Part shown: in pieces, positions 1-64,000 of the stretch
Position numbering within the stretch: the stretch's first letter is position 1
Layout of the letters: every line of letters starts with the position of its first letter
Virus record (IMG/VR): IMGVR_UViG_3300013233_000151
Location: 7,962 to 71,961 of that record
Length of the DNA stretch: 64,000 nucleotides
Direction: 5' to 3' (one strand)
Source: a virus
Translations under genes and position numbers: made by a program
The notes under the pieces: generated by a model
Databases searched by the model: none
What the model saw: the letters and a program-made list of their open reading frames with translations, nothing else
What the model was told of the DNA's origin: nothing

Positions 1-16
1 AGCTGAGGACCAACCA

Positions 17-3000
17 ATGAAGAAGCAAACCACCGGCTCGGGCATGGCGGGCGAGATCGCCACCTACGTCATGCGCGGCAACCGCACGCCCTACGATCTC
101 CGCCAGCATTTCCGCCTCACGCTCCCGGCGGCTCAGAAGATCATGGATCAGTCCAACTACGCCTTCGGCCCGGGCGGAAAGGGCTACGCCTGGTACATGA
201 AGCAGGTCGGCAACGTGCTCAAGGGCGGAAACGTGTTCGAGGCCACGAACGCACAGAGCATCGCCGCAGGTGCGTTGGGCGCGATGAATCGAGGCCGCGA
301 CGCGAGCGTTCAATTCATCAACGAGGGTGTGCCGGAGACGCACCAGCGCAAGATCGCAGTCGCCACGCTCAAGATGAGCGCGATGGGCGCGAAGATCGCG
401 GGCGGCATGGATCACGCCGGAGCCGTAGCGGTGCTCAAGGACGCGGGCTGGTCCCCCGCGAAGATCGCTGCCCAGCTCAAGAAGGCCGGACATGACGCGG
501 CTGACATCAAGAAGTGGATGCACGAGTCGCTGGATGAGGACGAGAAGGCCAACGCTCGGAAGATGAAGGCGAAGGGTTACCGCTTCATCATCGAGTTCCC
601 GAACAACAAGCCCGCGCCGCTGTACGCGAAGACGCTCTCGATGGCGACCGAGATCATCAAGGACCACGGTGCGCCGAAGGGCGTCAAGGGTCAGCCGATC
701 GACAAATTCCTCAACGAAGACTCTGAGGACGACGAGCTGGACGAGGCGCTCGGAGCGAAGGACAAGAAGGTGATCGCGGCGTTCACGGACAAGAAGCCGA
801 TGGACGGTCCGAAGCTCTCCACGGATGGCGAGACGCTCGACTTCAACGGCATGGGCGGTCGCGGTGTTGCGTCGTGGTCGAACGGCAAGATCTACATGGG
901 CGACACCGGCAGCACGCAAGACGATGCGGTGCACCGCGCGATTCGCAAGACCGCGCCGCGTAACTGGATCGGTGAGTCCACCGACGAAGCGAGCCCGTCC
1001 GTGCTCGGCGACAAGCTCAAGGCGATGTTCGACGCGGAGTATTCGCTCAACCACGGCAAGGGCAAGGACGCGGCTGCGTCGGTCAAGAAGGCTCTCGAAG
1101 CGAAGGTCAAGAAGCTCGCTTCCGAGCTGGGGAAGGTAGGCGGCTACAAGTATCTCGTGAGCCCCGCGCTGAACAACGCGCGCAAGGGCACGAGCTGGTC
1201 GAAGTTCGCGCGCAACATGGTCACGTCGAACCTCGACATGGGCGAGTCGCTCGATGAAGCCGTCCAGGTCACGGCTGCGTACGCGCTGGCGAACATGAAG
1301 CGCGGCGATCGCGTCGAGCTTTCGACGCCGCAGTCGGGCAACCAGACGCGCAAAGGCAAGGCCGTGATGCGCGGACCCCACGGATGGGCGGTCGATCTTG
1401 GAGGCAAGCATGGCACGCCCGGCGTTGCCACCGAACGCAACCTCATCAAGTGGAAGGCTCACCCGGTTGTGAGCGAGGCGAGGGGAGCGGGTAAAGGTGA
1501 GTTGGCAGGTAGGCGCATCGGCGTCGGCACCGTCAAGAAGTCAGCGAGTGGTGCGAAGGATAGGGCCTCTGCTAAGCGCATCGTCGAGGGCGTGCTTGGA
1601 ATTCAAGACCGTGCACACGCACGACAGCTTGGGATCGACGAGAGCGTCTTGGGTCGTGCGAACGGTCTGCCGACTGCGCTGCGCAAGTATTCGCACGCGC
1701 TCCCCAAAGGTCTTGGTAAGCCGCAGAAGTACGAGACGCGAGACGGCGTGAAGGAGGGCTACTACCTCACACTCACCGACAACAAGCGCGGGCTATCCAA
1801 TCGTCCCGGTTCGTCGAGCGGCAGCCTCACCGCCGTCTTCACGGTCGAGAACCTGCTCAGTCAGTTCAAGAAGGCGGAGGGTGAGCACGGTCAGCACGGT
1901 CACACGACGTTGACTTTCAAGAAGGGCGAGGGCAAGGCTCCGAAGATTGTTGAAGCCCGTCTCTCGGGCGGCAGCGGAGGCAGTTCCAAGAAGGCGTCAC
2001 GCAAGGATGATCCCGAAGCCGCAGGTTCGAGTAGGTTCGCTGCTCAGGGCGTCGGAAAGAAGGCCAAGCGTGAGAGCGACCACGGCGAGCACCACAGCAA
2101 CTACGAGTCTGTGGAAGAGGCCAAGGGAGACCCGGTGCGGCTCAAGGTCATAAGCGCCGTTCGTGTTTCGTCCGTGGTTCCCGGAGCGACGGCGGGGGTC
2201 ACGCTTCAAGATCAGACGGTTCTTTTTCGATCGACCGATTACGACGGGCGTGGTGGTGTGACGGGTCCGTTTGTCCTCGTGGACTCGACGGACGCGATGT
2301 TCGCGGTGCTGAACTTCGGATGGAACGTCGGTTTTGAGGAAGAGCGCGGTCTCAACAAGAAGGCCCACGCTGCGATGCGTAGGAATGCGGCGCGGGCGTT
2401 CAAGCAGTTCTTGAAACGGACCAACGAATCCAACGACGACAACACCGACGACCTCTCCGCCAAGAAGGAGTCGGGTCTCAAGGCCAAGGCGAAGGAGATG
2501 GGAGCCATCAAGGTCTCGGGCAAGGGTCCTAGCGTGAACGCCACCTTCAAGGACAAGGCCACGGCCGAGAAGTTCTATCGGCACGCCAAGACGGTCGGCA
2601 AGGCGTCGATGCGCCGCAGTGGCGACACCGAGTTCACGATCAGCATCGACGAGTCCGAGGACTGCCCGGAGATCGTGGACATCGGCGATGGTCGCTACTA
2701 CATCGAAGGCGTCGGCATGTGTGAGTCGCTCGATGAGGCGCAGGGTCATCTGCTGCTCGATGAGGACGTGCTCGACGAGATGAAGAAGTCCAAAGGACAC
2801 GTCGCATTCCTGGGTGACTTCGAGTACGTGATCGTGAACGGCGGCGAGGGCATGGTGCTGGGACGCGCCCCGACCTCCAATGCCTTCGACCAGACGGGTA
2901 ACCGTCACGCGCGTTTCGAGGCCCCGGCGTGGCAGGCCGAGCAAGCGATGAAGCTCGCGTTCAGTGGCTTTCGGCAGAAGGTCGATCCGAAGGCGATGCA

Positions 3001-6000
3001 GAGGCTCAAGCGATTGCTCAAAGAAGACGTGGACGAAGGCGCGGAGACGCTGCGCGTCAAGATCCTCGACATCTTCGACAATGGTGAAGATTTTCATCCG
3101 CGCTACACCGTCAACATCGAGACCAACAACCGCGACATATACACGTTTGGGATGTTCGAGCCCGGCACCGAGCCCGACTCACAACAGGGGAACGCGGTGG
3201 TGTCGAACTTCACCAACTTCCTCAAGGGTGGAGCGCGTCGCGGCGAGCACGCGATGAAGGTGTCGATGAAGCGTCTCCCGGCTTCGCTGCGCGGTCAGCT
3301 CGAAACGCTCATCGCCGACCCGAGCCCTTGGTGGGGAGATCTGGAGTACGACGAAGATCTCGACGAGATGGGGCAGATTTACAGGATCGGAGCTGGGGGC
3401 CTCAAGCCCATCGACACCACGATCTTTCTCGCTCCCAACTCGTCCTATTACCTCGGTGCGTCCACCACCCCACATCACATTGTCGTGACGGCGGTGTCGG
3501 ATTCGCAGATTACATATTGTCAGTATCCGTACACGACATCGCAGCGAATCGAGACGGAGATCGGCAAAGATCTGATTGCGCAAGGCACGAGCCGTTACAT
3601 GAAGACGTACGCTGCCTATCTTGACCCCAAGCAGAAGGCGACGTGGGTGGCGAATCTCAAAGGCAAGAAGGGTCCTTTGAACGGCAAGCAGCCCGTCAAG
3701 GGCTTCCAGCGGGTGCTCGTTACCTGCGTCGCCAACGCGAAGACGCGCGATCTATACGGTCAGACGAAGAGCTATGGCGTCCTGACCGACTACTGGCAGA
3801 GTGGTAAGCCCGGTGCGAAGGGCGACAACGCCAGTAAGGAAACGAGCGTCATCAAGGTCGCGCGCAATATGGTCCCGGCCATGAAGTCGAGCGGTGACTT
3901 CGATATCGTGACGGTCGGTCGCAAAGTTGTGGAGTCGGACGAGGATTACTGCGATTGGATCGACGAGAACGGTATCGACGAGTTCACGAGCGCCGCCATC
4001 CCGGCCATCGGCACCATGCACCCGTGGGTCAGTCCCTACGGGAGCGAGATGTCGCTGATCGGTGGAGCCGATGACCTGGAGGACGACGAGGACGCAGACA
4101 ACGAGTTCGCGCTCGACGAGAACGGAAACTTCGAGCTAGTAGATGAGGCCAAGTCCTCCAAGTTCTCGGTCAAGTGCCTGGAGTGCGGCAAGAAGTTCAA
4201 GACCGCCTCGATGAGCCCGACCTGTCCGAAGTGCAAGGGCTCCGACATCGAGCCCGACTACGACGCGCCCCGTCGTCGGAAGCGCAACGAGGACGTGGAA
4301 GACGAACTCGACGAATCCGTCAAGCCAACCGTCGAGGGCTTTCATTTTATCCTCACGGGTGCGCTGACTCAGTACGACGTGCAGCAGATGGCGCGTGCGG
4401 CGAAGAAGAGAGGCGGCTATCACAACGCGAATGCGTTAGGTCTGTACTTTCAAGCGTTAGAGCGGGCCGAGAAGGATCCGAAGATGCGCGGTGTCAAGAA
4501 GACATCTTCGGATCACGAGGATTTGCGTAAGCTCATCGCGGTGCTCTCAGATTACTTCGATCCGCATTTCCCTCCGATCAAGAAGACGATCAAGCAGATC
4601 CAAGCTTTCATCGACTCCGGAAAGCTTCCCAAGTACCCGACGCCTCCCAAGAAGCGCAAGATCTCGGATAGCATCGAGATCCCAGAGGTCGATGAGGCGT
4701 GGCCGGTGCGTGGTACGGGCGGCGCGGGTGGCGGCAAGCCTAACCTCAAGGCAGAACGCAAGGGGCCTCGCGGGCAGGGAACCGACGATTTTGAATTCGC
4801 GGACGAGGATCTCGACGAAGGCTCGTCGCTCCACGACGCGCTCATCGCACTGTTCGTCAGCAATCGAGGACGCGCCTACACGGCGAGCACCATCGCCAAG
4901 CTCCAAACGGTCAGCCTCGCGGAAGCGATGCGGACGCTCACGGTGCTGGTCCGAGAGGGCACGCTCCGGTTCAAGCGCGGCGAGGGCTATTCGCTACGCG
5001 GCAACCCTAACGCACTCAGGGTCGCGGGAGCTTCGGAGCCCAAGGCACCGCTGTCCTCTCGGCTCTACAATCAGCGTACGAACAGCTCGCCCGCGTCCAT
5101 GCGCGAGGACGTGGATGAGGCTGTCGATCCGCTCAAGGCGTTCAAGGGACGCCCTCGTGACTGGACAGCAAAGCAGAACCGCGACGCTGTGGAGATGCTT
5201 TCTGGGTGGTCTCTCAAGAAGCTGCGTAAGCACCAAGACCTGAACAAACGACAGATCGTCACAGCACATCGACAGGGGAATACCGAGGCGCTGGAGAATC
5301 TGCAAGCGATGGAGAACGTTTACATCGGTGCGATTATGCGGCGGGAGGTCGGAGAGTCCGTGGACGAGGATAGTTCTTCGAGCGGCACGCTCTACACGGG
5401 AACCGGGCGCACCGGACCCGCTGGGCCGAAGCTCCCTCGGCATCTTACGGCGTCCGACTTCTCGAAGGGTGACGCGGGCGGTAACGGCCCCGTGAACCAC
5501 GAGCAGCTTAGAGGCCCGGCCCCGGATGCCAAGCGCAGCGCGATGGTGTTTGCCGAGGACGACGAAGACGACGTGGACGAAGGGTTGGGTCGGAAGGTCT
5601 TTTACACAGCGGACGGTATCGGCAAAGCGAAGTACATCGTCAACTTTCACGACGGGAAGAAGTCGCATGGCGACGGCAGCCCGTTCTACGACATCGCCAT
5701 CTTTGCGAGCAAAGCCAAGCGTGCGACGAAGGTGAAGGAGCTGCTGAAACAGGGATACAAAGAGGTCAGTTCGGCGGTTCACGAGACCACTACGTCTGGT
5801 GGCGTCGGAGGCTTCTCCAGTGAGCCGATCGGCAGCTACCCGGAGAACTGTGGTCGCACCGGAGGCATCCGTGATGACAGCAAGAAGAAGAAGGGGCCTC
5901 GCTCCGTCTTCGACAACGGAGCGATCGGTCGCGTGCTCGAACAGATGCGCGAGTCCATGCCGGGTAAGACGGACGAGGAGCTTATGGAGCTTCTCGATCT

Positions 6001-7528
6001 GGACGAAGGCGGCGAGCGTTTCAAGAAGCTGGAGAAGGAGATCGCTGCCAAGGGCGACGTGCGAGATCCCGGCGCGGTCGCGGCGGCGATCGGACGCAAG
6101 AAGTACGGCAAGAAGAAGTTTCAGAAGATGGCCGCTAAGGGCCGCGCGGAATCGACGGACGAGACGGGCACGTTGGAGATGACCGTCTACGCGAAGTCGA
6201 AGCGTGGACCTTGGGTCACGCTGGATCCCTACGGCGAAGAGGTTGAGTACCCGAACAAGCAAGAAGCGGTCGCGGCTGCGCGGGAGAAGGCTTCGGTCGA
6301 GAACTACGGGTTCGTGTACCGCGACGGCAAGGTGGCGAAAGAGGATGTGGGTGAGGCGATCGACGAAGCCGCGAAGAAGCTCAAGGTCGGCAAGGCTCCG
6401 AAGCTCGTGCAGGACACGCTGCGCAGCCTCATGCACAAGGTCACGTACGAGAAGGGCCGCTTCCTGACTGGCGACATCGTGCGCATGGACAAGGCCAAGA
6501 AGGAGGCGGTGATCCAGTGGGCTGTCGGCATGAACGATCCGCAGATGATGGAGCCGGGGACTATCGACGGTCACATCGAGCGACTCGCCAAGCGTCTCGT
6601 CGAGTCGGTCGCGGACAACAAGCGTCCCGTCAGCCTCAACCCTGTCGAGCGCGCACTCCTGAGCGCCATTCGGATCGAGCGAGGAAAGCACGGCATCGAG
6701 GAGTTGATCGCAACCGACCGATTCCTACAGTCAGTCCCGTATGCGGACGTGTTGGTGGCGGCTGATAATCTCTCCACCCTCGGGCTCGTGGGTGGGAACG
6801 GACGTGGGATTATGACCACGTTCGGAGAGGGCGAAGACGGCGTGGACGAAGTGGAGTTTCGTACCCTTCGCTATCCCTACAAGGTCGAGACGGCCGTGGG
6901 GGCGCATGGTCAGCTCAACGGCGTGCGTTTCTACGAGGACGACGCGCAGGCCAAGGCCGACATGCAGAAGCTCGTAAAGCGTGAAGGTCTCGGCAAGGTC
7001 ACGCTCGTCAAGCGCATGACCGCAGCGGAAGCCAAAGCCGCACACGTCCCGTACCCGAACGAGTCCGAGGATCCTGGACCCGGTGTCCAGGATGAGCTGG
7101 TTGAGGCGGTCTTGAAGACCGGCAACCCGAGCGTGCCGAGGATCGGCTACGAGCAGGGGCGCTACTGGTATTCGACCGGCGGTGCTAAGAACGGACCCGC
7201 TGTCCCACCCTCGAAGCGCAAGGACCGTAGCTTCGCGCGCGAGAAGTTTCGCCACATGCTTAGTAACGAAGCTGGCGGCGGAATGGGCCAAGCGGCTGCC
7301 TCGAAGCTGATCGACAAGCTCGATGCGATGATTCCTGAGGACGCGGAGGAGACTGGCCCGCGCGAGCCCCTTCAGTTCCCCGAGTCCGCACTCGAACGCT
7401 ACGTCTTGGCCGCTCAGGCGGCTGGGATTGACGAGGACGACCCTTGTTTTGTCTTCGAGGACGGCATCTTCACGGTGGAGGTGCCCGCTGAAATGGCTCC
7501 GCGTCTGCGTGAGCTGGTCGGGGTGTAG
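17..7528 (+). CDS. Giant modular protein (2503 aa), putative prohead-protease-processed internal head polyprotein; may extend 5' of the window
   Basis: Long ORF with GC-rich codon bias; about 30 acidic linkers (ESLDE, ESTDEA, EDVDEG, EDLDEM, ESVDED) separating unrelated basic modules, including a Zn ribbon and a wHTH; the frame is open back to position 2. Confidence 0.75.
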   Translation: MKKQTTGSGMAGEIATYVMRGNRTPYDLRQHFRLTLPAAQKIMDQSNYAFGPGGKGYAWYMKQVGNVLKGGNVFEATNAQSIAAGALGAMNRGRDASVQFINEGVPETHQRKIAVATLKMSAMGAKIAGGMDHAGAVAVLKDAGWSPAKIAAQLKKAGHDAADIKKWMHESLDEDEKANARKMKAKGYRFIIEFPNNKPAPLYAKTLSMATEIIKDHGAPKGVKGQPIDKFLNEDSEDDELDEALGAKDKKVIAAFTDKKPMDGPKLSTDGETLDFNGMGGRGVASWSNGKIYMGDTGSTQDDAVHRAIRKTAPRNWIGESTDEASPSVLGDKLKAMFDAEYSLNHGKGKDAAASVKKALEAKVKKLASELGKVGGYKYLVSPALNNARKGTSWSKFARNMVTSNLDMGESLDEAVQVTAAYALANMKRGDRVELSTPQSGNQTRKGKAVMRGPHGWAVDLGGKHGTPGVATERNLIKWKAHPVVSEARGAGKGELAGRRIGVGTVKKSASGAKDRASAKRIVEGVLGIQDRAHARQLGIDESVLGRANGLPTALRKYSHALPKGLGKPQKYETRDGVKEGYYLTLTDNKRGLSNRPGSSSGSLTAVFTVENLLSQFKKAEGEHGQHGHTTLTFKKGEGKAPKIVEARLSGGSGGSSKKASRKDDPEAAGSSRFAAQGVGKKAKRESDHGEHHSNYESVEEAKGDPVRLKVISAVRVSSVVPGATAGVTLQDQTVLFRSTDYDGRGGVTGPFVLVDSTDAMFAVLNFGWNVGFEEERGLNKKAHAAMRRNAARAFKQFLKRTNESNDDNTDDLSAKKESGLKAKAKEMGAIKVSGKGPSVNATFKDKATAEKFYRHAKTVGKASMRRSGDTEFTISIDESEDCPEIVDIGDGRYYIEGVGMCESLDEAQGHLLLDEDVLDEMKKSKGHVAFLGDFEYVIVNGGEGMVLGRAPTSNAFDQTGNRHARFEAPAWQAEQAMKLAFSGFRQKVDPKAMQRLKRLLKEDVDEGAETLRVKILDIFDNGEDFHPRYTVNIETNNRDIYTFGMFEPGTEPDSQQGNAVVSNFTNFLKGGARRGEHAMKVSMKRLPASLRGQLETLIADPSPWWGDLEYDEDLDEMGQIYRIGAGGLKPIDTTIFLAPNSSYYLGASTTPHHIVVTAVSDSQITYCQYPYTTSQRIETEIGKDLIAQGTSRYMKTYAAYLDPKQKATWVANLKGKKGPLNGKQPVKGFQRVLVTCVANAKTRDLYGQTKSYGVLTDYWQSGKPGAKGDNASKETSVIKVARNMVPAMKSSGDFDIVTVGRKVVESDEDYCDWIDENGIDEFTSAAIPAIGTMHPWVSPYGSEMSLIGGADDLEDDEDADNEFALDENGNFELVDEAKSSKFSVKCLECGKKFKTASMSPTCPKCKGSDIEPDYDAPRRRKRNEDVEDELDESVKPTVEGFHFILTGALTQYDVQQMARAAKKRGGYHNANALGLYFQALERAEKDPKMRGVKKTSSDHEDLRKLIAVLSDYFDPHFPPIKKTIKQIQAFIDSGKLPKYPTPPKKRKISDSIEIPEVDEAWPVRGTGGAGGGKPNLKAERKGPRGQGTDDFEFADEDLDEGSSLHDALIALFVSNRGRAYTASTIAKLQTVSLAEAMRTLTVLVREGTLRFKRGEGYSLRGNPNALRVAGASEPKAPLSSRLYNQRTNSSPASMREDVDEAVDPLKAFKGRPRDWTAKQNRDAVEMLSGWSLKKLRKHQDLNKRQIVTAHRQGNTEALENLQAMENVYIGAIMRREVGESVDEDSSSSGTLYTGTGRTGPAGPKLPRHLTASDFSKGDAGGNGPVNHEQLRGPAPDAKRSAMVFAEDDEDDVDEGLGRKVFYTADGIGKAKYIVNFHDGKKSHGDGSPFYDIAIFASKAKRATKVKELLKQGYKEVSSAVHETTTSGGVGGFSSEPIGSYPENCGRTGGIRDDSKKKKGPRSVFDNGAIGRVLEQMRESMPGKTDEELMELLDLDEGGERFKKLEKEIAAKGDVRDPGAVAAAIGRKKYGKKKFQKMAAKGRAESTDETGTLEMTVYAKSKRGPWVTLDPYGEEVEYPNKQEAVAAAREKASVENYGFVYRDGKVAKEDVGEAIDEAAKKLKVGKAPKLVQDTLRSLMHKVTYEKGRFLTGDIVRMDKAKKEAVIQWAVGMNDPQMMEPGTIDGHIERLAKRLVESVADNKRPVSLNPVERALLSAIRIERGKHGIEELIATDRFLQSVPYADVLVAADNLSTLGLVGGNGRGIMTTFGEGEDGVDEVEFRTLRYPYKVETAVGAHGQLNGVRFYEDDAQAKADMQKLVKREGLGKVTLVKRMTAAEAKAAHVPYPNESEDPGPGVQDELVEAVLKTGNPSVPRIGYEQGRYWYSTGGAKNGPAVPPSKRKDRSFAREKFRHMLSNEAGGGMGQAAASKLIDKLDAMIPEDAEETGPREPLQFPESALERYVLAAQAAGIDEDDPCFVFEDGIFTVEVPAEMAPRLRELVGV
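7071..7093. repeat. CTGGAC-N5-GTCCAG palindrome copy 1 (ATCCTGGAC CCGGT GTCCAGGAT), inside a polyprotein linker
   Basis: Perfect 9-bp inverted repeat; same core at 17648, 34725, 58338, 63654. Confidence 0.85.
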
Positions 7529-7555
7529 ACAGACACCCTCACATTCTTCTACCAT
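7525..7555 (+). promoter_or_regulatory. Putative promoter G-TAGACA N18 TACCAT
   Basis: Matches a motif recurring upstream of 8 structural transcription units. Confidence 0.6.
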
Positions 7556-7601
7556 CACGACCCTGGACAGCACGTCCTAGACATACTCCTGGAGCCAAGC
7601 C

Positions 7602-9314
7602 ATGCCGATCGAACTGAAACCCAAGTCCTCTGTGCGCGAGGCCGCCCCTGAAGAGACTCAAGGGCTCATGCTGTTCAACGAGGACGGTGAGCTGACTCTC
7701 GCGGGAGAGACCATCGCGGACTTTCTGTCCACCGCCGACTTCTCGGCCATCACCGAGTCGGAAGCAGCCTTGCCATTCCTCTCCAACCCCGCCGCTTGCG
7801 CCGACGATCCCTACGCGATCGACGAAGCCAAGAAGAAGAAGTCCAAGAAGAAGTCCAAGAAGGACGACATGGACATGGCCTACGAGGACAGTGAGGAGGA
7901 GGAAGAGGGTTTCGACGAAGCCAAGAAGAAGAAAAAGAAGAAGGCCGGGAAGGACTCGGACGGCGACTACGACGAGAGCCCTCCGGGCGAGATGGGTGAG
8001 GGCGACGCCGCCGACGATGAGGAGATCGCGGAGGTCGCGCTGCCCGGCGTGGTCGCGGCACGTCTCGTCGATGCGACGGACCTGACCGAGATGTTCGGCT
8101 ACTATCTCGACCAACTGTCCTGGGTCGATGAGCCGAGCCTGCAAGAGCAGGCCACGCTGGCCGTGTTCGCGGACTACCGTGACGAAGATGGCGGCATCGC
8201 TGAGGACCGGCGTGAGGAAGTCGCTGCGCTTCTGACCTCTGTTCTCTCCGAGGGTGTCGTGTACGACGCCGCCGAGGAGATCTCCGAGAGGATCCTGACC
8301 AAGGGTCAGCGTCGCAAGGCGACGAGGATCCGCAACAAGCCCAAGTCGGGCAAGCGTCGTGCGGAACTCAGGCTCCGCCGTCGCGTCGAGGGTCGCGGCG
8401 CGAAGAAGCAGAAGATCGCGCGGCAGCACAAGATGCGTAACCGAAGGAAGGTAGCGCGCATCGCGCAGCTCGCGCGCGAGAGCGAAGAGGGCACGCTGGT
8501 CTTCGGTCTCGGTGAGGGCATCAACGGAGCGAACTTCAAGATCGGTCTCGTGGAGGATCCGAACCTGGAGTTCACATCCGAGCAGCTCATCGAGTTCGAT
8601 GCGTTGGGCGGCAACATCTTCGAGTGCCCGGACTGCTACCACACCGCGCCCTACTTCGCATTCATCGACGAGATGAAGAAGAAGTCCAAGAAGAAGAAGT
8701 CCAAGAAGGACGACATGGACATGGCCGACGAAGCCAAGAAGAAGAAAAAGAAGAAGGCCGGGAAGGACTCGGACGGCGACTACGACGAGAGCCCTTCGGG
8801 TGAGATGGGTGAGGGCGTCGAAGAGATGACGGCTGGCGGACCGCCCAAGGTCGGTATGATCGTCAAGTACGACGGCCCTCGCACGGTCAAGCGTCACGAG
8901 GGCGACGACGGCATCATCACGAAGATCTCGGGCAAGCGTATATCGGTGAAGTGGGATCGTGGCACGACCGTCCACACCGTCGATGATCTCTACCTGACAG
9001 GCGAGTACGACGAGTCGATCGGTGAGGGCGCGTGCCCGGAGTGCGGCTGCGTCATCGAGTCCATGCTCGACGAGAAGGGCAAGGTCCCGCCCGCCTTCCT
9101 CAAGCACATGAAGGGCAAGAAAAAGGACGACGACGAAGGCATGAAGAAGGACATGAAGAAGAAGAAGGACGAATCGGTCGCTCCGTCGCACGTCCCCGGT
9201 GCCTTCGCGGTCGCGGCCGGTCGTCCCAACCTTTCCGAAGGACACAGCCTCGCGGCGGCGACGCTCGGCGTCCTGGGCGGGCGGAAGTCGGTCCTGACCG
9301 AAGACGAGGACTGA
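7602..9314 (+). CDS. Prohead core/scaffold-like protein (T4 gp67/gp68-like character)
   Basis: Alternating very acidic and poly-Lys/Arg blocks, many x-x-E sites (IDEA, MGEG, LSEG, LDEK), internal duplication, GGAG RBS. Confidence 0.6.
   Translation: MPIELKPKSSVREAAPEETQGLMLFNEDGELTLAGETIADFLSTADFSAITESEAALPFLSNPAACADDPYAIDEAKKKKSKKKSKKDDMDMAYEDSEEEEEGFDEAKKKKKKKAGKDSDGDYDESPPGEMGEGDAADDEEIAEVALPGVVAARLVDATDLTEMFGYYLDQLSWVDEPSLQEQATLAVFADYRDEDGGIAEDRREEVAALLTSVLSEGVVYDAAEEISERILTKGQRRKATRIRNKPKSGKRRAELRLRRRVEGRGAKKQKIARQHKMRNRRKVARIAQLARESEEGTLVFGLGEGINGANFKIGLVEDPNLEFTSEQLIEFDALGGNIFECPDCYHTAPYFAFIDEMKKKSKKKKSKKDDMDMADEAKKKKKKKAGKDSDGDYDESPSGEMGEGVEEMTAGGPPKVGMIVKYDGPRTVKRHEGDDGIITKISGKRISVKWDRGTTVHTVDDLYLTGEYDESIGEGACPECGCVIESMLDEKGKVPPAFLKHMKGKKKDDDEGMKKDMKKKKDESVAPSHVPGAFAVAAGRPNLSEGHSLAAATLGVLGGRKSVLTEDED
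7913..8817 (+). repeat. 92-bp direct repeat (7913-8004 and 8726-8817, 2 mismatches) plus an adjacent duplicated KKKSKK..KKDDMDMA block
   Basis: Direct comparison; encodes DEAKKKKKKKAGKDSDGDYDESP.GEMGEG twice. Confidence 0.9.
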
Positions 9315-9363
9315 GCCCACAACGAGCAACGGCTGGGTAACCAGCCTTCTTTGCGCCATGCTC

Positions 9364-9393
9364 GGAGCCCTCGCTTTCGCCAGCGGGGGCTCC
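9364..9393 (+). terminator. Stem-loop after the core gene (possible terminator or RNA stabiliser)
   Basis: GGAGCCCTCGCT TTCGCC AGCGGGGGCTCC; no strong U-tract. Confidence 0.4.
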
Positions 9394-9407
9394 TCTCATA
9401 TACTGCG

Positions 9408-9836
9408 ATGACCATGAGCGGACCCCAACACGTACTGCCCCCGGCGAGCACGACCAAGGTGGACCTGCGATCGCAGGCCGCCGGGTTCTTCGCGCAACGT
9501 CGTCGAGGCGCGAACGTCCATGAGGCGGCTCCGCCCCCGAAGGCCCGCAAGGCCCCACAGGGCCTCTACGACGACCCTGAGCCGGTCATCATCGCTGAGG
9601 CTTCCCAGAAGGCCCCTGAGCCCACCCAGCTCCCCGAGGCGTCAGAGCAGCGATACACGCTCGCGCAGCTCGTGGAGAAGATTCAGCAGCGTAGGGGGGC
9701 GCGTCAGGCGATCGTGGCGTCGGGAGACCCGGACGGCCCGGACGACACAGGTTGGGATCCAGGAGACCTCAAGATGCCCAAGCGGGGCGCGACGCTCGCG
9801 GCTGGGGTCCTCGCTTACCAGCGGAGGCAGCGGTGA
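9408..9836 (+). CDS. Small putative prohead core/internal protein
   Basis: ORF after TATACT at 9399; VHEA, IAEA, LPEA sites; C-terminal GATLAAGVL resembles GHSLAAATL of the previous protein; start uncertain. Confidence 0.55.
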   Translation: MTMSGPQHVLPPASTTKVDLRSQAAGFFAQRRRGANVHEAAPPPKARKAPQGLYDDPEPVIIAEASQKAPEPTQLPEASEQRYTLAQLVEKIQQRRGARQAIVASGDPDGPDDTGWDPGDLKMPKRGATLAAGVLAYQRRQR

Positions 9837-18324: not shown

Positions 18325-19437
18325 ATGCCGACCGTCCCGCGCGCAGTACGCGAGCAAGCGCAACGCGCTCTCAAGCTCCACCGACGCACGCCCGTCAACG
18401 GCGTCGGTGGAGCGTCGGTTGCGGAGCGTCTCGTGAACGATACCTCTGTCGAGTTCGATACCGTGCAGCGGATGCGTCGTTTCTTCACCGTCAACGAACG
18501 GACGTATGCTGACTCTCTCCAGCTCCGGCACGGCGCGCACAACAGTCCGCTCATGCGCTCGTGGGGTCTGCACGGCGGCGACGCAGGCAAGACGTGGGCG
18601 GAGGCGGCGTACCAGTCAGGACGCAAGGCGGGCGAGGTCGATGAAGACCCGTGGGTGACGCTCCTGCGGTTGGAGCCCGAGCGCCTGTACGAGCGACTCA
18701 ACTTCGGTGCGTGGAAGTGGGAGTATGGGATGAGCGCCATGAAGGCGGCACGCTTCGTCGAGGAGTACACGCGCACACATCGCATCGACTTCCGCTTCGA
18801 CCGCGCGTTCGGTGATGGAGGGGCGTCGGTCAAGACTGCGCTGATCCGTAGAGTCGAAGGCGACAATCCGTTCAAGACCCTCGCGCGCGCGGTCACGCAC
18901 CCGCGTCTCGTTGAGTGCGCGCGCACCGATCTGGTTGAGCACCGCGAGTCGCTCGGCTATACGTCGCTCAACTGGCCTGAGTTCATCGCCTACTTCGTGG
19001 TCGGCGCGCACGACTCGAAGGTCGGGTCGCAGCTCTCCGAGTCCTCGTCGTATCCGTGGCGTGGACGGGACGTTTGTTCGGTGATGGAGTACATCGACCC
19101 GGTGGCGAGCTATGTGACCTTCTTCCACCCCAAGGGATCGTGTTACCACAAGGACGCTCCGCAGGGCCTCTTGTCGGGAATCGACCAGCTTATGTGGCAG
19201 GTGCGCGAAGGAGAGCTGGTCAACGAGGTCTTGGCGCGCGAGACGCTGCACGCAGCGCGCTCGTGGACGGCGGGTCATCACCATGCACGAGGGCTCGGAC
19301 ACACGCTTCTTGAAGCTTGGGAGCGAAGAGAGTGGGATTGGTTCAGGGAGGCACTCCCTCTTGATTCGCCCATGCGCGCACCGTTCATGGCCTTCGTGTC
19401 GAAAACGGCTGGAACATGGCTTGACAAGGGGCAGTAG
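18325..19437 (+). CDS. Phage protein with N-terminal GGDAG-motif domain often seen in head-morphogenesis proteins
   Basis: VREQAQRAL..DTVQRMRRFF..WGLHGGDAGKTWAE pattern recognised from memory. Confidence 0.55.
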   Translation: MPTVPRAVREQAQRALKLHRRTPVNGVGGASVAERLVNDTSVEFDTVQRMRRFFTVNERTYADSLQLRHGAHNSPLMRSWGLHGGDAGKTWAEAAYQSGRKAGEVDEDPWVTLLRLEPERLYERLNFGAWKWEYGMSAMKAARFVEEYTRTHRIDFRFDRAFGDGGASVKTALIRRVEGDNPFKTLARAVTHPRLVECARTDLVEHRESLGYTSLNWPEFIAYFVVGAHDSKVGSQLSESSSYPWRGRDVCSVMEYIDPVASYVTFFHPKGSCYHKDAPQGLLSGIDQLMWQVREGELVNEVLARETLHAARSWTAGHHHARGLGHTLLEAWERREWDWFREALPLDSPMRAPFMAFVSKTAGTWLDKGQ

Positions 19438-19463
19438 ACTCCGCCCAGGTGACCGCCTAGACT
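19434..19463 (+). promoter_or_regulatory. Putative promoter G-TAGACT N17 TAGACT
   Basis: Recurring motif, intergenic. Confidence 0.65.
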
Positions 19464-19526
19464 TACTGATCGACCAGGGGCACCAGCCCTCGAACCCGAA
19501 CTAGAAACTCCTCAAGGAGCTAAACC

Positions 19527-20000
19527 ATGCCGTCAACTCAAACCGCCCTGCGCGCCGTCTACGAATTCGGCGCTCCGTCCGCCGAGGGACTCGTCCTCGG
19601 CTTCCGCGTGCGTAACAACGCAGGCGGCAAGCTGGAGCTTCTCGTCGAGAACCCTGTCTCCTCGCGCCCTGCAACTCCGGGATTCGAGAACACTGGCCTC
19701 CAGCAACCCATCACCTACTCGATCCAGGTGGCCCCCGTTCTGGGGACGGGTCTTCCCGGAACATTCGCCGACACGACCGCTGCCGACAACCTCGAAGCTG
19801 TCGTGGACGTTGTGGTCGGACCCGGCCAGAACAACAGCCATACTATTCTGCTCCGTCCCGACGTGGATGCGTTCGTGCTCATGGTCGCCTCCGGCGGCGC
19901 GCGCGGACAGCTCCAAGTCGTCGGCGACGAGAAGTGGGACCTTTGGCGTTCGGCCGACGCGCGCGACGGTCGTGGATTCCCCGACTTCACGCCTGTCTGA
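19527..20000 (+). CDS. Putative virion (head decoration-like) beta-sandwich protein
   Basis: Strong AAGGAG RBS, own promoter, beta-rich composition, weak resemblance to the next ORF. Confidence 0.5.
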   Translation: MPSTQTALRAVYEFGAPSAEGLVLGFRVRNNAGGKLELLVENPVSSRPATPGFENTGLQQPITYSIQVAPVLGTGLPGTFADTTAADNLEAVVDVVVGPGQNNSHTILLRPDVDAFVLMVASGGARGQLQVVGDEKWDLWRSADARDGRGFPDFTPV

Positions 20001-20038
20001 TCGGATTGGCTGCCTAGCAGCCTAGAAGCTGGTGCTCA

Positions 20039-20064
20039 TCCCCCGGGCCTTTGGGTCCGGGGGA
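20039..20064 (+). terminator. GC stem-loop after the 19527 gene
   Basis: TCCCCCGGGCCT TT GGGTCCGGGGGA. Confidence 0.4.
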
Positions 20065-20123
20065 GTCCCCTCGGGAGCGCCTAAGATCAAGAGGGGTCTG
20101 ACACTGAACCACGGAGCAAGACG

Positions 20124-21005
20124 ATGCCCGCAGCAAGCCAGCTTTATGAAGTCATCCCGCGACACACACAGTTTCAGATCGGGCGCGATCTGCTGCCGAC
20201 GCAGTTGAACGACCCGTTGGTCGGCATCGTCAAACGTGAGGGCGTGCTCGAACGCACGGGAGGCGACCCCTCGCTGCCGAATCCGAATCCGCCGTCACGC
20301 ATCTTGCTTCATTGTTGCGTGCGCAACGCGGGCTCTGCTGACTTTACCCTGTCGGTCGATCAGTCGGCCAACAACAACTCCGACGGGCTCGACCCCCGCA
20401 ACCCAGCCGTCGGGCCTCTCACGCCCGACGCCTACGCCGACATGCCGATCCGCGTGGACGGTGTGGATGTTGCGGCAGGTACAGTGGTGGTGCAGCCTGG
20501 AGGCGTCGCTGTGTTCGTGATCGAGTGGAACGAGACGCACGACAACTACCTGCGATTCCAAGCACCTCCGGTGGGCAGCGCGCAAGCGACCGGCAACGTG
20601 GACCTCACCGGCCTTCCGGTCTCGGGCGAGCAGGTCATCATCGACGATGGCGTGAACCCGGCCATCACCTATCAGTTCGGTGCGGGTGCCGACACGCCCA
20701 CGTTGCAGCACGTAGCGATCGGCATCGACGCCGCCACTACGATTGCCAGCTTCATCGCGTTGGTCAACACGCCGACCGCAGGCGCGATCATCGACATCAC
20801 GGCGTCGGCGGGCGCGGCTGACTCGATGGATCTGGTCAACGATCGCTTCGGTGAGGTGGGGAACGTGCTCATCACTGAGGCTGCCACCAACACGACCGCG
20901 ACCGGCATGTCCGGCGGTGCCGATGCAGGTCAGCCATTCGGCGAGCTGACGCTCGCGCACTACAACGGCACGCTCGTCATCCGCGCCCGCGAAGGCATCA
21001 TCTAG
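20124..21005 (+). CDS. Putative virion structural protein carrying one copy of the sheath-insert module
   Basis: ATGNVDLTGLPVSGEQVIIDDGVNPAITYQFG...TGMSGG is homologous to repeats in the sheath and the 39019 ORF. Confidence 0.65.
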   Translation: MPAASQLYEVIPRHTQFQIGRDLLPTQLNDPLVGIVKREGVLERTGGDPSLPNPNPPSRILLHCCVRNAGSADFTLSVDQSANNNSDGLDPRNPAVGPLTPDAYADMPIRVDGVDVAAGTVVVQPGGVAVFVIEWNETHDNYLRFQAPPVGSAQATGNVDLTGLPVSGEQVIIDDGVNPAITYQFGAGADTPTLQHVAIGIDAATTIASFIALVNTPTAGAIIDITASAGAADSMDLVNDRFGEVGNVLITEAATNTTATGMSGGADAGQPFGELTLAHYNGTLVIRAREGII

Positions 21006-21015
21006 GAGAACGACC

Positions 21016-21324
21016 GTGGCGAAGACCGGGATGACTCAGGGCCTAAAGAACGCTCTCTCGCGCGGGAGCGTGCACTCGATGTGCAAGGACTGCGGATTTC
21101 CGTTGCCTCGTTACCCCGGACGCTATCCGAAGGCGTGCCCGAGCTGCGGTGCCGAGAAGCCAGAGGTGGCTGCCGAAGAAGAGCTGGCGCTCGCCCCCGG
21201 CGAGGTCCCGGAGGTCGGCGACACGCTGACGATCGGGGAACGCACCGCGACCGTCGTGGAGGTGGACGACAACGCCGCCTACCTGGAGTGGGAGGACGGC
21301 GAGGTGCAGACGCTCTCGCGGTGA
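21016..21324 (+). CDS. Zinc-ribbon protein
   Basis: CKDC...CPSC; AGGAG RBS. Confidence 0.65.
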   Translation: MAKTGMTQGLKNALSRGSVHSMCKDCGFPLPRYPGRYPKACPSCGAEKPEVAAEEELALAPGEVPEVGDTLTIGERTATVVEVDDNAAYLEWEDGEVQTLSR

Positions 21325-21719
21325 TGTTCGCCACCCGCAAAGGACAGGCCCCCGTGCCCGAAGTCCTGCCGGGCGCGTTCTTCGTCCTGGAGTTTTCTCG
21401 GGTCGATGACGCCTTTATCTTGCATGTAGACGACGGAGATCACAGCACTTACGATCTGGGCGATGAAGTTTCTGCACTACAGATGCTCTTCCGCACCCAC
21501 ACGAACGCCGTCAATGGAGGCCCTCTCCAGCCGGAGATGATCGACCGCACGATCGACATCGCTCGGGAGCTGGGCATGGCTCAGTACATTCCGACCTTGG
21601 GCGAGCTAGTCGAAGACCGCGTGCTTTCGATCGTTCCCAAAGATGCCGAAAAAGGGCTCAAGTTCGATGAAGACGAAGACCAAAAAAACTGGACCCACGG
21701 GCTCCGCCGACGAATCTGA
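21324..21719 (+). CDS. Hypothetical protein
   Basis: ATG overlapping the previous TGA. Confidence 0.6.
   Translation: MFATRKGQAPVPEVLPGAFFVLEFSRVDDAFILHVDDGDHSTYDLGDEVSALQMLFRTHTNAVNGGPLQPEMIDRTIDIARELGMAQYIPTLGELVEDRVLSIVPKDAEKGLKFDEDEDQKNWTHGLRRRI
21426..21455 (+). promoter_or_regulatory. Putative promoter G-TAGACG N17 TACGAT for the protease-capsid operon
   Basis: Full motif match embedded in the upstream ORF. Confidence 0.55.
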
Positions 21720-23244
21720 TCTCCGCCTTCTCTGTGAAGGCTGGATCGAAGAAGGCTGCGAGGGCTCCAGTGTCTTTATTCCTGAGCGCGCGTACGTCGT
21801 GCAGGGCGACAAGGTGTGGTTCGCGTACGGCGCGACCGACGCGATCGACGAGTCGGAGAACAAGAAGATCGTCGAGAGCTACGAAGATCTGGATCTGGAA
21901 GAGCGTCAGGTCAACGGCACGACGGTCAAGATGCCGAAGGGCGGCCGGTGGGTCGTGGAAGGTCCGGGTCAACGCTCGGACGTGAAGAACGCGAACCAGC
22001 GTACCTACAGCCGCAAGATCTGGGAGAAACTCGTTGCTGACAAGAAGAGCTACGTGCAGCAGGCGATCACTGAGCGTCAGATGGTCGGCCACCTGGAGCA
22101 CCCGAAGGACGGTCGCACCGACCTCAACAACGCTGCGATTCTGACCACGAAAGCCGAGCTGCGCGAAGACGGCGTGGTGTGGAACCAGTTTGAGCTGCTC
22201 GACACTCCGGGCGGCATGATCCTCCAAGAGCTGACCCGCAAGGGCGTCAAGTGGGGCGTCAGCTCGCGCGGAACCGGCACGGTCGGCGACGACGGCCAAG
22301 TGTCCGAGGACGACTACACGCTCAAGACGTGGGACGCGGTTGCTTCCCCCAGCACGCCGGGCGCGCACCCGAAGCTCGTGCTTGGATACGGGAAGACGCG
22401 CAACGAGAACATCGACGAGGACGCACCTGTCCTGTCGGAAGAGGGAAGCCAAGCCCTCGAACACCTGACCGAACTGGTCGAGACCGAAGCTGACGGCATC
22501 TCGGAGTCCGTCGTGCTTCGCCAAGACATCCTCGCTGACCTCGCTGACCTCGACGAGATGGATCTGCAAGCCATTCTCTTCCAGGACGCAGGCTGGTCGA
22601 AGATCCACGCCGCCGTCGAGCGCGCGCGTGAACTGTCACAAGGCGGAGACATCGACGCGGCGATCGACGAAGCCCTCGCAAGCGGGGACGACGAGAACAG
22701 TGAGAGTGGTAACCTCTTGGCAACCGTTGAAGACCTGCAAGAGCAGGTGAGCGATTCTGTCAGCGAGACCATCGAGCTGCGGGATCAACTGGAAGCTGTC
22801 GAGTCCGAGCGCGATGCGCAGACGGAACGACTGGCTGCGGTGGAAGGGGAGCTGGCTCAACTACGAGTCGAGCGTGACCTTGCACGCGAGCTTCTGGCGG
22901 AGACCCCGGGACGTAACACCGGGGATGTGGCCGCTGCGGCGGACGAGGCAATCAGCGAGGAACCTGAGCTGGAACGCTTCCGCGATCTCATGGAGAGCGT
23001 GGAGTCGGTCGAGCAGGTCCGCACCCTTGCAGAACGTCTCGCCCCGGTCGTCGCCAAACCCGCTCTCGTCGAAGAGACGGAGGAGCCGGTGAAGCCGACC
23101 AAGCCAAAGCGAACCGCGCGGACCGCTCTACCCGTCGGTGTATCACTGGTCGAGACTCGCGTGAAGCGGTCGAAGCCTGTGCGTGCGATCGCGGAGTCCT
23201 CCGGGGCTCGGATCGTCGCCAAGATGCCCGGCTTCAAGAAGTAA
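21643..23244 (+). CDS. T4 gp21-like prohead protease fused to an acidic coiled-coil scaffold domain
   Basis: KNANQRTY, GHLEHP, LLDTPGG, GVSSRGTG, WDAVASPSTPGA motifs; acidic heptad C-terminal half; directly precedes the capsid gene. Confidence 0.9.
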   Translation: MPKKGSSSMKTKTKKTGPTGSADESDLRLLCEGWIEEGCEGSSVFIPERAYVVQGDKVWFAYGATDAIDESENKKIVESYEDLDLEERQVNGTTVKMPKGGRWVVEGPGQRSDVKNANQRTYSRKIWEKLVADKKSYVQQAITERQMVGHLEHPKDGRTDLNNAAILTTKAELREDGVVWNQFELLDTPGGMILQELTRKGVKWGVSSRGTGTVGDDGQVSEDDYTLKTWDAVASPSTPGAHPKLVLGYGKTRNENIDEDAPVLSEEGSQALEHLTELVETEADGISESVVLRQDILADLADLDEMDLQAILFQDAGWSKIHAAVERARELSQGGDIDAAIDEALASGDDENSESGNLLATVEDLQEQVSDSVSETIELRDQLEAVESERDAQTERLAAVEGELAQLRVERDLARELLAETPGRNTGDVAAAADEAISEEPELERFRDLMESVESVEQVRTLAERLAPVVAKPALVEETEEPVKPTKPKRTARTALPVGVSLVETRVKRSKPVRAIAESSGARIVAKMPGFKK

Positions 23245-23287
23245 CCGTGTCGCCCCTCGGGGCGCAACCACAAGGACAAACACTACT

Positions 23288-24790
23288 ATGCTTCTCTCGA
23301 ATCAAGGGATCTACGAAGGGATCCTGGAGGCGGGCGCAAGGCTCGCCGAGACGCCCGAGGCCGAAGGCGGCTGGGCCGAATACTTCATGGCGACCGACGA
23401 GGCCGACATGAGCATCGAGGATCCGATCCTCCGTGCGCAGACCTGCATCCTCCTGGAGAACGCCAAGCGTGAGATGGCCCGTGGCCTCCCGCGCGCGGTC
23501 GTCGAAGGCCGCGTGAGCCTCGACGAGACCACTCGGTCCGCGCTCGTCGGCGGGTTCTCGGACTACCTGTTCCCGATCATTCGGGCCGGGTTCCCGACCA
23601 ACCCCATCAACGAGCTGGTCTCCGTCCAGCCCACGACCCGCCGCACTGCGACGATCGTGTACTGGAACTGGATCGTCGGCACCAGCAAGGGTCAGTTCAC
23701 CCAAGGTCAAAAGCTCTTCGACGCCAACACAGGTAAGCAGACCCGTGACATCGACTTCTCGAACGAAGTCGTCAACGGCGAAGCGATCCCGGCCCTCGGC
23801 TCGGCGGCGGGAACCAACGCTGGCACGCTGGCGTTCCACGACGGCGGGGGCATCCGTCCCGGCACCGTGGCGCTGACGCTACAGATCACGACCGGCACGG
23901 CCAACGTGACGTTCGTGGACAACGGCAACGGTGCTTTCATCGCGGGCGGCGGCGTGACCATCACGGCCAGCTCGATCGACTACCAGACGGGTGCGTGGAC
24001 CATCACGATCAACCTGGAGACCTTCACGACGGCGGCCACCAACTCGGCCACCTACCGTTGGGACTCCGAGGGTTCGACGATGATCCCGCAGGTGGACATC
24101 CAGATCGTGACGAACACCGTTCAGACCGAACGGCGCGCGCTCAAGATCAACTACTCGAAGGAAGCGATGCAGGACGTGATGTCCGAATTCGGCGTCTCCT
24201 TGGAGCCCAACCTCGTCGCCGGTGCTGCCGAGCAGATGAACTACGAGATCGCTCGTCAGGTCATCGCGGAAGTCTGGCAGGTGAGCCCCGTCGCCTCGAC
24301 GTTCGACCTCAAGGTGCCGTCCGGTATCTCCCAACAGGAGCACTTCCGCGACATCATCTTCAACATCAACAGCGCGTCCAACTCCATCTGGGCTCGGACG
24401 CAGAAGGGCTACGGCAACTGGCTGGTCGTGGACGAGGGGTTCGCCAACCTCATCGAGTCCTTGCCCGCCTCGCTGTTCGTCGCGGCTCCGATGCCCCCGA
24501 GCGTGCACGGCCTGCACTTCATCGGGACGCTCCTGAACCGCTACCGGGTCTACAAGGACCTGCACCTGGACAAAGAGCCGGGTGCGCAGACCGTGGGCAA
24601 CATGCTCATGGGATTCAAGGGTGCCAACTTTTTTGAGGCTGGGTTCGTGTGGGCTCCGTATCAGCTCATGTACACGACCTCCCCCCTGGAGACGGCGGAC
24701 TTCCTCACGCAGCGCGGCCTAGCATCTCGCTACGCGACCAAGATGGTCAACCCGGACATGTACGCGAGGATTGACCTCATCACTACCTGA
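23288..24790 (+). CDS. Major capsid protein, T4 gp23-like
   Basis: LLEN, ELVSVQP, RALKINYSKEAMQD, NYEIAR, AGFVWAPY, GLASRYA motifs; predicted maturation site SLDE|TT; AAGGA RBS. Confidence 0.93.
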   Translation: MLLSNQGIYEGILEAGARLAETPEAEGGWAEYFMATDEADMSIEDPILRAQTCILLENAKREMARGLPRAVVEGRVSLDETTRSALVGGFSDYLFPIIRAGFPTNPINELVSVQPTTRRTATIVYWNWIVGTSKGQFTQGQKLFDANTGKQTRDIDFSNEVVNGEAIPALGSAAGTNAGTLAFHDGGGIRPGTVALTLQITTGTANVTFVDNGNGAFIAGGGVTITASSIDYQTGAWTITINLETFTTAATNSATYRWDSEGSTMIPQVDIQIVTNTVQTERRALKINYSKEAMQDVMSEFGVSLEPNLVAGAAEQMNYEIARQVIAEVWQVSPVASTFDLKVPSGISQQEHFRDIIFNINSASNSIWARTQKGYGNWLVVDEGFANLIESLPASLFVAAPMPPSVHGLHFIGTLLNRYRVYKDLHLDKEPGAQTVGNMLMGFKGANFFEAGFVWAPYQLMYTTSPLETADFLTQRGLASRYATKMVNPDMYARIDLITT

Positions 24791-24837
24791 TCCTTACTGT
24801 CCGTAGGGTTTGAAGATGCCCTGCGGCTCTCTCCCGG

Positions 24838-24872
24838 GAGCCCTGCTCTCTTCACAGGGGGTGGGGCTTCTT
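24838..24872 (+). terminator. Possible terminator after the capsid gene
   Basis: GAGCCCTGCTCTCT TCAC AGGGGGTGGGGCTT CTT, G-U-rich stem. Confidence 0.35.
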
Positions 24873-24886
24873 CGTAGCCTGAGTGC

Positions 24887-25282
24887 ATGACCGCCGTGAT
24901 CTTCTTCATCGGTGAGACGCCCCACACGACGAATCGTTGGCCTACGCTCCTGCGCGCGATGGACGGCGTGACTTGTCACCCGGTCAAGAACGCCTACACG
25001 AGCGACGGCGTGATCGAGAAGGTGCTGACCCTATACCCGGACCACACGCCCGTCTACGTCGTCGTGGACAAGGCTGCGCAAGGCGCTACGCTACTCGACG
25101 ACTACCAGCACCCCGAGAAGGCCGTGTACGTGTTTGGACCAGACCACGGCGAGATCGTGCCGCCCGAGGACGCGGAGCGCGTGACAATCTTCATGTCCCC
25201 TTCTAGGCGTTCGCTGTTCAGCGACCAAGCTGGCGCGATGGTGCTGTTCCACCGTCGGATGCAACGAGGAGACTGGACGTGA
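24887..25282 (+). CDS. Minimal SpoU/TrmH-like (SPOUT) RNA methyltransferase
   Basis: YQHPEKAVYVFGPDHG and SLFSDQAGAMVLFHR resemble SPOUT motifs 2 and 3. Confidence 0.6.
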   Translation: MTAVIFFIGETPHTTNRWPTLLRAMDGVTCHPVKNAYTSDGVIEKVLTLYPDHTPVYVVVDKAAQGATLLDDYQHPEKAVYVFGPDHGEIVPPEDAERVTIFMSPSRRSLFSDQAGAMVLFHRRMQRGDWT

Positions 25283-25695
25283 CGGAGAAGCAGACCTGCC
25301 CGAGTCGCGCTACGCACGGGCTCGTGGGCGCGCAAGACCTCGTGGACCACGACGAGTGGCGCGACAACCGATGGAGCGAGTTCCCGTGGAGCTGGACGCC
25401 GCGCGCTTGTTCGTTCTGCGGCGGACTTCATCCCGAGGACGCGCTGCGTCTGGTCGCAGAGGGGTGGGAAGACGAGATGACGGACAAGCGGTACAAGGGC
25501 TACTTGCATCCGCCCGGTCACCGGCAGTCGATGGACGGCGCGTTCCGCAAGATGGATCGAGGCACCGACCCCATCACTGCGATGGAGCAGCGCCCGAGCA
25601 TTCCGTCTGTGACGCCACCGGCGAAGTTCTACGGGTGGCACTTCACGCCGAGTCAGCTCGCCGAGCTGAACGACAAGCGCAGCTCGAAGCCGTAG
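25279..25695 (+). CDS. Hypothetical phage protein (CSFCGGLHP motif)
   Basis: GTGA overlap, GAGGAG RBS. Confidence 0.65.
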   Translation: MTEKQTCPSRATHGLVGAQDLVDHDEWRDNRWSEFPWSWTPRACSFCGGLHPEDALRLVAEGWEDEMTDKRYKGYLHPPGHRQSMDGAFRKMDRGTDPITAMEQRPSIPSVTPPAKFYGWHFTPSQLAELNDKRSSKP

Positions 25696-25840
25696 CGATT
25701 ACAGCGCGCTCGGCTCGTACCCTTTGATCTTCCAATCGCCGACCAGCCAGCGTCAGTACGGTGCGATAGTTATTTTTCAACGCGCAGGGGATGTTTTTCC
25801 TTATTCCTAGAAGCCTACTCTGTGCCCTCGTTAGGCGCGT

Positions 25841-25870
25841 GTAGACCGAAGCCTTTTCTCGGTTTACACT
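25841..25870 (+). promoter_or_regulatory. Putative promoter G-TAGACC N17 TACACT
   Basis: Recurring motif, intergenic. Confidence 0.65.
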
Positions 25871-25918
25871 GACCTCAACTGGCGCGACAACGCGCGCCTC
25901 AGCCCTCAAGGAGTTCAG

Positions 25919-26716
25919 ATGACCACTACGGCAACCCAACGGTTCGTCAACCTCGGCAAGTCCCGGACGCAGATCGTTGGACCGGAAGGAGAGCGCCTCA
26001 TCGTGATGCCCTTCTCCGAGAGCTTGCACCCCTCGACTTTCAAGAAGGACGCGCTCTACGTGCTCGAAGGTGAGTTCTGGGGGAGGTACGTGTCCCAAGC
26101 GGGACCATTGTTTCCGTTTCCCATCCCCGCCGCCTTCGGGATCGAAGAGTTTCCGGCGCTTCGCGCGCGGCGCGAGGACGGCGTGCTGGTGGAGCTGGGT
26201 GGCGTTCCGCTGGTCTCTCAGGCTCCTGGCGTCGCTGTGGCGGCGCGCATGGGTGTCTATCGTATTGCGGCGGACGTACTGACGGCCGACGGCAAGATCA
26301 AGCGCACGTTGCCAAACGGCACGATCGAGTTGCTCGACGACACGCCCGAGAACCGCACGCGGTTCGCCGACGCCGATCCGGTCAACGTCAAGAACCCGCA
26401 GATCAAGGACGGCATCGTCGCGTGGTTGGAGCGGATGCACATCACGACGCTCGATGAGTTCATCGCACTGAACGACACGGTGATGCTCAAGATACCCGGC
26501 ATCACTCCGCAGAGTCTTCCGCACATCCGCGAGAACATGAAGACGCTGTTCGCGGAGTCACCCAACGCGACCACGATCGACGACGTTCTGTCAGGCGACG
26601 AGTACGACTATGATCCTTCGTACGACGAGGACACTGACGAGGAGCGCGATCCTATCCCGTCGGTGTCGAAGACGTTGAAGCAGCGCGCACGCAAGGGCTC
26701 CGTCGCCAAGGACTAG
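25919..26716 (+). CDS. Hypothetical protein with an RNA polymerase alpha-CTD-like HhH domain
   Basis: WLERMHITTLDEFIALNDTVMLKIPGITPQSLPHIRE parallels the alpha-CTD pattern; AAGGAG RBS. Confidence 0.6.
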   Translation: MTTTATQRFVNLGKSRTQIVGPEGERLIVMPFSESLHPSTFKKDALYVLEGEFWGRYVSQAGPLFPFPIPAAFGIEEFPALRARREDGVLVELGGVPLVSQAPGVAVAARMGVYRIAADVLTADGKIKRTLPNGTIELLDDTPENRTRFADADPVNVKNPQIKDGIVAWLERMHITTLDEFIALNDTVMLKIPGITPQSLPHIRENMKTLFAESPNATTIDDVLSGDEYDYDPSYDEDTDEERDPIPSVSKTLKQRARKGSVAKD

Positions 26717-26720
26717 CTAG

Positions 26721-27500
26721 ATGCCGAATACTGCTCTGACCGCCAAGAACATCAAGAAGCGGATCGAGATTCGTCTCGGTTCGTCGGGCGTGTTTATCGA
26801 GCTGGAAGACGACGACATCGACGAGGCGATCCGGGAGGCGATCGAGCTGTACAACCAGATCCGACCGGCCAAGCGCCGCGCGGGTGTGCAGGTCACGACG
26901 CAGCAGAACCGCTACGTGCTCGTGGACAGCGCGGGCGCGACGAACTTCCCGGGAATCGCGGGCGTCGTGGATGTGCAGTTCATCACGCGCCGCACGCAGC
27001 CCGCGCAGGTCGATCCGTTCGACCCGTTTGACACCGCGCTCGCGGGCGTGACGTTAGGCAGCGGCTCGGGTGAGACATACGGCGAGATCGCGCAACGCCT
27101 CATGTACACTGAGGACGCGGCGCGCATCGTGGACTCGGAGCCGGATTGGGATGCACTTTGGGAAGGCCCGGAGCTGATTCTCTACCTGAGCATCCCGCGC
27201 TCGCACATCTTGGTCGGCATGGAGTACAGCGTCTACTACGCGCCCGACAACAACAGCGACAACGGGATGCAACTCATCCCGAGCGGCGACGTGGAGATAC
27301 TGCTGCGCTACATGACGGCGGTGTCGAAGGTGATCCTCGGCCGCATCCGCGTGAAGCACGGCGGCACCGTGAACCCCGAAGGCGGAGTGGACGAGATCGA
27401 CGGCGCTGCACTCCTCCAGGAAGGCAGCGAGGACATCGGCTCAATCCGCGAAGAGATGGAGCGTCGTCGCGCGCCCTTGTCGCCCACGTCGCCCGAGTGA
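26721..27500 (+). CDS. Neck protein, T4 gp13-like
   Basis: RLG...IELEDDDIDEAI, KVILGRIRVK, IDGAALLQEG motifs. Confidence 0.85.
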   Translation: MPNTALTAKNIKKRIEIRLGSSGVFIELEDDDIDEAIREAIELYNQIRPAKRRAGVQVTTQQNRYVLVDSAGATNFPGIAGVVDVQFITRRTQPAQVDPFDPFDTALAGVTLGSGSGETYGEIAQRLMYTEDAARIVDSEPDWDALWEGPELILYLSIPRSHILVGMEYSVYYAPDNNSDNGMQLIPSGDVEILLRYMTAVSKVILGRIRVKHGGTVNPEGGVDEIDGAALLQEGSEDIGSIREEMERRRAPLSPTSPE

Positions 27501-27506
27501 TGGACC

Positions 27507-28094
27507 ATGCCGAAGCGCAAGCCCAAAGCCCCCAAGATTCCCGACGCGAAACTGCTGTTCAAGCGCGTCAAGGAGGTCATCACCGAGACTGTGGTGGATG
27601 AGCTGGAGCTGTGGGCTGAGGAGATCCGCGATGAGTTCGTGGGGCTGATCGAAAACCAAGCGTTCGCCTCCTTCCAGATCATCCTGTACCCGGAGAGCAA
27701 CACGAACCTCTCCCCGCAGTGGCTCGCGCGCAAGGAGGCGGCGGACGCGGACGAGCGTACGATGATCGCCACCGGGCACTACACGCGCTCGATCAAGGTC
27801 TTCAAGAAGTACGACCGCAAGCAGAAGAAGTGGGTCATTCGCGTAGGCTTCCACCCACGCATTCAAGCGCGCGACCTCAAGAACCGCATCGTGTCAATCC
27901 TGCTCGACGACGTGGCGCTCGTGCAGGAGTTGGGCAGCATCAAGGCGCATGTTCCGGCACGCCCGCACTGGCGGCCCCACCGTGACACTGTGAAGAAGGC
28001 AGCACCGGCGAAGCGCAAGGAGTTGGTCAGGACGACGTTGCGGGTAATCGAGCATGACCGCAGGCTCAAGAAGCTCGCCGTGGGGGTCCGATAG
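27507..28094 (+). CDS. Virion morphogenesis/neck-associated protein (HK97 gp10-like)
   Basis: LSPQWLARK, MIATGHYTRSI, QELGS..VPARPHWRP. Confidence 0.65.
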   Translation: MPKRKPKAPKIPDAKLLFKRVKEVITETVVDELELWAEEIRDEFVGLIENQAFASFQIILYPESNTNLSPQWLARKEAADADERTMIATGHYTRSIKVFKKYDRKQKKWVIRVGFHPRIQARDLKNRIVSILLDDVALVQELGSIKAHVPARPHWRPHRDTVKKAAPAKRKELVRTTLRVIEHDRRLKKLAVGVR

Positions 28095-28727
28095 ATGTCA
28101 AGCACAGTAAATGCTCCCTACCTGCCCCCGAAGTACACGCAGGGCACCGAGTTCCCGAAGGCGTTTGGGCGCGACCTACATACTCAGATCAGGCTCATTG
28201 AAGAGCGGTGGAAGCGGTACTTCCCTGAGATCGACTACTACCCGCGCTTGCAGAATATTGGCATCGCAGACGCGACGCCCGACACACGCAACCCAGAGAT
28301 CGCTGCACCTGTGTCGCCGACCGACCCGGCGGCAGGTGGCTTCGATCGCCTGTGGGGTGAGAGCGTCGATCGGCAGATGGCCGACGTGGACCAGTGGGAC
28401 CAACCGCACCTCAGCGGCACCCTCGACGCGACGACGGAGGCGGAGGGTTTCCAGGCACCCGTCAAGATCCATGCGCAGATCAAGCGCGAGGTGGACAAGA
28501 AGCGCGCGTTGGAGCTGTACGGCTTCGACGACGTGCGCGACATCATCGCCGTCATCCCTGCGAGCGTCCTCGATGCTTGCGGGTTCCGGGTCAAGGAAGG
28601 TGACAAGTTCATCTGGGACGGGCAGGAGTACGACGTGTATCAGAACGCCGGGGGCGGCTGGTGGAAGAATTCGAATATCCGTCTGTTTCGTGTTCTCAAC
28701 TGTGAGTCGAAGAGGCTGGGCTCGTGA
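28095..28727 (+). CDS. Head-tail joining protein, T4 gp14-like
   Basis: DRLWGES, FQAPVKI, LELYGFD, KEGDKFIWDG; synteny. Confidence 0.65.
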   Translation: MSSTVNAPYLPPKYTQGTEFPKAFGRDLHTQIRLIEERWKRYFPEIDYYPRLQNIGIADATPDTRNPEIAAPVSPTDPAAGGFDRLWGESVDRQMADVDQWDQPHLSGTLDATTEAEGFQAPVKIHAQIKREVDKKRALELYGFDDVRDIIAVIPASVLDACGFRVKEGDKFIWDGQEYDVYQNAGGGWWKNSNIRLFRVLNCESKRLGS

Positions 28728-29167
28728 TGCAGACCGTCGCACGCATATTTCAGGGCAAGACCCTCAAGATCCATTCGATCGACCGAGTGGAGATCCTGCT
28801 CGAACTCGACTTCGATTTCCTCGCCCGCAAGATCTTCTCGTTGGAGTTGGAGTTCGACCCCGAGGATCTGGAAGAGGACGACTATGGCCGCGCGCAACAC
28901 TGCCTCGTCGTATTGCTCGGCGGCAAGCGTGTCGTGGTCGAGCCCGAGATCTCGGTGCGTGAGCATTGGGGCCGCCGCACCGAGATCCCCTCGCGCGTGT
29001 ACCTGACCGAGCGCGTGCACGGTCAGCCGATCGGCTACACGGAAGGTGTGCCGGGACGTGCTGAGCCCGTGCTTGAAGTCGCTCCCTTCTACAACAGCCT
29101 GTTCCCCATGTTCGACGTGCAGGCCGTGAAGTCAGTGCTCAACGGAAGAGGTGGTCACCGTGGCTGA
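28724..29167 (+). CDS. Degenerate thermonuclease-like OB-fold protein (tentative)
   Basis: KIHSIDRVEILLELDFDFLARKIFSL resembles the RVVDGDT..IDLGF..RL pattern without catalytic residues. Confidence 0.4.
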   Translation: MMQTVARIFQGKTLKIHSIDRVEILLELDFDFLARKIFSLELEFDPEDLEEDDYGRAQHCLVVLLGGKRVVVEPEISVREHWGRRTEIPSRVYLTERVHGQPIGYTEGVPGRAEPVLEVAPFYNSLFPMFDVQAVKSVLNGRGGHRG

Positions 29168-30827
29168 TCGACTTGGACATTCGTACGAGGATACGATCCG
29201 ACAGCACGATGCGGCCTTCTTCTCGTTCTGGGATGCGCTGCATGTGGACTACGGAGCGCTCGGGCTCGGGATCGAAGACAACGTGAACTCTCCGTTTTCG
29301 GCGATCGACCGCAATGATTTTCCCATCCTCAAGGTGTTCGCAACGCCTCAGCGCGCTGTCGCGCGCGTGGTGGATGAGCTGGTGATGAGCGGATGGCTCG
29401 CAGGGGCGGATGCTACCGCACAGGCGGCGAACGCTGAGGTACTCCGCACAAAGGCGGGGGAAGATTTTGGTGTCCTGCCCCTGCCTCTTATCACGGTCAC
29501 GCGAGAGGAGCCGGGACAGAACCCGCAAGACTCGGGCGTGCCGAAGGTGTTCCGAAAGCAGTGTTTCGACGAGACCAATCAGGCGTATCAGACGCAACGC
29601 TGGCCGGGCGCGTGGGAGATTAGCTACCGCGTGACCGTGTGGGGCATCAAGCGCGCCACGATGGCGTTCATCCGTGAGTGGGTGATGAGTCAGGTCGGCG
29701 TAGTGGGCGGCACCGAAGGTGAGCTGTTTCTTCCAGTCCGGCACGCAGACCCGTGGGGCATCATCAACCAAGCGATGAGCCTCGATACGATCACGGACCA
29801 GAGCCAGCTTGAAGGCAGCGATGACGCGCGGATGCTCCGTCAGGAGTATTCGTTCACGCTCAAGATGTGGCATTTCAAGAGGCCGGATCCTCCGGATGGC
29901 GTGGACCCCGGACAGCCCGGATACAGCGCGGGTCAGATCCAAACAGTTGATGGATTCAACTTGGAGGAGGTGGTGTTCATGCCGGGCGCTGCGCTTGGCA
30001 TCGAGTTGGATCCCGGCGACTTCGCCACCGACCCGACGACGATCGCGCCGAGTCCTCTCGGGCTCAATATGTTCTCGTTCTTCTTGAGCGACGCTCAGAT
30101 CAAGACGCAATGGCCCAAGACGGGCAACGCGACGGTGCGTCGGGGAAGTAGGTCGCCGCTCGGTATTGCGCCGCATCCGACGCTGCGGATCGTCGTGAAG
30201 GACGTGACGGATGAGGTGCTGATCTCGAATCGCACCATCACGCTCGACGCGGATAGCCTCGCCGTAATCACGACGGCATTCGACTATAAGTCCACAGGCT
30301 CGGTCGAGATGCTACTCGCGCAGAAGGCGGCGGGAGTCGGAAATTCGTTTACCAATACCTACCGGCAGGCGATGCCGCTCGCTGTCAACTGGACACACGG
30401 ACAATTCTTTGCGCTCACGGATCAGTCGGTCTTCTCGATGAGCGTGCTCGGCACCGGCACCGCGCAGCTCGAACAGGTGGACGTGTCGCAGATCAACATG
30501 CGCCACGTTCGCTCGCCCGCCGTCAAGACGCTGCCCGATAGCGCGACGCCCGGGGGCGGTGTGACGGTCTACCAGTGGAATAGTCTCATGGCCGCGCGTA
30601 CGCACCTCGCGGTCATTCAGTTTGGCACCCCGACGGGCTCTGGCACCATCGACGTGAACGGCGAGATCTACACCGTGAATCCTGCCGACCAGAGCGCGGG
30701 CTTCGTTGGCATTCTCGCTACGCCCTTCGGGGGCGGCTCCGTCACCGTCACGGTGGACGATGCTCTGAACCCCTTGCTCGTGTACGTGCAGGAGTACAAG
30801 GGCTTTTGGGACGGCACGGAGGTCTAG
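29160..30827 (+). CDS. Tail completion/terminator protein (gp15-like) with C-terminal beta extension
   Basis: VFATPQRA, LPLPLITVTR, ISYRVTVW, RQEYSFTL motifs; position before the sheath. Confidence 0.7.
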   Translation: MADRLGHSYEDTIRQHDAAFFSFWDALHVDYGALGLGIEDNVNSPFSAIDRNDFPILKVFATPQRAVARVVDELVMSGWLAGADATAQAANAEVLRTKAGEDFGVLPLPLITVTREEPGQNPQDSGVPKVFRKQCFDETNQAYQTQRWPGAWEISYRVTVWGIKRATMAFIREWVMSQVGVVGGTEGELFLPVRHADPWGIINQAMSLDTITDQSQLEGSDDARMLRQEYSFTLKMWHFKRPDPPDGVDPGQPGYSAGQIQTVDGFNLEEVVFMPGAALGIELDPGDFATDPTTIAPSPLGLNMFSFFLSDAQIKTQWPKTGNATVRRGSRSPLGIAPHPTLRIVVKDVTDEVLISNRTITLDADSLAVITTAFDYKSTGSVEMLLAQKAAGVGNSFTNTYRQAMPLAVNWTHGQFFALTDQSVFSMSVLGTGTAQLEQVDVSQINMRHVRSPAVKTLPDSATPGGGVTVYQWNSLMAARTHLAVIQFGTPTGSGTIDVNGEIYTVNPADQSAGFVGILATPFGGGSVTVTVDDALNPLLVYVQEYKGFWDGTEV

Positions 30828-31111
30828 TGGACGCCAAGCGGTGCATCTGCAAGGGGCAGGACTTCACGCGGCTCCTAGCGGCGTGGTACGGCCGCACCCG
30901 CTCTAGGATCGTTGACGGCGCGGAGGGCAAGGAGGCTCCGTCGTGGAGCTACCGAGATCTCCAGATGGCCGTGACGCTCATTCGCACGCTGTCGGAGTAC
31001 CAGGGCCAGAAAGCCCCCTTCCTCGGCAAGTTCCAGCACCTTGACCACCACCTCGCGGAGTGCCCGTGTTCGTTTCGGTACGTGGCTCCGAAAGCGGACG
31101 CGGAGGCTTGA
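30827..31111 (+). CDS. Hypothetical protein
   Basis: GTG overlapping the previous TAG, GGAGG RBS. Confidence 0.5.
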   Translation: MDAKRCICKGQDFTRLLAAWYGRTRSRIVDGAEGKEAPSWSYRDLQMAVTLIRTLSEYQGQKAPFLGKFQHLDHHLAECPCSFRYVAPKADAEA

Positions 31112-31120
31112 CTCCCGCCT

Positions 31121-31151
31121 GTAGACATCCCCTACCCTCGCCACCTAGACT
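31121..31151 (+). promoter_or_regulatory. Putative promoter G-TAGACA N18 TAGACT; ATG 6 nt downstream (possibly leaderless)
   Basis: Recurring motif; no SD before ATG 31158. Confidence 0.65.
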
Positions 31152-31157
31152 ACGACC

Positions 31158-31496
31158 ATGAACGACGGAGATTACGCCGAGCAAGGGGACGAGGTTCCCG
31201 AGCCCACCGAGAGCACACGTCCTTCGCGCCGTAAGGGCAAGAAGAGCGCGGTCTCGACCCCCCGGACTGCCGCGCGGCCTGCCCCTTCATCGAAGGGCGC
31301 TCTGCGCGTGCGACTCCTGCCGCTTCGCAACCGAAGTGGGACCCTCCTCTTCCTGCCCGTCCTCAACGATGACGGAACCAAGAAGTCGCTCAGGATGGGC
31401 GCGAACGCCACGGTAGAGGTAGCCGAAGATTGCCTCACCGACTACGCGCGTCGCCTACTCAGCCAGGGCCAGATCTCGATCGACCCGCATCGGTAA
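31158..31496 (+). CDS. Small pre-sheath hypothetical protein
   Basis: ORF directly upstream of the sheath. Confidence 0.65.
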   Translation: MNDGDYAEQGDEVPEPTESTRPSRRKGKKSAVSTPRTAARPAPSSKGALRVRLLPLRNRSGTLLFLPVLNDDGTKKSLRMGANATVEVAEDCLTDYARRLLSQGQISIDPHR

Positions 31497-31514
31497 AGCA
31501 CACGAGGACACGTC

Positions 31515-34127
31515 ATGGCACAGAGCCCCGGAATCATCACCAACGAACTCACGTTCATCAAGACCAACCCCACACTGGGGGTTACGCTGCCGGTGATCGT
31601 CGGCGGAGCGACGAAAGGCCCGGTGGGCTCTCCGTTGCTTCTTCAAAACGAGACCGACCTGATCCGTGAGTTTGGGCAACCGTTCGCAAGCGACTTCGGT
31701 TTGCTATCGGCGATCGAGTATCTCAAGCAAGGCACGCAGATGTTCTTTCTGCGCGTTGCTGACGGGACTGAATTGGCCGCGACCGTGGAGTCCACAGGAC
31801 CCGAGGGCATCGCGGCTACTGGTTCGATCGCGCTTTCGGGTCAGCCGAACGACGCCGACAACGTGGTGATTTCTGACGGCGTGCTACCGGCGGTGACGTT
31901 CGAGTTCGATGTGGCAACGGCCGCGACGGGCGACATCACGTTCTCGGGCCTGCCGGTCGCCACCGAGACGCTCACGATCGACGACGGCGTGAACCCAGCC
32001 GTCGTCTTCGAGTTCGACACTGCGAACGAAGCGGCCGGTACGCTCGTCCTCGGAGGTCAGCCTTCCGACGCTGATACGTGGCGCATTTCGGACGGCACGA
32101 ACATCGTGGACTTCGAGTTCGACAATAACAGCTCGGTGGTCGAAACCCAGACGCTCCGACAAGTCGTCATTGGCGCGACGCTCTCCGATACGCTCAACAA
32201 CCTGCAAGCGGCCATCAATAACGCGGCTTTCACGTTCAACATCACGGCCGACAACCCGACGCTCGGTACGACCGTTGCGATCACGAACGACAACGTGGGT
32301 GTGGCGGGCAACGTGGCGATCGTCGAGCAGGTCAACGTCTCGACTAACCTTAGCTCGACCGGCATGTTGGGCGGCGACGATCTCACGGCTGGCGGCGGCA
32401 ACATCCCGGTCCGCATCGGTGTGGACGGCCAAGAGACCCGCGACTTTCTGATCGCTGCGATTCAAGGCGTAGCCTCCTTCGCGGTCACGGCCGTCGCTAA
32501 TGGCGCGCTGGTTATTGACCTCACCAACGACGCTGCGGGTACGGCGGGCAACGTGGCGATCACGGGTACGCCCACGAACGTCGCCCACACTGGTATGGCG
32601 GGCGGCACGGACGCGGGCGTCGGCGTCGGTAACGTCGCGGTCGCCGTCGGTTCCACCACGGCGATCACGGTCGAGAACCTGCGCCAAGCCATCAACAACA
32701 ACGCCTTCGCGGTCACGGCTGCTCCCGGAGCGGGCTCGATCGTCTCGCTCTCGAACATCGTCGCCAACGGTGCGGTCGGGAACGTCACGATCACCGGCAC
32801 CGATATCGCGGGCGTGCAGACGCTCGCTGGCATGGGCTCCGGCGTCGCCGCTGGGTCGCTGGTTGGCATGACCGTCACGGCCATCACGCCCGGCACATGG
32901 GGCAACTCGGTCTCGGTCGTGTTCCGGGCGACACAGATCTCGGGCGCGGCTGCGGGCGCGTTCGACATGGACGTGATCGCTCCTGTCGGGACCAGCGGCG
33001 CGTTCCAAGTCGTCGAGACGTTCTTCAACCTCTCGACCACGAGCACAGACGCCAACTTCATCGAGACGCTGGTGAACACGGGCGTCGTCAACCAGTCGAA
33101 CCCGAGCCGCTACGTCAACGTCACGGTTACGATTGACCAGACGCCGGTGGCGGGTACGCTCGCGCTCGGCACCACGCAGGCGGGCACAGACGGGATCAGT
33201 GCGCTCGACGACGCCGACTATATCGGCACCTCGACCGGCACATCTGCGACGGGCCTCCAGTCGCTTCGCAACTCCGAGTCTGTTCAGTTCAATCTGCTGG
33301 CGATCCCGGGCATCACGACCAACGCCGTGATCCTGGAGGGCATCGACGTGTGCGAGACACGACAGGACGCGCTATACGTCGTCGATCCACCGCCGAATCT
33401 CACCGTTCAAGAAGTAGCCGACTGGCACAACGGCTTGTCAGTGCTGCCCAGCGCCCCGGTCGCTCAGCTCGACAGCTCATACGCGGTCATCTACTGGAGC
33501 CACCCTACGACGGCGAGCCAGTACCTCCAACAGAATGTCAAGCTGCCTCCCAGCGCCTTCGTGCTCGCTCAGTACGCGCTCGCGGACCGTCAGGTAGGTC
33601 ACTCGTGGCGGGCAGTCGCGGGCGCGCAGCGCGGCAAGATCGACGCCCTCACGGTTGAGTTTTCGCCTGATCTCACGCAGCGTAACCTGTTGCTCGGTGG
33701 CTCGAACGCCGTGAACCCGATCGTGGAGTTCAGTGGTGGACAGGGCGTACAGATCTTCGGCAACGAGACACTCCAGAGGACGCCCGGCCCCACCGATGCC
33801 GTTCACATTCGTCGCGGTATGCTCGAACTCAAGCGGGCATCCGTTGAGGTCACGCGCGACATTCAGTTCGAGCCCAACGATCCGCAGACGTGGAGGAACG
33901 TCGAGCAGAAGATTCAACCCCTGCTCGACTTTCTCGTAGGTGTGCGTGCGATCGAGCCCGGTGCGACGGTCGTGTCGAACGCCGACACGAACCCGCCTGA
34001 GGCGCAAGCGCAGAAGACCGTCAATGCTCGGATATTCATCAAGCCCATCGGCGCGGCGGAAACGCTCGTTCTCGGCTTCGTGCTTGAGGCTATCGGCGCG
34101 GGATCTCTGTCCATTATCAACGCCTGA
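31515..34127 (+). CDS. Contractile tail sheath protein with triple nested insertion
   Basis: SPGI..E, GGATKGPVG, TPGTWGN, LLAIPG, LPPSAFV, AGAQRG, VNPIV, IFGNETL, IHIRR-type VHIRR, FEPND. Confidence 0.95.
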   Translation: MAQSPGIITNELTFIKTNPTLGVTLPVIVGGATKGPVGSPLLLQNETDLIREFGQPFASDFGLLSAIEYLKQGTQMFFLRVADGTELAATVESTGPEGIAATGSIALSGQPNDADNVVISDGVLPAVTFEFDVATAATGDITFSGLPVATETLTIDDGVNPAVVFEFDTANEAAGTLVLGGQPSDADTWRISDGTNIVDFEFDNNSSVVETQTLRQVVIGATLSDTLNNLQAAINNAAFTFNITADNPTLGTTVAITNDNVGVAGNVAIVEQVNVSTNLSSTGMLGGDDLTAGGGNIPVRIGVDGQETRDFLIAAIQGVASFAVTAVANGALVIDLTNDAAGTAGNVAITGTPTNVAHTGMAGGTDAGVGVGNVAVAVGSTTAITVENLRQAINNNAFAVTAAPGAGSIVSLSNIVANGAVGNVTITGTDIAGVQTLAGMGSGVAAGSLVGMTVTAITPGTWGNSVSVVFRATQISGAAAGAFDMDVIAPVGTSGAFQVVETFFNLSTTSTDANFIETLVNTGVVNQSNPSRYVNVTVTIDQTPVAGTLALGTTQAGTDGISALDDADYIGTSTGTSATGLQSLRNSESVQFNLLAIPGITTNAVILEGIDVCETRQDALYVVDPPPNLTVQEVADWHNGLSVLPSAPVAQLDSSYAVIYWSHPTTASQYLQQNVKLPPSAFVLAQYALADRQVGHSWRAVAGAQRGKIDALTVEFSPDLTQRNLLLGGSNAVNPIVEFSGGQGVQIFGNETLQRTPGPTDAVHIRRGMLELKRASVEVTRDIQFEPNDPQTWRNVEQKIQPLLDFLVGVRAIEPGATVVSNADTNPPEAQAQKTVNARIFIKPIGAAETLVLGFVLEAIGAGSLSIINA

Positions 34128-34169
34128 TTCTCGAATCAACCTACACCTCCTTGAGCCAGGAGATTTACC

Positions 34170-34709
34170 ATGCCCCTCGACACTCTGAATGCTGACCATA
34201 TCGGTCAGGTCGGCGGCGGCTTCGAGCCGCAGCGGACTAATAACATCCTCTTCACCGTCACGGGTCTGGCGGGTAACGACAACGATGTCATCACGTTGTC
34301 GTTCACTTCGGGTCCGCTACCGAAGATGAGCATCACTCCGATTGAGGTTCGCTACCTCAATCAGACGCGGAAGTTCGCCGGTACGGTGGTCTACGAGGAT
34401 GTCCCGATGATCTTCAACGACTACGTGGATCAGGAGACGGCGACCGTCCTCGCCAACTGGTTCTACCTGGCGCACAACCCGCTCAGCGGCAAGACCGCCT
34501 TGGCGAGGGACTACAAGAAAAACGGTCGCCTGACCCTGTACGGTCCTCAAGGTACGTTCGACCGCGAGTGGGAGATTCAGGGCGCGTGGATCAGCAACTA
34601 CGACCCGGGCGACGCTGACATGGAAGGCGAAGACCGCGTGCGCATCACCGCGACCATCACGATCGACAAGGCCGTTTACATCCCGTCCAACCTGTCGGCG
34701 ACGGGCTAG
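34170..34709 (+). CDS. Tail tube protein, T4 gp19-like
   Basis: FEPQRTN, LPK, RKFAG, DYKK, REWEIQGAW; follows the sheath. Confidence 0.92.
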   Translation: MPLDTLNADHIGQVGGGFEPQRTNNILFTVTGLAGNDNDVITLSFTSGPLPKMSITPIEVRYLNQTRKFAGTVVYEDVPMIFNDYVDQETATVLANWFYLAHNPLSGKTALARDYKKNGRLTLYGPQGTFDREWEIQGAWISNYDPGDADMEGEDRVRITATITIDKAVYIPSNLSATG

Positions 34710-34724
34710 TGCCCCCTGACCGCA

Positions 34725-34749
34725 ATCTCTGGACCCGGTGTCCAGAGAT
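34725..34749. repeat. Palindrome copy 3 (ATCTCTGGAC CCGGT GTCCAGAGAT)
   Basis: Perfect 10-bp inverted repeat just after the tube stop. Confidence 0.85.
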
Positions 34750-34792
34750 CCGATAACCTAACCATCCCTCCTGACACCGCAGGAGTTTCGAC

Positions 34793-35569
34793 ATGACCGA
34801 ACTAGGCTGGAATAGCTACACGCTTCCGTCCCGTGGGCAGCTCTATCAGGGACGCCTTCCCGACGGAATCGTTCAGATTCGACCCCTGCGAGCGCGCGAA
34901 CAGGCGAAGCTCATGCAGCAAGGCGGGGGCATTGTGGGAAAGGTGGATTCCATCATTTCCACCTGCCTCAAGCTCCCCGAGGGGATCAAGTCGAAGGAAC
35001 TGCTCCTCGTCGATCGCTTCGCGGTGCTGCTTGCGCTCAGGACCAAAACTTTTGGACCAGAGTACACGTTCGACTACCGTTGTCAGGACTGTGGTGAGCA
35101 GCAGAAGGGTCACATCAACATCGTCGAGGACTTCGATGAGCGGACCCCCGACAGTGATCTCGCTGAGCCATTCGATATCGAGCTGCCCGATGAAGGCAAG
35201 GTGGTGAAGATGCGATTTCTCCGAGGGGAGGACGAGGATCAGATCGCCAAGAACTCCAAGCGGGTCAAGATGCAGTCGAACGACTCCGCTGATCCGAGCT
35301 ATCTGATCCGCCTTGCGATGCAGATCATGGCGATCGACGGCGAGGACCCGGAGAAGATGCGGTCGCTTGTGGATCGACAGAAATTCATCGAGGGGATTTC
35401 GGCGGGCGACCTATGCGTATTGGAGGACGCGATGAACGACCTGGAGCCGGGTATCGACACGAGGATTTACCCCGAGTGCAGCAAGTGTGCCTATGTCAAC
35501 GAAATGACGATGCCGTTTTCGGCAGAGTTTTTTCGTCCGAGACGGAGGAGTCGATCTCGAAACACTTGA
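34793..35569 (+). CDS. Baseplate hub/tail assembly chaperone, T4 gp26-like
   Basis: LPSRGQLY, LLLVDRFAVLLALR, CQDC, ELP, RFLRGEDE, CSKC, EFFRP. Confidence 0.85.
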   Translation: MTELGWNSYTLPSRGQLYQGRLPDGIVQIRPLRAREQAKLMQQGGGIVGKVDSIISTCLKLPEGIKSKELLLVDRFAVLLALRTKTFGPEYTFDYRCQDCGEQQKGHINIVEDFDERTPDSDLAEPFDIELPDEGKVVKMRFLRGEDEDQIAKNSKRVKMQSNDSADPSYLIRLAMQIMAIDGEDPEKMRSLVDRQKFIEGISAGDLCVLEDAMNDLEPGIDTRIYPECSKCAYVNEMTMPFSAEFFRPRRRSRSRNT

Positions 35570-35786
35570 GGCGAACGTCTTCTTCCTTGTGTACGGCAGC
35601 CACGGTGGATTCACCAAGGCCGACATTGATGCGATGGATCAAGCAGAGGTGTTCCGCTACACCCAACGTCTTGCGGAGCAGCGCAAGAAGGAGAATGAGG
35701 CGCGTGACGAGGCCAACCGCAAAGCCGCGAAGGGCGCTAAGAAGAATCAGACTCCGCTGTGGAAACGGCTCACCGGCCACCGCTGA
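35529..35786 (+). CDS. C-terminal chaperone frame (gp51-like), probably reached by a +1/-2 frameshift at TTTTTTC
   Basis: Frame open from 35508; DLETLEANVFFLVYGSHGGFTKADIDAM..QRLAEQRKKENE; first in-frame start is only GTG 35589. Confidence 0.6.
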   Translation, partial: FFVRDGGVDLETLEANVFFLVYGSHGGFTKADIDAMDQAEVFRYTQRLAEQRKKENEARDEANRKAAKGAKKNQTPLWKRLTGHR

Positions 35787-35793
35787 GAGCTGC

Positions 35794-35823
35794 GTAGACG
35801 AATCCTTCGGAGGTCTCTAAACT
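35794..35823 (+). promoter_or_regulatory. Putative promoter G-TAGACG N17 TAAACT
   Basis: Recurring motif, intergenic. Confidence 0.65.
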
Positions 35824-35910
35824 CAACCCCAACGAGGAGGCCGCCACGCCCCTACAACTCATGCGTCATTTGTCGAAGTCTACTACAGACCTAGCAGCAG
35901 GAGGTGCTCC

Positions 35911-37167
35911 GTGAGTGCCGAATGGAACTCGTCCACTTTTCAGTTCGATCCTGTTGGCCAGTCACACACGTTCTCGTTCATCATGGACAAGATCGAAAAC
36001 TTCCTCACGATGTCTGGATGGCAGCGCCCCTCGTGGGATGGCGGGTCCTTCGGTCCAGGAACCAATGGGGGTCCGGACTCTGCTTCGACGGACGTGAGGC
36101 ATTTTCTACGGACCGATCGCGCGACGCAAGATCGGTGGCGCTTCACTGGAGATCTCATTACGCAGCACGGTGGAATCGTGGTGTGGTATAACGCAGATCC
36201 GACGGCTGGACCTTACGGTCCGAACCTTGGCGGTACTACTGACGCAGGAGAGAGCGGCCCTCAGATTGTCATCCAGACTTTCTTGGAGAATACAACGACG
36301 GATGGTGTGCAGGTCTACACGCCCGATCACGACGTTACGGTTTCTGGCATCGCTCGCTTTGGTTCGATTCGTGTTTTGATCGACAACCTCGTGGTCAACA
36401 ACTGGTTGCTCTATGGGGGTGAAGACGGATTCTACTTGGAATCGGGACGCGACACCTTCAACGCGAGCCTCGGTCACGGGGCCGTGATGACGTTCGGAGA
36501 GATCCCGGAGTTCAACGGCACGCGCGATGCAGCTCGTCAATGGACGGCGCAAGGTCTCGTGTGCGACATGCGCGGGAACTGTCGATTCACAGAGGACCGC
36601 AACGATCGTTTCGTCTCCAATGACGGGACGAATAAGAACATGACGGCTTCTCTCCAGCCGTTCAGCCCACGAGGTACTGCGAGTATTGACTCGCTATCTG
36701 GAAACGTCTTTGATGCGCGTCCCTATTACATCGGGTGCCGCGACAACTTTTTGTCCGCGACCCCCTACGGCGCGACCTCGTTGTCTCAGGAGATCTTTCA
36801 AGGATCCGGCAACGGTCTCTCCGCTAGGTACGCCGCGTCCTTTGGCCTTATCAACACGCCTAAGAATGATCGGATTAGGATCTCTCCGTTGTTTATGGTG
36901 CAGCAGATAACCCATGTAAATTCGGGTGTAACGAGCGTCTCTGCTCTGAACAACATTGTGGCATCCGTCAACGCATGTCCTCAACTTGATGTGCGAACCA
37001 TGCGTCAAGTCTTTCGCTTCGTAGGTGCTGACCACACGCTCATTCCGTTCTTGAGTGTGGTGGATTCGGTTAGTGGAGCTACATATCGAATTGCTCGCAT
37101 GGCCGACAATGGGCGATTCTCGCAGTTTGGTGTGGAGGTTCCTTCGACGGTCCTAACACTTCCGTAG
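35911..37167 (+). CDS. Putative tail accessory structural protein
   Basis: GGAGG RBS; beta/Gly-rich; within the tail cluster. Confidence 0.6.
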   Translation: MSAEWNSSTFQFDPVGQSHTFSFIMDKIENFLTMSGWQRPSWDGGSFGPGTNGGPDSASTDVRHFLRTDRATQDRWRFTGDLITQHGGIVVWYNADPTAGPYGPNLGGTTDAGESGPQIVIQTFLENTTTDGVQVYTPDHDVTVSGIARFGSIRVLIDNLVVNNWLLYGGEDGFYLESGRDTFNASLGHGAVMTFGEIPEFNGTRDAARQWTAQGLVCDMRGNCRFTEDRNDRFVSNDGTNKNMTASLQPFSPRGTASIDSLSGNVFDARPYYIGCRDNFLSATPYGATSLSQEIFQGSGNGLSARYAASFGLINTPKNDRIRISPLFMVQQITHVNSGVTSVSALNNIVASVNACPQLDVRTMRQVFRFVGADHTLIPFLSVVDSVSGATYRIARMADNGRFSQFGVEVPSTVLTLP

Positions 37168-37176
37168 GAGAATGAC

Positions 37177-39009
37177 ATGACGGAGTTTGGACAGAACATC
37201 GTCCCTGCAATCTACGAGGACAATACCTTACGTACATTCTCGAAGGCGGGGTTCTTGAGCCATTTGGTTCGGGCGCTTGAAACCGTCGGAATGGTATCGC
37301 TGCATAGTCTGTGGCCTTACGATCCGTTCTCGACTCCTGAGTTCCCGATTCAAGAGGGCCAAACATATCTGTTCCCGTTTGACTTCCCGAACGATGGTGG
37401 GACGATGACGTGGAACGTGAATGGTACGTTGTATCGACCATGCTTCGTGGTGGCGATGTATCACGGAAACGAGAACTCCATCATCAATCCGACACGTCTT
37501 GAGACACACATCCTCGTCGAGAACGCGATTCGTCTCGACGGAGCCCCGGTGCTCAACAACATTTTTTCGATGAGTCGCACCCGAGGGTCTACAGGACTCA
37601 TCGGCTTTGGGGTGCCCACCAACGGATACACGACTGTCTTTCCGAATCAAGCAGGACAGGAACTTCAAAAGGAGGATTGGCTGCCGTATGTAGGTTCGGC
37701 TGCTTCTAACCAATCAATCCTCCCTGTTGGTCACTGGTTCGTGTATCTAGGGCCTGCGGGACTACAGGTCTACGCCGGATCTAACAACACACGACTCGCG
37801 TACGGAGACCTCATTGCTGCGGGGTGTTTGTTCGCAGGCGCGCGCCTTCCCGGACGTGCGCGACCCGTCACCGAAGACGGAAACCTAAACCGCATCAACC
37901 CGATCCTTCCGATGTATTGGAAGGAGACCAATACGGTCACTACCGGGAGTACCTTCTGGTCAACCAGTACGCTTGACGCTAACGCTCTTTACTTCGAGAG
38001 GTTTAGACCGAAGATCCACCGGATGCAGGCGGACATCAAGTCCACGGATGAGATCGTGGATAGTTGGCTATTCAATTTAGAGAACGTCGAGTATCCAATC
38101 TTCCCGCTCTACCAACCAGATACGCGCCCCAGCCCTCGTGCGATCACGGGCGGTGGTGGCGGACATATCCTTGCGTTCGGCGTACAAGTCCCTGATTCGC
38201 GCGAGAACGATGCTACTGATAAGTTCGGTCCGGTGGTGCCTGAGCTGAACGCGAGTGAGGTGCGCCCCAAATTTGAGGATCTGTTCACAGGGGAGGGTTT
38301 TCGATTTTGCGACCAGAACGCGCCCATCGGAATTCACACGGATCCCAACACACTGCTTGATTGGTACTTGGTCCCGACCTACAACTCAAATCAGCTTGTT
38401 GGCCTGTTGCATGATAGCGGAACGACGGTTGATACACTGTCGGTCGTCGTGCTGACTTCGACTGATACCGATAGGTACGATCTCACTGGCGCTAACGGAT
38501 GGGGCAACACGTTTCCGACGGCGGTGACGGTTACGGAAACTGGAAGCGGAACGACCGTTTGGGACGACGCGAGTACGTTGGACGAACAGGTATTCGCGGT
38601 GCCGACACAGAATAACGTCCAGGCGTATGAGGTCCAGTGGGACATCGCTGTTAGCGGATCTGATCCGAGCGACACCCTCTATCAGATTTCGTTCACGGCA
38701 AACAACCGCGACGACCCGCAGGGCGGTCTGTTCTCGTCGGAGGGCTTCAATGATCTTACCTTGGAGTTTTTATTCGCCGGTGCGTGGGTTCCGGTTCTCA
38801 CGATCGAGTGCGCGGGCACCAACACGGCGTTTGTGAACTCAGAGGGCAAGCTCAGCTACTCGACACAGACCTACGCTGCTTTTGTTCAGAAGGATACGAG
38901 TACAGGGACGCCGCAACTTACGGTGCGGTGGCAGGCCGACGGTGACGACGACCGATCAAGCAACGGATCCGTAGGGGTTATTAGCATCAACAAGTTCCGC
39001 TACATGTGA
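37177..39009 (+). CDS. Putative tail accessory structural protein
   Basis: AGGAG RBS; beta-rich C-terminal region. Confidence 0.6.
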   Translation: MTEFGQNIVPAIYEDNTLRTFSKAGFLSHLVRALETVGMVSLHSLWPYDPFSTPEFPIQEGQTYLFPFDFPNDGGTMTWNVNGTLYRPCFVVAMYHGNENSIINPTRLETHILVENAIRLDGAPVLNNIFSMSRTRGSTGLIGFGVPTNGYTTVFPNQAGQELQKEDWLPYVGSAASNQSILPVGHWFVYLGPAGLQVYAGSNNTRLAYGDLIAAGCLFAGARLPGRARPVTEDGNLNRINPILPMYWKETNTVTTGSTFWSTSTLDANALYFERFRPKIHRMQADIKSTDEIVDSWLFNLENVEYPIFPLYQPDTRPSPRAITGGGGGHILAFGVQVPDSRENDATDKFGPVVPELNASEVRPKFEDLFTGEGFRFCDQNAPIGIHTDPNTLLDWYLVPTYNSNQLVGLLHDSGTTVDTLSVVVLTSTDTDRYDLTGANGWGNTFPTAVTVTETGSGTTVWDDASTLDEQVFAVPTQNNVQAYEVQWDIAVSGSDPSDTLYQISFTANNRDDPQGGLFSSEGFNDLTLEFLFAGAWVPVLTIECAGTNTAFVNSEGKLSYSTQTYAAFVQKDTSTGTPQLTVRWQADGDDDRSSNGSVGVISINKFRYM

Positions 39010-39018
39010 GCGCTGCTC

Positions 39019-42000
39019 ATGGGGGACTTCACTCTATCTGGTTTTCCGATCGGCAACGCGGGTGAGTTTTCACTCGAAGCTGAACAGCAACTCACTGGAG
39101 CGTTCACGCTTCAACTAACCATCGGAGATGGTGTGGGGAGCGAATTGCTGGTCGCACAGGCGACGGCCAATATGTCGGGTCTGGTTACAACGACCATCAT
39201 CGGCGTCATTACCGGAACGTCGAATCTCGTCGTGCAGGGTGGTGTGATTCTTGCGGCCTCGATCCCTGCGGGATTCTTTCCGTACGCGCAGGCGGAGTTG
39301 GTGAGCGGTCAGGCGATCTTCGATGGCAACTTATCGAACAATGATGGCACGAACGACTTCGGAGAGTGGCATCCTTTCCCCATCTACGCGGCCGGGGAGG
39401 TGACGGGCGGCTTCGTCGTGGATGCTCGGATCGGTTCGAGCGCGCTCGCGCGGGAGCTGATCGCGCAGGCGTCCGCCAACATGACGGGCAGCCCGCAGGT
39501 CGATCAGTTCATCGGCATCGCGGACGTGTCGGGCAACGAGTTGCTCAGCGCCGCCGCGACGGCGAACATGACGGGGCAGCCCGACTTGCTCAAGGACGGC
39601 GGCTCGCCTCCGTTCGTGATTCTCAACGGCACGGACCAGTACCTCAGCCACCCGGTTGTCACGGACAGTGACTTGCGCGGGGGCGCGAACTTCTCGTGCG
39701 TGATCGTTTTCGACCCCGAGGTCGTGGAGCAGGGCGGGACGGGAGTGCTGTGCGGCAAGCACGACCCGAACGCTACTACGGCGGATTGGGGCTGGAGGGC
39801 CTTGTGGGACGCGACCACGGGCGAAATCACGGTGACGGTCTCCAGCTCCTCCACGGGTGCGGACCGTGCTGAGCGCACGACGGCCGTAGGGGGCACGGGG
39901 ATCCGCGTCAGGACCGTCTTCGCGTTCACCTGGGACAGTACGACCTTGAGTCTGTACGTCGCAGGCAGCGCCTCTCAGGGCGTCCAGACGAACTTCGGCA
40001 TCGTGGGTGTGATGGTGGCGAGCACGGCTCGGTTCGCCGTGGGGGCGGACGATACGCTCTCGACGCCCGCCAACTTCTTCCAGGGCGCGATCCACGCCAT
40101 CTACATCTTCGATGACGTGCTCAGTGGGGCGGAGGTCGGGACGATCGACCAGTCGGGCTACATCCCTTCGGCGCTCGATGACGCGAACTTTGTGGTGGCG
40201 TGGCGACCCGACCGCATCGAGGGATCGACCGTTGGCTTTCAGGTTACGAAGTGGCTCGATGAGAAGGCGAACCGACAGCTAGATCGTAGTGACGGAACGA
40301 TCGTTTGCTTCCCGGGCTTCCTCGATCACCTTCGGTTCCTCTCCGACGAGTGGGACATGGATTTCCTCAATGCGCAGATTGCGGGCGTCAGCCTCGGCCA
40401 GAACCTCGCGTCGGACTTTGTTCTATCGGCCAGCACCACCAACTTTGTTGAGTCGGGTGGATTCCGTCTATTTGTTCCGGTCACGGGCACGGCAGAGCCG
40501 GAGATCGTCTCAGGATTCCGCACGAACGCCAACGACATCACGGTCTTTTGGGGAGGTCGAAAGGACGATGCGTCTGCAAACGATGTCGTTTACTTTGAGC
40601 TGCTCGCGCAGGGGCTCCAGGTTTTTTTTGATGCAGCGACGCTCGACCTCTTCGTCTATCAAGACACGGGTACGACGACGCGCTACGAGTTCGGGCAGTC
40701 GGTCCCCGGTATGGAAACGACTGTGCCGGATGGACCGGGAACCGTTTTTGCGATTCGATACAACAGTCAGACGGCGCTGTTCACGCTCTTTATCAACGGC
40801 GTCAAGATGTTCGAGGAGGGCACGACCGTTACCGGGCCGAACCTCGTGGGATCGGGGATGCGCTTCTGCGAGTTTGGGAATTGGGCGGCCATCAACGCTT
40901 CGGCCAGTCAGACGGATCGCCGAGCGGCCTTCGTGCTGCCCTCTTGCTTGCCTGATATCCTGATGGAACGAGTGCTCGCAGGTGTGATATCGCCGGTCTT
41001 CGGTATGGACAATGCGTCTCCGATCGGACGAACGCTGCGCGCCGCATTGCGACGTAATCCGGTCCCTTCGCTTCCGTTCGGATTGAACTTCTTTGAGTAC
41101 GATGCGATTGACGCTGCCGACGATGATCCTCCGAATCCGCAGCCCGATAGGTTGCGTCCGTATCCGACGGGATCCGGTACGGTCGAGATTTTGGGGCAGC
41201 CCCTCGATGGTGAACAGTTCACGCTCTCAGATGGCACAACTACCCTTACGTTTGAGATTGAGATCGCGGGAGGGATCACAGGTGACGTGTCGGTGTTCTT
41301 GGGAGCCAATGTGCTCGGTACACTCGTCAACATCGCTACTGCTATCAACATTTCGGCCCTTCGTCTGACGGCGGGAGCCCCCGTGGTGTTTCAACCTGAC
41401 GGAGCAAACGATCGAGGGTACGTACGGATTACTCAAGACGACTTACACGATGGCGACTTGCCGCTGGCAGTTGTCAATACCTCACACTTGATTGTGGGAG
41501 GACAGGTTCGCGTCACAGGACCGTACCGCGTCGATGGTCCTAGCGGATCGGTGGGCTTGGTGGACGGTCAACCGAATGACGGAGATCAGTTTGTCATATC
41601 GGACGGCATCAATACGGTAACCTTCGAGTTTGATACTGCGGGTGGTGTGGCGGTCGGTTCAACGGCTGTTCCGATTGGGGCGACCATGACGTTGACGATG
41701 GATAATCTGGTCACGGCCATCAACGCTTCGGTGCTGCTTTTGACAGCAGACCCGACGCAGGCATTCAACCGCTTTGAGATTACGGCTATCGACGCCGTAC
41801 AGAGTATTCTGACGGCACGCCGGTCGAGTAATCCGACCGACTACGCGAATCGGGTCGATCGGCCCATCATTATTCCCGTCAACGCCTCTGGAAATTTGGT
41901 GGCCTCTACGAACTTTGCGCAGCCTGCTCCGTTTGAGGAGTCGATCGCATCCGGTCTTGGAGGGCTTGTTTACGGGACCGTCAATACGGATACGACGCTG

Positions 42001-42900
42001 ACGTTTGTGGACAATCCGTATTCGGTCTTAGAGCCCGAAGCGCTAACGGTAGGTGTTGGGACTTTGCCTCCGTTCATCAACCCTACTCCGAGCATCTCGT
42101 CCGTCACAGCCGACTTGGCAAAAAACGTGACGGCCGTTGCTCTGGCTGGACCGACGGACGCAGGCGATGTGAGATCTTGGTGGGAGATTGAGCTGGTGTC
42201 GGACGATCCACAGTTCAACCTGCGCATCGACGAGCAAGACAACAACTTTTCGATCAACAAAATCCAGTCGGATACGTTTTCGATTCCGCTAGGTCAGGAT
42301 TGGGATGATCTTCGGATTCGTTTTGTCATCCAATCGCAGCTCGATCCGAATCAGCTTTGGTTCTCGCTGTACGTGCGCATGACAGGAGAGAACTTCAATA
42401 ACGGAACCGTAGAGACCATTATCCTTCCAGGCGTGGGCGCTCCAGAGCCTCCCCCGACGATTGAGCTGGAGATCTCTACAACTCAACAAGCCTTCGTGGT
42501 GCAGGAAGCTTCGGCCGCTGCTGCGCGTCAGCTTGCTCTCTCAAACCGTTCTCGTTACAAGCTTACGCGACTCTTCGTCAATGCTAAGACGGACCCACGT
42601 ATCGTGGGCCGCAACGAAGATGGGTTGGAGTTCGGTCTCCTTTCCGTTCTTGACGACTTCCTTGCTTTGGGAACCGATGTGAGAACCTACAAGGTCAGGT
42701 CGGGTGATATCGGGTTCTTGGATCAGATCTCTGTGAAGTTCTACGGAGCAGGCTTCGAGGACTTCTGGTGGGTGATCGCTTACGCGAATGGGATTGCGGA
42801 TCCCGATGCCGATATGTTCGTGGGTCAGAACCTCGTGATCCCTCCGCGCGAAACCGTTACCGCGTTCTTGTCTCGTAAGCCCACGGGGGATGGTCGTTAG
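39019..42900 (+). CDS. Large baseplate protein: N-terminal repeats, LamG/ConA-like domain(s), two sheath-type modules, C-terminal LysM/gp53-like domain
   Basis: LNGTDQYL..FTWDSTTLSLYV..FAVG..FQGAIHAIYIFDDVLS (LamG); YKVRSGD..LDQISVKFYG..FWWVIAYANGI.DP..GQNLVIP (LysM-like). Confidence 0.75.
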   Translation: MGDFTLSGFPIGNAGEFSLEAEQQLTGAFTLQLTIGDGVGSELLVAQATANMSGLVTTTIIGVITGTSNLVVQGGVILAASIPAGFFPYAQAELVSGQAIFDGNLSNNDGTNDFGEWHPFPIYAAGEVTGGFVVDARIGSSALARELIAQASANMTGSPQVDQFIGIADVSGNELLSAAATANMTGQPDLLKDGGSPPFVILNGTDQYLSHPVVTDSDLRGGANFSCVIVFDPEVVEQGGTGVLCGKHDPNATTADWGWRALWDATTGEITVTVSSSSTGADRAERTTAVGGTGIRVRTVFAFTWDSTTLSLYVAGSASQGVQTNFGIVGVMVASTARFAVGADDTLSTPANFFQGAIHAIYIFDDVLSGAEVGTIDQSGYIPSALDDANFVVAWRPDRIEGSTVGFQVTKWLDEKANRQLDRSDGTIVCFPGFLDHLRFLSDEWDMDFLNAQIAGVSLGQNLASDFVLSASTTNFVESGGFRLFVPVTGTAEPEIVSGFRTNANDITVFWGGRKDDASANDVVYFELLAQGLQVFFDAATLDLFVYQDTGTTTRYEFGQSVPGMETTVPDGPGTVFAIRYNSQTALFTLFINGVKMFEEGTTVTGPNLVGSGMRFCEFGNWAAINASASQTDRRAAFVLPSCLPDILMERVLAGVISPVFGMDNASPIGRTLRAALRRNPVPSLPFGLNFFEYDAIDAADDDPPNPQPDRLRPYPTGSGTVEILGQPLDGEQFTLSDGTTTLTFEIEIAGGITGDVSVFLGANVLGTLVNIATAINISALRLTAGAPVVFQPDGANDRGYVRITQDDLHDGDLPLAVVNTSHLIVGGQVRVTGPYRVDGPSGSVGLVDGQPNDGDQFVISDGINTVTFEFDTAGGVAVGSTAVPIGATMTLTMDNLVTAINASVLLLTADPTQAFNRFEITAIDAVQSILTARRSSNPTDYANRVDRPIIIPVNASGNLVASTNFAQPAPFEESIASGLGGLVYGTVNTDTTLTFVDNPYSVLEPEALTVGVGTLPPFINPTPSISSVTADLAKNVTAVALAGPTDAGDVRSWWEIELVSDDPQFNLRIDEQDNNFSINKIQSDTFSIPLGQDWDDLRIRFVIQSQLDPNQLWFSLYVRMTGENFNNGTVETIILPGVGAPEPPPTIELEISTTQQAFVVQEASAAAARQLALSNRSRYKLTRLFVNAKTDPRIVGRNEDGLEFGLLSVLDDFLALGTDVRTYKVRSGDIGFLDQISVKFYGAGFEDFWWVIAYANGIADPDADMFVGQNLVIPPRETVTAFLSRKPTGDGR

Positions 42901-42945
42901 ATGGCACTCAGCGACAACGCCAATCGGTTAGGCTACTCGGTATGA
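42901..42945 (+). pseudogene. Orphaned original start of the tape measure gene (MALSDNA...), duplicated at 43642
   Basis: ATGGCACTCAGCGACAACGCC vs GTGGCTCTTAGCGACAATGCC encode the same 7 residues. Confidence 0.7.
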
Positions 42946-43652
42946 CAGCCATCAAGCCGGGCTCGACCGTGACGATCTATGCCATCCGCTGTAAGCGTAA
43001 TGGCTATCGGTACGTTGGCGCGACGGGTACTTCGGTTCGCCGACGTTGGAGTAACCACAAGTCCAAGCTACGAGGTCGGCAGAACCACGGGACGGTGAAG
43101 TTGCAAGAGGCGTGGGATCGTTTTGGCGAAGGCTCTTTTGTCGTCGAGGTTCTGGAAGAGGGTGTGTCGTATTCGGATGCTGCTGAGCGCGAGGCATTTT
43201 GGATCGGTCAGTTTAGGCGGATCTTCAACACCGGCGATCCTCTTGACCTCGGGACCCATGCGGAGAAGGACTACATCGTGACTCCTCCGGGCGGGCCTGA
43301 GCGCGCGGTGCGTAACCTACGGCGATATTGTCAGGAGAACCGTCTGGGTTCGGCCAATATGGTGCTGGTTGCGCAGGGCGTTGCAGTCCATCATCGAGGG
43401 TGGCTGTGCAGATACGCGGGGGATGCTGCGCCGAAGGTGAAGAGGGAGCGATACACGGGGGGCTATTGGGTTGATTGGGTCGGCGGAGGGCGCGAGTTCG
43501 TCTCTTCGTTGAAGGGTTGGTGTCGGACGCAAGGATTTGATCCCGATACGATACGCCGCTTGGTGGATGATCTTCCGGTTCGGAAGGACTTTGAGTTTAC
43601 GATCGAGGTTGCGCGTCCGCGCTTGAGAAAGGAGGTGCAACGTGGCTCTTAG
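42942..43652 (+). mobile_element. Free-standing GIY-YIG homing endonuclease gene
   Basis: TIYAI..YRYVGAT..RRRWSNH..LQEAWDRFG..F.VEVLE..E..WI; C-terminal DNA-binding-like repeats. Confidence 0.85.
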
Positions 43653-46424
43653 CGACAATGCCGTGGGTTTTATTTAGAAGCGGAGGATGTGAGCCTATCG
43701 AAGACGCTCAAGACCGCCGCTGGGAACTACGAGAAGTACACGAAGTCTCTGGAGGATTACAACCAGCGCGCCTTCAAGAGCGCGCAGCATGGGATGGGCA
43801 GCGTCAAACAGCTCATCAAGTCGGTGAAGGATCTTCCGGGTGCGGTTGAGCAGTCGATGAAGAAGGCGAGTGGCACGATCCAAAAAGGTCTCCGCCCGAT
43901 CATGCAGAAGGTGGACCTTTCGATCTCGGTCGGCAGCGCGTCGAAGCTCAAGAAGCTGTTCGGTCAGGCGGTCGCTAACGCGATGGCGGGCGCGAACGTG
44001 CGCATGACGGCTTCGCTTCCCCAGCGTCGCATGGCGATGTTCCAACGAGGTGTGGGTCTGCGCGCACAGTACCACGACGTGGTGCAGCCGCCCGATATGC
44101 AGGGCAAGATCCGGCCGCTCAAGAAGTTCGCCAAGGGTGGCGTCGTCGATGGACCGGCGGGCATCGACAAGATTCTTGGTCTACTCACCAAGGATGAGAT
44201 GGTCCTGCCCGCTGACGTGTCGAAGGATCTGCAAAAGGCTGCGGGAGGCAAGTTGAAAACAGCGGGCGGTAAATTCGCCTCTGCGAAGGAGTTGGGCAAG
44301 ATGGTCGCGGAGGTTACAAACCTCGCGGACGCACTCAAGAAGATGAAGGGCGGGTTGGAGGCAGGCGTCGGGACTGAGAAGGATCAGAAGGCGTACGTGC
44401 AGGGCGTTGAGGAGCTAGAGCGTAAGGTTGGTACTTTGAGCGAGGCTCAGAACGATCTGAGCTTCACGACTAAGGTTAGGCTCGGCCCGTCGATCCTCCA
44501 GGCAACGAATCGTCTGGAGGATTTCAAGGATGCAGGTGAGGACACCGGCGGTGTGATGGAGAATCTGCTGGGGAAGATCATTGGACCGGCGCGCTTCCTC
44601 GCCATCACGAAGGGGATCGAGACGTTGCAAGACGGGGTGAATTCCTTACGTGCGGGAGCAGGTAGCGCGTTCAGTACGCTTGGTGGTGAGGAGATTGCTA
44701 GTGGGATCGACTCGATCAACCAGATGAATCAATTTCTTGGTATCAGCAGAGATGAGTTGGCTAAGGTCAAACTTCGCGCTGGTGCCGTAGCTAATGAGAT
44801 TGAAGGTGTCACGTTCGACGAGCTATCGAACGGTCTTCGCGTTGCGGCAGAGTTGGGAATTCGAGATACAGACGTGATGTTCGATCTCGCTACGGCGGCT
44901 TCGGCTGTTGCTAAAGGGACGGATATTGCACAAGAGTCTGCGGTGACGTTAGGCTTCGAGTTGACAAAATCGTTGAACGTGAGTCAGAAGGGTTTTGAGG
45001 CGACACTTGGTTCAATGGCGCAGCTTTCGGATAGTACCTCTGGATTCAACATTTCAGCCGGGAAACTGTTTGAGCAGACGACGGCCGACGTGGATGTGTT
45101 GAACACTTCACTGCGTAACATGAGCGGTGAGGAGTCACAGAAGCTTATAGGATCGTTCAACCAAATTGGTGCAGTGCTGGAGAGCACGTTCATTAGTAAC
45201 GCAGGAGAGATTCGACAGGTACTCGCTAAAGCCTTTGAGGGCGGGGCGGCTAATCAGGAGGCAATCGCCACCGCTATCAACCTGACAGGTCTTGCGCAGG
45301 AAGACCTGCGTAAGAAGTTGAAGTCGGGAGACTTGGAAGGACTATTCGATCGTATCGGTAAGCAAGTGCAAGGTATGCGTCCGGACGAGATCAACGCGCT
45401 TTCGTCTGCGATTGGAATTAGCGCGAACGAACTAGGCAAGTTCGGTAGTGAAATGGATTCGGTGAACGCAGGGTTTGAGACATCGAAGACGCGCATAGTA
45501 GCGGAAGGTGCTGGAATGAACGTGCTGAAAACTCGTGCGTTGAATGTTCGCACAGAATTTGAGCAAGTGCAGGAAAAAGTTACCGACGGTAGTGCGGCGT
45601 TCACTGCGTATGGGATTTCGGGTGTGCAAGTCCTTGACTTCTTCAAGGAGTTCAACCTTACGTCGCTTGCAAGCATTGCCGTCTTGGGAAAAATGACGCT
45701 CAGCGCATTAGGAACTGCGAAGGGGTTTCTGAGTGTTGGCGGAGCGGTATCTGGGTCCGGAGAGGCGCTGGCGGCCACCGGAGGTATCGCGTCGAAGCTT
45801 GGGCCGATGCTTGGAAAACTTGCGTTGTCGGTCGGTCCTATTTTGCTCGTGGGCGCTGCTGTTGCGGGACTGACGAAGTTGGCGATCGACTCGATTGAAA
45901 AGACCAACGCGATCAATAAAGAGACTGCGGAGAAGGGAGCGAAGATCGGCCTCACGGAGTTCGGGGCCGTGGGTTTCGACATCCAGAAAAAGAAGAAGAG
46001 TATTGCTAATGTTCAGAAGCAGATCGACTTAGATAAGGATGTCGGTCAGGAAGTCAACCCGTCCTCTTTGAAGTTGCTTGAACGCTACAACAAACAACTT
46101 GCAGAACTCGAAGCGAGGTCGCAAGCGCTGGCGGACGCGGGGAAGGCGAGTAAGACAGGGGGCGTCGAGAATCTGTCTCAGAACTTAGGTACGCCCCCGG
46201 TGTCGCAGGCTGAGATCGCAGCATTGAGCACTAACGTCCAGGTATCCACAGGGGCCACGGAGGAGAAGCTCGATCGCAACAACGAACTCATGGAACAGGT
46301 AGTGAGTCTTATGCGCGAGCAAGTTCAGCAGGGTCGTTCAGGCCCCGCCCCGACACAAACTCAACAGGGGGTTTCGACTGGTATCTCAAGTTTCGGAAGG
46401 GACGTTGCGGGAGGTGGTTTGTAA
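43642..46424 (+). CDS. Tape measure protein (start GTG 43642 needs a -1 shift at GGGTTTT; continuous ORF from 43689)
   Basis: Ala/Gly/Lys-rich helical protein, FAKGGVV..DEMVLP motif, hydrophobic segments; AAGGAGG RBS before 43642. Confidence 0.85.
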
Positions 46425-47014
46425 TGCTTGTGGAAGGTAACCTTGGCGATCGTTTGACTATAACGATCGACCCGTTGTGGCCTCATCAGTCATTGTGGCG
46501 TCATCCTTTGGGGAATACGCTGCGCGTGACCTTCGTGGATTTTGATGCGGGTATTCAGGAGAATGCTGCGCCCAACTACGTCAACACGGAGGTCGTCGGT
46601 CGCGCCGAAGCTTACAAGGCGTTTATCAATACGCAGAATCGACAGATTCAGATTCCGTTCAAATTCCGCGTGCAGGGACAGACCTCGGCGGATTCGCGCA
46701 CGGCGATTGAAGCAGAGGTCGTCAATCCAGCACGCTTTTTGGATGCGCTAAAGTATCCGGTTTACGATGCGAATCAGAATCTTTCGTTCCCGCCCCCGAC
46801 TGTGCTCGTGCACGTCGGTCAACTGTTCACGGCGCGGTGTATCCTTACAGGAGGCGACATCAACTGGCTGCATAATCCGTTGGAGATCGACACGTTATTG
46901 CCTCATGGATGCGACTTCAATGCGCAGTTCGAGGTAGTGCGTACATTCCGAGCTGACTTGAGCTACTTCCCGTCGGGACAGACGGGCGGTCCTGTTTCTG
47001 GAGATTGGCTGTGA
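46424..47014 (+). CDS. Tail tube initiator/baseplate tube-like protein
   Basis: EVVGRAEAYKAF..RQIQIPFKF, PPPTVLVHVG; follows the tape measure. Confidence 0.7.
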   Translation: MLVEGNLGDRLTITIDPLWPHQSLWRHPLGNTLRVTFVDFDAGIQENAAPNYVNTEVVGRAEAYKAFINTQNRQIQIPFKFRVQGQTSADSRTAIEAEVVNPARFLDALKYPVYDANQNLSFPPPTVLVHVGQLFTARCILTGGDINWLHNPLEIDTLLPHGCDFNAQFEVVRTFRADLSYFPSGQTGGPVSGDWL

Positions 47015-48243
47015 GCACTAATAGCAATGTCTTCACAACAGGCTCGATCAACTTGCTATCGGCAGGTCAGATAGTTGCGCTTCCGTTTCGAGAGTTCTTG
47101 CAGGAGATGGAAGTAGACATCACCTCACGAGGATCCTGGACGGCTTCTATCAAGCTCTTCGATAATCAGGGCGACCGCTTGGAGAAGATACTGATCGCAG
47201 CAGGTAAGGACCGTGACATCGACTTTCAATGGGGGTGGGACGATCCCGTCGTTAGCTTTCAGCGGAAGTTTTTAGGTTCGGTCACACAGTACGTGCCGGA
47301 GTTCATGCCGCACGGCGTACTGTTGAATCTGGAGGTGGTGGGCCGGTCCGCCTTCCAGCAGGTCATCGACCGCAAGATTCGTTCCTTCGAGGAGGGGATG
47401 ACAATCTCGGATATCGTTCGCGCGATTGCAGGAGATCGAGGATGGACATCCGTGATCGAGGATTCGGAGGGTACGTCTGAGCAGCCGTTTAGCTCGAAGG
47501 GTGAGAGCGACCTTAGTTTCATCATCAACACGTTGTTGCCGCACGCCGTCAACGCGAACGGATCAGATTTCAAGGCGCGATTTGACGAGAACGACGTGTT
47601 CCATTTTCATTCTCCCGGCTTTCAAGGATCAACGCCGCTGAATCAGCACACGTACCGATTCACCAGTGACGTTTCTGGCGATGTGATCTCCTTCGTACCG
47701 CAGGACAGTCAGCTCTTCGGCACCCTATACGGAGGAGGCAACAGCCTCTACAGCTCGCCTAATTCGGCGATGGGGGGTCAAGAAGAGCAGAAGACCGATC
47801 AGGGTACGGGCCTATCGGGAATCGGTACCCCGGCAGCAGTAGACGCTTCGTCTCAGATTGACATGGGGGATGGGGTGCATTCCTACAACAACATCACAGC
47901 TCGGGACTCGGCTGAGGTGGAGAGGCTTACGAAGGCGCGTTTTGCCGATATGCGTCGATATGCTTTCAATGCGCATTTGCGGGTGCACGGGACGCATCGT
48001 GCGCGCGCGTTCGACTACATCAACGTGGACTACACGAAGACCGACGGGACCACGCACTATCTGTCCGGCAATTTTCAGGCGTTTAGAATCAAGCATGTCG
48101 TTGGCGTGGGGATCGGATGGACGACAGAGTTTGAGCTGTATCGTCAAGGAATCGAACAGCTTCCTGGGACCCGTCCCATTACGGTTTCGCAGGCGATTAC
48201 GCCGAGTGGATCCGACAACGACGGCCTTACGATCAGCACATGA
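47011..48243 (+). CDS. Baseplate hub protein (T4 gp27/P2 gpD-like)
   Basis: FQWGW, ISDIVRAIA, ESDLSFI, YLSGNFQAFRIKH..WTTEFEL. Confidence 0.75.
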   Translation: MSTNSNVFTTGSINLLSAGQIVALPFREFLQEMEVDITSRGSWTASIKLFDNQGDRLEKILIAAGKDRDIDFQWGWDDPVVSFQRKFLGSVTQYVPEFMPHGVLLNLEVVGRSAFQQVIDRKIRSFEEGMTISDIVRAIAGDRGWTSVIEDSEGTSEQPFSSKGESDLSFIINTLLPHAVNANGSDFKARFDENDVFHFHSPGFQGSTPLNQHTYRFTSDVSGDVISFVPQDSQLFGTLYGGGNSLYSSPNSAMGGQEEQKTDQGTGLSGIGTPAAVDASSQIDMGDGVHSYNNITARDSAEVERLTKARFADMRRYAFNAHLRVHGTHRARAFDYINVDYTKTDGTTHYLSGNFQAFRIKHVVGVGIGWTTEFELYRQGIEQLPGTRPITVSQAITPSGSDNDGLTIST

Positions 48244-49496
48244 AACGAGACCTTCGCCCAGGACAACCTGTTGAGCTGTTCCCCGGTATTTATCGGGGAG
48301 TTGTGGAGGACGTGAATGATCCAGAACTGCGCAAGCGGTATCGCGTCCGCGTCGTGAATGTGCACCCCGCTGCCGTCGAAACTCAGCACCTTCCGTGGTC
48401 TGAGCTGGGTGGTGGCTTTGGAGGTCAGACGTTCGGCGATGTTCCGGCCTACGCACTCGACGATGAGGTGTGGGTAATGTTCGAGGCTGGCAACCGACGC
48501 TTCCCTGTCATAATGGGCGGCATAATGAACTTCGCTGGGGGTCTTACTCCGATCCCTCCTGAGCAGACGGGAGACGATTATCCGGAGACACAACAGCGAT
48601 GGATCCGCGTCGATCGCGCGGGTAACAAGATTGAGATGAGCCCGCTCGATGAGGAGTTATGGGTGAAGATCCTCACGCCCGACGGCTCGTTCGTGCAAGT
48701 GTCGGCTGCCGACGGCTCCGTACAGATCTCTGGCGAAGGCCGTGTGCAGATTACGGCTCCGAATTTGCAGATCGTTGCAGATGAGGAGATGAATGTCACT
48801 ACGGCGAAGCTGGTCGCCGACGTGGCGTCTGAGTGTACGATTCGAGGCGGAGGCGTGGTGAATATCAAGGGCGCGGACGTTATCAACGTCGGCGAATACA
48901 CACCGCCTGACACGAGTGGCGGCTTGATTCCCTCTGTGCCTGAGACCTCGGGAGTCGTCAACATCAAGGCCGTCGATCTCGTGAAGATCGAGAGCGCCGA
49001 CGTGATTGACGTGGATGCGGGCGGCGCGATGACCGTGGATGTCGTGGACAAGATTACGGTTACGGGCGGCGCTGATCTTGATCTGACGGTTGCGGGTAAC
49101 GTGCTGCTCGATGTGGAAGGCAACGTCGATGCAGACATTGAAGGGACGCTCACCGCTAACGCCGCTAAGAAAATTCTGATCGACGGTCAGGCAGACATCG
49201 AAGTCAATGCGCAGTCTAACTTCACGCTCACGAATGCTGGAGCGACCTTCGACATCAACGCACAGACGCAATTCAACTTGCACGCGGGGGCGACGATGGC
49301 GATCGACGCCGACGCTAACCTCACGATTGACGCCACCGCGAACCTCGATATCACTTGTACGGCGTCGATGTCTCTCAAGGCGAACGCACAGCTCACGCTT
49401 GATGCTTCGATCATCAGCATTTCAGCAACGTCGTTGCTGGATATTTCGGCGGGGTCGCTCGCACAGATCGACGGTTCTATAATCCTTATTGGGTGA
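48240..49496 (+). CDS. Baseplate spike (gp5/gpV/VgrG-like OB fold + beta-helix)
   Basis: GIYRGVVEDVNDP..RVRV..LPW..VWVMFEAGN..PV; ~8-residue beta repeats in the C-terminal half. Confidence 0.9.
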   Translation: MKRDLRPGQPVELFPGIYRGVVEDVNDPELRKRYRVRVVNVHPAAVETQHLPWSELGGGFGGQTFGDVPAYALDDEVWVMFEAGNRRFPVIMGGIMNFAGGLTPIPPEQTGDDYPETQQRWIRVDRAGNKIEMSPLDEELWVKILTPDGSFVQVSAADGSVQISGEGRVQITAPNLQIVADEEMNVTTAKLVADVASECTIRGGGVVNIKGADVINVGEYTPPDTSGGLIPSVPETSGVVNIKAVDLVKIESADVIDVDAGGAMTVDVVDKITVTGGADLDLTVAGNVLLDVEGNVDADIEGTLTANAAKKILIDGQADIEVNAQSNFTLTNAGATFDINAQTQFNLHAGATMAIDADANLTIDATANLDITCTASMSLKANAQLTLDASIISISATSLLDISAGSLAQIDGSIILIG

Positions 49497-49500
49497 TCGC

Positions 49501-50166
49501 ATGTCCTGCGGAACTTGTCCCGATACCGTCATCTCAGTTCTGCGCACCATCGTCCGTAAGGAGTTGGATAAGCTGACTGCGATTGTCCGTATGACTAGCT
49601 TCTTCAACGATGCGATTGGAGACGTGGCGAGCGTTGGCGTATCTGATGTGAACGCTGCCGTGACTGCAATTCCCTCTCCGGTATCCATCAACTTCATCGA
49701 CATTCTTGGATACCTAACTTGTCCGCTCACGCCGTTGGCTCTCGGAATCGGGGAACTCGCGGATCTTACGAGCGGAGACCTCAATAATCAGCTCAAGGCA
49801 TTGCAGGCGTTGCAAACGGGAACGATCGACAAAGCACGCCGGAGCTATGAGACGGCACTCAATGGGAGCGTAAACGCTAAGTTGATTCGACAGTCACGCA
49901 AGTACGAGAAGAGCCTGCGTCAGATCAACTTCGATCCTACGTCATTCGCCAACGCGGTACTCATCACAGCTACCGTTCAGAGCGTGTGCGACCAGCAAGA
50001 ATTCGACGATGTGTTCACCACGTTCGCTACGCTCTCATCTAGTTTCTCGTTCACGGGCGGAGTTCCGGCTACGCTCAACAGCAACCTCGCAGCAATGATT
50101 CAGAAGCTTGGAAACGGTGAAGCTAAGTTCGCCGCGCTTCGCAAGTCGCTGCATAGCTTAGGATAG
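49501..50166 (+). CDS. Hypothetical helical protein between spike and PAAR-like gene
   Basis: ORF in operon. Confidence 0.6.
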   Translation: MSCGTCPDTVISVLRTIVRKELDKLTAIVRMTSFFNDAIGDVASVGVSDVNAAVTAIPSPVSINFIDILGYLTCPLTPLALGIGELADLTSGDLNNQLKALQALQTGTIDKARRSYETALNGSVNAKLIRQSRKYEKSLRQINFDPTSFANAVLITATVQSVCDQQEFDDVFTTFATLSSSFSFTGGVPATLNSNLAAMIQKLGNGEAKFAALRKSLHSLG

Positions 50167-50170
50167 TTCG

Positions 50171-50473
50171 ATGGGCATCCCCATTTTGACAGGCGACATC
50201 AGTGCCCCGTTCACGTTTCCGAGCGTTCCTCCTCTTCTTGCTCCCGCGATCATGTTGCTGGGGACCACGAAGGTCTTGATAGCAGGGAGATCCGTGATGA
50301 CCTTGGGAGCGGCTCAGACGAGCCTCGGTGCGATCGTCGTCAGCACGCTCTTCACCACCAAGACGTTCATCGAGGGTTCTCCCGCGCACCTCGCTGGAGC
50401 GGTAGCCATCACGTCGTCAGGGTGGCTCAATGGGGTTCTACAAGGTACGACGGTGACGGTTCTCATCAATTGA
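50171..50473 (+). CDS. PAAR-like spike tip protein (gp5.4-like)
   Basis: Size, position, KVLIAGRSV, KTFIEGSPAHLAG, TVLIN; canonical Zn ligands mostly absent. Confidence 0.6.
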   Translation: MGIPILTGDISAPFTFPSVPPLLAPAIMLLGTTKVLIAGRSVMTLGAAQTSLGAIVVSTLFTTKTFIEGSPAHLAGAVAITSSGWLNGVLQGTTVTVLIN

Positions 50474-50484
50474 TTCAGCTACCT

Positions 50485-50514
50485 GTAGAGGGTCGGCTTT
50501 GCCTTCGGTAGACT
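50485..50514 (+). promoter_or_regulatory. Putative promoter G-TAGAGG N17 TAGACT
   Basis: Variant of the recurring motif, intergenic. Confidence 0.5.
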
Positions 50515-50527
50515 GCTCCCGCGTATC

Positions 50528-50968
50528 ATGGCAAGCTCAGACCTACAGACCTCGAAGGAGATTCGAGGACTCGCTCTCCCGGCCGTCAAGGGTCCGGGAG
50601 GCTACTTCGAGTCCAAGAGTGTCGGCGACGTGTCATGGGGGGACCTACTGCTCACGCTCTTCACGCCACTCGGGGGACGGGTGATGCGACGGAGCTTCGG
50701 TAGCTCGCTCTACGATCTTCTCTTCGAGCCTCTGATTCCAGGTGAGTTTCAGCTCATCGGATCTACCATTAGAGACATCGCGGCGCGACAGCTCCCGCAT
50801 GTAACGGTGACGCGGGTGGAGATCCGCGAGCTTTCTAGCGGGATTGGTATGGAGATAACCGTCTTCTTCCGCGTTGATACCAATCGAGAGGTCGAGCAGC
50901 AGCAGACCGTTCTAATTCCCAAGACTTTCATCTCGCCGACAATAGCGGCCGTCAATTCGGGAGTGTAA
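50528..50968 (+). CDS. Baseplate wedge protein, gp25-like
   Basis: TPLGGRVMRRSFGSSLYDLLFEP. Confidence 0.9.
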   Translation: MASSDLQTSKEIRGLALPAVKGPGGYFESKSVGDVSWGDLLLTLFTPLGGRVMRRSFGSSLYDLLFEPLIPGEFQLIGSTIRDIAARQLPHVTVTRVEIRELSSGIGMEITVFFRVDTNREVEQQQTVLIPKTFISPTIAAVNSGV

Positions 50969-50970
50969 CG

Positions 50971-52638
50971 ATGCCTGACTCAAGCCCCCCGAGGTTGTCC
51001 TATACGGGCCGTGACTTCACGCTCATCCGAAACGATCTGGAGGCGTTCGTCCAGGCGACGCGCCCCGACGACTTCACGGACTTCTTCGACTCCAACCTCG
51101 GGGTCACGATCATCGACCTGTTGGCCTACGTGGGAGACCTGCTCAGCTACGGACAGGACATCGTGGCGCAAGAGGTTTTTCTGGCTACTGCGCGCCGTCT
51201 GGAGAGCGCTCTGCGCTTCGCGCGGTCGGTGGGCTTCGTTCCCCGCTCCGCCACCGCCGCGACCGTGGTGGCCGTCTCAGGGGCGCTACCGGCCAACGTC
51301 GTGTCGTTTGGTGCGATCGTGCGCGCGGGCAGTTTCGTCACCGGAGCCAACGGGCTGCGCTATTCCCTCGATTCGGATCAGACGATCGTGCCCGGCAGCT
51401 CGATCGCTTCATTCACACTGAGCGAGGGTCAGAGGTTCACGGAGGCGTTCGAGCCCTCGAAGCTACCGAATCAGTCGTTCACGGTGGCGCGAGGCGTCGT
51501 TGAGGAGGACTCGTGGGACGTGTTCGTTGGTGACGCCACGAATCCTCTCAACGAGTGGACGCAAGTGTCCAACGTGCTGTTCGAGACTACCGAATCTCAG
51601 ACGTACGAAGTGTTCTTCGACGGGCAGGGTCGCCTCTCTGTCATCTTTGGCAACGGCACCTCGGGGCAGATTCCTCCCTCGAAGGTTACGATCACTTACC
51701 GCACCACCAACGGGCTGACCGGCAACGCGGGCATCAATACGATTCGCGGCACCATGCAGGCTGAGGTGGTGGGGACGCAGACGACGGCTGCGCTGTCGGT
51801 GCTCAACTCGTCCGGCGCAGCTACGGGTGGACAGGATCGGGAGAGCGTTGAGGAGCTGCGCGTTTCCGTCCCGGCATTTATCCGAACGCTCGACAAAGCG
51901 ATAACGCTTGTAGACTACGAGCAGATCGTCGCCACGCAGGCGGGCGTTGCGCTTGCGTTCGCGGACGTACCGATTTCGGGCCTCAATGGAAACATCGTTC
52001 GCGTGCACATTTGGGACACCGAACAGTTCACGTTTGTCTCGACGAGTCCCGGACAAGGCACCACCACGGCAGTCAATTATCAGCGGTACACACAGGTTCC
52101 GACCGCGCGCATCTTCACCGTGCAGCAGTTCCTCCGCACGCGCACGATGGCGACGGCGCACAATGTTGTGATCCGACCCGACATGGCGCAGGTGGACCTC
52201 AATCTTGGGCAGGTCAAGTTCGACACGTTGAACAAGAACGAGGACGTGCACCGAGGGATCGTGGAGGCATTGGTCTCGCTATTCGAGACCGGATCGGGAT
52301 TCCTGATCCGCATGTCCGACATCTACAACGTCGTGAACAGTGTGCCGGGAGTTGTAGGGTTCACGATCTTTCAAGTCACGTTCGATCACATCGACTTCAA
52401 TGATCCGACGCTCGGCACGGTGATCGAAGTGTTCCGGACCGACCAGGATATCTTCGGTGCACAGGGAGGCCCGTTCAATCCGCTCCAGGATCTAACGATC
52501 CCGGCGGCGATCGAGCGCAAGTTCTACGACGATACGTTCCTGTTCAACAACGAGATCCTCTTCGACTCCGAGATTGACTCGACGACCTTGCAGGCTATCA
52601 ACCTGCGTTCTCTTGTCTTCACTCTCGTTGCGGGATGA
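50971..52638 (+). CDS. Baseplate wedge protein, gp6/baseplate J-like
   Basis: YTGRDF, DLLAYVGD, FLATAR, FGNGTSG.IP, GGQDRESVEELR, AITLVDYE. Confidence 0.92.
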   Translation: MPDSSPPRLSYTGRDFTLIRNDLEAFVQATRPDDFTDFFDSNLGVTIIDLLAYVGDLLSYGQDIVAQEVFLATARRLESALRFARSVGFVPRSATAATVVAVSGALPANVVSFGAIVRAGSFVTGANGLRYSLDSDQTIVPGSSIASFTLSEGQRFTEAFEPSKLPNQSFTVARGVVEEDSWDVFVGDATNPLNEWTQVSNVLFETTESQTYEVFFDGQGRLSVIFGNGTSGQIPPSKVTITYRTTNGLTGNAGINTIRGTMQAEVVGTQTTAALSVLNSSGAATGGQDRESVEELRVSVPAFIRTLDKAITLVDYEQIVATQAGVALAFADVPISGLNGNIVRVHIWDTEQFTFVSTSPGQGTTTAVNYQRYTQVPTARIFTVQQFLRTRTMATAHNVVIRPDMAQVDLNLGQVKFDTLNKNEDVHRGIVEALVSLFETGSGFLIRMSDIYNVVNSVPGVVGFTIFQVTFDHIDFNDPTLGTVIEVFRTDQDIFGAQGGPFNPLQDLTIPAAIERKFYDDTFLFNNEILFDSEIDSTTLQAINLRSLVFTLVAG

Positions 52639-52643
52639 ACCGA

Positions 52644-53195
52644 CTACTTCACATGACCCCACAGCACGCCACGGCATATCTTGCTGACGTGGAACTCGCT
52701 GAGCCCAAGCTGCTCGGCGATGCTGCGTTGTGTCTGCCCGGTTCGCTTGAGGCGGCGGATCTCTCGCACGTCCGCCTCCGTGATGGTGGCGTGTCCGTGA
52801 GCTTCGCCGTGAGCTTTGTGCATGAGGCCCGCTTCTTGTGCGCGGCGGTAGTTCTCACGCGGAGTTACATACTCAAGGTTGTCGAGGCGATTGTTCGTCT
52901 TGTGCGTATCAATGTGATCGACTTCGCGTCCGCGCTTTGGTCCCACGAACGCACGCATGACGATGTTGTGGACCAAAGCGGAACGTCGGGTGTCGTTTCG
53001 GCACAGGCTGACCCCGAGGTATCCCTTGCCCGCACGCCCCATTTCACTCGCAAGGAGAACGTGTCCGACCTGACGGCTGTGCCCGTGCAGGCTTTGGATG
53101 CGTCCCAGATCACTCACTTCGTACAGGCCACGATAGCCGACCACCGGCTTCCACGTCTCTTGGAGGGCGTTGCCTCTCCGCTTCGTCTTCTTCAT
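52644..53195 (-). mobile_element. Free-standing NUMOD4-HNH homing endonuclease gene
   Basis: WKPVVGYRGLYEVSDLGRI (NUMOD4); VHNIV..VDHIDTHKTNNRLDNLEYVTPREN (HNH); C-terminal HTH. Confidence 0.92.
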
Positions 53196-53213
53196 CTCTA
53201 AAGGATACTACAA

Positions 53214-53672
53214 ATGCCCAGCCTAACAAACTACGGACAACAGATCGGACTTTACGACGACACCCGAACCATCCTGCCAGGCACTCTCGCCGGGACAGCA
53301 GCGGCTCAAGGTGGCATCGCGCACATCGCGGACCGCATCGACCTTTACAGCGGCCTGCTTGGTAACGTCGAGGACAAGGATGCGTCGTTGTCCTCGTTCA
53401 GCGACCCGGCGGGCGGCGGCTACCTCGGTAGTCAGACCATCACGAAGGGCGGATCGTGGTCGCTCCCCTCGGCCACGTCGGGCGATACGCAGATCGTCCT
53501 CACCCCCAACATCACGTTCACGGCGACCGGCAACCCCATCAACGACGTGGGCGGTGCGGTGATCCGCGACGAAGCAGACAACGTGATCGCGTGGTGGGAA
53601 CGGTCGAGCGATATCACTCTCGCCACCAACGACACCATCACGGCCGACCAACTCACGATCCGCATCGTCTGA
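53214..53672 (+). CDS. Small beta-sandwich fibre/structural protein
   Basis: IDLY..GGGY..ITFTATG..ITLATNDTIT pattern; AAGGA RBS. Confidence 0.6.
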   Translation: MPSLTNYGQQIGLYDDTRTILPGTLAGTAAAQGGIAHIADRIDLYSGLLGNVEDKDASLSSFSDPAGGGYLGSQTITKGGSWSLPSATSGDTQIVLTPNITFTATGNPINDVGGAVIRDEADNVIAWWERSSDITLATNDTITADQLTIRIV

Positions 53673-53690
53673 TCGCCTAGAGGTTAGCGC

Positions 53691-55286
53691 GTGGTCCTAA
53701 TCACTGGCGACGTTGCTGCTGATTCGGCAGTAGCGACAGCAACTATTTTCGGGGACGGTCCGAGCGGAGACTTCCGCATCGGTGCCGGTGAACTCCCCGG
53801 GAATGAGCTGCTGTCTGCCGGGACGTTCTTGGAGTGGTACTTCGAGACGGCCGGTGGCGGCGGTGATTTTGGATCTAGTCCACCGGCCAACCCGCGCGCG
53901 GGCGGCCACGCGACCCTGACGGGTAATCCGCTACTCGGGGCGATGGTTGCGGCTGATCCACTCCTCTCTGCCGCAGCGACGGCCAACATGACGGGTGGCT
54001 TCATCGTCGGAGCCGTCATCACGAATCCCCTCGTCTTAGGGGCTTCGCTACTCACCGGAGGATCGCAGATCGCGGTCTCGGTCGTCGGTGATGTTACGGC
54101 CGCGTCGTTCCTGTTCGGTGAGGTGCGCGAGTCGCTCTTCCCAGAGCTATCGCCTAATGCACGAGCGGATGCGAATGGTGGCATCAAGCCGTGCTTGCCT
54201 CTGCTAATCTACATCGACGACGTGAGCCATATCGGCAACCTGAACGAAGCGGACGGCGTGACGCCGAAGCTCGCGCTCAATCAGGCGTTCCGAATGTCCT
54301 CGACATACGCAGGTGGTGATCGTCTCGCGGTCTTTGGCGCGAGCGCCAACGCGATCGGGATGCGAATCTTGACTGATCTGCAAGGCGATGGGGTAGAGGA
54401 AGAAGCGACGCTGTTTCGCCGTCCGCTGGAGAACGAGACCGTGGTGCTGCTTGATGGAACGGTCGAGAAGTACGACGCGACGCTCGATACGTGGGTGGGG
54501 TTCACGACCCTTCCCCAGCGCGTACTACTCGGAATGCGTGTCTTCGAGATTCTCGACCCGGATATGATCTGGGACTACTACGCGAAGCTGGTCGGTCTCA
54601 AGTATGCACAGCTTGCGCGTGACACGCGCGAGATCCTCGACTTCATCGACCCCGATAAGTGTCCGATAGATCAGCTACCGTTGCTCTCGGAGAACTTTGG
54701 AGTTGACACGATTGCCGATCTGTCGGAGCGCACGCAGCGTGAAACGATCCGTCAGTGGTCGCCGCTTATGAAGCTCAAGGGTCTGCCGCAGGCGGTCGTG
54801 ATCGCGCTTCGCACGCTGGGATTCTCTGGACACGCGACGCAGATTTGGACTAAGCCTAATGCACTCGCGACCGAGTTCATCGAGCGCCCCTTTGGATACT
54901 CGAATGAGTTCCCGGATCAGACGGATCCGCTCGCGTTCTTCCCGAGCCCGAGCGTTGCGATTCACCTCAATGAGTTGGATGGGACGCCTTTGGTCGTGAT
55001 TGACGCTACCACGAAGGATCTCGTTGCCACGTTTCTCAAGCGCAACATTCTCCCCGCGCACGTTCAGATCCGTACTTTCGTCACAGACATCGGTGTGGGT
55101 GACGACGACGTGACGGCCACCGACGCCGTGACGGTCGTGACCAATGTGCGCTCCGGAACAGCACTCGTGCAGGCCGGTCCTGCGACGACGGTGTTCAGCG
55201 TTTCTATCCTTCCGGTCCGGGCCACGATGGCCGTTCAAGCCAATCCCGCGACCACGATCATCTCGGTAACCGTCACCGCGCCATGA
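53691..55286 (+). CDS. Baseplate wedge protein (gp7/P2 gpI-like) with repeat extensions
   Basis: IDPDKCPIDQLPLL..FG, KLKG..V..AL..LG, LPAHV. Confidence 0.75.
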   Translation: MVLITGDVAADSAVATATIFGDGPSGDFRIGAGELPGNELLSAGTFLEWYFETAGGGGDFGSSPPANPRAGGHATLTGNPLLGAMVAADPLLSAAATANMTGGFIVGAVITNPLVLGASLLTGGSQIAVSVVGDVTAASFLFGEVRESLFPELSPNARADANGGIKPCLPLLIYIDDVSHIGNLNEADGVTPKLALNQAFRMSSTYAGGDRLAVFGASANAIGMRILTDLQGDGVEEEATLFRRPLENETVVLLDGTVEKYDATLDTWVGFTTLPQRVLLGMRVFEILDPDMIWDYYAKLVGLKYAQLARDTREILDFIDPDKCPIDQLPLLSENFGVDTIADLSERTQRETIRQWSPLMKLKGLPQAVVIALRTLGFSGHATQIWTKPNALATEFIERPFGYSNEFPDQTDPLAFFPSPSVAIHLNELDGTPLVVIDATTKDLVATFLKRNILPAHVQIRTFVTDIGVGDDDVTATDAVTVVTNVRSGTALVQAGPATTVFSVSILPVRATMAVQANPATTIISVTVTAP

Positions 55287-55852
55287 AAGCCAACGACTTA
55301 CTCAGCATCCGGGGTTCTCTTCGCATCGTTCACGTTCCCGGGCACTGCTACGAAGATGGCTGCGCGGCGTTGTCTCCCGAGCGCGTGGACGTGCTTTGCG
55401 CACAGGGAGTCGCACACGCGAGCCACGTCTTCGAGAACCTCGTCGTGGACGTGGGGTTGGAGATCATCCGCGCGCTGCTGGGCTTCGGCCAGGGCTTCCC
55501 GACGACCGGCGCGTTCGGCGCGCAGGCTGCCTCAGATTTACAGATCGCCACCATGCGTATCGGGAACGCCACGACACCGCCCGCGCCCGTCGCCGCAGAC
55601 ATTGACATCTCGGTGGTGCCCGCGACGTTTACGATCCCGTCTGTCTCCGCCTTCTACCCTACGGCTGCATCCACTACTCTCGTCGGAGTGGTGCCACAAG
55701 CTCAGTCTTCACTCGACGGCGTAGGGATTACGGAGGAGGGACTGTTCGCGTTCAACGGCGCTATGCTGGCACGAGTTACGTTCCCCGCTGAGGTGAAGAT
55801 TCCGACACATGCAATCCAGTTCGAGCATCAGATTACCGTTGCGAGGCCCTAG
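55283..55852 (+). CDS. Baseplate/tail fibre attachment protein
   Basis: ENLVVDVG, MRIGN, ITEEGLF..MLARVTF. Confidence 0.7.
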   Translation: MKANDLLSIRGSLRIVHVPGHCYEDGCAALSPERVDVLCAQGVAHASHVFENLVVDVGLEIIRALLGFGQGFPTTGAFGAQAASDLQIATMRIGNATTPPAPVAADIDISVVPATFTIPSVSAFYPTAASTTLVGVVPQAQSSLDGVGITEEGLFAFNGAMLARVTFPAEVKIPTHAIQFEHQITVARP

Positions 55853-57097
55853 ATGACGGAGATTCCGGAGCTGCCCCTGACCGCGATCCCGGATCCGACC
55901 TCCACGGATCTGACGGACACCACGAATACGTACCCGCTGCTCGAAGCCATTCAAGGTACACCGAGCCCCGACAGCGTAGGCCCGGAGGCGGGCAACCGGC
56001 AGCCGCGCGCGCTGGATGACCGCACTGAGGCGCTTCGTGCGGTCGTGAACAGCTTGGTGTCGATCGCCAACTCGCTGAACAGCAACTTGCTGCACCGCGA
56101 TGGCGCGGCGGCCACCGTCGCTGGCGTTCCTTCGCCGAGCTTCATGCGCGGCGCCCTCGATATGGGGGACGATCCGCTCGCGCCGATTTTCCACAAGGTC
56201 ATCAACATGGCCGACGGCGTGGCAGCGACCGATGGGGCGAACAAGCAACAGCTCGATGCCGTGCAGGCGTTCCTGAACGGTCTCCAGACGCAGCTCAATG
56301 GTGCGCTGCGGACGGACGGCACGAACACGATGTTGGCTGCGCTCAATATGGGCGCGCAGCAGATTCAATTCTTGGCCGAACCGATCAACGTCGCGGACGC
56401 GGTGACGAAGAACTATCACGACACGCAGATTGCCACCGTCAATACGACGTTTGTGAAGCTCGACGGATCAAACTCTATGATTGGCAACCTCGACATGGGT
56501 GGGTTCAAGATTACGAATCTGAGCCTAGCGGTGCCTACGTCGGACGGAGATGGGGTATCGCGTAGCTACCTGCTCCAGGTGCTCAGTGACATTGCGGCTA
56601 CTCCTCCGGGAGCAATCGTTTCGTTCGCGGGACTCACGGCACCCGTAGGTTGGTTCTTCTGTGACGGGACGACGATTAGTCAGACTACCTTCGCTAATCT
56701 CTTCGCCGTTATTGGAACCACCTACAATACCGGCGGTGAACCCGCAGGAGACTTTCGACTTCCTGACATGCGGGGGCGGATTCCGATGGGCCTCGATAAC
56801 ATGGGGTTGGGAGTTCCAGCAGGAGTCGTGGTGGATCCGCAGGCCGACGTGTTGGGCGGCACGTTGGGGTTTGAGACGCATACGCTCGTTACGGCTGAGC
56901 TGCCTCTGCACTCTCACCAGTACGACGATCAGTACGTGGGAGCAACGACAGGCGGTACGCTCACGGGTCCAACGGTAGTGAACGCAACCTCTGACTTTGT
57001 GGAGCAGATAGGCCGCACGACAACCAGTACTGGTGGAGACGGCGCGCACAACAACATGCAGCCCGTTATCGCCATGTCGTACATCATCAAGCAGTGA
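55853..57097 (+). CDS. Tail fibre protein with tail-collar domain (paralog 1)
   Basis: KVINMADG..DGANK repeats; PPGAIVSFAG..P.GWFFCDG..LFAVIGTTY..FRLPDMRGR; HNNMQP. Confidence 0.88.
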   Translation: MTEIPELPLTAIPDPTSTDLTDTTNTYPLLEAIQGTPSPDSVGPEAGNRQPRALDDRTEALRAVVNSLVSIANSLNSNLLHRDGAAATVAGVPSPSFMRGALDMGDDPLAPIFHKVINMADGVAATDGANKQQLDAVQAFLNGLQTQLNGALRTDGTNTMLAALNMGAQQIQFLAEPINVADAVTKNYHDTQIATVNTTFVKLDGSNSMIGNLDMGGFKITNLSLAVPTSDGDGVSRSYLLQVLSDIAATPPGAIVSFAGLTAPVGWFFCDGTTISQTTFANLFAVIGTTYNTGGEPAGDFRLPDMRGRIPMGLDNMGLGVPAGVVVDPQADVLGGTLGFETHTLVTAELPLHSHQYDDQYVGATTGGTLTGPTVVNATSDFVEQIGRTTTSTGGDGAHNNMQPVIAMSYIIKQ

Positions 57098-57100
57098 GCC

Positions 57101-58324
57101 GTGTCTGAATTCCCCTCAGTAGTCGTCACCGCGATCCCCGATCCGCCGGACGCCGCGTTCCCGGATCGGGTCGAGGTTGGACCGCTCACGCTCATCGGAC
57201 CGACGGGAGAGAACCAACAGCCCGGAGTGCTTGACATCCGCACTGAGACGTTGCGCGGTGTCGTCAACACGTTGGTCATGTTGTTCAATTTTATCCAAGA
57301 GGATTTCTTGGACCGCGACGGAGCCGACGCACCGATCACGGGATCGACGCAAGGCGACTACTACATGCGCGGCGATATGGACTTGGGCGGGTTCAAGATC
57401 ACGAACACGACTGACGGATCGTCGATTCGGGATCTCGTCACGTTCGATCAAGTCGAGACCTTGCGATTCTCTGGCGAAGACAGCGTAGAGCAGATTCTTA
57501 CGAATCGGGTGGTCTTTCAGGACGGGTCGGTTCCGATGATTGCGGCGCTCAACATGGCGACGTTGCGCGTCATCAACGTGGCGGCGGCGTCGATCGCAAC
57601 AGATGCCGTTCGGAAAGACACCGTGGATGCAGGAGTCGTTTCCGTACAGACGGCTTTGCTTCGCACGGTTGGTACTCCCGGTATGGCGGCGGACTTTAGC
57701 TTCGCTAGTGCGAATCCGTTGGTGGACAACTTCAAGATCAACAACCTCGCTGATCCGATATCCGACGGAGACTTGGTGAACCGTAAGTTCTTGAATGATC
57801 AGCTCGCTATCACGGGCGTTGAGGATCTTCCGGTAGCGGCGGTGGTTCCGTATGCCGGTCCTTCGTCCATTCTCCCCGATAACTTTTTGTTCTGCGACGG
57901 ACGCGAAGTGTCGCGCTTCACGTTTCAGAACCTCTTCAACATCATTGGCATTGCGTACGGTGCGCCGTCGTCGGGCTCCGTTTTCAAGCTGCCTGACCTT
58001 AGAGGTCGAGCAGCTTTGCCACTCGATAACCTTGGGGGGCAGACGAAGGGTCTCGTGGCAGATCCGAATGCACGTACCCTCGGAGGTAAATTTGGAGAAG
58101 AGCTGCACGCGCTGGCAGTCTCGGAAATTTCTGCCCACACCCACGACTACAACGACATCCACTACGCGGCAGGCGTCGCGGGTGCGCAGATCGGAGACAA
58201 CAACGCCTCTGACAACGACAACGCAGCGAGCAGCACTGTACGTATCAGCGGAGCAACGGGTTCCAGCGTCGGTCACGTCAACATGCAGCCCTCGATGGCG
58301 ATGAACTGGCTCATCCGATTCTAG
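57101..58324 (+). CDS. Tail fibre protein with tail-collar domain (paralog 2)
   Basis: Same architecture: FLFCDG..LFNIIG..FKLPDLRGR; HVNMQP. Confidence 0.88.
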   Translation: MSEFPSVVVTAIPDPPDAAFPDRVEVGPLTLIGPTGENQQPGVLDIRTETLRGVVNTLVMLFNFIQEDFLDRDGADAPITGSTQGDYYMRGDMDLGGFKITNTTDGSSIRDLVTFDQVETLRFSGEDSVEQILTNRVVFQDGSVPMIAALNMATLRVINVAAASIATDAVRKDTVDAGVVSVQTALLRTVGTPGMAADFSFASANPLVDNFKINNLADPISDGDLVNRKFLNDQLAITGVEDLPVAAVVPYAGPSSILPDNFLFCDGREVSRFTFQNLFNIIGIAYGAPSSGSVFKLPDLRGRAALPLDNLGGQTKGLVADPNARTLGGKFGEELHALAVSEISAHTHDYNDIHYAAGVAGAQIGDNNASDNDNAASSTVRISGATGSSVGHVNMQPSMAMNWLIRF

Positions 58325-58337
58325 CTGATCGACGATC

Positions 58338-58354
58338 CTGGACCCGGTGTCCAG
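58338..58354. repeat. Palindrome copy 4 (CTGGAC CCGGT GTCCAG)
   Basis: Intergenic after the fibre stop. Confidence 0.85.
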
Positions 58355-58378
58355 ACGAAAAATGCGCCTGAGAGGGGT

Positions 58379-58408
58379 GTAGACAGGCCCTTTTGGATTC
58401 GTCAACAT
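58379..58408 (+). promoter_or_regulatory. Putative promoter G-TAGACA N17 CAACAT
   Basis: Perfect -35 motif, imperfect -10. Confidence 0.45.
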
Positions 58409-58457
58409 ACGGGTACTTGAACGCCTCGTCGAAAGCGTCTGAACCCAAGGCACCAAT

Positions 58458-58850
58458 ATGGCACTCACTCACGTCGTTGCTATTCGCAACCAGCTTGCCG
58501 ATCTCGTCGTCGATGCACTCGACCTCGGCACCATGAATGCAAACGGCGATCTCCAGATCGGCACGGCAGCATTCGCGGCGATTCTCTCCACCGTTGAGTT
58601 TTTGAACCCAGCGTTCGGCGCATCCGCAGGAGGTACGGCCACGATGGCGGGAGCACCTCGGGAGGACTCCGCTGCGGTGGGTGGCGGCACAGCAGCGGTT
58701 TTTCGCGTACGTGACCGCGATGACGGTGAGGTCTTTCAAGGGACCGTTACCATCACCGCAGGCGGTGGCGACATGGAGTTGTCCAGCATCACGATCAACA
58801 ACGGCGATGCGATTCGGATCAATAGTTTCACCTACGCGTCTTCGCCGTGA
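58458..58850 (+). CDS. Small beta-sandwich structural protein (paralog A)
   Basis: RN..ADLVVDALD, PAFG, DSAA..GTAAVFRV, QGTV..G.D..L. Confidence 0.7.
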   Translation: MALTHVVAIRNQLADLVVDALDLGTMNANGDLQIGTAAFAAILSTVEFLNPAFGASAGGTATMAGAPREDSAAVGGGTAAVFRVRDRDDGEVFQGTVTITAGGGDMELSSITINNGDAIRINSFTYASSP

Positions 58851-58898
58851 TAGGTGTCGTGACGGTGGCGATGAGCAGCGTACGCATCGCAGGCTAGT

Positions 58899-59339
58899 AT
58901 GGTTTTGTCTATCGACAACGTGCGAGCGGTAGCGTGCTGTAATCTCGTGGTGGATGCGCTTGATTTAGGATCCGTCAATCCGCAGGCGACGTTGGTTCTT
59001 TACAGCGGGACAGTCCCGGCATTGGTTGACTCAGCGCTGTCGGGAAACCTGGTACTCGGTCAGCTTGCCATGACCGCGCCCGGTAGCGGCGGTGCGTTTG
59101 GAGATGCAGTAGACGCCAACCCGGGGGCAACAGTTACCGCGAATGCGATTTCGGATGATACGTTAGCGGATAATTCGGGAACCGCGAGCTTCTATCGAGC
59201 TTTTGATCGTAACAACGTGCCTGTTATCCAAGGCACGGCTGGAACCGTCGGTACTTCGTTGATTCTCAACAACGCAGACATTCAAGCGGGGTCGATCATT
59301 AGCGTTTCGAGTCTAGTTTTTACATTCCCGGAGGGCTAA
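58899..59339 (+). CDS. Small beta-sandwich structural protein (paralog B)
   Basis: LVVDALDLG, AFG, DTLADNSGTASFYR, QGTAG; visibly homologous to the previous ORF. Confidence 0.7.
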   Translation: MVLSIDNVRAVACCNLVVDALDLGSVNPQATLVLYSGTVPALVDSALSGNLVLGQLAMTAPGSGGAFGDAVDANPGATVTANAISDDTLADNSGTASFYRAFDRNNVPVIQGTAGTVGTSLILNNADIQAGSIISVSSLVFTFPEG

Positions 59340-59406
59340 GGCGTCGATGTTCAACAACTGGGAACTGAGTCTTTATATTTTGCAGTCCCTACGCGGGGCG
59401 TAACGT

Positions 59407-62400
59407 ATGCCGCTTACTCTCATCGACGGGGTGAGGGCCGCTGCCGTTACCACTGGAACTGCGGGGGTAACGACGCAGGATTTTCTTGTCTCGGGAGTCT
59501 CTTGGATACCGATCGCGGCGCTCATTGAGGTGAGTCATGCGACGGCGGCGAATACTTCGTTCGATAATGCTTCATTGTCGGTTGGTGTTACTGATGGAAT
59601 CTTCGAGGGCGGTCTCGCAATTGTTGACAAGCATGGGTCTACTCCGTCGGTAACGAGACGCGCGGGATTCGACGATGCTATTATTCGCGTTCCGACGCCA
59701 GGAACCGCAACCTCATGGGAAGCGATTGGCAGCTTTGATAGTTTCATCGCGGGCGGCATCCGCATTTTGTGGGATGCGATCCCTACCACGGCCTTTTTGA
59801 TTCACGTCACTCTTTGGTTTGGGGATGGGACTACGGTATCGGCAGGGACAGTCACGCCCCCAAGTAAGCTCAACAGTCCGTCTCAGGTTACGACGGGAAA
59901 TACTCCAAATCACATTGTCGTCCTTTCTCCAACGATAATTTTAGACGAAGCGTTCCATAACGTGAGTGATGTTCAAATCGCTCACGTTATTAGGACGACG
60001 GGAACGATAGCCGACTCTCGGTTTATTTCGTCGCAGCAACAGAACAATAAGAATCCATCTCAAAGCACCGCAGTTATTCGCAGTAACTTAGACGTAGCTA
60101 TAACGTATCGGAGTGGGGTTTCGATAGCGATCGACGCCACGACCACTATGATCCCTAGTTTTCACGCAACTGACGGTTTTGAGATTGGATCAGAAGGTGT
60201 GAACGATACCGTCGTTGGAAATTCAATTATTTATATGGCCTTCGAGTATGCTGAGAACTTAGTAAGCCTGCAAAACTTTCAGATGCCAACGACGCTCGGC
60301 GTCGTAAACTATCTATCAGGATTTGTGACGGGTGCTGCGTTTTCCATCACTACGTCGGTCAATACTACGGTGTGGAACGCTACTAGCTTCAACGCGAACG
60401 CTGGGTATCAGTCGTTTGGATTCTTTGGTCAATCGGGTAATCAGTGGGCGCTTGGTCAAGGTCATCAGGACAATACTAATCCTACCAATACGGAATCTAG
60501 GTCTGAGGACAGCCTCATCTTCGTGAAGGAGAACGCAGGCGTGAACGTACTCTCCGAGGGTTCAGCTACGTTCAACGCGACCGACGGCATTGATGTCAAT
60601 TTTAGCGTTGTCGCTGCTTCGGGTCGTCAATGCGCGTTGCTTCAAGTTTCCCGTGACATCCATACAGGAATCGGGTCAGGTTCTTTTCCCACGTTCAGCG
60701 GGTCGGGGATAGGGTTCGTTAGCCTGCAAGGCTCTGTGGATACTGCCGCTGCGTCGGCAGTGTCGTCTGTCGCAGCGCAGAGAGCCATTCAAGCAACAGC
60801 AGCAGTTGTTGCGGGGCCTGCGATCACGCTATTCGACGTAGTGGTGATTAGTCAGACGGCCGTAAGCGTTCAGGCAGAGCCCACGCTTTCCTCTGCCTCG
60901 GTTAGTAAGCGAATGCACGCTCTGATGACTGTGCAGTCAGCTTCCGCGACGGCTCTTATTGCATCACAAAGAGTTAGCCGATCGAATGCCGTTGTAGTTA
61001 CGTCCATCGTGGCGACGGTCTCTATAGGTGCCGACCTCTTGCGACAGGCGACGTTGACGCTCGACGCTGATTCCTCGACGGTCTCGATCGACGCGGATGA
61101 GATCAAGAACGCGACGCTTGCGCTCAACGCTGACCCAGCCGCCGTGGCGACGGACGCCGACCTTCTGCGACAGACGATGCTGACGCTCGGCGTCGATCCA
61201 GCGACGGTCTCGATCGACGCCGACGCGCTCGTTATCACGAGCCCCGCGATGACGGCGAGCGCGGCCGTTGTGATCTTCGACACTGACAAGATCGTGCAGA
61301 CGAGTCCGACGATGGATGCCGATACGGCCACGACGATCATCTCGGCAGAGATCGTGAGTGCGGTCGCAGCTTCCGTGGTGGGCGAGGGCAACCCCGCCAC
61401 GACAGCAATCTCTGCGCAGAAGATCCACGTCGTTGATGTCGCGGTTACGGCAGGCACGTCCGAGGTGGTGCTTGGCGTTCAGAAAATCCACGTCGTCGAT
61501 GTCGTGGTGCAGACCGACGACGGCACCGTCACGGTCTCGGCCGATCTCCTGCGGCAGACGGACGCGGCCGTTCAGGCCGACACCGCTACGGTCACGCTCG
61601 ACGCCGACAAGCTCAAACAGACGAGCGTGACGGTTGCGGCCGGTGTTGCCACGGCGGCGCTCGATGTCGATCACGTCGTTCAGACGACCTCCACGGTCTC
61701 GGCCGACGCAGCCATTACGTCGGCACCGACGCAGAAGATCCACGTCGTTGATGTCGCGGTCCAGGCGGATCTCGATACCGCTGCGATCGACGGCTCGATC
61801 ATCCAGGTCGAGGGCGAGGTGCTGGCGAGTGCGGGGGCTGCGTCTACGACCTTCGACGTACAGCCGATCGCGCAGGCCAGCCTGACCATGCAGTCCGACG
61901 CCGCCACCACCGCCACCCCGGGGCAGCGCGTGGAGCAGATCGCCCTCACGGTGACGGCTGACAGCGCTTCATCCGCTGCCCCTGTCCAGCGCCTCCTGGG
62001 GGCTTCTCTGCTGCTCCAGTCCGATGAGGCACTGGCGGTCGCGCTCGGCCAGAAGGTCGCACAGGCGGCCGTGCAGGCGGACGCTGACCTCGCTATTGCC
62101 TTCGCCAGCAGCTCTTCGGTTCAGGTGCAGGGCTCGGCGGTCGCCCAGGCGGGTCTGGCCGTCACGGTCTTCTTGGGGCAGAGGGTCTCGCAGGTGACGC
62201 TCGACCTGCTCGCAGGGTCCGTGGTGGTGCAGCTCCCGGGCCTCCGCGTTGTTCAGACGGGCGTTGCCGTCCAGGCCAGCACCGCTACATCGACTGTCAT
62301 CGCATTCGAGCCAGCGAACGCCAGCGCACCCTCAACGATTTTTGGGCTGGACTTAGAGCATCTCGTCGTCTCCCCTGCGATCCTGACGGTCGTGACGGCC

Positions 62401-62469
62401 GTACAGACGCAGCATTTCAGCACACGCAAAATCGCTGACACCATTTTGGTAGTTGCGCAGGATACTTGA
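59407..62469 (+). CDS. Long fibre-like protein: variable N-terminal domain + 21-aa Ala/Val/Thr repeats
   Basis: ATLTLDADSSTVSIDADEIKN-type 21-mers; DNA block CAGAAGATCCACGTCG at 61417, 61480 (variant) and 61732, in 63-bp phase. Confidence 0.7.
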   Translation: MPLTLIDGVRAAAVTTGTAGVTTQDFLVSGVSWIPIAALIEVSHATAANTSFDNASLSVGVTDGIFEGGLAIVDKHGSTPSVTRRAGFDDAIIRVPTPGTATSWEAIGSFDSFIAGGIRILWDAIPTTAFLIHVTLWFGDGTTVSAGTVTPPSKLNSPSQVTTGNTPNHIVVLSPTIILDEAFHNVSDVQIAHVIRTTGTIADSRFISSQQQNNKNPSQSTAVIRSNLDVAITYRSGVSIAIDATTTMIPSFHATDGFEIGSEGVNDTVVGNSIIYMAFEYAENLVSLQNFQMPTTLGVVNYLSGFVTGAAFSITTSVNTTVWNATSFNANAGYQSFGFFGQSGNQWALGQGHQDNTNPTNTESRSEDSLIFVKENAGVNVLSEGSATFNATDGIDVNFSVVAASGRQCALLQVSRDIHTGIGSGSFPTFSGSGIGFVSLQGSVDTAAASAVSSVAAQRAIQATAAVVAGPAITLFDVVVISQTAVSVQAEPTLSSASVSKRMHALMTVQSASATALIASQRVSRSNAVVVTSIVATVSIGADLLRQATLTLDADSSTVSIDADEIKNATLALNADPAAVATDADLLRQTMLTLGVDPATVSIDADALVITSPAMTASAAVVIFDTDKIVQTSPTMDADTATTIISAEIVSAVAASVVGEGNPATTAISAQKIHVVDVAVTAGTSEVVLGVQKIHVVDVVVQTDDGTVTVSADLLRQTDAAVQADTATVTLDADKLKQTSVTVAAGVATAALDVDHVVQTTSTVSADAAITSAPTQKIHVVDVAVQADLDTAAIDGSIIQVEGEVLASAGAASTTFDVQPIAQASLTMQSDAATTATPGQRVEQIALTVTADSASSAAPVQRLLGASLLLQSDEALAVALGQKVAQAAVQADADLAIAFASSSSVQVQGSAVAQAGLAVTVFLGQRVSQVTLDLLAGSVVVQLPGLRVVQTGVAVQASTATSTVIAFEPANASAPSTIFGLDLEHLVVSPAILTVVTAVQTQHFSTRKIADTILVVAQDT

Positions 62470-62516
62470 CGGTCGTGTTTGCCCCCAATACCAGAGTATG
62501 ATCTGAGGAATACGAC

Positions 62517-62864
62517 ATGTCGCAAGGAACCAAGATCACCACCTTCGAGGGAAACGCTGTTCGGCACACGTTCAACCTCAAGCAGTTCGGACAGAACGCG
62601 CCCGTGGACGTGTCGGCCGCGACGGCCATCAACTTCGAGTGGGAACTTCCGGACGGCACGAACCAAACGCCCGTCGTGGTGAGCGCCGTGGAGCCGGGAG
62701 CTAATTGGGCACTCGGCGTCGTGGTCGTGTTTATCCAAGCACCCATCACCGACAACGTGGGCGATTACCCGTTCAGTCTCACGGTTGTTATCAACGGCGA
62801 GACGATCACGTACGAGTGCGGCGAGGTGAACGTGCTGGATCGACGTGGCTTCACGTCTCCGTGA
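62517..62864 (+). CDS. Small Ig-like/BppU-like structural protein
   Basis: PVDVSAAT.INF, VGDY.F.LTV; GAGGA RBS. Confidence 0.55.
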   Translation: MSQGTKITTFEGNAVRHTFNLKQFGQNAPVDVSAATAINFEWELPDGTNQTPVVVSAVEPGANWALGVVVVFIQAPITDNVGDYPFSLTVVINGETITYECGEVNVLDRRGFTSP

Positions 62865-62932
62865 CGCTTCGGTAGTATCTAGGACCCGCTGACATCGCAG
62901 CGGCCCCGTTCCTGAATTAGAGGACTCGGCCC

Positions 62933-63652
62933 ATGAAATACGCTGCTCTGTCGTTACTGCTGGTTGGCTGCGTGGGATCCGATCACGCGGTTCAGGATCT
63001 CTTGATACCGGATGAATTTCACCTCTCCTACACGGGCGGCGATAGCGACAGTACAGGTGCGTCAGGAGGCGGTCACGCGCCTTGGCGGCGCTTCGGAGTG
63101 GGAGACGGGGACTATCGGGCTTGGACGTTTGGTCTCACTTGGAAACTCACGGGGCCAGGTCCGATGGCGAGCGACCTCAAGGAAGCTGCTCGTCAGATGC
63201 AGATCAGCGCGCGTCTCATGGCCGACTCCGCCACAGCCTCCCTGAGCGCCCCTGAGCCAGTGGTGGCTGTGGTGGCCACGACGGCCGCGTCTGAGCCCGT
63301 CGCGGCCCCTGCGCCCGCAGGAGAGTCCTCGGAGCCCGTGGTGGTCGTTCAGCCGGGTGCCGCCCCGGACATCAACATCAGCGTTGAGAACACACAGGCG
63401 GCCACGGTCGAGGACAACGACGAGACGGCCGCTAAGGCCGCCCCCGGCGGCCCCGACCCCGAAGAGCCCCGAGGCGTCAAGCTGCTCGGGATCAGCTCGG
63501 AGGTGTGGACGCAGCTCCTCGTGGCTCTCGGGCTGCTCGCCACGGCGGTCGCGGGCTACCTGGGCCGGGAGCGGATCCCGGGCGTGAAGGAGATTACGAA
63601 GAAGGGCAAGGCCGCTCGGGCCGAGAAGAGGTCCGAGAAGTCGAACGGCTAA
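62933..63652 (+). CDS. Lipoprotein with C-terminal TM helix; putative unimolecular spanin
   Basis: Lipobox LVGC after a short signal; VWTQLLVALGLLATAVAGYL TM followed by a basic tail; GAGGA RBS. Confidence 0.6.
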   Translation: MKYAALSLLLVGCVGSDHAVQDLLIPDEFHLSYTGGDSDSTGASGGGHAPWRRFGVGDGDYRAWTFGLTWKLTGPGPMASDLKEAARQMQISARLMADSATASLSAPEPVVAVVATTAASEPVAAPAPAGESSEPVVVVQPGAAPDINISVENTQAATVEDNDETAAKAAPGGPDPEEPRGVKLLGISSEVWTQLLVALGLLATAVAGYLGRERIPGVKEITKKGKAARAEKRSEKSNG

Positions 63653-63653
63653 T

Positions 63654-63674
63654 CTCTGGACCCAGCGTCCAGAG
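63654..63674. repeat. Palindrome copy 5 (CTCTGGAC CCAGC GTCCAGAG) between convergent genes
   Basis: Perfect 8-bp inverted repeat filling the intergenic gap. Confidence 0.85.
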
Positions 63675-63956
63675 CTATCGGGGGTGGATCCTATTGAGGC
63701 TGGTGCCGTCTCCGAGGACGCCTCGATGCGCCTTGTTGGGGTGCGGCTCTTTGAGCGGTTGGCCGTCGTAGCGCAGCCACTCCTCGACCTCGTGCAGCTC
63801 TCGTTGCGACACTGTGTCGAACGCGAACCGGAGGAAGTTCGTCTCGTCCATCGCGCCGAGTTGCGCGCGCGTGAGCGCGGCCGTGAGCATGAGCGGGCGG
63901 ATCGCTTCACCTCCAAGCTCGCAGTCGATCTCGTCCTTGCCGAAGCGCAGGATCAC
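63675..63956 (-). CDS. Hypothetical protein (last gene of a convergent minus-strand unit)
   Basis: ORF ends immediately at the palindrome. Confidence 0.55.
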   Translation of the reverse strand: MILRFGKDEIDCELGGEAIRPLMLTAALTRAQLGAMDETNFLRFAFDTVSQRELHEVEEWLRYDGQPLKEPHPNKAHRGVLGDGTSLNRIHPR

Positions 63957-64000
63957 TCCACCGGCGGGCTCGCCTTGCGGATAGCAGAGCAGCTCCCACC

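Follow-up and report, generated by a model that had tools for sequence, protein, structure and literature searches.

A phage gene array of small unrelated modules joined by prohead-protease-type linkers: a probable cargo polyprotein of a T4-type head

The stretch of viral DNA analyzed here (the window; 64,000 nt, positions 7,962 to 71,961 of the IMG/VR record IMGVR_UViG_3300013233_000151) comes from an uncultured T4-type phage and encodes a 2503-aa protein, P0001, that is probably a cargo polyprotein of the phage head, processed by the prohead protease. The analysis supports its being composed of ~23 to 28 independently folding, mutually unrelated small domains, 5 to 22 kDa in size and mostly basic. 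The original prediction, made from the sequence alone, of one gene as a string of independent small proteins with prohead-protease-type sites between them held up, with homology blocks stopping at the linkers. In the scheme that we favor, the chain would enter the prohead, most likely by way of its conserved N- or C-terminal modules; cutting by the S77 prohead protease would follow after the linker Glu, as at the LDE↓TT site of the capsid protein (the arrow marks the cut); and the folded modules would remain alongside the DNA and reach the host on infection, as internal proteins do in T4 and ejection proteins in giant phages.

Linkers, segments, and the four-gene array

The open reading frame (ORF) was borne out (plus strand, ATG start, full length), and a check against the translation and the site tables found all ten of the linkers first quoted in place. 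Tripeptides of the form [LIVMT]DE occur 27 times in P0001, against 3.1 ± 1.7 (at most 10) when its sequence is shuffled 2000 times, and an unbiased scan ranks hDE (h is L, I, V, or M) as its top enriched reduced tripeptide (24 occurrences versus 2.4 expected; z = 13.8). The linker consensus reads E(P5)-S/D/A(P4)-L/I/V(P3)-D(P2)-E(P1)↓A/G/D/S. The longer form E[SDAG][LIVMT]DE is found 7 times in the giant ORF upstream, 11 times in P0001, 4 times in ORF 9752-11479, and once across the remaining plus-strand ORFs of at least 100 aa on the 72-kb contig. The expected excess over tail proteins was found as well: the ORFs past 31 kb, mostly from the tail region, have a total of 6 [LIVMT]DE sites. On the contig, the linker motif appears confined to the array genes and the head genes (protease and major capsid protein [MCP]). 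Since [LIV]-x-E tripeptides are frequent inside modules, too (~50 to 70 per giant relative), the motif by itself is no predictor of cutting.

The 29 candidate sites (Table 1) delimit 30 segments, 23 of them at least 40 aa long, which agrees with the ~30 modules counted originally. In an all-against-all BLASTP comparison (E ≤ 1e-3), there were zero matches among the segments of P0001 or of the upstream ORF, so the modules are mutually unrelated, as claimed. Their basic character holds for 18 of the 23 segments of at least 40 aa, which are net positive once the last six linker residues are removed; of the others, 4 carry a net negative charge and 1 is neutral. The variation in A/T-ending codons proved to be real but small, with per-module GC3 values of 0.68 to 0.90 around 0.79 and absolute z scores of at most 2.5.

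The gene of P0001 is the second in a run of four genes with linkers (1987, 2503, 570, and 575 aa), which together span ~17 kb and ~5,600 residues. The 1987-aa gene lies just upstream of the window and includes a zeta-toxin/AAA_33-type kinase and a ParB-like part. Array gene 3 is highly charged, with K-rich runs following its IDE sites, zinc-ribbon-like CxxC pairs, and internal direct repeats of 95 nt and 73 nt; it is conserved in the related genomes G001 and G002, where array gene 4 is conserved in part. None of the four genes has a match to a peptidase family that would indicate an embedded peptidase. The array is on the same strand as the protease and capsid genes, 10 to 24 kb upstream of them, with methyltransferase and MazG genes between the array and the protease, and is not strictly within the head module. 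The four-gene array, the linker grammar in other lineages, and two module families without a fold match (see below) are observations beyond the original prediction.

Table 1. Features of the window (nucleotide positions count from its first letter)
Feature	Position (nt)	Strand	Basis or remarks
Polyprotein gene 2 of the array, P0001	17..7528	+	ATG start, 2503 aa; ORF list and translation
29 candidate cleavage sites	530..7435	+	27 [LIVMT]DE, VEE-701, and VHE-1923
Predicted cuts in P0001 (1/3)	after 538, 745, 988, 1258, 1642, 2119, 2653, 2737, 2764, 2779	+	
Predicted cuts in P0001 (2/3)	after 3037, 3367, 3967, 3982, 4120, 4147, 4315, 4696, 4819, 5119	+	
Predicted cuts in P0001 (3/3)	after 5368, 5581, 5785, 5977, 6007, 6163, 6367, 6850, 7435	+	
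N-terminal module, aa 1-174	17..538	+	BLASTP
Module aa 1118-1317, globular domain with stand-alone relatives	3368..3967	+	~50 homologues match block exactly
Module aa 1378-1433, zinc ribbon	4148..4315	+	HypA, DUF7129, and Zn_ribbon_8 matches, weak, all below cut-off
Module aa 1434-1560	4316..4696	+	13 homologues span block
Module aa 1602-1701, possible winged helix	4820..5119	+	Sub-threshold Rrf2 match
Module aa 1856-1923, ends VHE↓	5582..5785	+	58 homologues match block exactly
Module aa 1924-1987, starts TTTSGGVGGF	5786..5977	+	Resembles N terminus of mature capsid protein
Module aa 1998-2049	6008..6163	+	Stand-alone relatives of 65-74 aa: P0105, P0128, P0138, P0155
C-terminal 30 residues past last site	7436..7525	+	Conservation
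Array gene 3, 570 aa	7602..9314	+	4 [LIVMT]DE sites
Array gene 4, 575 aa	9752..11479	+	6 [LIVMT]DE sites, 4 of them ES[IL]DE
Prohead protease, S77/gp21 type, C-terminal extension of ~270 aa	21643..23244	+	PF03420, phrog_207
MCP, gp23 type	23183..24790	+	PF07068, 2.8e-46; domain from aa 124
Predicted MCP maturation site LDE↓, aa 113-115	23519..23527	+	Alignment

Relatives, stand-alone homologues, and module turnover

A single 1200-residue stretch of P0001 has 1317 relatives at E ≤ 0.001. Among 66 high-scoring segment pairs (HSPs), 55% of the starts and 58% of the ends fall within 10 aa of a site, versus 22% of random positions, and in 139 HSPs with proteins of up to 700 aa, coverage changes in steps at the sites 1117/1317, 1433/1560, 1855/1923, and 1997/2049. 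Segment 1118-1317 is matched between genomes from end to end (200 of 200 residues), as are several other segments. Eight other giant mosaic relatives (P0002 to P0009; 1824 to 2572 aa) have 10 to 23 sites each, versus ~3 to 4 expected. The first module of P0001 is also N-terminal in P0002, P0005, P0006, and the G002 protein, partial in P0007, and internal in P0008 and P0009; an ESM Atlas search with it gave no usable match. The 30 C-terminal residues also end P0002, P0003, P0005, P0006, P0007, and the G001 and G002 proteins. No capsid-targeting sequence was recognized on P0001 itself, the conserved module aa 1-174 being a candidate only.

For 4 or 5 of the modules, there are stand-alone relatives of 54 to 210 aa, some of them on very short contigs and possibly miscalled pieces. 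Thus, the zinc ribbon has a 54-aa stand-alone relative (P0137) as well as two copies in the G002 protein; module 1434-1560 is found alone in proteins of 118 to 139 aa (P0101, P0134, and P0120), and module 1856-1923 in proteins of 64 to 100 aa, while block 1998-2049 alone is matched by six viral loci. Module 1602-1701 is kept over its full segment length in G001 and G002; its Rrf2 match covers aa 1608-1669 (E = 0.0023; 18.5 bits versus a cut-off of 30). Two AlphaFold2 (AF2) models are in line with the claim that modules can fold alone. Modeled by itself, module 1118-1317 has a pLDDT of 90.5 and a pTM of 0.82, with an average pLDDT of 49 for its final 10 residues, the acidic linker; the model of module 1856-1923 has a pLDDT of 85.2. 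Foldseek at E ≤ 0.001 found no counterpart of the first model in PDB (best E value, 0.087) or BFVD (best, 0.04) and none of the second (aa 1856-1922) in PDB (best, 0.43). P0001 has no above-threshold match in Pfam, PHROGs, PADLOC, or PDB sequences. The only Pfam matches of the eight giant relatives are to zinc ribbons, with none above the cut-off in seven of them and a HypA zinc ribbon just above it in P0004; Pfam and PHROGs searches with ten stand-alone relatives likewise gave only sub-threshold zinc-ribbon matches. We regard the modules as autonomous because homology ends at the linkers, stand-alone forms exist, two modules have AF2 folds, and the content is reshuffled.

Large proteins have been packaged by means of a T4 targeting sequence. 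Per-module alignments were used to compare the homologues, and in the family of module 1118-1317, the leaders of 19 of the 24 leader-bearing stand-alone members end in [LIV]-x-E, located no more than 7 residues from the domain start (background 7-mer frequency, 0.044). Two leaders were confirmed in their DNA context by a stop upstream, and both phages encode PF03420; a near-identical leader is found ahead of three different modules. These leaders resemble T4 capsid-targeting propeptides, and their [LIV]-x-E ends indirectly support the packaging and cleavage reading of P0001. T4-type propeptides are 10 to 20 residues long (PMC7411985, in excerpt).

Related phages differ in their module content and order, modules having been acquired, dropped, and relocated. 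The four-gene arrangement recurs in G002, with modules shifted between genes, and the G004 array is split and fused differently, its four or five large genes ranging from 657 to more than 1395 aa. The polyproteins of G003 and G004 use the same linkers. Neither G003 (MCP identity, 64%) nor G004 (59%) provides any match to P0001, and the G003 polyproteins show no BLAST match at E ≤ 1e-4 to those of G000 to G002. The linker grammar is kept across lineages of 34 to 68% GC, taking the form E-S-V-N-E in the low-GC lineage. That modules are replaced so quickly while the linker grammar stays the same suggests that they take part in conflict with the host; a specific role in counter-defense is a conjecture. 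In blastn and tblastn searches, INPHARED contained nothing similar to the protease-MCP DNA, P0001, or two single modules; the MCP alone finds relatives there that are only ~30% identical, and all relatives of the polyprotein are uncultured.

The prohead protease, the capsid protein, and known systems

Assignment of the gene at 21643 to the gp21-type proteases was upheld by matches to PF03420 (1e-14; 55 bits, cut-off 27) and phrog_207 (2.4e-34). His153, Ser207/208, and Asp224/231 are invariant in an alignment with KVP40 gp21; the assignment of a catalytic Ser and Asp among them is putative and based on the triad of the family. The protease has two IDE sites of its own, one on either side of the protease domain (aa 68-70 and 257-259), and its C-terminal extension is not found in KVP40 gp21 and is rich in charged heptad-like sequence. 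The MCP site reads [LI]-[DN]-E↓[TVA]T[RV][SA] in 19 of 19 aligned capsid proteins, those of the phage itself and 18 relatives. The linker sites match it at P3, P2, and P1, whereas the E-S typical of linkers at P5 and P4 is absent from the MCP site. In a comparison of P2 between MCP sites and linkers, meant to show whether N at the former goes with N in the latter, the G004 linkers mix D and N, the portion of G005 covered contains no polyprotein, and the MCP sites of two low-GC lineage members read LLDE↓A and LVKE↓A. The echo of the capsid site noted originally (SLDE↓TTRSALVGGF in the MCP) is present as E↓TTTSG[GT]VGGF in P0001 and in the polyproteins of four relatives, with a looser version, E↓TVSGMVGGF, in P0012.

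L or I is preferred at P3 by T4 gp21, and T4 IPI is a known anti-restriction factor. The phage of P0001 shares its head type, a gp23 MCP with an S77 protease, with the T4 internal proteins IPI to IPIII and Alt, and the likeness extends to a cut after Glu with a hydrophobic P3 and to small, mostly basic, and highly diverse cargo. However, T4 internal proteins come from separate genes with one N-terminal propeptide each, whereas P0001 has about two dozen units fused, with a site after each, and no similarity between its sequence and those proteins was found. The internal proteins of T-even phages are diverse defense proteins with only the targeting sequence in common (PMC3012670, in excerpt). 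The proteases of T4, phiKZ, 201phi2-1, and SPN3US all cut C-terminal to Glu (PMC5694885, in excerpt), and in the latter three phages, numerous head proteins, E/inner-body proteins among them, are substrates of a prohead protease from this family, which acts at a short motif. In SPN3US, this motif is A-x-E, with A at P3 in place of the L/I/V of the P0001 linkers (PMC5694885 and PMC10052503, in excerpt). The giant-phage E proteins are individual proteins from which an N-terminal propeptide (20 to 130 residues) is removed, with multiple cuts within it, whereas cutting of P0001 would, judging by the fold models, free several folded domains.

Polyvalent proteins resemble the array in their very large size, the number and unrelatedness of their domains, their high degree of mosaicism, and the location of their genes close to those of the virion, and they are predicted to accompany the DNA (PMC5512222, in excerpt); the corresponding features of P0001 are its 23 segments of at least 40 aa without mutual BLAST similarity and its position upstream of, and on the same strand as, the protease and MCP genes. 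Both the ParB-like and the zeta-kinase domains of the upstream array gene are of types listed for polyvalent proteins in the same excerpts. P0001 itself, with no Pfam match above the cut-off, shows no domain of the conflict types that characterize the class (ParB, methylase, ART, MuF, zeta kinase, and others). Polyvalent proteins have 2 to 15 domains, mostly recognizable enzymes, which are proposed to be released by embedded peptidases such as MPTase (PMC5512222, in excerpt), whereas P0001 combines the lack of an embedded peptidase and of almost any recognizable domain with a regular linker grammar. Repeated prohead-protease sites are not mentioned in the excerpted text of PMC5512222, where the phrase "prohead protease" occurs, as far as the main text goes, in the reference list only. 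The analogy with RNA-virus polyproteins, in which a viral protease recognizes short recurring sites and divides one translation product into functional proteins, has been drawn for polyvalent proteins (PMC5512222, in excerpt); P0001 has no homology to RNA-virus polyproteins, its protease is a separate dsDNA-phage assembly enzyme, and its products would be virion cargo and not replication proteins. Our verdict is that P0001 unites the logic of T4 internal proteins with that of polyvalent proteins.

Alternative readings and implications

P0001 could also be a giant polyvalent protein that stays uncleaved, packaged or not, its acidic stretches serving as flexible spacers in one beads-on-a-string molecule. 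The N4 virion RNA polymerase reportedly works as one uncleaved chain. The upstream gene, with a domain combination typical of polyvalent proteins, and the failure to find an embedded peptidase in it or in P0001 both fit this reading, as does the transfer of some polyvalent proteins in unprocessed form (PMC5512222, in excerpt). However, a generic spacer would not hold a five-residue grammar over lineages of such different GC content, equal the MCP maturation site, or recur at the leader ends of stand-alone homologues, and relatives (G004 and G002) split and fuse the array freely. They also move modules among genes, which argues that covalent linkage is not needed for function, and we consider the uncleaved chain unlikely. 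A still lower probability is assigned to a disposable core or filler with a part in the construction or sizing of the prohead, whose fragments would leave the capsid after cutting, in the manner of the T4 core proteins gp22, gp67, and gp68 or of the long SPN3US propeptides. The many close sites would suit such a role, including doublets whose cutting would free acidic peptides of 5 to 10 residues, and so would the fact that no separate scaffold gene was recognized; the three T4 proteins are cut by gp21 at many sites (PMC5694885, in excerpt), and multisite cutting is known for core proteins and propeptides (PMC5694885 and PMC10052503, in excerpt). Yet gp22, gp67, and gp68 are assembly proteins that are conserved and whose breakdown peptides exit the head, and an essential scaffold would be expected to be conserved, whereas here the content is wholly replaced at 64% capsid identity; the modules are variable and are predicted to fold into compact domains as long as 200 aa, and the upstream gene has enzyme domains. 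The ~270-aa extension of the protease, with a coiled-coil character read by eye, is a more ordinary scaffold candidate.

Cutting might instead occur outside the head, by another Glu-specific protease or a cytoplasmic S77 enzyme, with the polyprotein as a device for equimolar expression. The neighbors of the array (methyltransferase, ParB-fusion, and MazG genes rather than the capsid gene directly) and the failure to identify a targeting signal are compatible with this, but the prohead protease is the only Glu-specific protease recognized on the contig, the short cleavable leaders of the stand-alone homologues look like capsid-targeting propeptides, and the S77 proteases of studied systems act inside the prohead (PMC7411985, in excerpt); we therefore hold this reading to be as improbable as the disposable core. 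Finally, the linker might be a joint at the DNA level, a conserved 15-nt sequence that promotes module recombination while its translation is incidental. Module boundaries are indeed recombination breakpoints among relatives, but the same peptide grammar is seen in phages of very different GC, with N for D. Different synonymous codons are used at the sites (TCG/TCC/AGC, CTC/CTG/TTG, GAC/GAT, and GAG/GAA), which indicates selection on the linker peptide and not on the DNA; the joint was rejected on these grounds and has only a minute probability. Three of the tests named originally as able to count against the polyprotein idea were carried out, and none went against it.

If the reading of P0001 as a packaged and processed cargo polyprotein is true, virion cargo of phages with an S77 protease would be marked by a simple sequence rule, namely, an ES-[LIV]-[DN]-E after the domain or an [LIV]-x-E leader in front of it. 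Metagenomes could then be mined for injected proteins, a hard-to-find class that includes T4 IPI, and many new domain families, at least two of them with confidently predicted and unmatched folds, would become candidate early-acting effectors. The linker would also give a ready rule for designing foreign proteins to be loaded into T4-type capsids. Tailed dsDNA phages would then employ polyproteins that an assembly protease processes in trans, a strategy of which full-text searches found no description; related proteins may be among those in the PMC5512222 supplementary lists and the SPN3US proteomic tables. More tentatively, tailed phages with T4-type heads may possess a general "plug-in" cargo system, in which any small domain with an E-S-[LIV]-[D/N]-E linker or an [LIV]-x-E leader would be copackaged and freed by the prohead protease, and the arrays would be rapidly evolving collections that hold dozens of families of injected effectors, so far absent from Pfam, PHROGs, and the PDB. 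If this is true, such arrays would be the dsDNA-phage equivalent of the RNA-virus polyprotein, serving the first minutes of infection.

The head module and the linker-bearing array

The window, bases 7962-71961 of a viral contig 71,961 bases long, carries late genes, among them those of a T4-type head (see table). Alignment of the S77/gp21-type prohead protease with KVP40 gp21 shows that His153, Ser207/208, and Asp224/231 are invariant. Its C-terminal ~270 residues are extra relative to KVP40 gp21, with abundant charged heptad-like sequence, and may represent a scaffold joined to the enzyme; a scaffold gene of its own was not recognised. The ORF of the major capsid protein (MCP) starts with GTG at position 23183 and overlaps the end of the protease gene by 62 nt. 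Judged by size and location, the large ORFs behind the head-tail adaptor-like gene are taken as tail genes. This clade is uncultured, with the best cultured MCP being ~30% identical, and no close relatives turned up in the INPHARED collection, which was searched at both the DNA and the protein level. Related contigs in IMG/VR number 21, including the complete 156-kb G002 (MCP, 84%) and the 98%-complete 143-kb G003 (MCP, 64%).

Features of the phage contig and of phage Melnitz (window coordinates unless another record is named; L041 is the locus including the part upstream of the window; arrows mark predicted cuts)
Feature	Position	Strand	Remarks
HNH endonuclease gene	L041:943-1635		further upstream of the 1987-residue ORF
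Upstream giant polyprotein, 1987 residues	contig G000:C1:2004-7967 (L041:2004-7967)	+	outside the window; stops 10 nt short of the P0001 start
Array gene 3	7602-9314		4 sites
Array gene 4	9752-11479		6 sites
ParB-N-terminal-domain/DNA-methyltransferase fusion genes (two) and MazG-like pyrophosphatase	11927-13177, 15921-17165, 17596-18315		between the array and the head genes
Prohead protease, S77/gp21 type	21643-23244	+	PF03420, 1e-14; phrog_207, 2.4e-34; 533 aa
Major capsid protein, gp23 type	23183-24790	+	PF07068, 2.8e-46
Head-tail adaptor-like gene	after the MCP gene		followed by large ORFs
Melnitz hypothetical protein, 462 aa	L091 8008-9396		two sites, IDE↓M and MDE↓A, after acidic runs
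Melnitz hypothetical protein, 251 aa	L091 9397-10152		two sites, VEE↓A and LDE↓G, after acidic runs

ORF 17-7528 encodes the 2503-residue polyprotein P0001, and all ten linkers quoted in the original prediction are present at their places. This protein contains 27 copies of [LIVMT]DE, compared to 3.1 ± 1.7 (maximum, 10) in 2,000 shuffled sequences, and hydrophobic-D-E is the most enriched of all its reduced tripeptides (24 copies versus 2.4 expected; z, 13.8). Aligned sites from the array genes of three genomes give the consensus E (P5), S/D/A (P4), L/I/V (P3), D (P2), and E (P1), followed by A/G/D/S. The predicted number of about 30 modules holds if VEE-701 and VHE-1923 are added, making 29 sites and 30 segments, 23 of which have at least 40 residues. 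As predicted, these are largely basic (18 of the 23, linker residues excluded) and mutually unrelated, no pair of segments being similar in BLASTP at an E value of ≤1e-3. The suggested codon difference between modules exists but is modest (GC3, 0.68 to 0.90). The observation on P0001 is confirmed, and it extends to neighboring genes.

P0001 belongs to an array of four consecutive linker-bearing genes (1987, 2503, 570, and 575 residues). The upstream ORF contributes 14 such sites, of which 7 take the form E[SDAG][LIVMT]DE; the counts of this five-residue form over the whole contig are 7, 11, and 4 in three array genes and one elsewhere, and the tripeptide is almost absent from the later part of the contig, chiefly tail-region genes. 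The upstream protein also contains an AAA_33/zeta-toxin-type kinase at aa 232-375 (1.6e-12) and matches phrog_9437 and phrog_2859, the latter of which reads as ParB-like. The four-gene layout recurs in G002 (2325, 2620, 484, and 501 residues), and that of the related contig G001 matches as far as that contig extends. A methyltransferase likewise lies upstream of the array in G002. Array gene 3 carries direct repeats of 95 nt (7913-8007 and 8726-8820; 97% identical) and 73 nt (7818-7890 and 8664-8736; 82%), each beginning at an IDE/DE site and continuing into a lysine-rich run, a pattern that points to recent duplication of a linker with its basic segment. Between 34000 and 50000, the GC content drops from ~0.62 to 0.55 to 0.58, and GC3 of the large ORFs, presumed tail or fibre genes only on account of how large they are and where they lie, is 0.64 to 0.69 versus ~0.8 in the head genes; this region may have a different history.

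Exchange of modules and conservation of the linker

Many segments of P0001 are shared with its relatives as whole units. Aa 1118-1317 match G001 end to end (200/200 residues; 74%), and aa 922-1007 and 2230-2278 are matched from first to last residue in G002, with no counterparts for the neighboring segments. A module of the upstream gene is found in the second gene of G002, and aa 410-478 of P0001 have a different location in G002. When P0001 is compared with its relatives by BLASTP, 55% of the starts and 58% of the ends of 66 HSPs fall no more than 10 residues from a site, compared to 22% for random positions; the VHE site, at 1923, is one of the recurrent breakpoints off [LIVMT][DE]E sites. 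With aa 1118-2317 as the query, HMMER run against 1.84 billion representatives retrieved 1,317 proteins at an E value of ≤0.001, many of them small stand-alone proteins that match a single segment, and for hits of ≤700 residues (139 HSPs) coverage steps up and down at 1117/1317, 1433/1560, 1855/1923, and 1997/2049. AlphaFold2 models built from family alignments have a pLDDT of 90.5 and a pTM of 0.82 for aa 1118-1317, with a pLDDT of 49 in the final ten acidic residues, and a pLDDT of 85.2 for aa 1856-1922. Fold searches matched neither model at an E value of ≤0.001 (PDB and BFVD for the former, PDB for the latter).

The linker persists where the content is replaced. Eight other giant proteins (1824 to 2572 residues) contain 10 to 23 sites each versus ~3 to 4 expected, and their patchy matches cover 5 to 35% of P0001. 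G003 encodes ORFs of 2082 residues with 18 sites (3.2 expected) and 1018 residues with 6 sites (0.9 expected), with linkers of the type E[SGD][LIV]DE↓[AGV] and no BLAST match to the polyproteins of G000 (the phage's own contig), G001, or G002. In the related contig G004, similar material is spread over four or five large genes (657 to >1395 residues) on the strand of the capsid gene. A low-GC viral lineage encodes polyproteins of 400 to 800 aa (P0011, P0117, P0149, P0152, P0154, and P0157; loci L050-L088) with Asn at P2 in the linker ESVNE↓[AGS]; one of these proteins has relatives at 39 viral loci, and two of the contigs encode gp23-type MCPs. The cultured marine myophage Methylophilales phage Melnitz (MZ577097.1) has one module in common, encodes two- and three-module versions of such proteins, and is a possible experimental entry point.

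The predicted capsid maturation site and leaders of stand-alone homologues

The MCP does have a site of the same kind, as originally proposed: VSLDE↓TTRSALVGGF (site residues 113-115) lies nine residues ahead of the Pfam Gp23 domain, and the pattern [LI][DN]E↓[TVA]T[RV][SA] is kept in all 19 aligned MCPs (this phage and 18 relatives). IDE sites also flank the protease catalytic domain on both sides. The enzymes of T4, phiKZ, 201phi2-1, and SPN3US are described as cutting C-terminally to Glu in a short motif (PMC5694885). One P0001 module opens with TTTSGGVGGF (aa 1924-1933; 5786-5815), which nearly copies the N terminus of the mature MCP (aa 116-125; 23528-23557), and E↓TTTSG[GT]VGGF is kept in the polyproteins of P0001 and four relatives and, more loosely, in a fifth (P0012). 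This module start may act as a strong protease site or as a handle that attaches at the binding site of the capsid N-arm. The head-proximal ORFs 26721-27500 (IDE, 33-35), 27507-28094 (VDE, 30-32), and 29151-30827 (VDE, 74-76) each have one [LIV]DE site 30 to 76 residues from the N terminus, as expected if these ORFs also lose N-terminal propeptides.

Stand-alone homologues carry the motif as well. In the family alignment of aa 1118-1317, 24 stand-alone members have at least 10 residues ahead of the domain, and in 19 of them [LIV]xE ends inside the last seven pre-domain residues (background 7-mer frequency, 0.044). Two leader genes viewed in their DNA context have a stop just 5' of the Met, which gives leaders of 9 and 17 residues; both are on viral contigs (34% and 68% GC) that each encode PF03420. 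Three proteins (P0016, P0020, and P0093) have a near-identical leader, ending in L[RK][QK]II[KR]EEIxxLxE↓, ahead of three different modules. P0093, of 170 aa, has two copies of it, as though every module had retained a targeting leader of its own. The layout is the same as in T4 internal proteins, described as having a short cleavable targeting propeptide and otherwise diverse cargo (PMC7411985, PMC3012670).

A proposed cleaved cargo chain and its alternatives

In these phages, which have an S77 protease, array genes encode chains of autonomous domains joined by a conserved linker that equals the site of MCP maturation; the modules turn over, and their stand-alone relatives carry leaders. As far as sequence goes, this supports the original interpretation of a library of small proteins encoded in one chain. 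The chains would enter the prohead, where the protease would cut after every linker Glu; the folded, mostly basic modules would stay with the DNA and enter the host. Two parts that stay terminal in most relatives, the module at the N terminus (aa 1-174) and the final 30 to 55 residues, are possible handles for packaging. A counter-defence role is conjectured because T4 IPI offers an analogy, because the upstream gene has ParB-like and zeta-kinase domains, and because turnover is rapid.

The chain might instead act as an uncleaved polyvalent protein. We consider this unlikely, since it does not account for a spacer that equals the protease site and recurs as the end of leaders, nor for the tolerated fusion and fission at linkers. 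Somewhat less probable still is a disposable scaffold, which is at odds with the compact folds and with content being replaced from one close relative to another; cutting of the linkers outside the head is given the same low probability. That the linker is a DNA-level recombination joint is highly improbable: the sites differ in their synonymous codons, and conservation is therefore at the peptide level.

Full-text literature searches of main texts did not turn up any report of a polyprotein in tailed phages that is cleaved at a series of prohead-protease sites. For polyvalent proteins, release via embedded peptidases has been proposed (PMC5512222), and the multi-site cutting described for SPN3US falls inside N-terminal propeptides (PMC5694885, PMC10052503). 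We rate the present system as T4-type internal proteins combined with polyvalent proteins. Its linker rule is readable from sequence, widespread, and testable by one co-expression experiment.

Follow-up and report, generated by a model that had tools for sequence, protein, structure and literature searches.

The predicted tail sheath protein encoded in a virus record from IMG/VR (IMGVR_UViG_3300013233_000151; the window analysed here is its positions 7,962 to 71,961, a stretch of 64,000 nucleotides) very probably carries three homologous modules nested one inside another, at the site where T4 gp18 has its domain I, with each inner module inserted after the FEFD motif of the next outer copy. 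Domain insertion usually joins unlike domains, and repeated self-insertion is rare. The comparisons below establish in what order the repeats stand, that the copies are homologous and that related proteins have bracket-like orders; we infer the shape, direction and function of the arm that the nest would form.

The sheath gene and its repeated halves

The sheath gene (31515..34127, + strand; P0001) encodes 870 residues and was recognized by matches to PHROG families, to PDB sequences and, through an AF2 model, to solved structures. By sequence, the protein matches phrog_23 (tail sheath, E 1.7e-45) and phrog_10581 (E 7.8e-12), and PDB sheath chains match it at E 1.3e-16 to 1.9e-14 over residues about 566-865; a T4-type sheath, 9mkb_1, matches the core at E 4.8e-15. 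A Pfam search with the whole protein gave no hit at E <= 0.01. The AF2 model matches 27 entries for solved sheaths at Z 19-38 over model residues about 20..850, with 3foa_A (gp18) at Z 22.4 and the T4-like 9ev2_S1 at Z 37.8. The predicted product is a T4-type contractile tail sheath. Its gene adjoins a tail tube gene (34170..34709, +; phrog_4542 tail tube, E 4.8e-19; Pfam Phage_T4_gp19, E 2.3e-4, under the curated cut-off) in a myovirus tail module, with baseplate genes downstream and protease, major head and adaptor genes upstream.

The C-terminal part of the conserved sheath core occupies residues 564-870 (33204..34124, +), as marked by the PDB sequence matches, phrog_23 and phrog_10581. It is preceded by the main part of a host domain, a predicted beta-sandwich like gp18 domain II (residues 452-563; 32868..33203, +; VIA rows 3fo8_D and 3j0h_A), whose first strand segment lies far upstream at residues 84-99 (31764..31811, +; VIA row 3fo8_D). 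The repeats stand between these two segments. The original prediction had placed them at 31815-32843, that is, at residues 101-443 of the 870-aa ORF 31515..34127 (+), and had read them as three first halves followed by three second halves. That order was borne out by profile HMMs built from the N- and C-halves themselves, which set the positions of the halves, and by shuffle statistics. Residues 100-448 run N1 N2 N3 C1 C2 C3, where a module of ~110 aa consists of a first half (N) of ~35 aa and a second half (C) of ~77 aa. Each half is an HMM hit on the + strand: N1 at 31812..31916 (residues 100-134), N2 at 31920..32024 (136-170), N3 at 32028..32129 (172-205), C1 at 32157..32390 (215-292), C2 at 32397..32621 (295-369) and C3 at 32628..32858 (372-448). 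N3 ends in FEFD; in the module alignment this motif is followed by a loop and then by V.IG. The loop between N3 and C1 (NNSSVVETQ..., residues 206-214; 32130..32156, +), located by that alignment, would be the native N-to-C loop of the innermost module and the type of site into which inner copies are inserted.

In Smith-Waterman comparisons with 2000 shuffles, N-halves match one another at z = 8.9-16.8 and C-halves at z = 6.5-10.0, the observed score being reached by 0 of 2000 shuffles in each of the six comparisons, while N against C gives z < 1. Pairwise identity is 40-56% among the N-halves and 35-43% among the C-halves. At the level of sequence, then, the six halves are genuine repeats. 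Tandem Repeats Finder detects no DNA-level repeat in 31500..33200, and the copies are therefore old.

Could the region be a low-complexity linker rich in Gly, Ala, Thr and Val, or a mis-called frame, with no folded domains at all? It is indeed rich in G, A, T and V, and the high GC content gives long spurious ORFs on the opposite strand (31884..33008 and 32462..33091). However, the frame is continuous with segments of the sheath core on both sides, profile matches fall in + frame ORFs only, the insert is modelled with a pLDDT of 90, and 38 orthologs with identity down to 42% retain all six halves together with invariant motif residues. An artefact of this kind is exceedingly improbable.

The module also occurs elsewhere in the same phage. 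One uninterrupted copy in ORF 20124 and two in ORF 39019 had already been noticed, and HMM hits confirm all three. The first lies in a gene of the head-gene region (ORF 20124..21005, P0002), which is followed by the protease and major head genes, and covers residues 154-270 (20583..20933, +; HMM N 154-188, C 195-270; profile A3, E 2.3e-35). The other two are tandem copies in ORF 39019..42900 (P0003), at residues 719-813 (41173..41457, +; A3, E 1.5e-28) and 841-929 (41539..41805, +; A3, E 1.0e-29), each likewise with HMM hits. Among 530 six-frame pieces of at least 60 aa in the window, matches to the half-profiles are limited to these two ORFs and the sheath ORF (31515), and the same three are the sole matches across the whole 71,961-base record. 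Of the sheath C-halves, C2 most resembles that of the uninterrupted copy in ORF 20124. Its occurrence once in a gene next to the head genes and twice in a protein of baseplate or fibre type would make the module a mobile virion-surface domain.

Predicted fold and pairing of the halves

The AF2 model of the whole protein, built with 38 homologs, has a pLDDT of 85.7, and ten-residue blocks within the nest average 74-93, all but two reaching at least 80; the insert modelled alone gives a pLDDT of 90.0 and a pTM of 0.68. In these models N1 forms three strands, and C1 a strand, a helix and four strands. The chain would run outward through the three-stranded N1, N2 and N3, reverse at the native loop between N3 and C1 and return through C1, C2 and C3, each consisting of a strand, a helix and four strands. 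Such an out-and-back path yields an outer domain D1 (N1+C3), a middle domain D2 (N2+C2) and an innermost domain D3 (N3+C1), and two linkers, each only 1-3 residues long, connect one domain to the next.

To assign the pairing of halves, we used the end points of the aligned range in each structural match to the predicted models. When the insert model was compared by VIA-align with 48,161 PDB chains, 36 of the 50 matches listed span model residues 39-43..265-279 (N2..C2), 11 span 75-78..182-196 (N3..C1) and three span 1..339/352 (N1..C3, Z 4.1-6.1); a range of the parallel type occurs in 0 of the 50. The top 12 listed, all N2..C2, are contiguous PDB domains of ~95-120 residues, with 81-98 residues aligned at an rmsd of 2.0-2.8 A. 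For the outermost pair, the full-length model contributes 7y22_Y (Z 8.5, rmsd 2.1, 86 aligned, model 101..439) and 6r21_a (Z 8.3, model 97..438), while 6iwy_A (Z 8.0) aligns with model residues 136..365. Matches to C3 thus end at 438/439 in the full-length model and at 433/446 in the insert model after renumbering. Z values of 7-10.5 in these matches stand barely above the level that unrelated proteins with a common arrangement can reach. The pairing N1-C3, N2-C2 and N3-C1 is supported by these predicted structures together with sequence comparison with relatives, N1-C3 being the least well supported of the three. The earlier reading had expected an AlphaFold model to show this pairing, and the matches to the predicted models agree with it; folding of the N- and C-halves as separate tandem domains, which it had named as the refuting outcome, did not occur, to judge by the ranges matched in the AF2 models.

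The main structural alternative is that the halves are not nested, with the N-halves forming one beta-rich domain and the C-halves three tandem alpha/beta domains, or with the halves paired in parallel, for example in a closed ring. The lack of any parallel-type range among the 50 listed matches speaks against it, as does the superposition of the predicted N1..C3 and N2..C2 units, each on contiguous single domains. We consider this alternative very unlikely, and the evidence from relatives that bears on it from both sides is given in the next section.

How does the nest relate to the domains of gp18? The protease-resistant fragment chain 3fo8_D (gp18PR) aligns at Z 9.2 over 111 residues, model 84..563 against chain 87..349, and phiKZ gp29PR (3j0h_A) gives with it a model range of 84/86..560/563. 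In the description of gp18 in PMC3004832, domain II comprises residues 88-97 plus 189-345, and domain I lies inside II, II inside III and III inside IV; the chain follows an out-and-back path in gp18 as in the predicted model. The domain that aligns is the host beta-sandwich, domain II, and the nest stands at the insertion site of domain I. The comparison with gp18 made in the original prediction is borne out: by the VIA alignment and that description, the nest takes the topological place of domain I. The nested domains of gp18 are mutually unlike, however, and a single one occupies the site, whereas here there would be three homologous copies and two extra levels. No T4 gp18 chain is among the 50 matches listed for the insert, a result that neither equates the module with domain I nor marks a difference in fold.

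The closest likeness of the module itself is to the outer domain of simpler sheaths, namely cyanophage A-1(L) (residues 92-184), PhiTE (86-179) and Mu (98-215), and also Sf14, XM1, E217 and Milano. The best matches listed for the insert are 8kee_A (Z 10.5, rmsd 2.0, 89 aligned), 9cb9_A (Z 9.3) and 9khy_a (Z 9.0, 24% identity), and the A-1(L), PhiTE and Mu domains together give Z 9-10.5 at an rmsd of 2.0-2.5 A over 85-97 aligned residues of the model. The module, as predicted, has the A-1(L)/PhiTE/Mu outer-domain fold, with Z values that are moderate. The position in the sheath is shared as well, since both are inserted after about residue 90. The simpler sheaths, however, have one contiguous copy set directly in the core, whereas here the domain appears to have been duplicated within itself and carried into other virion proteins. 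Sequence searches add little: hmmscan of Pfam at E <= 10 with the insert and four single modules found no sheath family or other relevant family, and PF14059 and PF21500, at E about 0.09, were set aside as noise. Among PDB sequences, profile A3 has as its sole match the Milano sheath outer domain, at a sub-threshold E of 0.22, and P0002 has no match. C2 of the sheath weakly matches 4il7_A by sequence (E 0.057).

Several other proteins show weaker structural likeness. FliD chains match at Z 7.1-8.2 and Pseudomonas aeruginosa FliC (4nx9) at Z 7.9, and FliD 6iwy is the only Foldseek match in the PDB at E <= 1e-3 (E 2.9e-4). The topology is the same, with a continuous flagellar D3 inside D2, and the FliD of H. 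pylori is described as having extra domains, D4 and D5, with folds resembling D2 and D3; even so, perhaps only a common arrangement is shared. FliD and flagellin, axial proteins of bacteria built on D0/D1 helical cores, have no sequence similarity to the module, and the sheath protein matches sheath families, not flagellar ones. Residues about 145-247 of a T7-like nozzle (Z 7.4-8.5) and residues 81-188 of T4 gp11 (Z 7.3) also resemble the module, each as a single copy with no self-nesting; a 'fiber dock' label for nozzle 145-247 was dropped because the T7 paper, in the text available, gives no residue range. A weak match (Z 4.6) is to residues 81..180 of the A-1(L) baseplate-initiator chain 8kea_b, again a single copy, which is likened by its shared residue range alone to the insertion domain of the A-1(L) wedge protein gp31 (residues 81-180), reported to hold the long tail fibre (PMC10966104).

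Orders and proposed growth of the nest in relatives

Relatives of the module are numerous, with 1,769 representative proteins of uncultured phages at E <= 1e-3; a tblastn search of 50,697 deposited phage records with the insert, with the low-complexity filter on, gave no match at that threshold. The orders found include NC, NNCC, NNNCCC and NNCNCC, and extend up to N7C7. The survey of homologs that had been proposed as a check thus turned up nesting depths of 1, 2, 3, 4, 5 and 7, plus branched forms that include the NNCNCC sheaths. Written as brackets, the orders are balanced words in 85 of 108 relatives in one set and in 93 of the 150 best matches in another, at depths up to 7, and this equality of N and C counts argues against the unnested alternative. 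Unbalanced words (22/108 and 57/150) probably arise where a short N-half escaped detection, a metagenomic gene is truncated or a C-half has diverged. Giant proteins also contain arrays of N-half-like motifs with no detectable C-halves, which on their face would favour independent halves, but the hits lie 90-130 residues apart, a spacing that points to tandem units with divergent C-halves and not to free N-halves.

One four-deep relative, P0053, bears on how such a nest might grow. Position-specific profiles assign its N-halves to types 1, 2, 3, 3 and its C-halves to types 1, 1, 2, 3, a mirror order; in P0073 the same profiles give N3, N3 and C1, C1. (In single-module sheaths a test of position types is confounded because the junctions with the host domain are themselves conserved.) BLASTP of P0053 against the sheath studied here shows one contiguous extra N+C block at the centre, and the loop motif VVETxTLR occurs twice in P0053, before C(1) and before C(2), so as to flank one whole extra module. 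The duplicated loop resembles a scar left when a module was inserted after FEFD. Growth by insertion into this loop, as originally proposed, finds a sequence-based argument in the mirror-ordered types and the duplicated loop, which also count against unnested halves. On this proposal, the nest would gain a level each time an existing copy received a whole duplicated module in its permissive loop.

Similarity among halves within single proteins gives a more divided answer. In P0071 (N7C7), the correlation between the N-N and C-C similarity matrices is r 0.90 for the nested order (rank 6 of 5040) and r 0.57 for the parallel order (rank 140); in P0072 (N5C5), by contrast, parallel pairing is clearly favoured (r 0.76, rank 1 of 120). 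Across proteins of depth at least 4, the nested order is preferred in 5/9 and the parallel order in 4/9, and the measure is noisy at depth 3. Covariation was computed as mutual information with APC correction over the 38 orthologs. Among the top 20 covarying N-C column pairs, ten join N3 and C1, five N2 and C2, two N1 and C3, one N1 and C1, and none N3 and C3. The N1-C3 pair has no overall enrichment (10 of the top 100 pairs vs about 10 expected), and in the top 200 C3 is joined to N3 in 29 pairs and to N1 in only 21, as the unnested alternative would have it; the N3-C1 signal may reflect the contiguous block's own evolutionary history.

Self-nesting, the arm and its possible roles

The sheath insert is, on its sequence and predicted structure, a self-nested array: several homologous copies lie in one chain, and the outer copies are discontinuous and enclose the inner ones. 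The known counterpart is Si3 of the cyanobacterial RNA polymerase beta' subunit, in which homologous small domains are recursively inserted to form an elongated arm. Si3 is described as having eight SBHMs in an arm of 150 A, with segments far apart in the chain coming together to form numbers 2-5 (PMC10895346), and a six-level nest is described in PMC13114784. In architecture the sheath nest works like Si3, but we do not class it as an Si3 member: the host of Si3 is a cellular enzyme and its order is irregular, while here a virion protein carries a clean N3C3, and the Si3 fold, a sandwich-barrel hybrid motif, probably differs from that of the module. No RNA polymerase chain appears among the structural matches listed for the full-length or the insert model, which by itself does not mark a difference in fold. 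Of the literature examined, the papers on Si3 alone describe self-insertion clearly (PMC10895346, PMC13114784); open-access full texts yielded no account of sheath domains nested in their own copies, and the words 'nested' and 'repeat' occur 0 times in the open-access text of Evseev et al. 2022 (PMC9230969).

If extended, the nest would form a rod of beads about 75-90 A long, pointing outward, that is, radially, from the sheath. What would such an arm do? One proposal, modelled on gp18 domain I, is that a conserved, exposed arm gives folded-back fibres, baseplate contacts or the like a place to dock on the extended sheath, or acts there as a spacer. According to PMC3004832, domain I of gp18 is a protruding domain that takes no part in inter-subunit contacts and to which the baseplate and retracted fibres bind. 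By this analogy the docking role is plausible, if somewhat short of an even chance.

Two other roles for a nested arm deserve weight. The exposed modules might act like Ig-like accessory domains, binding carbohydrates weakly, whether on cells or in the surroundings, and so raising the rate of adsorption. Adhesion of this kind was proposed for additional sheath domains by Evseev et al. 2022 (PMC9230969), and it would suit a module that sits on several virion proteins of this phage and in the 1,769 representative proteins, and whose number, by a quick tree, often changes among related sheaths. Yet Pfam matched no carbohydrate-binding family by sequence, the nest is conserved like the sheath core (mean pairwise identity 0.56-0.57 vs 0.55) with no fast-evolving tip, and depth 3 is constant in 25/25 rows of the window's clade in the same tree; we regard adhesion as rather unlikely. 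Alternatively, the role could be mechanical, with the arms lying along the sheath surface and touching their neighbours, so as to brace the extended sheath or tune its contraction. Conservation equal to that of the core and a depth fixed within the clade agree with bracing, and Evseev et al. (PMC9230969) cite an additional domain of phage 812 that contacts a neighbouring subunit, and propose a cementing role. Set against this is the freedom from inter-subunit contacts of gp18 domain I, which has the same topological position, and we judge bracing an unlikely role.

More broadly, the module may belong to a large, unnamed and mobile virion-surface family with a bracket grammar, in which whole copies are set repeatedly into the loops of other copies, and whose out-and-back chains would make semi-rigid rods that lengthen in steps of ~25-30 A with depth, from 1 to at least 7; here a depth of three would set the reach of a fibre-holding or spacing arm. 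This wider proposal is possible but doubtful as a whole.

The principle of self-nesting now extends to a phage tail sheath and to hundreds of related virion proteins, at depths from 1 to 7, in a domain that has no Pfam family. For annotation, an order of the form N^kC^k is best taken to mean k discontinuous domains; two families of repeats would be the wrong reading. For protein evolution, the relatives offer a natural series that bears on how a permissive loop allows recursive growth, and for protein design a template for rods of stepwise length. If the bracket-grammar reading is true, protein rods of tunable length could be made by a general mechanism, one seen to date only in uncultured phages. 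For phage biology, the nest suggests that sheath decorations may be long conserved arms, not single knobs.

The six halves and their genomic setting

The 870-aa product of the gene at 31515..34127 (+) is a contractile-tail sheath protein (PHROG 23 'tail sheath', E 1.7e-45), and two parts of its sequence, residues about 566-865 and residues 4-84, match solved sheath proteins (E 1.3e-16 to 1.9e-14). A head protease, the major head protein and an adaptor are encoded 5' of the gene, which is directly followed by the tail tube gene and then by baseplate genes. The source is an uncultivated myovirus; its linear record of 71,961 bases, at a CheckV completeness of 54%, points to a genome of perhaps 130 kb.

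The segment at 31815-32843 (+), residues 101-443 of the sheath, had been predicted from the sequence alone to carry three N-halves followed by three C-halves of one module. Profile HMMs that we built from the halves, with two iterations on 110 proteins, located just this series on the + strand: N1 at residues 100-134, N2 at 136-170 (31920-32024), N3 at 172-205, C1 at 215-292, C2 at 295-369 (32397-32621) and C3 at 372-448. Pairwise identity is 40-56% among the N-halves and 35-43% among the C-halves. In local alignments judged against 2000 shuffles, N matched N at z = 8.9-16.8 and C matched C at z = 6.5-10.0, with no shuffle reaching the observed score; N against C gave z < 1, the chance level. 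No DNA-level repeat was found in the nest, and so the module copies are old. The same profiles recovered the uninterrupted module, an N-half running directly into a C-half, where it had been predicted: once in the ORF at 20124 (residues 154-270; 20583-20933, +) and twice in the 1293-aa protein of the ORF at 39019 (+; residues 719-813 and 841-929). In a six-frame scan of the window (530 pieces) no other ORF carries the module, and the whole record gave the same result.

Several other features lie in the same stretch. At its 5' end the window cuts through a giant ORF (2-7528, +) of no fewer than 2,503 aa, which gave no PHROG match at E <= 1e-5. Two paralogous genes (11927-13177 and 15921-17165, +) show ParB-like as well as DNA methyltransferase matches (phrog_498, E 5e-39 and 6.6e-74; also phrog_620). 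A homing-endonuclease-like gene (42942-43652, +; phrog_314, E 3.5e-14, and phrog_7168) separates the gene for the 1293-aa protein from the tail gene that follows. Across the baseplate region (34001-50000), GC content falls from 0.61-0.64 to 0.55-0.59, and GC skew has its maximum of 0.22 at 44-46 kb.

Pairing of the halves

How do the six halves combine into domains? Nested pairing would join N1 to C3 (D1, outer), N2 to C2 (D2, middle) and N3 to C1 (D3, innermost), and parallel pairing would join N1-C1, N2-C2 and N3-C3. An AlphaFold2 model of the whole sheath, from 38 aligned orthologs at 42-85% identity, had a mean pLDDT of 85.7; ten-residue blocks of the nest averaged 74-93, with at least 80 in all but two, and residues 95-455 modelled alone reached pLDDT 90.0 and pTM 0.68. 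Each N-half is predicted to form three strands, and each C-half a strand, a helix and four strands.

Pairing was read off the first and last aligned residues in structural alignments of these predicted models. When the insert model (protein number = model number + 94) was compared with 48,161 PDB chains by VIA-align, 36 of the 50 rows listed ran from the start of N2 to the end of C2 (model 39-43 to 265-279), 11 from N3 to C1 (75-78 to 182-196) and three from N1 to C3 (1 to 339/352), the pairs that had been expected. None of the 50 spans a parallel pair, and the opposing possibility, that the halves fold as separate tandem domains, thus finds no counterpart among them. The top 12 listed rows, all N2..C2, superimpose 81-98 model residues on contiguous PDB domains of about 95-120 residues (rmsd 2.0-2.8 A); the N2..C2 span covers about 230 residues and holds the whole N3-C1 module inside it. 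With the full-length model, nozzle-protein domains align over 101..439 (Z 8.5, rmsd 2.1, 86 aligned) and 97..438 (Z 8.3, rmsd 2.5, 89 aligned), and FliD over 136..365 (Z 8.0).

Relatives provide a second body of evidence. Halves were found in 107 of 108 proteins of the first relative set, and the order words (series of N and C halves) were balanced in 85, with nesting depths of one (13 proteins), two (24), three (43), four (2), five (2) and seven (1); a homolog survey of this kind had been proposed. Balanced words also made up 93 of the best 150 hits of the module profile against 1.84 billion representatives, and branched words occur as well (NNCNCC in 890-aa sheaths, and NNCCNC). Many of the unbalanced words (22 in the 108-protein set, 57 in the 150 best hits) read NNCCC or NCC, probably through failure to detect one short N-half, and others are C-only fragments from residue 1. 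A further unbalanced group consists of giant proteins with N-like motifs. Six such proteins (P0132, P0164, P0194, P0200, P0205 and P0239; 1,358-7,587 aa) show the N-half motif (HMM positions about 10-35) in arrays, once every 90-130 residues, with no detectable C-half; the tandem unit is probably related but divergent in its second half.

The halves of deeper and branched relatives were typed with position-specific profiles for N1 to C3 from the 38 orthologs. The four-deep relative P0053 reads N1,N2,N3,N3 and then C1,C1,C2,C3, a mirror order, and the relative P0073 reads N3,N3 and then C1,C1; in the NNCNCC sheaths the outer pair is N1-like plus C3-like and the inner module N2-like plus C2-like. 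A BLASTP alignment of P0053 with the sheath of the window reveals a single extra N+C block, contiguous and central. In an uninterrupted module the loop motif VVETxTLR connects FEFD with the V.IG strand; in P0053 it precedes both the first and the second C-half, and we read this duplication as the apparent scar left where an entire module was inserted directly behind FEFD, in the loop originally proposed as the insertion point.

Covariation and within-protein similarity speak less uniformly. Among the top 20 covarying N-C column pairs of the 38 orthologs, ten join N3-C1, five N2-C2, two N1-C3, one N1-C1 and none N3-C3. N1-C3 accounts for 10 of the top 100 pairs, about the expected number, with no overall enrichment, and in the top 200 C3 pairs more often with N3 (29) than with N1 (21). 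The N3-C1 signal may reflect no more than a contiguous block that has its own evolutionary history. When N-N and C-C similarity matrices were correlated within single proteins, the N7C7 relative P0071 fitted nesting (r 0.90, rank 6 of 5040) and the N5C5 relative P0072 a parallel arrangement (r 0.76, rank 1 of 120); with HMM-based alignments of proteins at least four deep, nested pairing was favoured in five of nine and parallel in four. Considering the predicted models together with the sequences of relatives, a nested architecture is very probable.

Identity, spread and exchange of the module

No Pfam family matched the module, even at E <= 10. Among the matches listed for the insert model, those with the best fold agreement come from simpler contractile sheaths, namely the outer domains in cyanophage A-1(L) (residues 92-184, Z 10.5), in PhiTE (86-179, Z 9.3) and in Mu (98-215, Z 9.0, 24% identity). 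Podophage nozzle domains, FliD D2/D3, P. aeruginosa flagellin, T4 gp11 and several baseplate proteins come next (Z 7-8.5), and the Milano sheath outer domain matched the module profile at E 0.22 only. The family is large: the module profile matches 1,769 representative proteins at E <= 1e-3, of which 547 still match at E <= 1e-10. A tblastn search of 50,697 deposited phage genomes found no copy of the insert; predicted look-alikes in BFVD come from uncultured phages, Rhodobacter phage RcTitan and PhiJL001.

On a quick tree of related sheaths, the words NC, NNCC, NCNC, NNNCCC and NNCNCC are interleaved, indicating repeated changes, and the sister sheaths P0049 and P0050 (SH-aLRT 99) each have two modules, tandem (NCNC) in one and nested (NNCC) in the other. 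These patterns suggest that modules come and go as whole units; self-nesting is what results when the loop that receives the module is part of another copy. D2 is the most diverged copy among close relatives (52-74% identity to the window's copy, versus 63-88% for D1 and D3) and also the nearest to the uninterrupted module of the ORF at 20124 (N2 40.3 bits, C2 58.5 bits), which may reflect exchange between the two genes.

Comparable arrangements have been described for type-3 sheaths, whose additional domains are made of an outgoing and a returning chain segment (PMC9230969), for recursive insertion of homologous domains in the Si3 arm of cyanobacterial RNA polymerase (PMC10895346, PMC13114784), and for the similar nested outer domains of FliD and flagellins (PMC8306008). 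We found no description of a sheath outer domain nested in itself in the open-access literature.

Position in the sheath and a proposed arm

Nested insertion in the T4 sheath is textbook knowledge. In gp18, domain I (98-188) lies within II (88-97 plus 189-345), II within III, and III within IV (PMC3004832), and a protease-resistant gp18 fragment (chain 87..349) aligns to residues 84..563 of our model (Z 9.2; 111 aligned). From this alignment and the insertion of domain I in II, residues 84-99 plus 452-563 would form a domain-II-like host, with the nest in place of domain I; the out-and-back chain runs two levels deeper here than in gp18.

Each sheath subunit would then bear an arm of three beads. 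Successive N-halves, like successive C-halves, are separated by linkers of 1-3 residues (HMM positions), and because two short linkers would hold adjacent beads together, the arm should be fairly stiff, about 75-90 A long if extended. Each of the three N-halves (31812-32129) contains acidic residues invariant in the 38 orthologs (D113, D121, E130, D132; D157, E166, D168; D185, D193, E201, D203), which belong to the motifs 'D.D.....DG' and 'FEFD'. Most of them are lost in the uninterrupted copy of the ORF at 20124. A metal site is possible, with calcium as a speculative ligand.

What might such an arm do? Mean pairwise identity is 0.56-0.57 in the nest versus 0.55 in the sheath core, and depth is three throughout the window's clade, which has 25 rows in a quick tree (midpoint root, with SH-aLRT as the sole support measure). 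This core-level conservation and constant depth are more in keeping with structure or docking than with a host-binding tip that evolves fast. Weak glycan adhesion by the arm seems unlikely, and lateral bracing a little more so. T4 gp18 domain I protrudes outward and is described as making no inter-subunit contacts; its binding partners are the baseplate and the long tail fibres in their retracted state, and mutations in the domain prevent fibre retraction (PMC3004832). In A-1(L), the long tail fibre is held by residues 81-180 of the wedge protein gp31, an insertion domain (PMC10966104); a baseplate-initiator chain of A-1(L), 8kea_b, which may correspond to gp31, matches our model weakly over the same residue numbers (Z 4.6). 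By analogy with gp18 domain I, we tentatively suggest, at somewhat less than even odds, that the arm may serve as a docking or spacer platform on the sheath.

Follow-up and report, generated by a model that had tools for sequence, protein, structure and literature searches.

The locus described here belongs to an uncultured T4-like myovirus and was analyzed within a window of 64,000 nt (the whole stretch of DNA under analysis) from a 71,961-nt IMG/VR record. Two copies of the start of a tape-measure-like gene, at positions 42901 and 43642, flank an intact GIY-YIG homing endonuclease gene at 42942-43652. The features of the locus are as follows.

39019..42900 (+): upstream tail/baseplate gene, 1293 aa, Laminin_G_3 with a LysM-like C-terminal end; its TAG abuts the native tape-measure start
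42901..42945 (+): 14-codon leader ORF, which comparison with relatives identifies as what remains of the native tape-measure start
42942..43652 (+): free-standing GIY-YIG homing endonuclease gene, 236 aa, by Pfam, PHROGs and structure-profile alignment
43629..43635 (+): Shine-Dalgarno (SD) sequence AAGGAGG of the replacement start, within the C-terminal endonuclease codons (R-K-E-V)
43642..43677 (+): replacement tape-measure start, GTG and reworded codons 2-10 (MALSDNAVGF), then ATT TAG
43665..43671 (+): frame break at G_GGT_TTT, read as an X_XXY_YYZ -1 slippery heptamer or else as a T run that lacks one base
43671..46424 (+): remainder of the tape-measure-like gene from codon 11 (TAT at 43671), shifted to the -1 frame with respect to the replacement start

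The first copy of the start, ATG GCA CTC AGC GAC AAC GCC (MALSDNA), lies immediately 3' of the TAG of the upstream gene (42898-42900). The second, GTG GCT CTT AGC GAC AAT GCC, is preceded by AAGGAGG with a gap of 6 nt. These 21-mers differ at 4/21 nt, and every change is silent (7/7 residues the same). When both strands of the window were searched for the 21-nt start with up to four mismatches, only these two sites were returned, and a repeat search independently recovered the pair at a spacing of 741 nt. The 3' end of the cassette provides a strong ribosome-binding site, a GTG and reworded codons 1-12, and native codons 1-10 are left upstream as a truncated remnant. Within the leader, native codons 1-7 occupy 42901-42921, an extra A follows at 42922/42923, and ATCGGTT extends to 42929. 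Beyond this point homology is lost in the alignment, and the leader is unrelated to the relatives as far as its TGA at 42943-42945, which overlaps the endonuclease ATG at 42942-42944 (ATGA). At the other end, the TAG of the endonuclease (43650-43652) falls within codons 3-4 of the replacement start. A scan of 42300-44300 yielded 0 promoter-like and 2 terminator-like sites, not above shuffled sequences, and the fold around the endonuclease start was not significant (z -1.27).

The upstream gene matches Pfam PF13385 (E 5e-7) and, over residues 1234-1284, the baseplate wedge family PHROG 7145. The endonuclease ORF possesses a GIY-YIG domain (PF01541, E 2.3e-13, residues 11-93 of 236), matches the homing endonuclease families PHROG 314 and 7168, and aligns with the catalytic domain of I-TevI (1mk0/1ln0, E 4e-7). 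The catalytic residues, namely the Tyr of GIY, the Tyr of YIG, Arg, His and Glu, are in place, the profile reading iY, rYvG, rRW..H and rEaFWI against IY, YVG, KRW..H and ERxNFWI in I-TevI. A separate C-terminal DNA-binding module is indicated by residues 105-158, which align with the C-terminal part of I-HmuI (1u3e, E 2.7e-4) and with PHROG 2081; this module is repeated in relatives. The gene is the sole GIY-YIG in the record. Scans of IMG/VR and GTDB genomes with the endonuclease alignment returned no matches.

Endonuclease-free relatives and the origin of the second start

The interrupted gene encodes about 920 aa. Sheath and tube genes lie upstream of it, and it is placed between the LysM-like baseplate gene on one side and the hub and spike genes on the other. 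The nearest Atlas clusters are the tape-measure families PF10145/PF20155 (score 0.95), with PF10145 in 28 of 30 Atlas hits. The tape-measure label is tentative and draws on synteny, length and this Atlas lead. The protein matched no Pfam or PHROG family, and its family profile gave no meaningful match in the PDB. Similarly, nothing was matched by tblastn of the protein against 50,697 cultured-phage records, by blastn of 42000-45500 against cultured phages, or by a single-protein scan of IMG/VR.

Fourteen tape-measure-like relatives, with identities of 41-71%, share an N-terminus of the form M.LS..AIGF[FY]LE (14/14), and seven of them begin with exactly MALSDNA. Among the ten related loci that were fetched, the endonuclease is missing from all (best tblastn E 0.22), and in six the LysM-like gene, homologous over its C-terminal 100 aa, ends directly before the tape-measure start. 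The two loci L003 and L008 have the same gene order and ORF lengths as the window over ~13 kb apart from the cassette. Because the relatives lack the endonuclease and have one contiguous start, the endonuclease gene is regarded as an insertion in the 5' end of the tape-measure-like gene. The 21-mer of copy 1 is the same as that of the closest relative, the endonuclease-free L008, at 21/21 nt and as that of L003 at 19/21, while copy 2 differs from L008 at 4/21. On this comparison copy 1 is evidently the native start, severed near codon 10.

Much of this agrees with a first-pass annotation made from the sequence. It had described a MALSDNA frame running into a TGA that overlaps the endonuclease ATG, and an AAGGAGG followed by a GTG start of the same peptide with 4/21 nt changed, both of which are present at the coordinates given above. 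Its view that the endonuclease was inserted in the tape-measure 5' end is upheld by the single contiguous start of the relatives, whose N-termini it had singled out for comparison. It had further proposed that the element took over the translation start of the host gene, and the endonuclease does sit behind the native initiation site, joined to the leader by the ATGA overlap.

A second phage appears to have the same arrangement. Its endonuclease (P0017) is 72% identical to that of the window and comes from a contig of 68,415 nt, a length shared by the contig of the tape-measure relative P0012. The site appears polymorphic, with the endonuclease absent from the related loci and probably beside the same gene in the contig of P0017 and P0012. 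The C-terminus of P0017, ...PRLRKEVTIWR, is what a ATGGCGCTGAGC start overlapping its stop would give, and the peptide PRLRKEV, which in the window spans the SD-encoding codons, is conserved. These residues suggest the same overlap of SD and start in the second phage, which is known from protein sequences alone. P0012 itself is just 46% identical to the tape-measure-like protein of the window; its N-terminus is contiguous and keeps Ile8, and the ORF is called intact from MALSDNA. Since P0012 is not especially close in the first 100 residues (53%), no shared co-conversion tract is visible between the two phages. A resemblance of ATGACAGCCATCAAG to the region around GTG 43689, which would have extended copy 1 into the endonuclease N-terminus, was judged to be fortuitous, given that P0017 and P0018 have this endonuclease N-terminus in common.

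The DNA of the gene start is unusually conserved among endonuclease-free relatives. In ten pairs among five of them, codons 1-12 diverge by 8-33% and codons 13-60 by 31-50% (Fisher p <0.05 in 8/10 pairs; p 0.056 and 0.26 in the other two). The rewording of copy 2 covers precisely this most conserved stretch, and copy 2 diverges from the same five relatives by 33-42% in codons 1-12. Against L008 alone, 12/36 nt differ in these codons and 30/144 afterwards, which is not significant (p 0.13). The 12 differences bring one conservative residue change, I8V, in a column invariant in 13 relatives. Copy 2 employs the minor codons CTT (13%), AAT (24%), GGT (24%) and TTT (25%) and the rare TTA (2%) and CTA (5%), in a genome with a GC3 of 0.74.

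It is conceivable that a local tandem duplication within this lineage, followed by divergence, created the second start, which would then not have been imported with the endonuclease from another phage. In favor of a duplication, a natural tape-measure start resembling copy 2 in DNA was not found, and an exact 18-nt search of IMG/VR for the reworded start gave 3 matches, all in an unrelated gene. However, the codon usage of copy 2 is foreign to the genome, and the 72%-identical endonuclease, with its apparent SD-and-start overlap, occurs in a phage with a distant tape-measure protein. Moreover, all four differences in the 21 nt are silent even though copy 1 is no longer selected as a tape-measure start, which fits two alleles that diverged while both were functional. 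Overall, a local duplication seems unlikely.

Splicing and the frame break

Endonucleases borne by introns often interrupt tape-measure genes, and in ICP1 the splicing of such a gene was demonstrated by RNA-seq and RT-PCR (excerpts of PMC10448857). A self-splicing group I intron that contains the endonuclease, with the pieces of the gene joined in RNA as in ICP1, is nevertheless most improbable here. No group I or II intron was matched in Rfam over 42500-44200 at E up to 1. Only 12 nt separate 42929 from the endonuclease ORF, which itself overlaps the replacement start, so that almost no room is left for a ribozyme core. In addition, the extra A takes copy 1 out of the family register after codon 7, the gene of the second phage is called as an intact ORF, and splicing would not be needed given a complete second start that has an SD of its own. 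The absence of splicing proposed in the first-pass annotation is thus consistent with the Rfam result. Read-through of TAG or a changed code was also considered, as only one TAG interrupts the frame that the endonuclease has in common with the gene body; this reading was rejected because TAG ends 8/25 long ORFs, including the upstream gene.

The same annotation held that the recoded start regenerates the gene, and this is not supported in the form given. The reworded start and its SD are present, but they are 1 nt out of phase with the body at the T run. Copy 2 reads ...GTG GGT TTT ATT TAG and stops at 43675-43677 after 11 codons. The continuation YLEAEDVSLSK... is found in the -1 frame, which is not open before 43653 and contains no ATG, GTG or TTG before GTG 43689, where the mechanically called ORF begins. 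The contiguous MALSDNA..GFYLEAED that the annotation implied is consequently not there; the N-termini of the relatives match frame 1 through F10 and frame 0 from Y11. The run consists of four T (43668-43671), and five would restore the contiguous peptide. Because of this offset, a full-length product requires one of two things: a fifth T, which the contig does not have, or a -1 slip at G_GGT_TTT (43665-43671). This heptamer has the canonical X_XXY_YYZ form, is in the zero frame and coincides exactly with the change of coding frame.

Among errors and mutations, those of one base in homopolymer runs are the most frequent, and the break sits in such a run. One added T gives a perfect family N-terminus with nothing else changed, the record is a single metagenome contig estimated to be 54% complete, and P0012, although linked to a homologous endonuclease, is contiguous. 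It is quite possible, if somewhat short of probable, that the break stems from an indel of assembly or sequencing, or from a minority variant that is not viable, and that in the living phage five T make the gene contiguous from GTG 43642. However, other signs of indel errors are not seen: 25 long ORFs (one of 2503 aa) tile the window with no other visible frame break, and their lengths equal those in L003 and L008 across the roughly 13 kb in common. The window also holds 36 A or T runs of at least 5, so that it would be a coincidence for a single random error to hit precisely this one, which belongs to a perfect slippery heptamer.

The integrity of the other ORFs also speaks for a real break that is read through by programmed or compensatory -1 frameshifting at the heptamer, a reading that is possible but tentative. 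Ribosomes would start at GTG 43642 and slip on Gly-Phe into YLEAED..., giving a protein of ~927 aa, and those that do not slip would release an 11-residue peptide. The 1-nt deletion could then belong to the self-protection of the cassette as a 'savior indel'. The break is in the correct register of the heptamer, the first G of which is supplied by GTG (Val8), the change at the otherwise invariant residue; both frames retain the family N-terminal residues without further damage; and a hairpin of -17.8 kcal/mol begins 7 nt 3' of the heptamer. Precedents exist in the translational bypass of the T4 mobA cassette, which protects against self-nicking (excerpts of bioRxiv 10.1101/2022.08.31.505936), and in savior indels with compensatory frameshifting (excerpts of PMC5009743). 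In the latter source G_GGU_UUU is among the shiftiest heptamers for mammalian ribosomes, but in E. coli U-rich sites are far less shifty than A_AAA_AAG. Furthermore, the hairpin (z -1.9) is no better than in five endonuclease-free relatives, which fold as well (z -0.4 to -2.7), and the wider fold over 43660-43780 is not significant (z 0.40). The shift is seen in one contig only and is not conserved, since 14/14 related proteins are contiguous, including the endonuclease-linked P0012 with its Ile8, and a frameshift at codon 10 has no obvious benefit.

It is also improbable, in our estimation, that the protein is made without its first 16 residues by initiation or reinitiation at GTG 43689 after the TAG at 43675, or that the gene is dead here. 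The former would imply a virion protein without MALSDNAVGFYLEAED. The body frame has its first start codon at GTG 43689, with GGAGG at 43682-43686, and the stop of the 11-codon ORF lies only 11 nt upstream, a distance over which reinitiation is possible. However, the spacing of GGAGG to GTG is 2 nt, too short for normal initiation. Residues 1-16 include 5 invariant and several nearly invariant family columns, and codons 11-16, which lie upstream of GTG 43689, are perfectly preserved.

A proposed route of homing and its precedents

Homing endonucleases in essential genes are usually thought to need an intron, an intein or a split of the gene into two working halves. The organization described above points with good confidence to a third way in a phage, in which a 741-nt GIY-YIG cassette was inserted at about codon 10 of the tape-measure-like gene and would home by cleavage and repair, without splicing, by means of a portable SD, a GTG and a reworded start. 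The displaced native start would be reused to translate the element. Specifically, the native initiation site would persist in the remnant, where its coupling to the upstream gene takes the form TAGATG, and would now drive the 14-codon leader. Because the stop of the leader overlaps the endonuclease ATG, termination-reinitiation in the late tail operon would be expected to give low-level endonuclease. The tape-measure protein would be translated from the new start, with no part for splicing.

In a mixed infection, the enzyme would cut endonuclease-free relatives in or near the DNA-conserved GACAACGCCATCGG(C/G)TTC of codons 5-10, a target predicted solely from conservation and the point at which copy 1 breaks off. 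Repair from the endonuclease-bearing genome would then copy the cassette in. The genome of the carrier may escape cutting because this stretch is broken in copy 1 by the extra A and the truncation and is changed at 5/18 positions in copy 2, so the recoded start is a candidate for a cleavage-resistant site. The conserved 18-nt stretch and its reworded copy would then form a compact pair of target and immunity. Divergence between the copies may also hinder deletion of the cassette by repeat recombination. With such a cassette, endonucleases could carry parts of structural genes from one phage to a distant one, which would be a concrete way for mosaic tail genes to arise.

The closest parallel is with the mobile ORF elements (mORFs) of fungal mitochondria, which replace gene ends in Allomyces macrogynus atp6 (as cited there) and in Glomus sp. 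atp6, atp9, cox2 and nad3 (excerpts of PMC3630166). In these, a LAGLIDADG or GIY-YIG ORF near the end of an essential gene brings a diverged copy of that end, which becomes the expressed one (excerpts of PMC3630166). The copy in the phage cassette, 1 nt out of phase with the gene body, may be expressed in the same way. In the mORF cases the native end persists as a duplicate nearly identical to insertion-free relatives, and the protein sequence is similar between the two copies but the DNA is not (excerpts of PMC3630166). The window likewise has start copies on both sides of the endonuclease ORF, the native one identical to L008 at 21/21 and the inserted one diverged in DNA. In contrast, mORFs replace 3' (C-terminal) ends in organelles, and the phage cassette would mirror this at a 5' end. 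Because it is the 5' end that is replaced, a ribosome-binding site and a start codon have to come with the cassette, and what is left of the native start turns into a leader ORF that feeds the endonuclease. Mitochondria of Tremella fuciformis are cited for a duplication at an N-terminus by way of intron mobility (excerpts of PMC8393795).

Another parallel is the mobA/gene 60 cassette of T4, where a split topoisomerase gene yields two proteins and ribosomes make a 50-nt hop; here the slip, if any, is 1 nt, and the only second polypeptide is the 14-residue leader. MobA is an HNH-type nickase. Both cases involve a phage homing endonuclease inside an essential gene, with an insert that supplies a diverged flanking copy and new gene ends (excerpts of bioRxiv 10.1101/2022.08.31.505936). 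In T4, a recoding element immediately 3' of the insert shields the carrier against the nuclease it encodes (same excerpts), whereas in the present phage recoding is no more than a possibility. If the frame break is real, the cassette could be a three-part mobile unit of endonuclease, portable ribosome site with reworded start, and a one-base 'savior' deletion in its own target that is repaired by a -1 slip at G_GGT_TTT, the heptamer being enabled by the otherwise unexplained change of Ile8 to Val. This extension is rather doubtful. If true, T4 mobA/gene 60 would be joined by a second, independent example in which a homing endonuclease travels with a recoding signal shielding the carrier from cleavage. 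The new example would be the first to rely on simple frameshifting and the first located where a structural gene begins, at its 5' end. A real break would in any case add a rare link between selfish nucleases and translational recoding.

Intron endonucleases of the ICP1 type share the host gene and the selfish logic (excerpts of PMC10448857) but are spliced, and at this locus an intron is not detected and the second start dispenses with one. The free-standing Seg and Mob genes of T4-like phages and the 'genes-in-pieces' mobE/nrdA of Aeh1 resemble the cassette in being intronless, between or inside conserved genes, and overlapping with neighboring ORFs (excerpts of PMC2988022). These genes, however, occupy intergenic positions or divide a gene so that two working polypeptides result, and none of the cases in the excerpts of PMC2988022 duplicates and rewords the start of the downstream gene. 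Like the cassette endonuclease, they have no initiation region of their own and rely on coupling, and the nrdA stop and mobE start form UAAUGA (same excerpts).

The duplicated gene start and its setting

The source record is a linear IMG/VR virus of 71,961 nt with an estimated completeness of 54%, of which the window covers bases 7962-71961. Every long ORF in the window lies on the + strand, closely tiled, and Pfam and PHROGs matches indicate a distant T4-like myovirus. The cassette sits in the tail module, between a 1293-aa upstream gene and a gene for a ~920-aa protein, which is followed by those for hub and spike.

Features of the window
Window, gp23-like capsid protein and S77 prohead protease (Pfam/PHROGs)
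Window, gp19-like tube, T4_baseplate and gp25-like proteins (Pfam/PHROGs)
31515-34127, + strand, sheath (Pfam/PHROGs)
39019-42900, + strand, upstream gene, 1293 aa, with a Laminin_G_3 domain and a LysM-like end
42898-42900, + strand, stop TAG of the upstream gene
From 42901, + strand, copy 1, ATG GCA CTC AGC GAC AAC GCC
42942 to TAG 43650-52, + strand, endonuclease ORF, 236 codons
43629-43635, + strand, AAGGAGG, within the 3' end of the endonuclease ORF
From 43642, + strand, six bases past AAGGAGG, copy 2, GTG GCT CTT AGC GAC AAT GCC
48240-49496, + strand, gp5/V-type spike (Pfam/PHROGs)

Elsewhere in the window, a T4_baseplate-family ORF (PF12322, 34793-35569) shares 157 nt with a differently framed ORF of 135 aa (35413-35820), an overlap that could reflect an overlong called start or a frameshifted pair. 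At 17-7528, a 2503-aa ORF matches no Pfam family at an E cut-off of 0.001. The window also contains a MazG-like gene (17596-18315) and two genes for N6/N4 DNA methylases (11927-13177, with a ParB_N domain, and 15921-17165).

The first-pass annotation had described a duplicated start with 4 of 21 nucleotides changed and AAGGAGG ahead of the GTG, and both the sequence and a separate repeat search, which recovers the copies at a spacing of 741 nt, agree with it. All four differences between the 21-mers are silent, and at up to 4 mismatches neither strand of the 64-kb window has a further copy. Copy 1 continues as AAT CGG TTA GGC TAC TCG GTA TGA, and the TGA of this leader (42943-45) overlaps the ATG (42942-44) of the 236-codon ORF, again as proposed. 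The TAG stop of the endonuclease arises from a silent C-to-T change in Leu3 of copy 2. This ORF and the tape-measure body (42942-46424) share one frame, with only TAG 43650-52 between them; read-through, which would fuse the two, was rejected because TAG is an ordinary stop here, ending 8 of 25 long ORFs.

The 236-codon ORF encodes a GIY-YIG nuclease (Pfam, E 2.3e-13; annotated in PHROGs as 'homing endonuclease') and is the only GIY-YIG gene in the whole record. A profile search matches it to the catalytic domain of I-TevI, whose motif residues it retains, and its residues 105-158 to the C-terminal part of I-HmuI. The wider family of GIY-YIG proteins with repeated DNA-binding modules is very large (11,203 representatives with E of 0.001 or less), and close kin are scarce, comprising only P0017 (72% identity) and P0018 (52%) among 5.8 billion proteins.

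The ~920-aa downstream protein has no family match in Pfam, PHROG and PDB searches and no relatives among 50,697 cultured-phage records. Its position and size are compatible with a tape measure, and in the protein Atlas it lies nearest the tape-measure clusters PF10145/PF20155 (score 0.95, 28 of 30 matches). Because place, size and Atlas neighbors fit, the gene is called tape-measure-like, a name that is not proven. A protein search returned 14 relatives at 41-71% identity. Relatives had been expected to start with MALSDNA; this holds exactly for 7 of the 14, and all share the N-terminus M.(L/F)S..AIGF[FY]LE. Residues I8, G9, F10, L12 and E13 are invariant across 13 aligned sequences. Against single relatives (P0002-P0013), the identity of the window protein (43689-46424) swings between 17% and 90% across 100-residue bins, as with P0013 (84, 90, 67, then 40, 17 and 33%). 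With such swings the family is strongly mosaic, pointing to recombination within the gene.

Related loci and a second phage

Related-locus DNA was available for ten loci, six from IMG/VR and four from metagenome contigs, and none of the ten contains an endonuclease homolog (best tblastn E 0.22). In six of them (L002, L003, L008, L009, L010 and L011) the upstream-gene homolog ends ~60 nt or less from the start; its TAG directly abuts the ATG in L008, and it ends one base before the ATG in L003. The remaining four have a different gene order. In the more distant relatives L004, L005 and L006, the LysM-like gene lies downstream, not upstream, of the tape-measure-like gene, so that not every family member has the junction that was invaded in the window.

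Neighboring ORFs in L003 and L008 follow the window's order at nearly equal lengths (608/1266/919/196/413/416 aa in L003 versus 610/1293/-/196/412/418 in the window). Because order and lengths match and the endonuclease is absent there, the sole difference of the window from these loci is 741 nt of extra DNA, 42901-43641. Copy 1 is identical to L008 at 21 of 21 positions and to L003 at 19 of 21, while copy 2 shows 4 mismatches to L008 and 6 to L003. An additional A follows codon 7 of copy 1, then ATCGGTT (codons 8-10 of the relatives), after which homology is lost. On the basis of this identity and its loss, copy 1 is the truncated native start, and its end at ~42929 marks the left edge of the insertion.

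A Logan contig of 68,415 nt encodes both P0017 and P0012, a tape-measure relative (46% identity) with the N-terminus MALSDNAIGFF. P0017 and the window endonuclease share the C-terminal ...FTIEVARPRLRKEV, the stretch that in the window spans the AAGGAGG, and P0017 then ends in TIWR. Read one frame over, ATA TGG CG(C/T) TGA becomes ATG GCG (C/T)TG A.., or M-A-L-S. Thus, as judged from the proteins only, the P0017 stop probably also lies within codons 3-4 of a start located 7 nt past the same Shine-Dalgarno sequence. The endonucleases of the two phages are 72% identical, whereas the flanking gene is 46% identical overall and 53% over the first 100 residues, which fits movement between diverged phages.

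Rewording of copy 2 and the frame break

Relative to L008, copy 2 differs at 12 of 36 bases over codons 1-12 and at 30 of 144 over codons 13-60, a contrast that is not significant alone (p 0.13). Among five endonuclease-free relatives (10 pairs), divergence is 8-33% in codons 1-12 versus 31-50% afterwards, making codons 1-12 the most DNA-conserved part (Fisher p <0.05 in 8 pairs, 0.056 and 0.26 in the others). The contrast in copy 2 is opposite to this family pattern. Four of the five relatives share GACAACGCCATCGG(C/G)TTC, in which copy 2 is altered at 5 of 18 bases, including I8V, the sole amino-acid change. Copy 2 is also spelled with codons uncommon in this genome (GC3 0.74), namely TTA (2%), CTA (5%) and CTT (13%), together with AAT, GGT, TTT and TAT (23-25% each).

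Copy 2 had been taken to run contiguously into the gene body, but in the contig as sequenced it does not. Its frame reads GTG GCT CTT AGC GAC AAT GCC GTG GGT TTT ATT TAG, stopping at 43675-77, while YLEAEDVSLSK is encoded in the -1 frame from TAT at 43671. Upstream, the endonuclease TAG closes the -1 frame, whose first start codon is GTG 43689, only 2 nt past GGAGG. The family N-terminus is therefore split, with residues up to Phe10 in frame 1 and Tyr11 onwards in frame 0. A truncated or dead tape-measure-like gene is judged improbable.

The break lies inside GGGTTTT (43665-43671), where the contig has four T and five would make the sequence contiguous. Homopolymer indels are the commonest sequence error, and the break rests on a single contig; an artefact or variant has a somewhat less than even chance of being the explanation. 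Real recoding, in which a -1 slip would join copy 2 to the tape-measure body, is rather unlikely, even though G_GGT_TTT is a canonical -1 slippery heptamer in the correct register, its first G exists solely through the change of the invariant Ile8 to Val (GTG), and the window is otherwise free of apparent frame breaks. A hairpin of -17.8 kcal/mol begins 7 nt downstream, but it is no better than those of cassette-free relatives, and the N-terminus of P0012 is contiguous. As a precedent, the T4 mobA cassette is described as combining an endonuclease with a recoding signal against self-cutting (bioRxiv 10.1101/2022.08.31.505936). Low-level compensatory frameshifting is also reported for 'savior indels', in a source that lists G_GGU_UUU as highly shifty for mammalian ribosomes but A_AAA_AAG as preferred by those of E. 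coli (PMC5009743).

Comparison with known systems and a proposed mechanism

A gene-start replacement cassette is real and well supported, its established parts being the cassette anatomy, the insertion polymorphism and the rewording pattern. Tape-measure genes are described as frequent endonuclease hosts, via introns (PMC10448857). Searches of an open-access library revealed no phage 5' gene-start duplication carried by a free-standing endonuclease, although one may be in print. Nearest in logic are the fungal mitochondrial mobile ORFs, which are described as inserting near the gene 3' end and bringing a foreign C-terminal piece, DNA-diverged and protein-identical, while the native piece remains as a duplicate matching insertion-free relatives (PMC3630166; Allomyces atp6 as cited there). 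The window cassette mirrors this layout at a 5' end and in a phage. That position demands two more things, both of which the cassette provides: a ribosome site and start that travel with it, and a role for the native start left orphaned.

In the proposed mechanism, the endonuclease would cut endonuclease-free relatives at or near conserved codons 5-10, and repair would copy the cassette, spare start included, into the cut genome. The carrier would resist cutting, since copy 1 has the site disrupted and copy 2 has it reworded, and divergence of the copies may prevent loss of the cassette by recombination between the direct repeats. An illegitimate left junction would account for both the extra A and the shortened native remnant, possibly through one-ended repair that copied the right end from a donor and joined the left without homology. 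The endonuclease gene lacks its own Shine-Dalgarno sequence and may be translated by coupling, at TAGATG between the upstream gene and the leader and at ATGA between the leader and the endonuclease. This proposed arrangement matches that of T4 mobE, where UAAUGA is described as being read in the same coupled way (PMC2988022).
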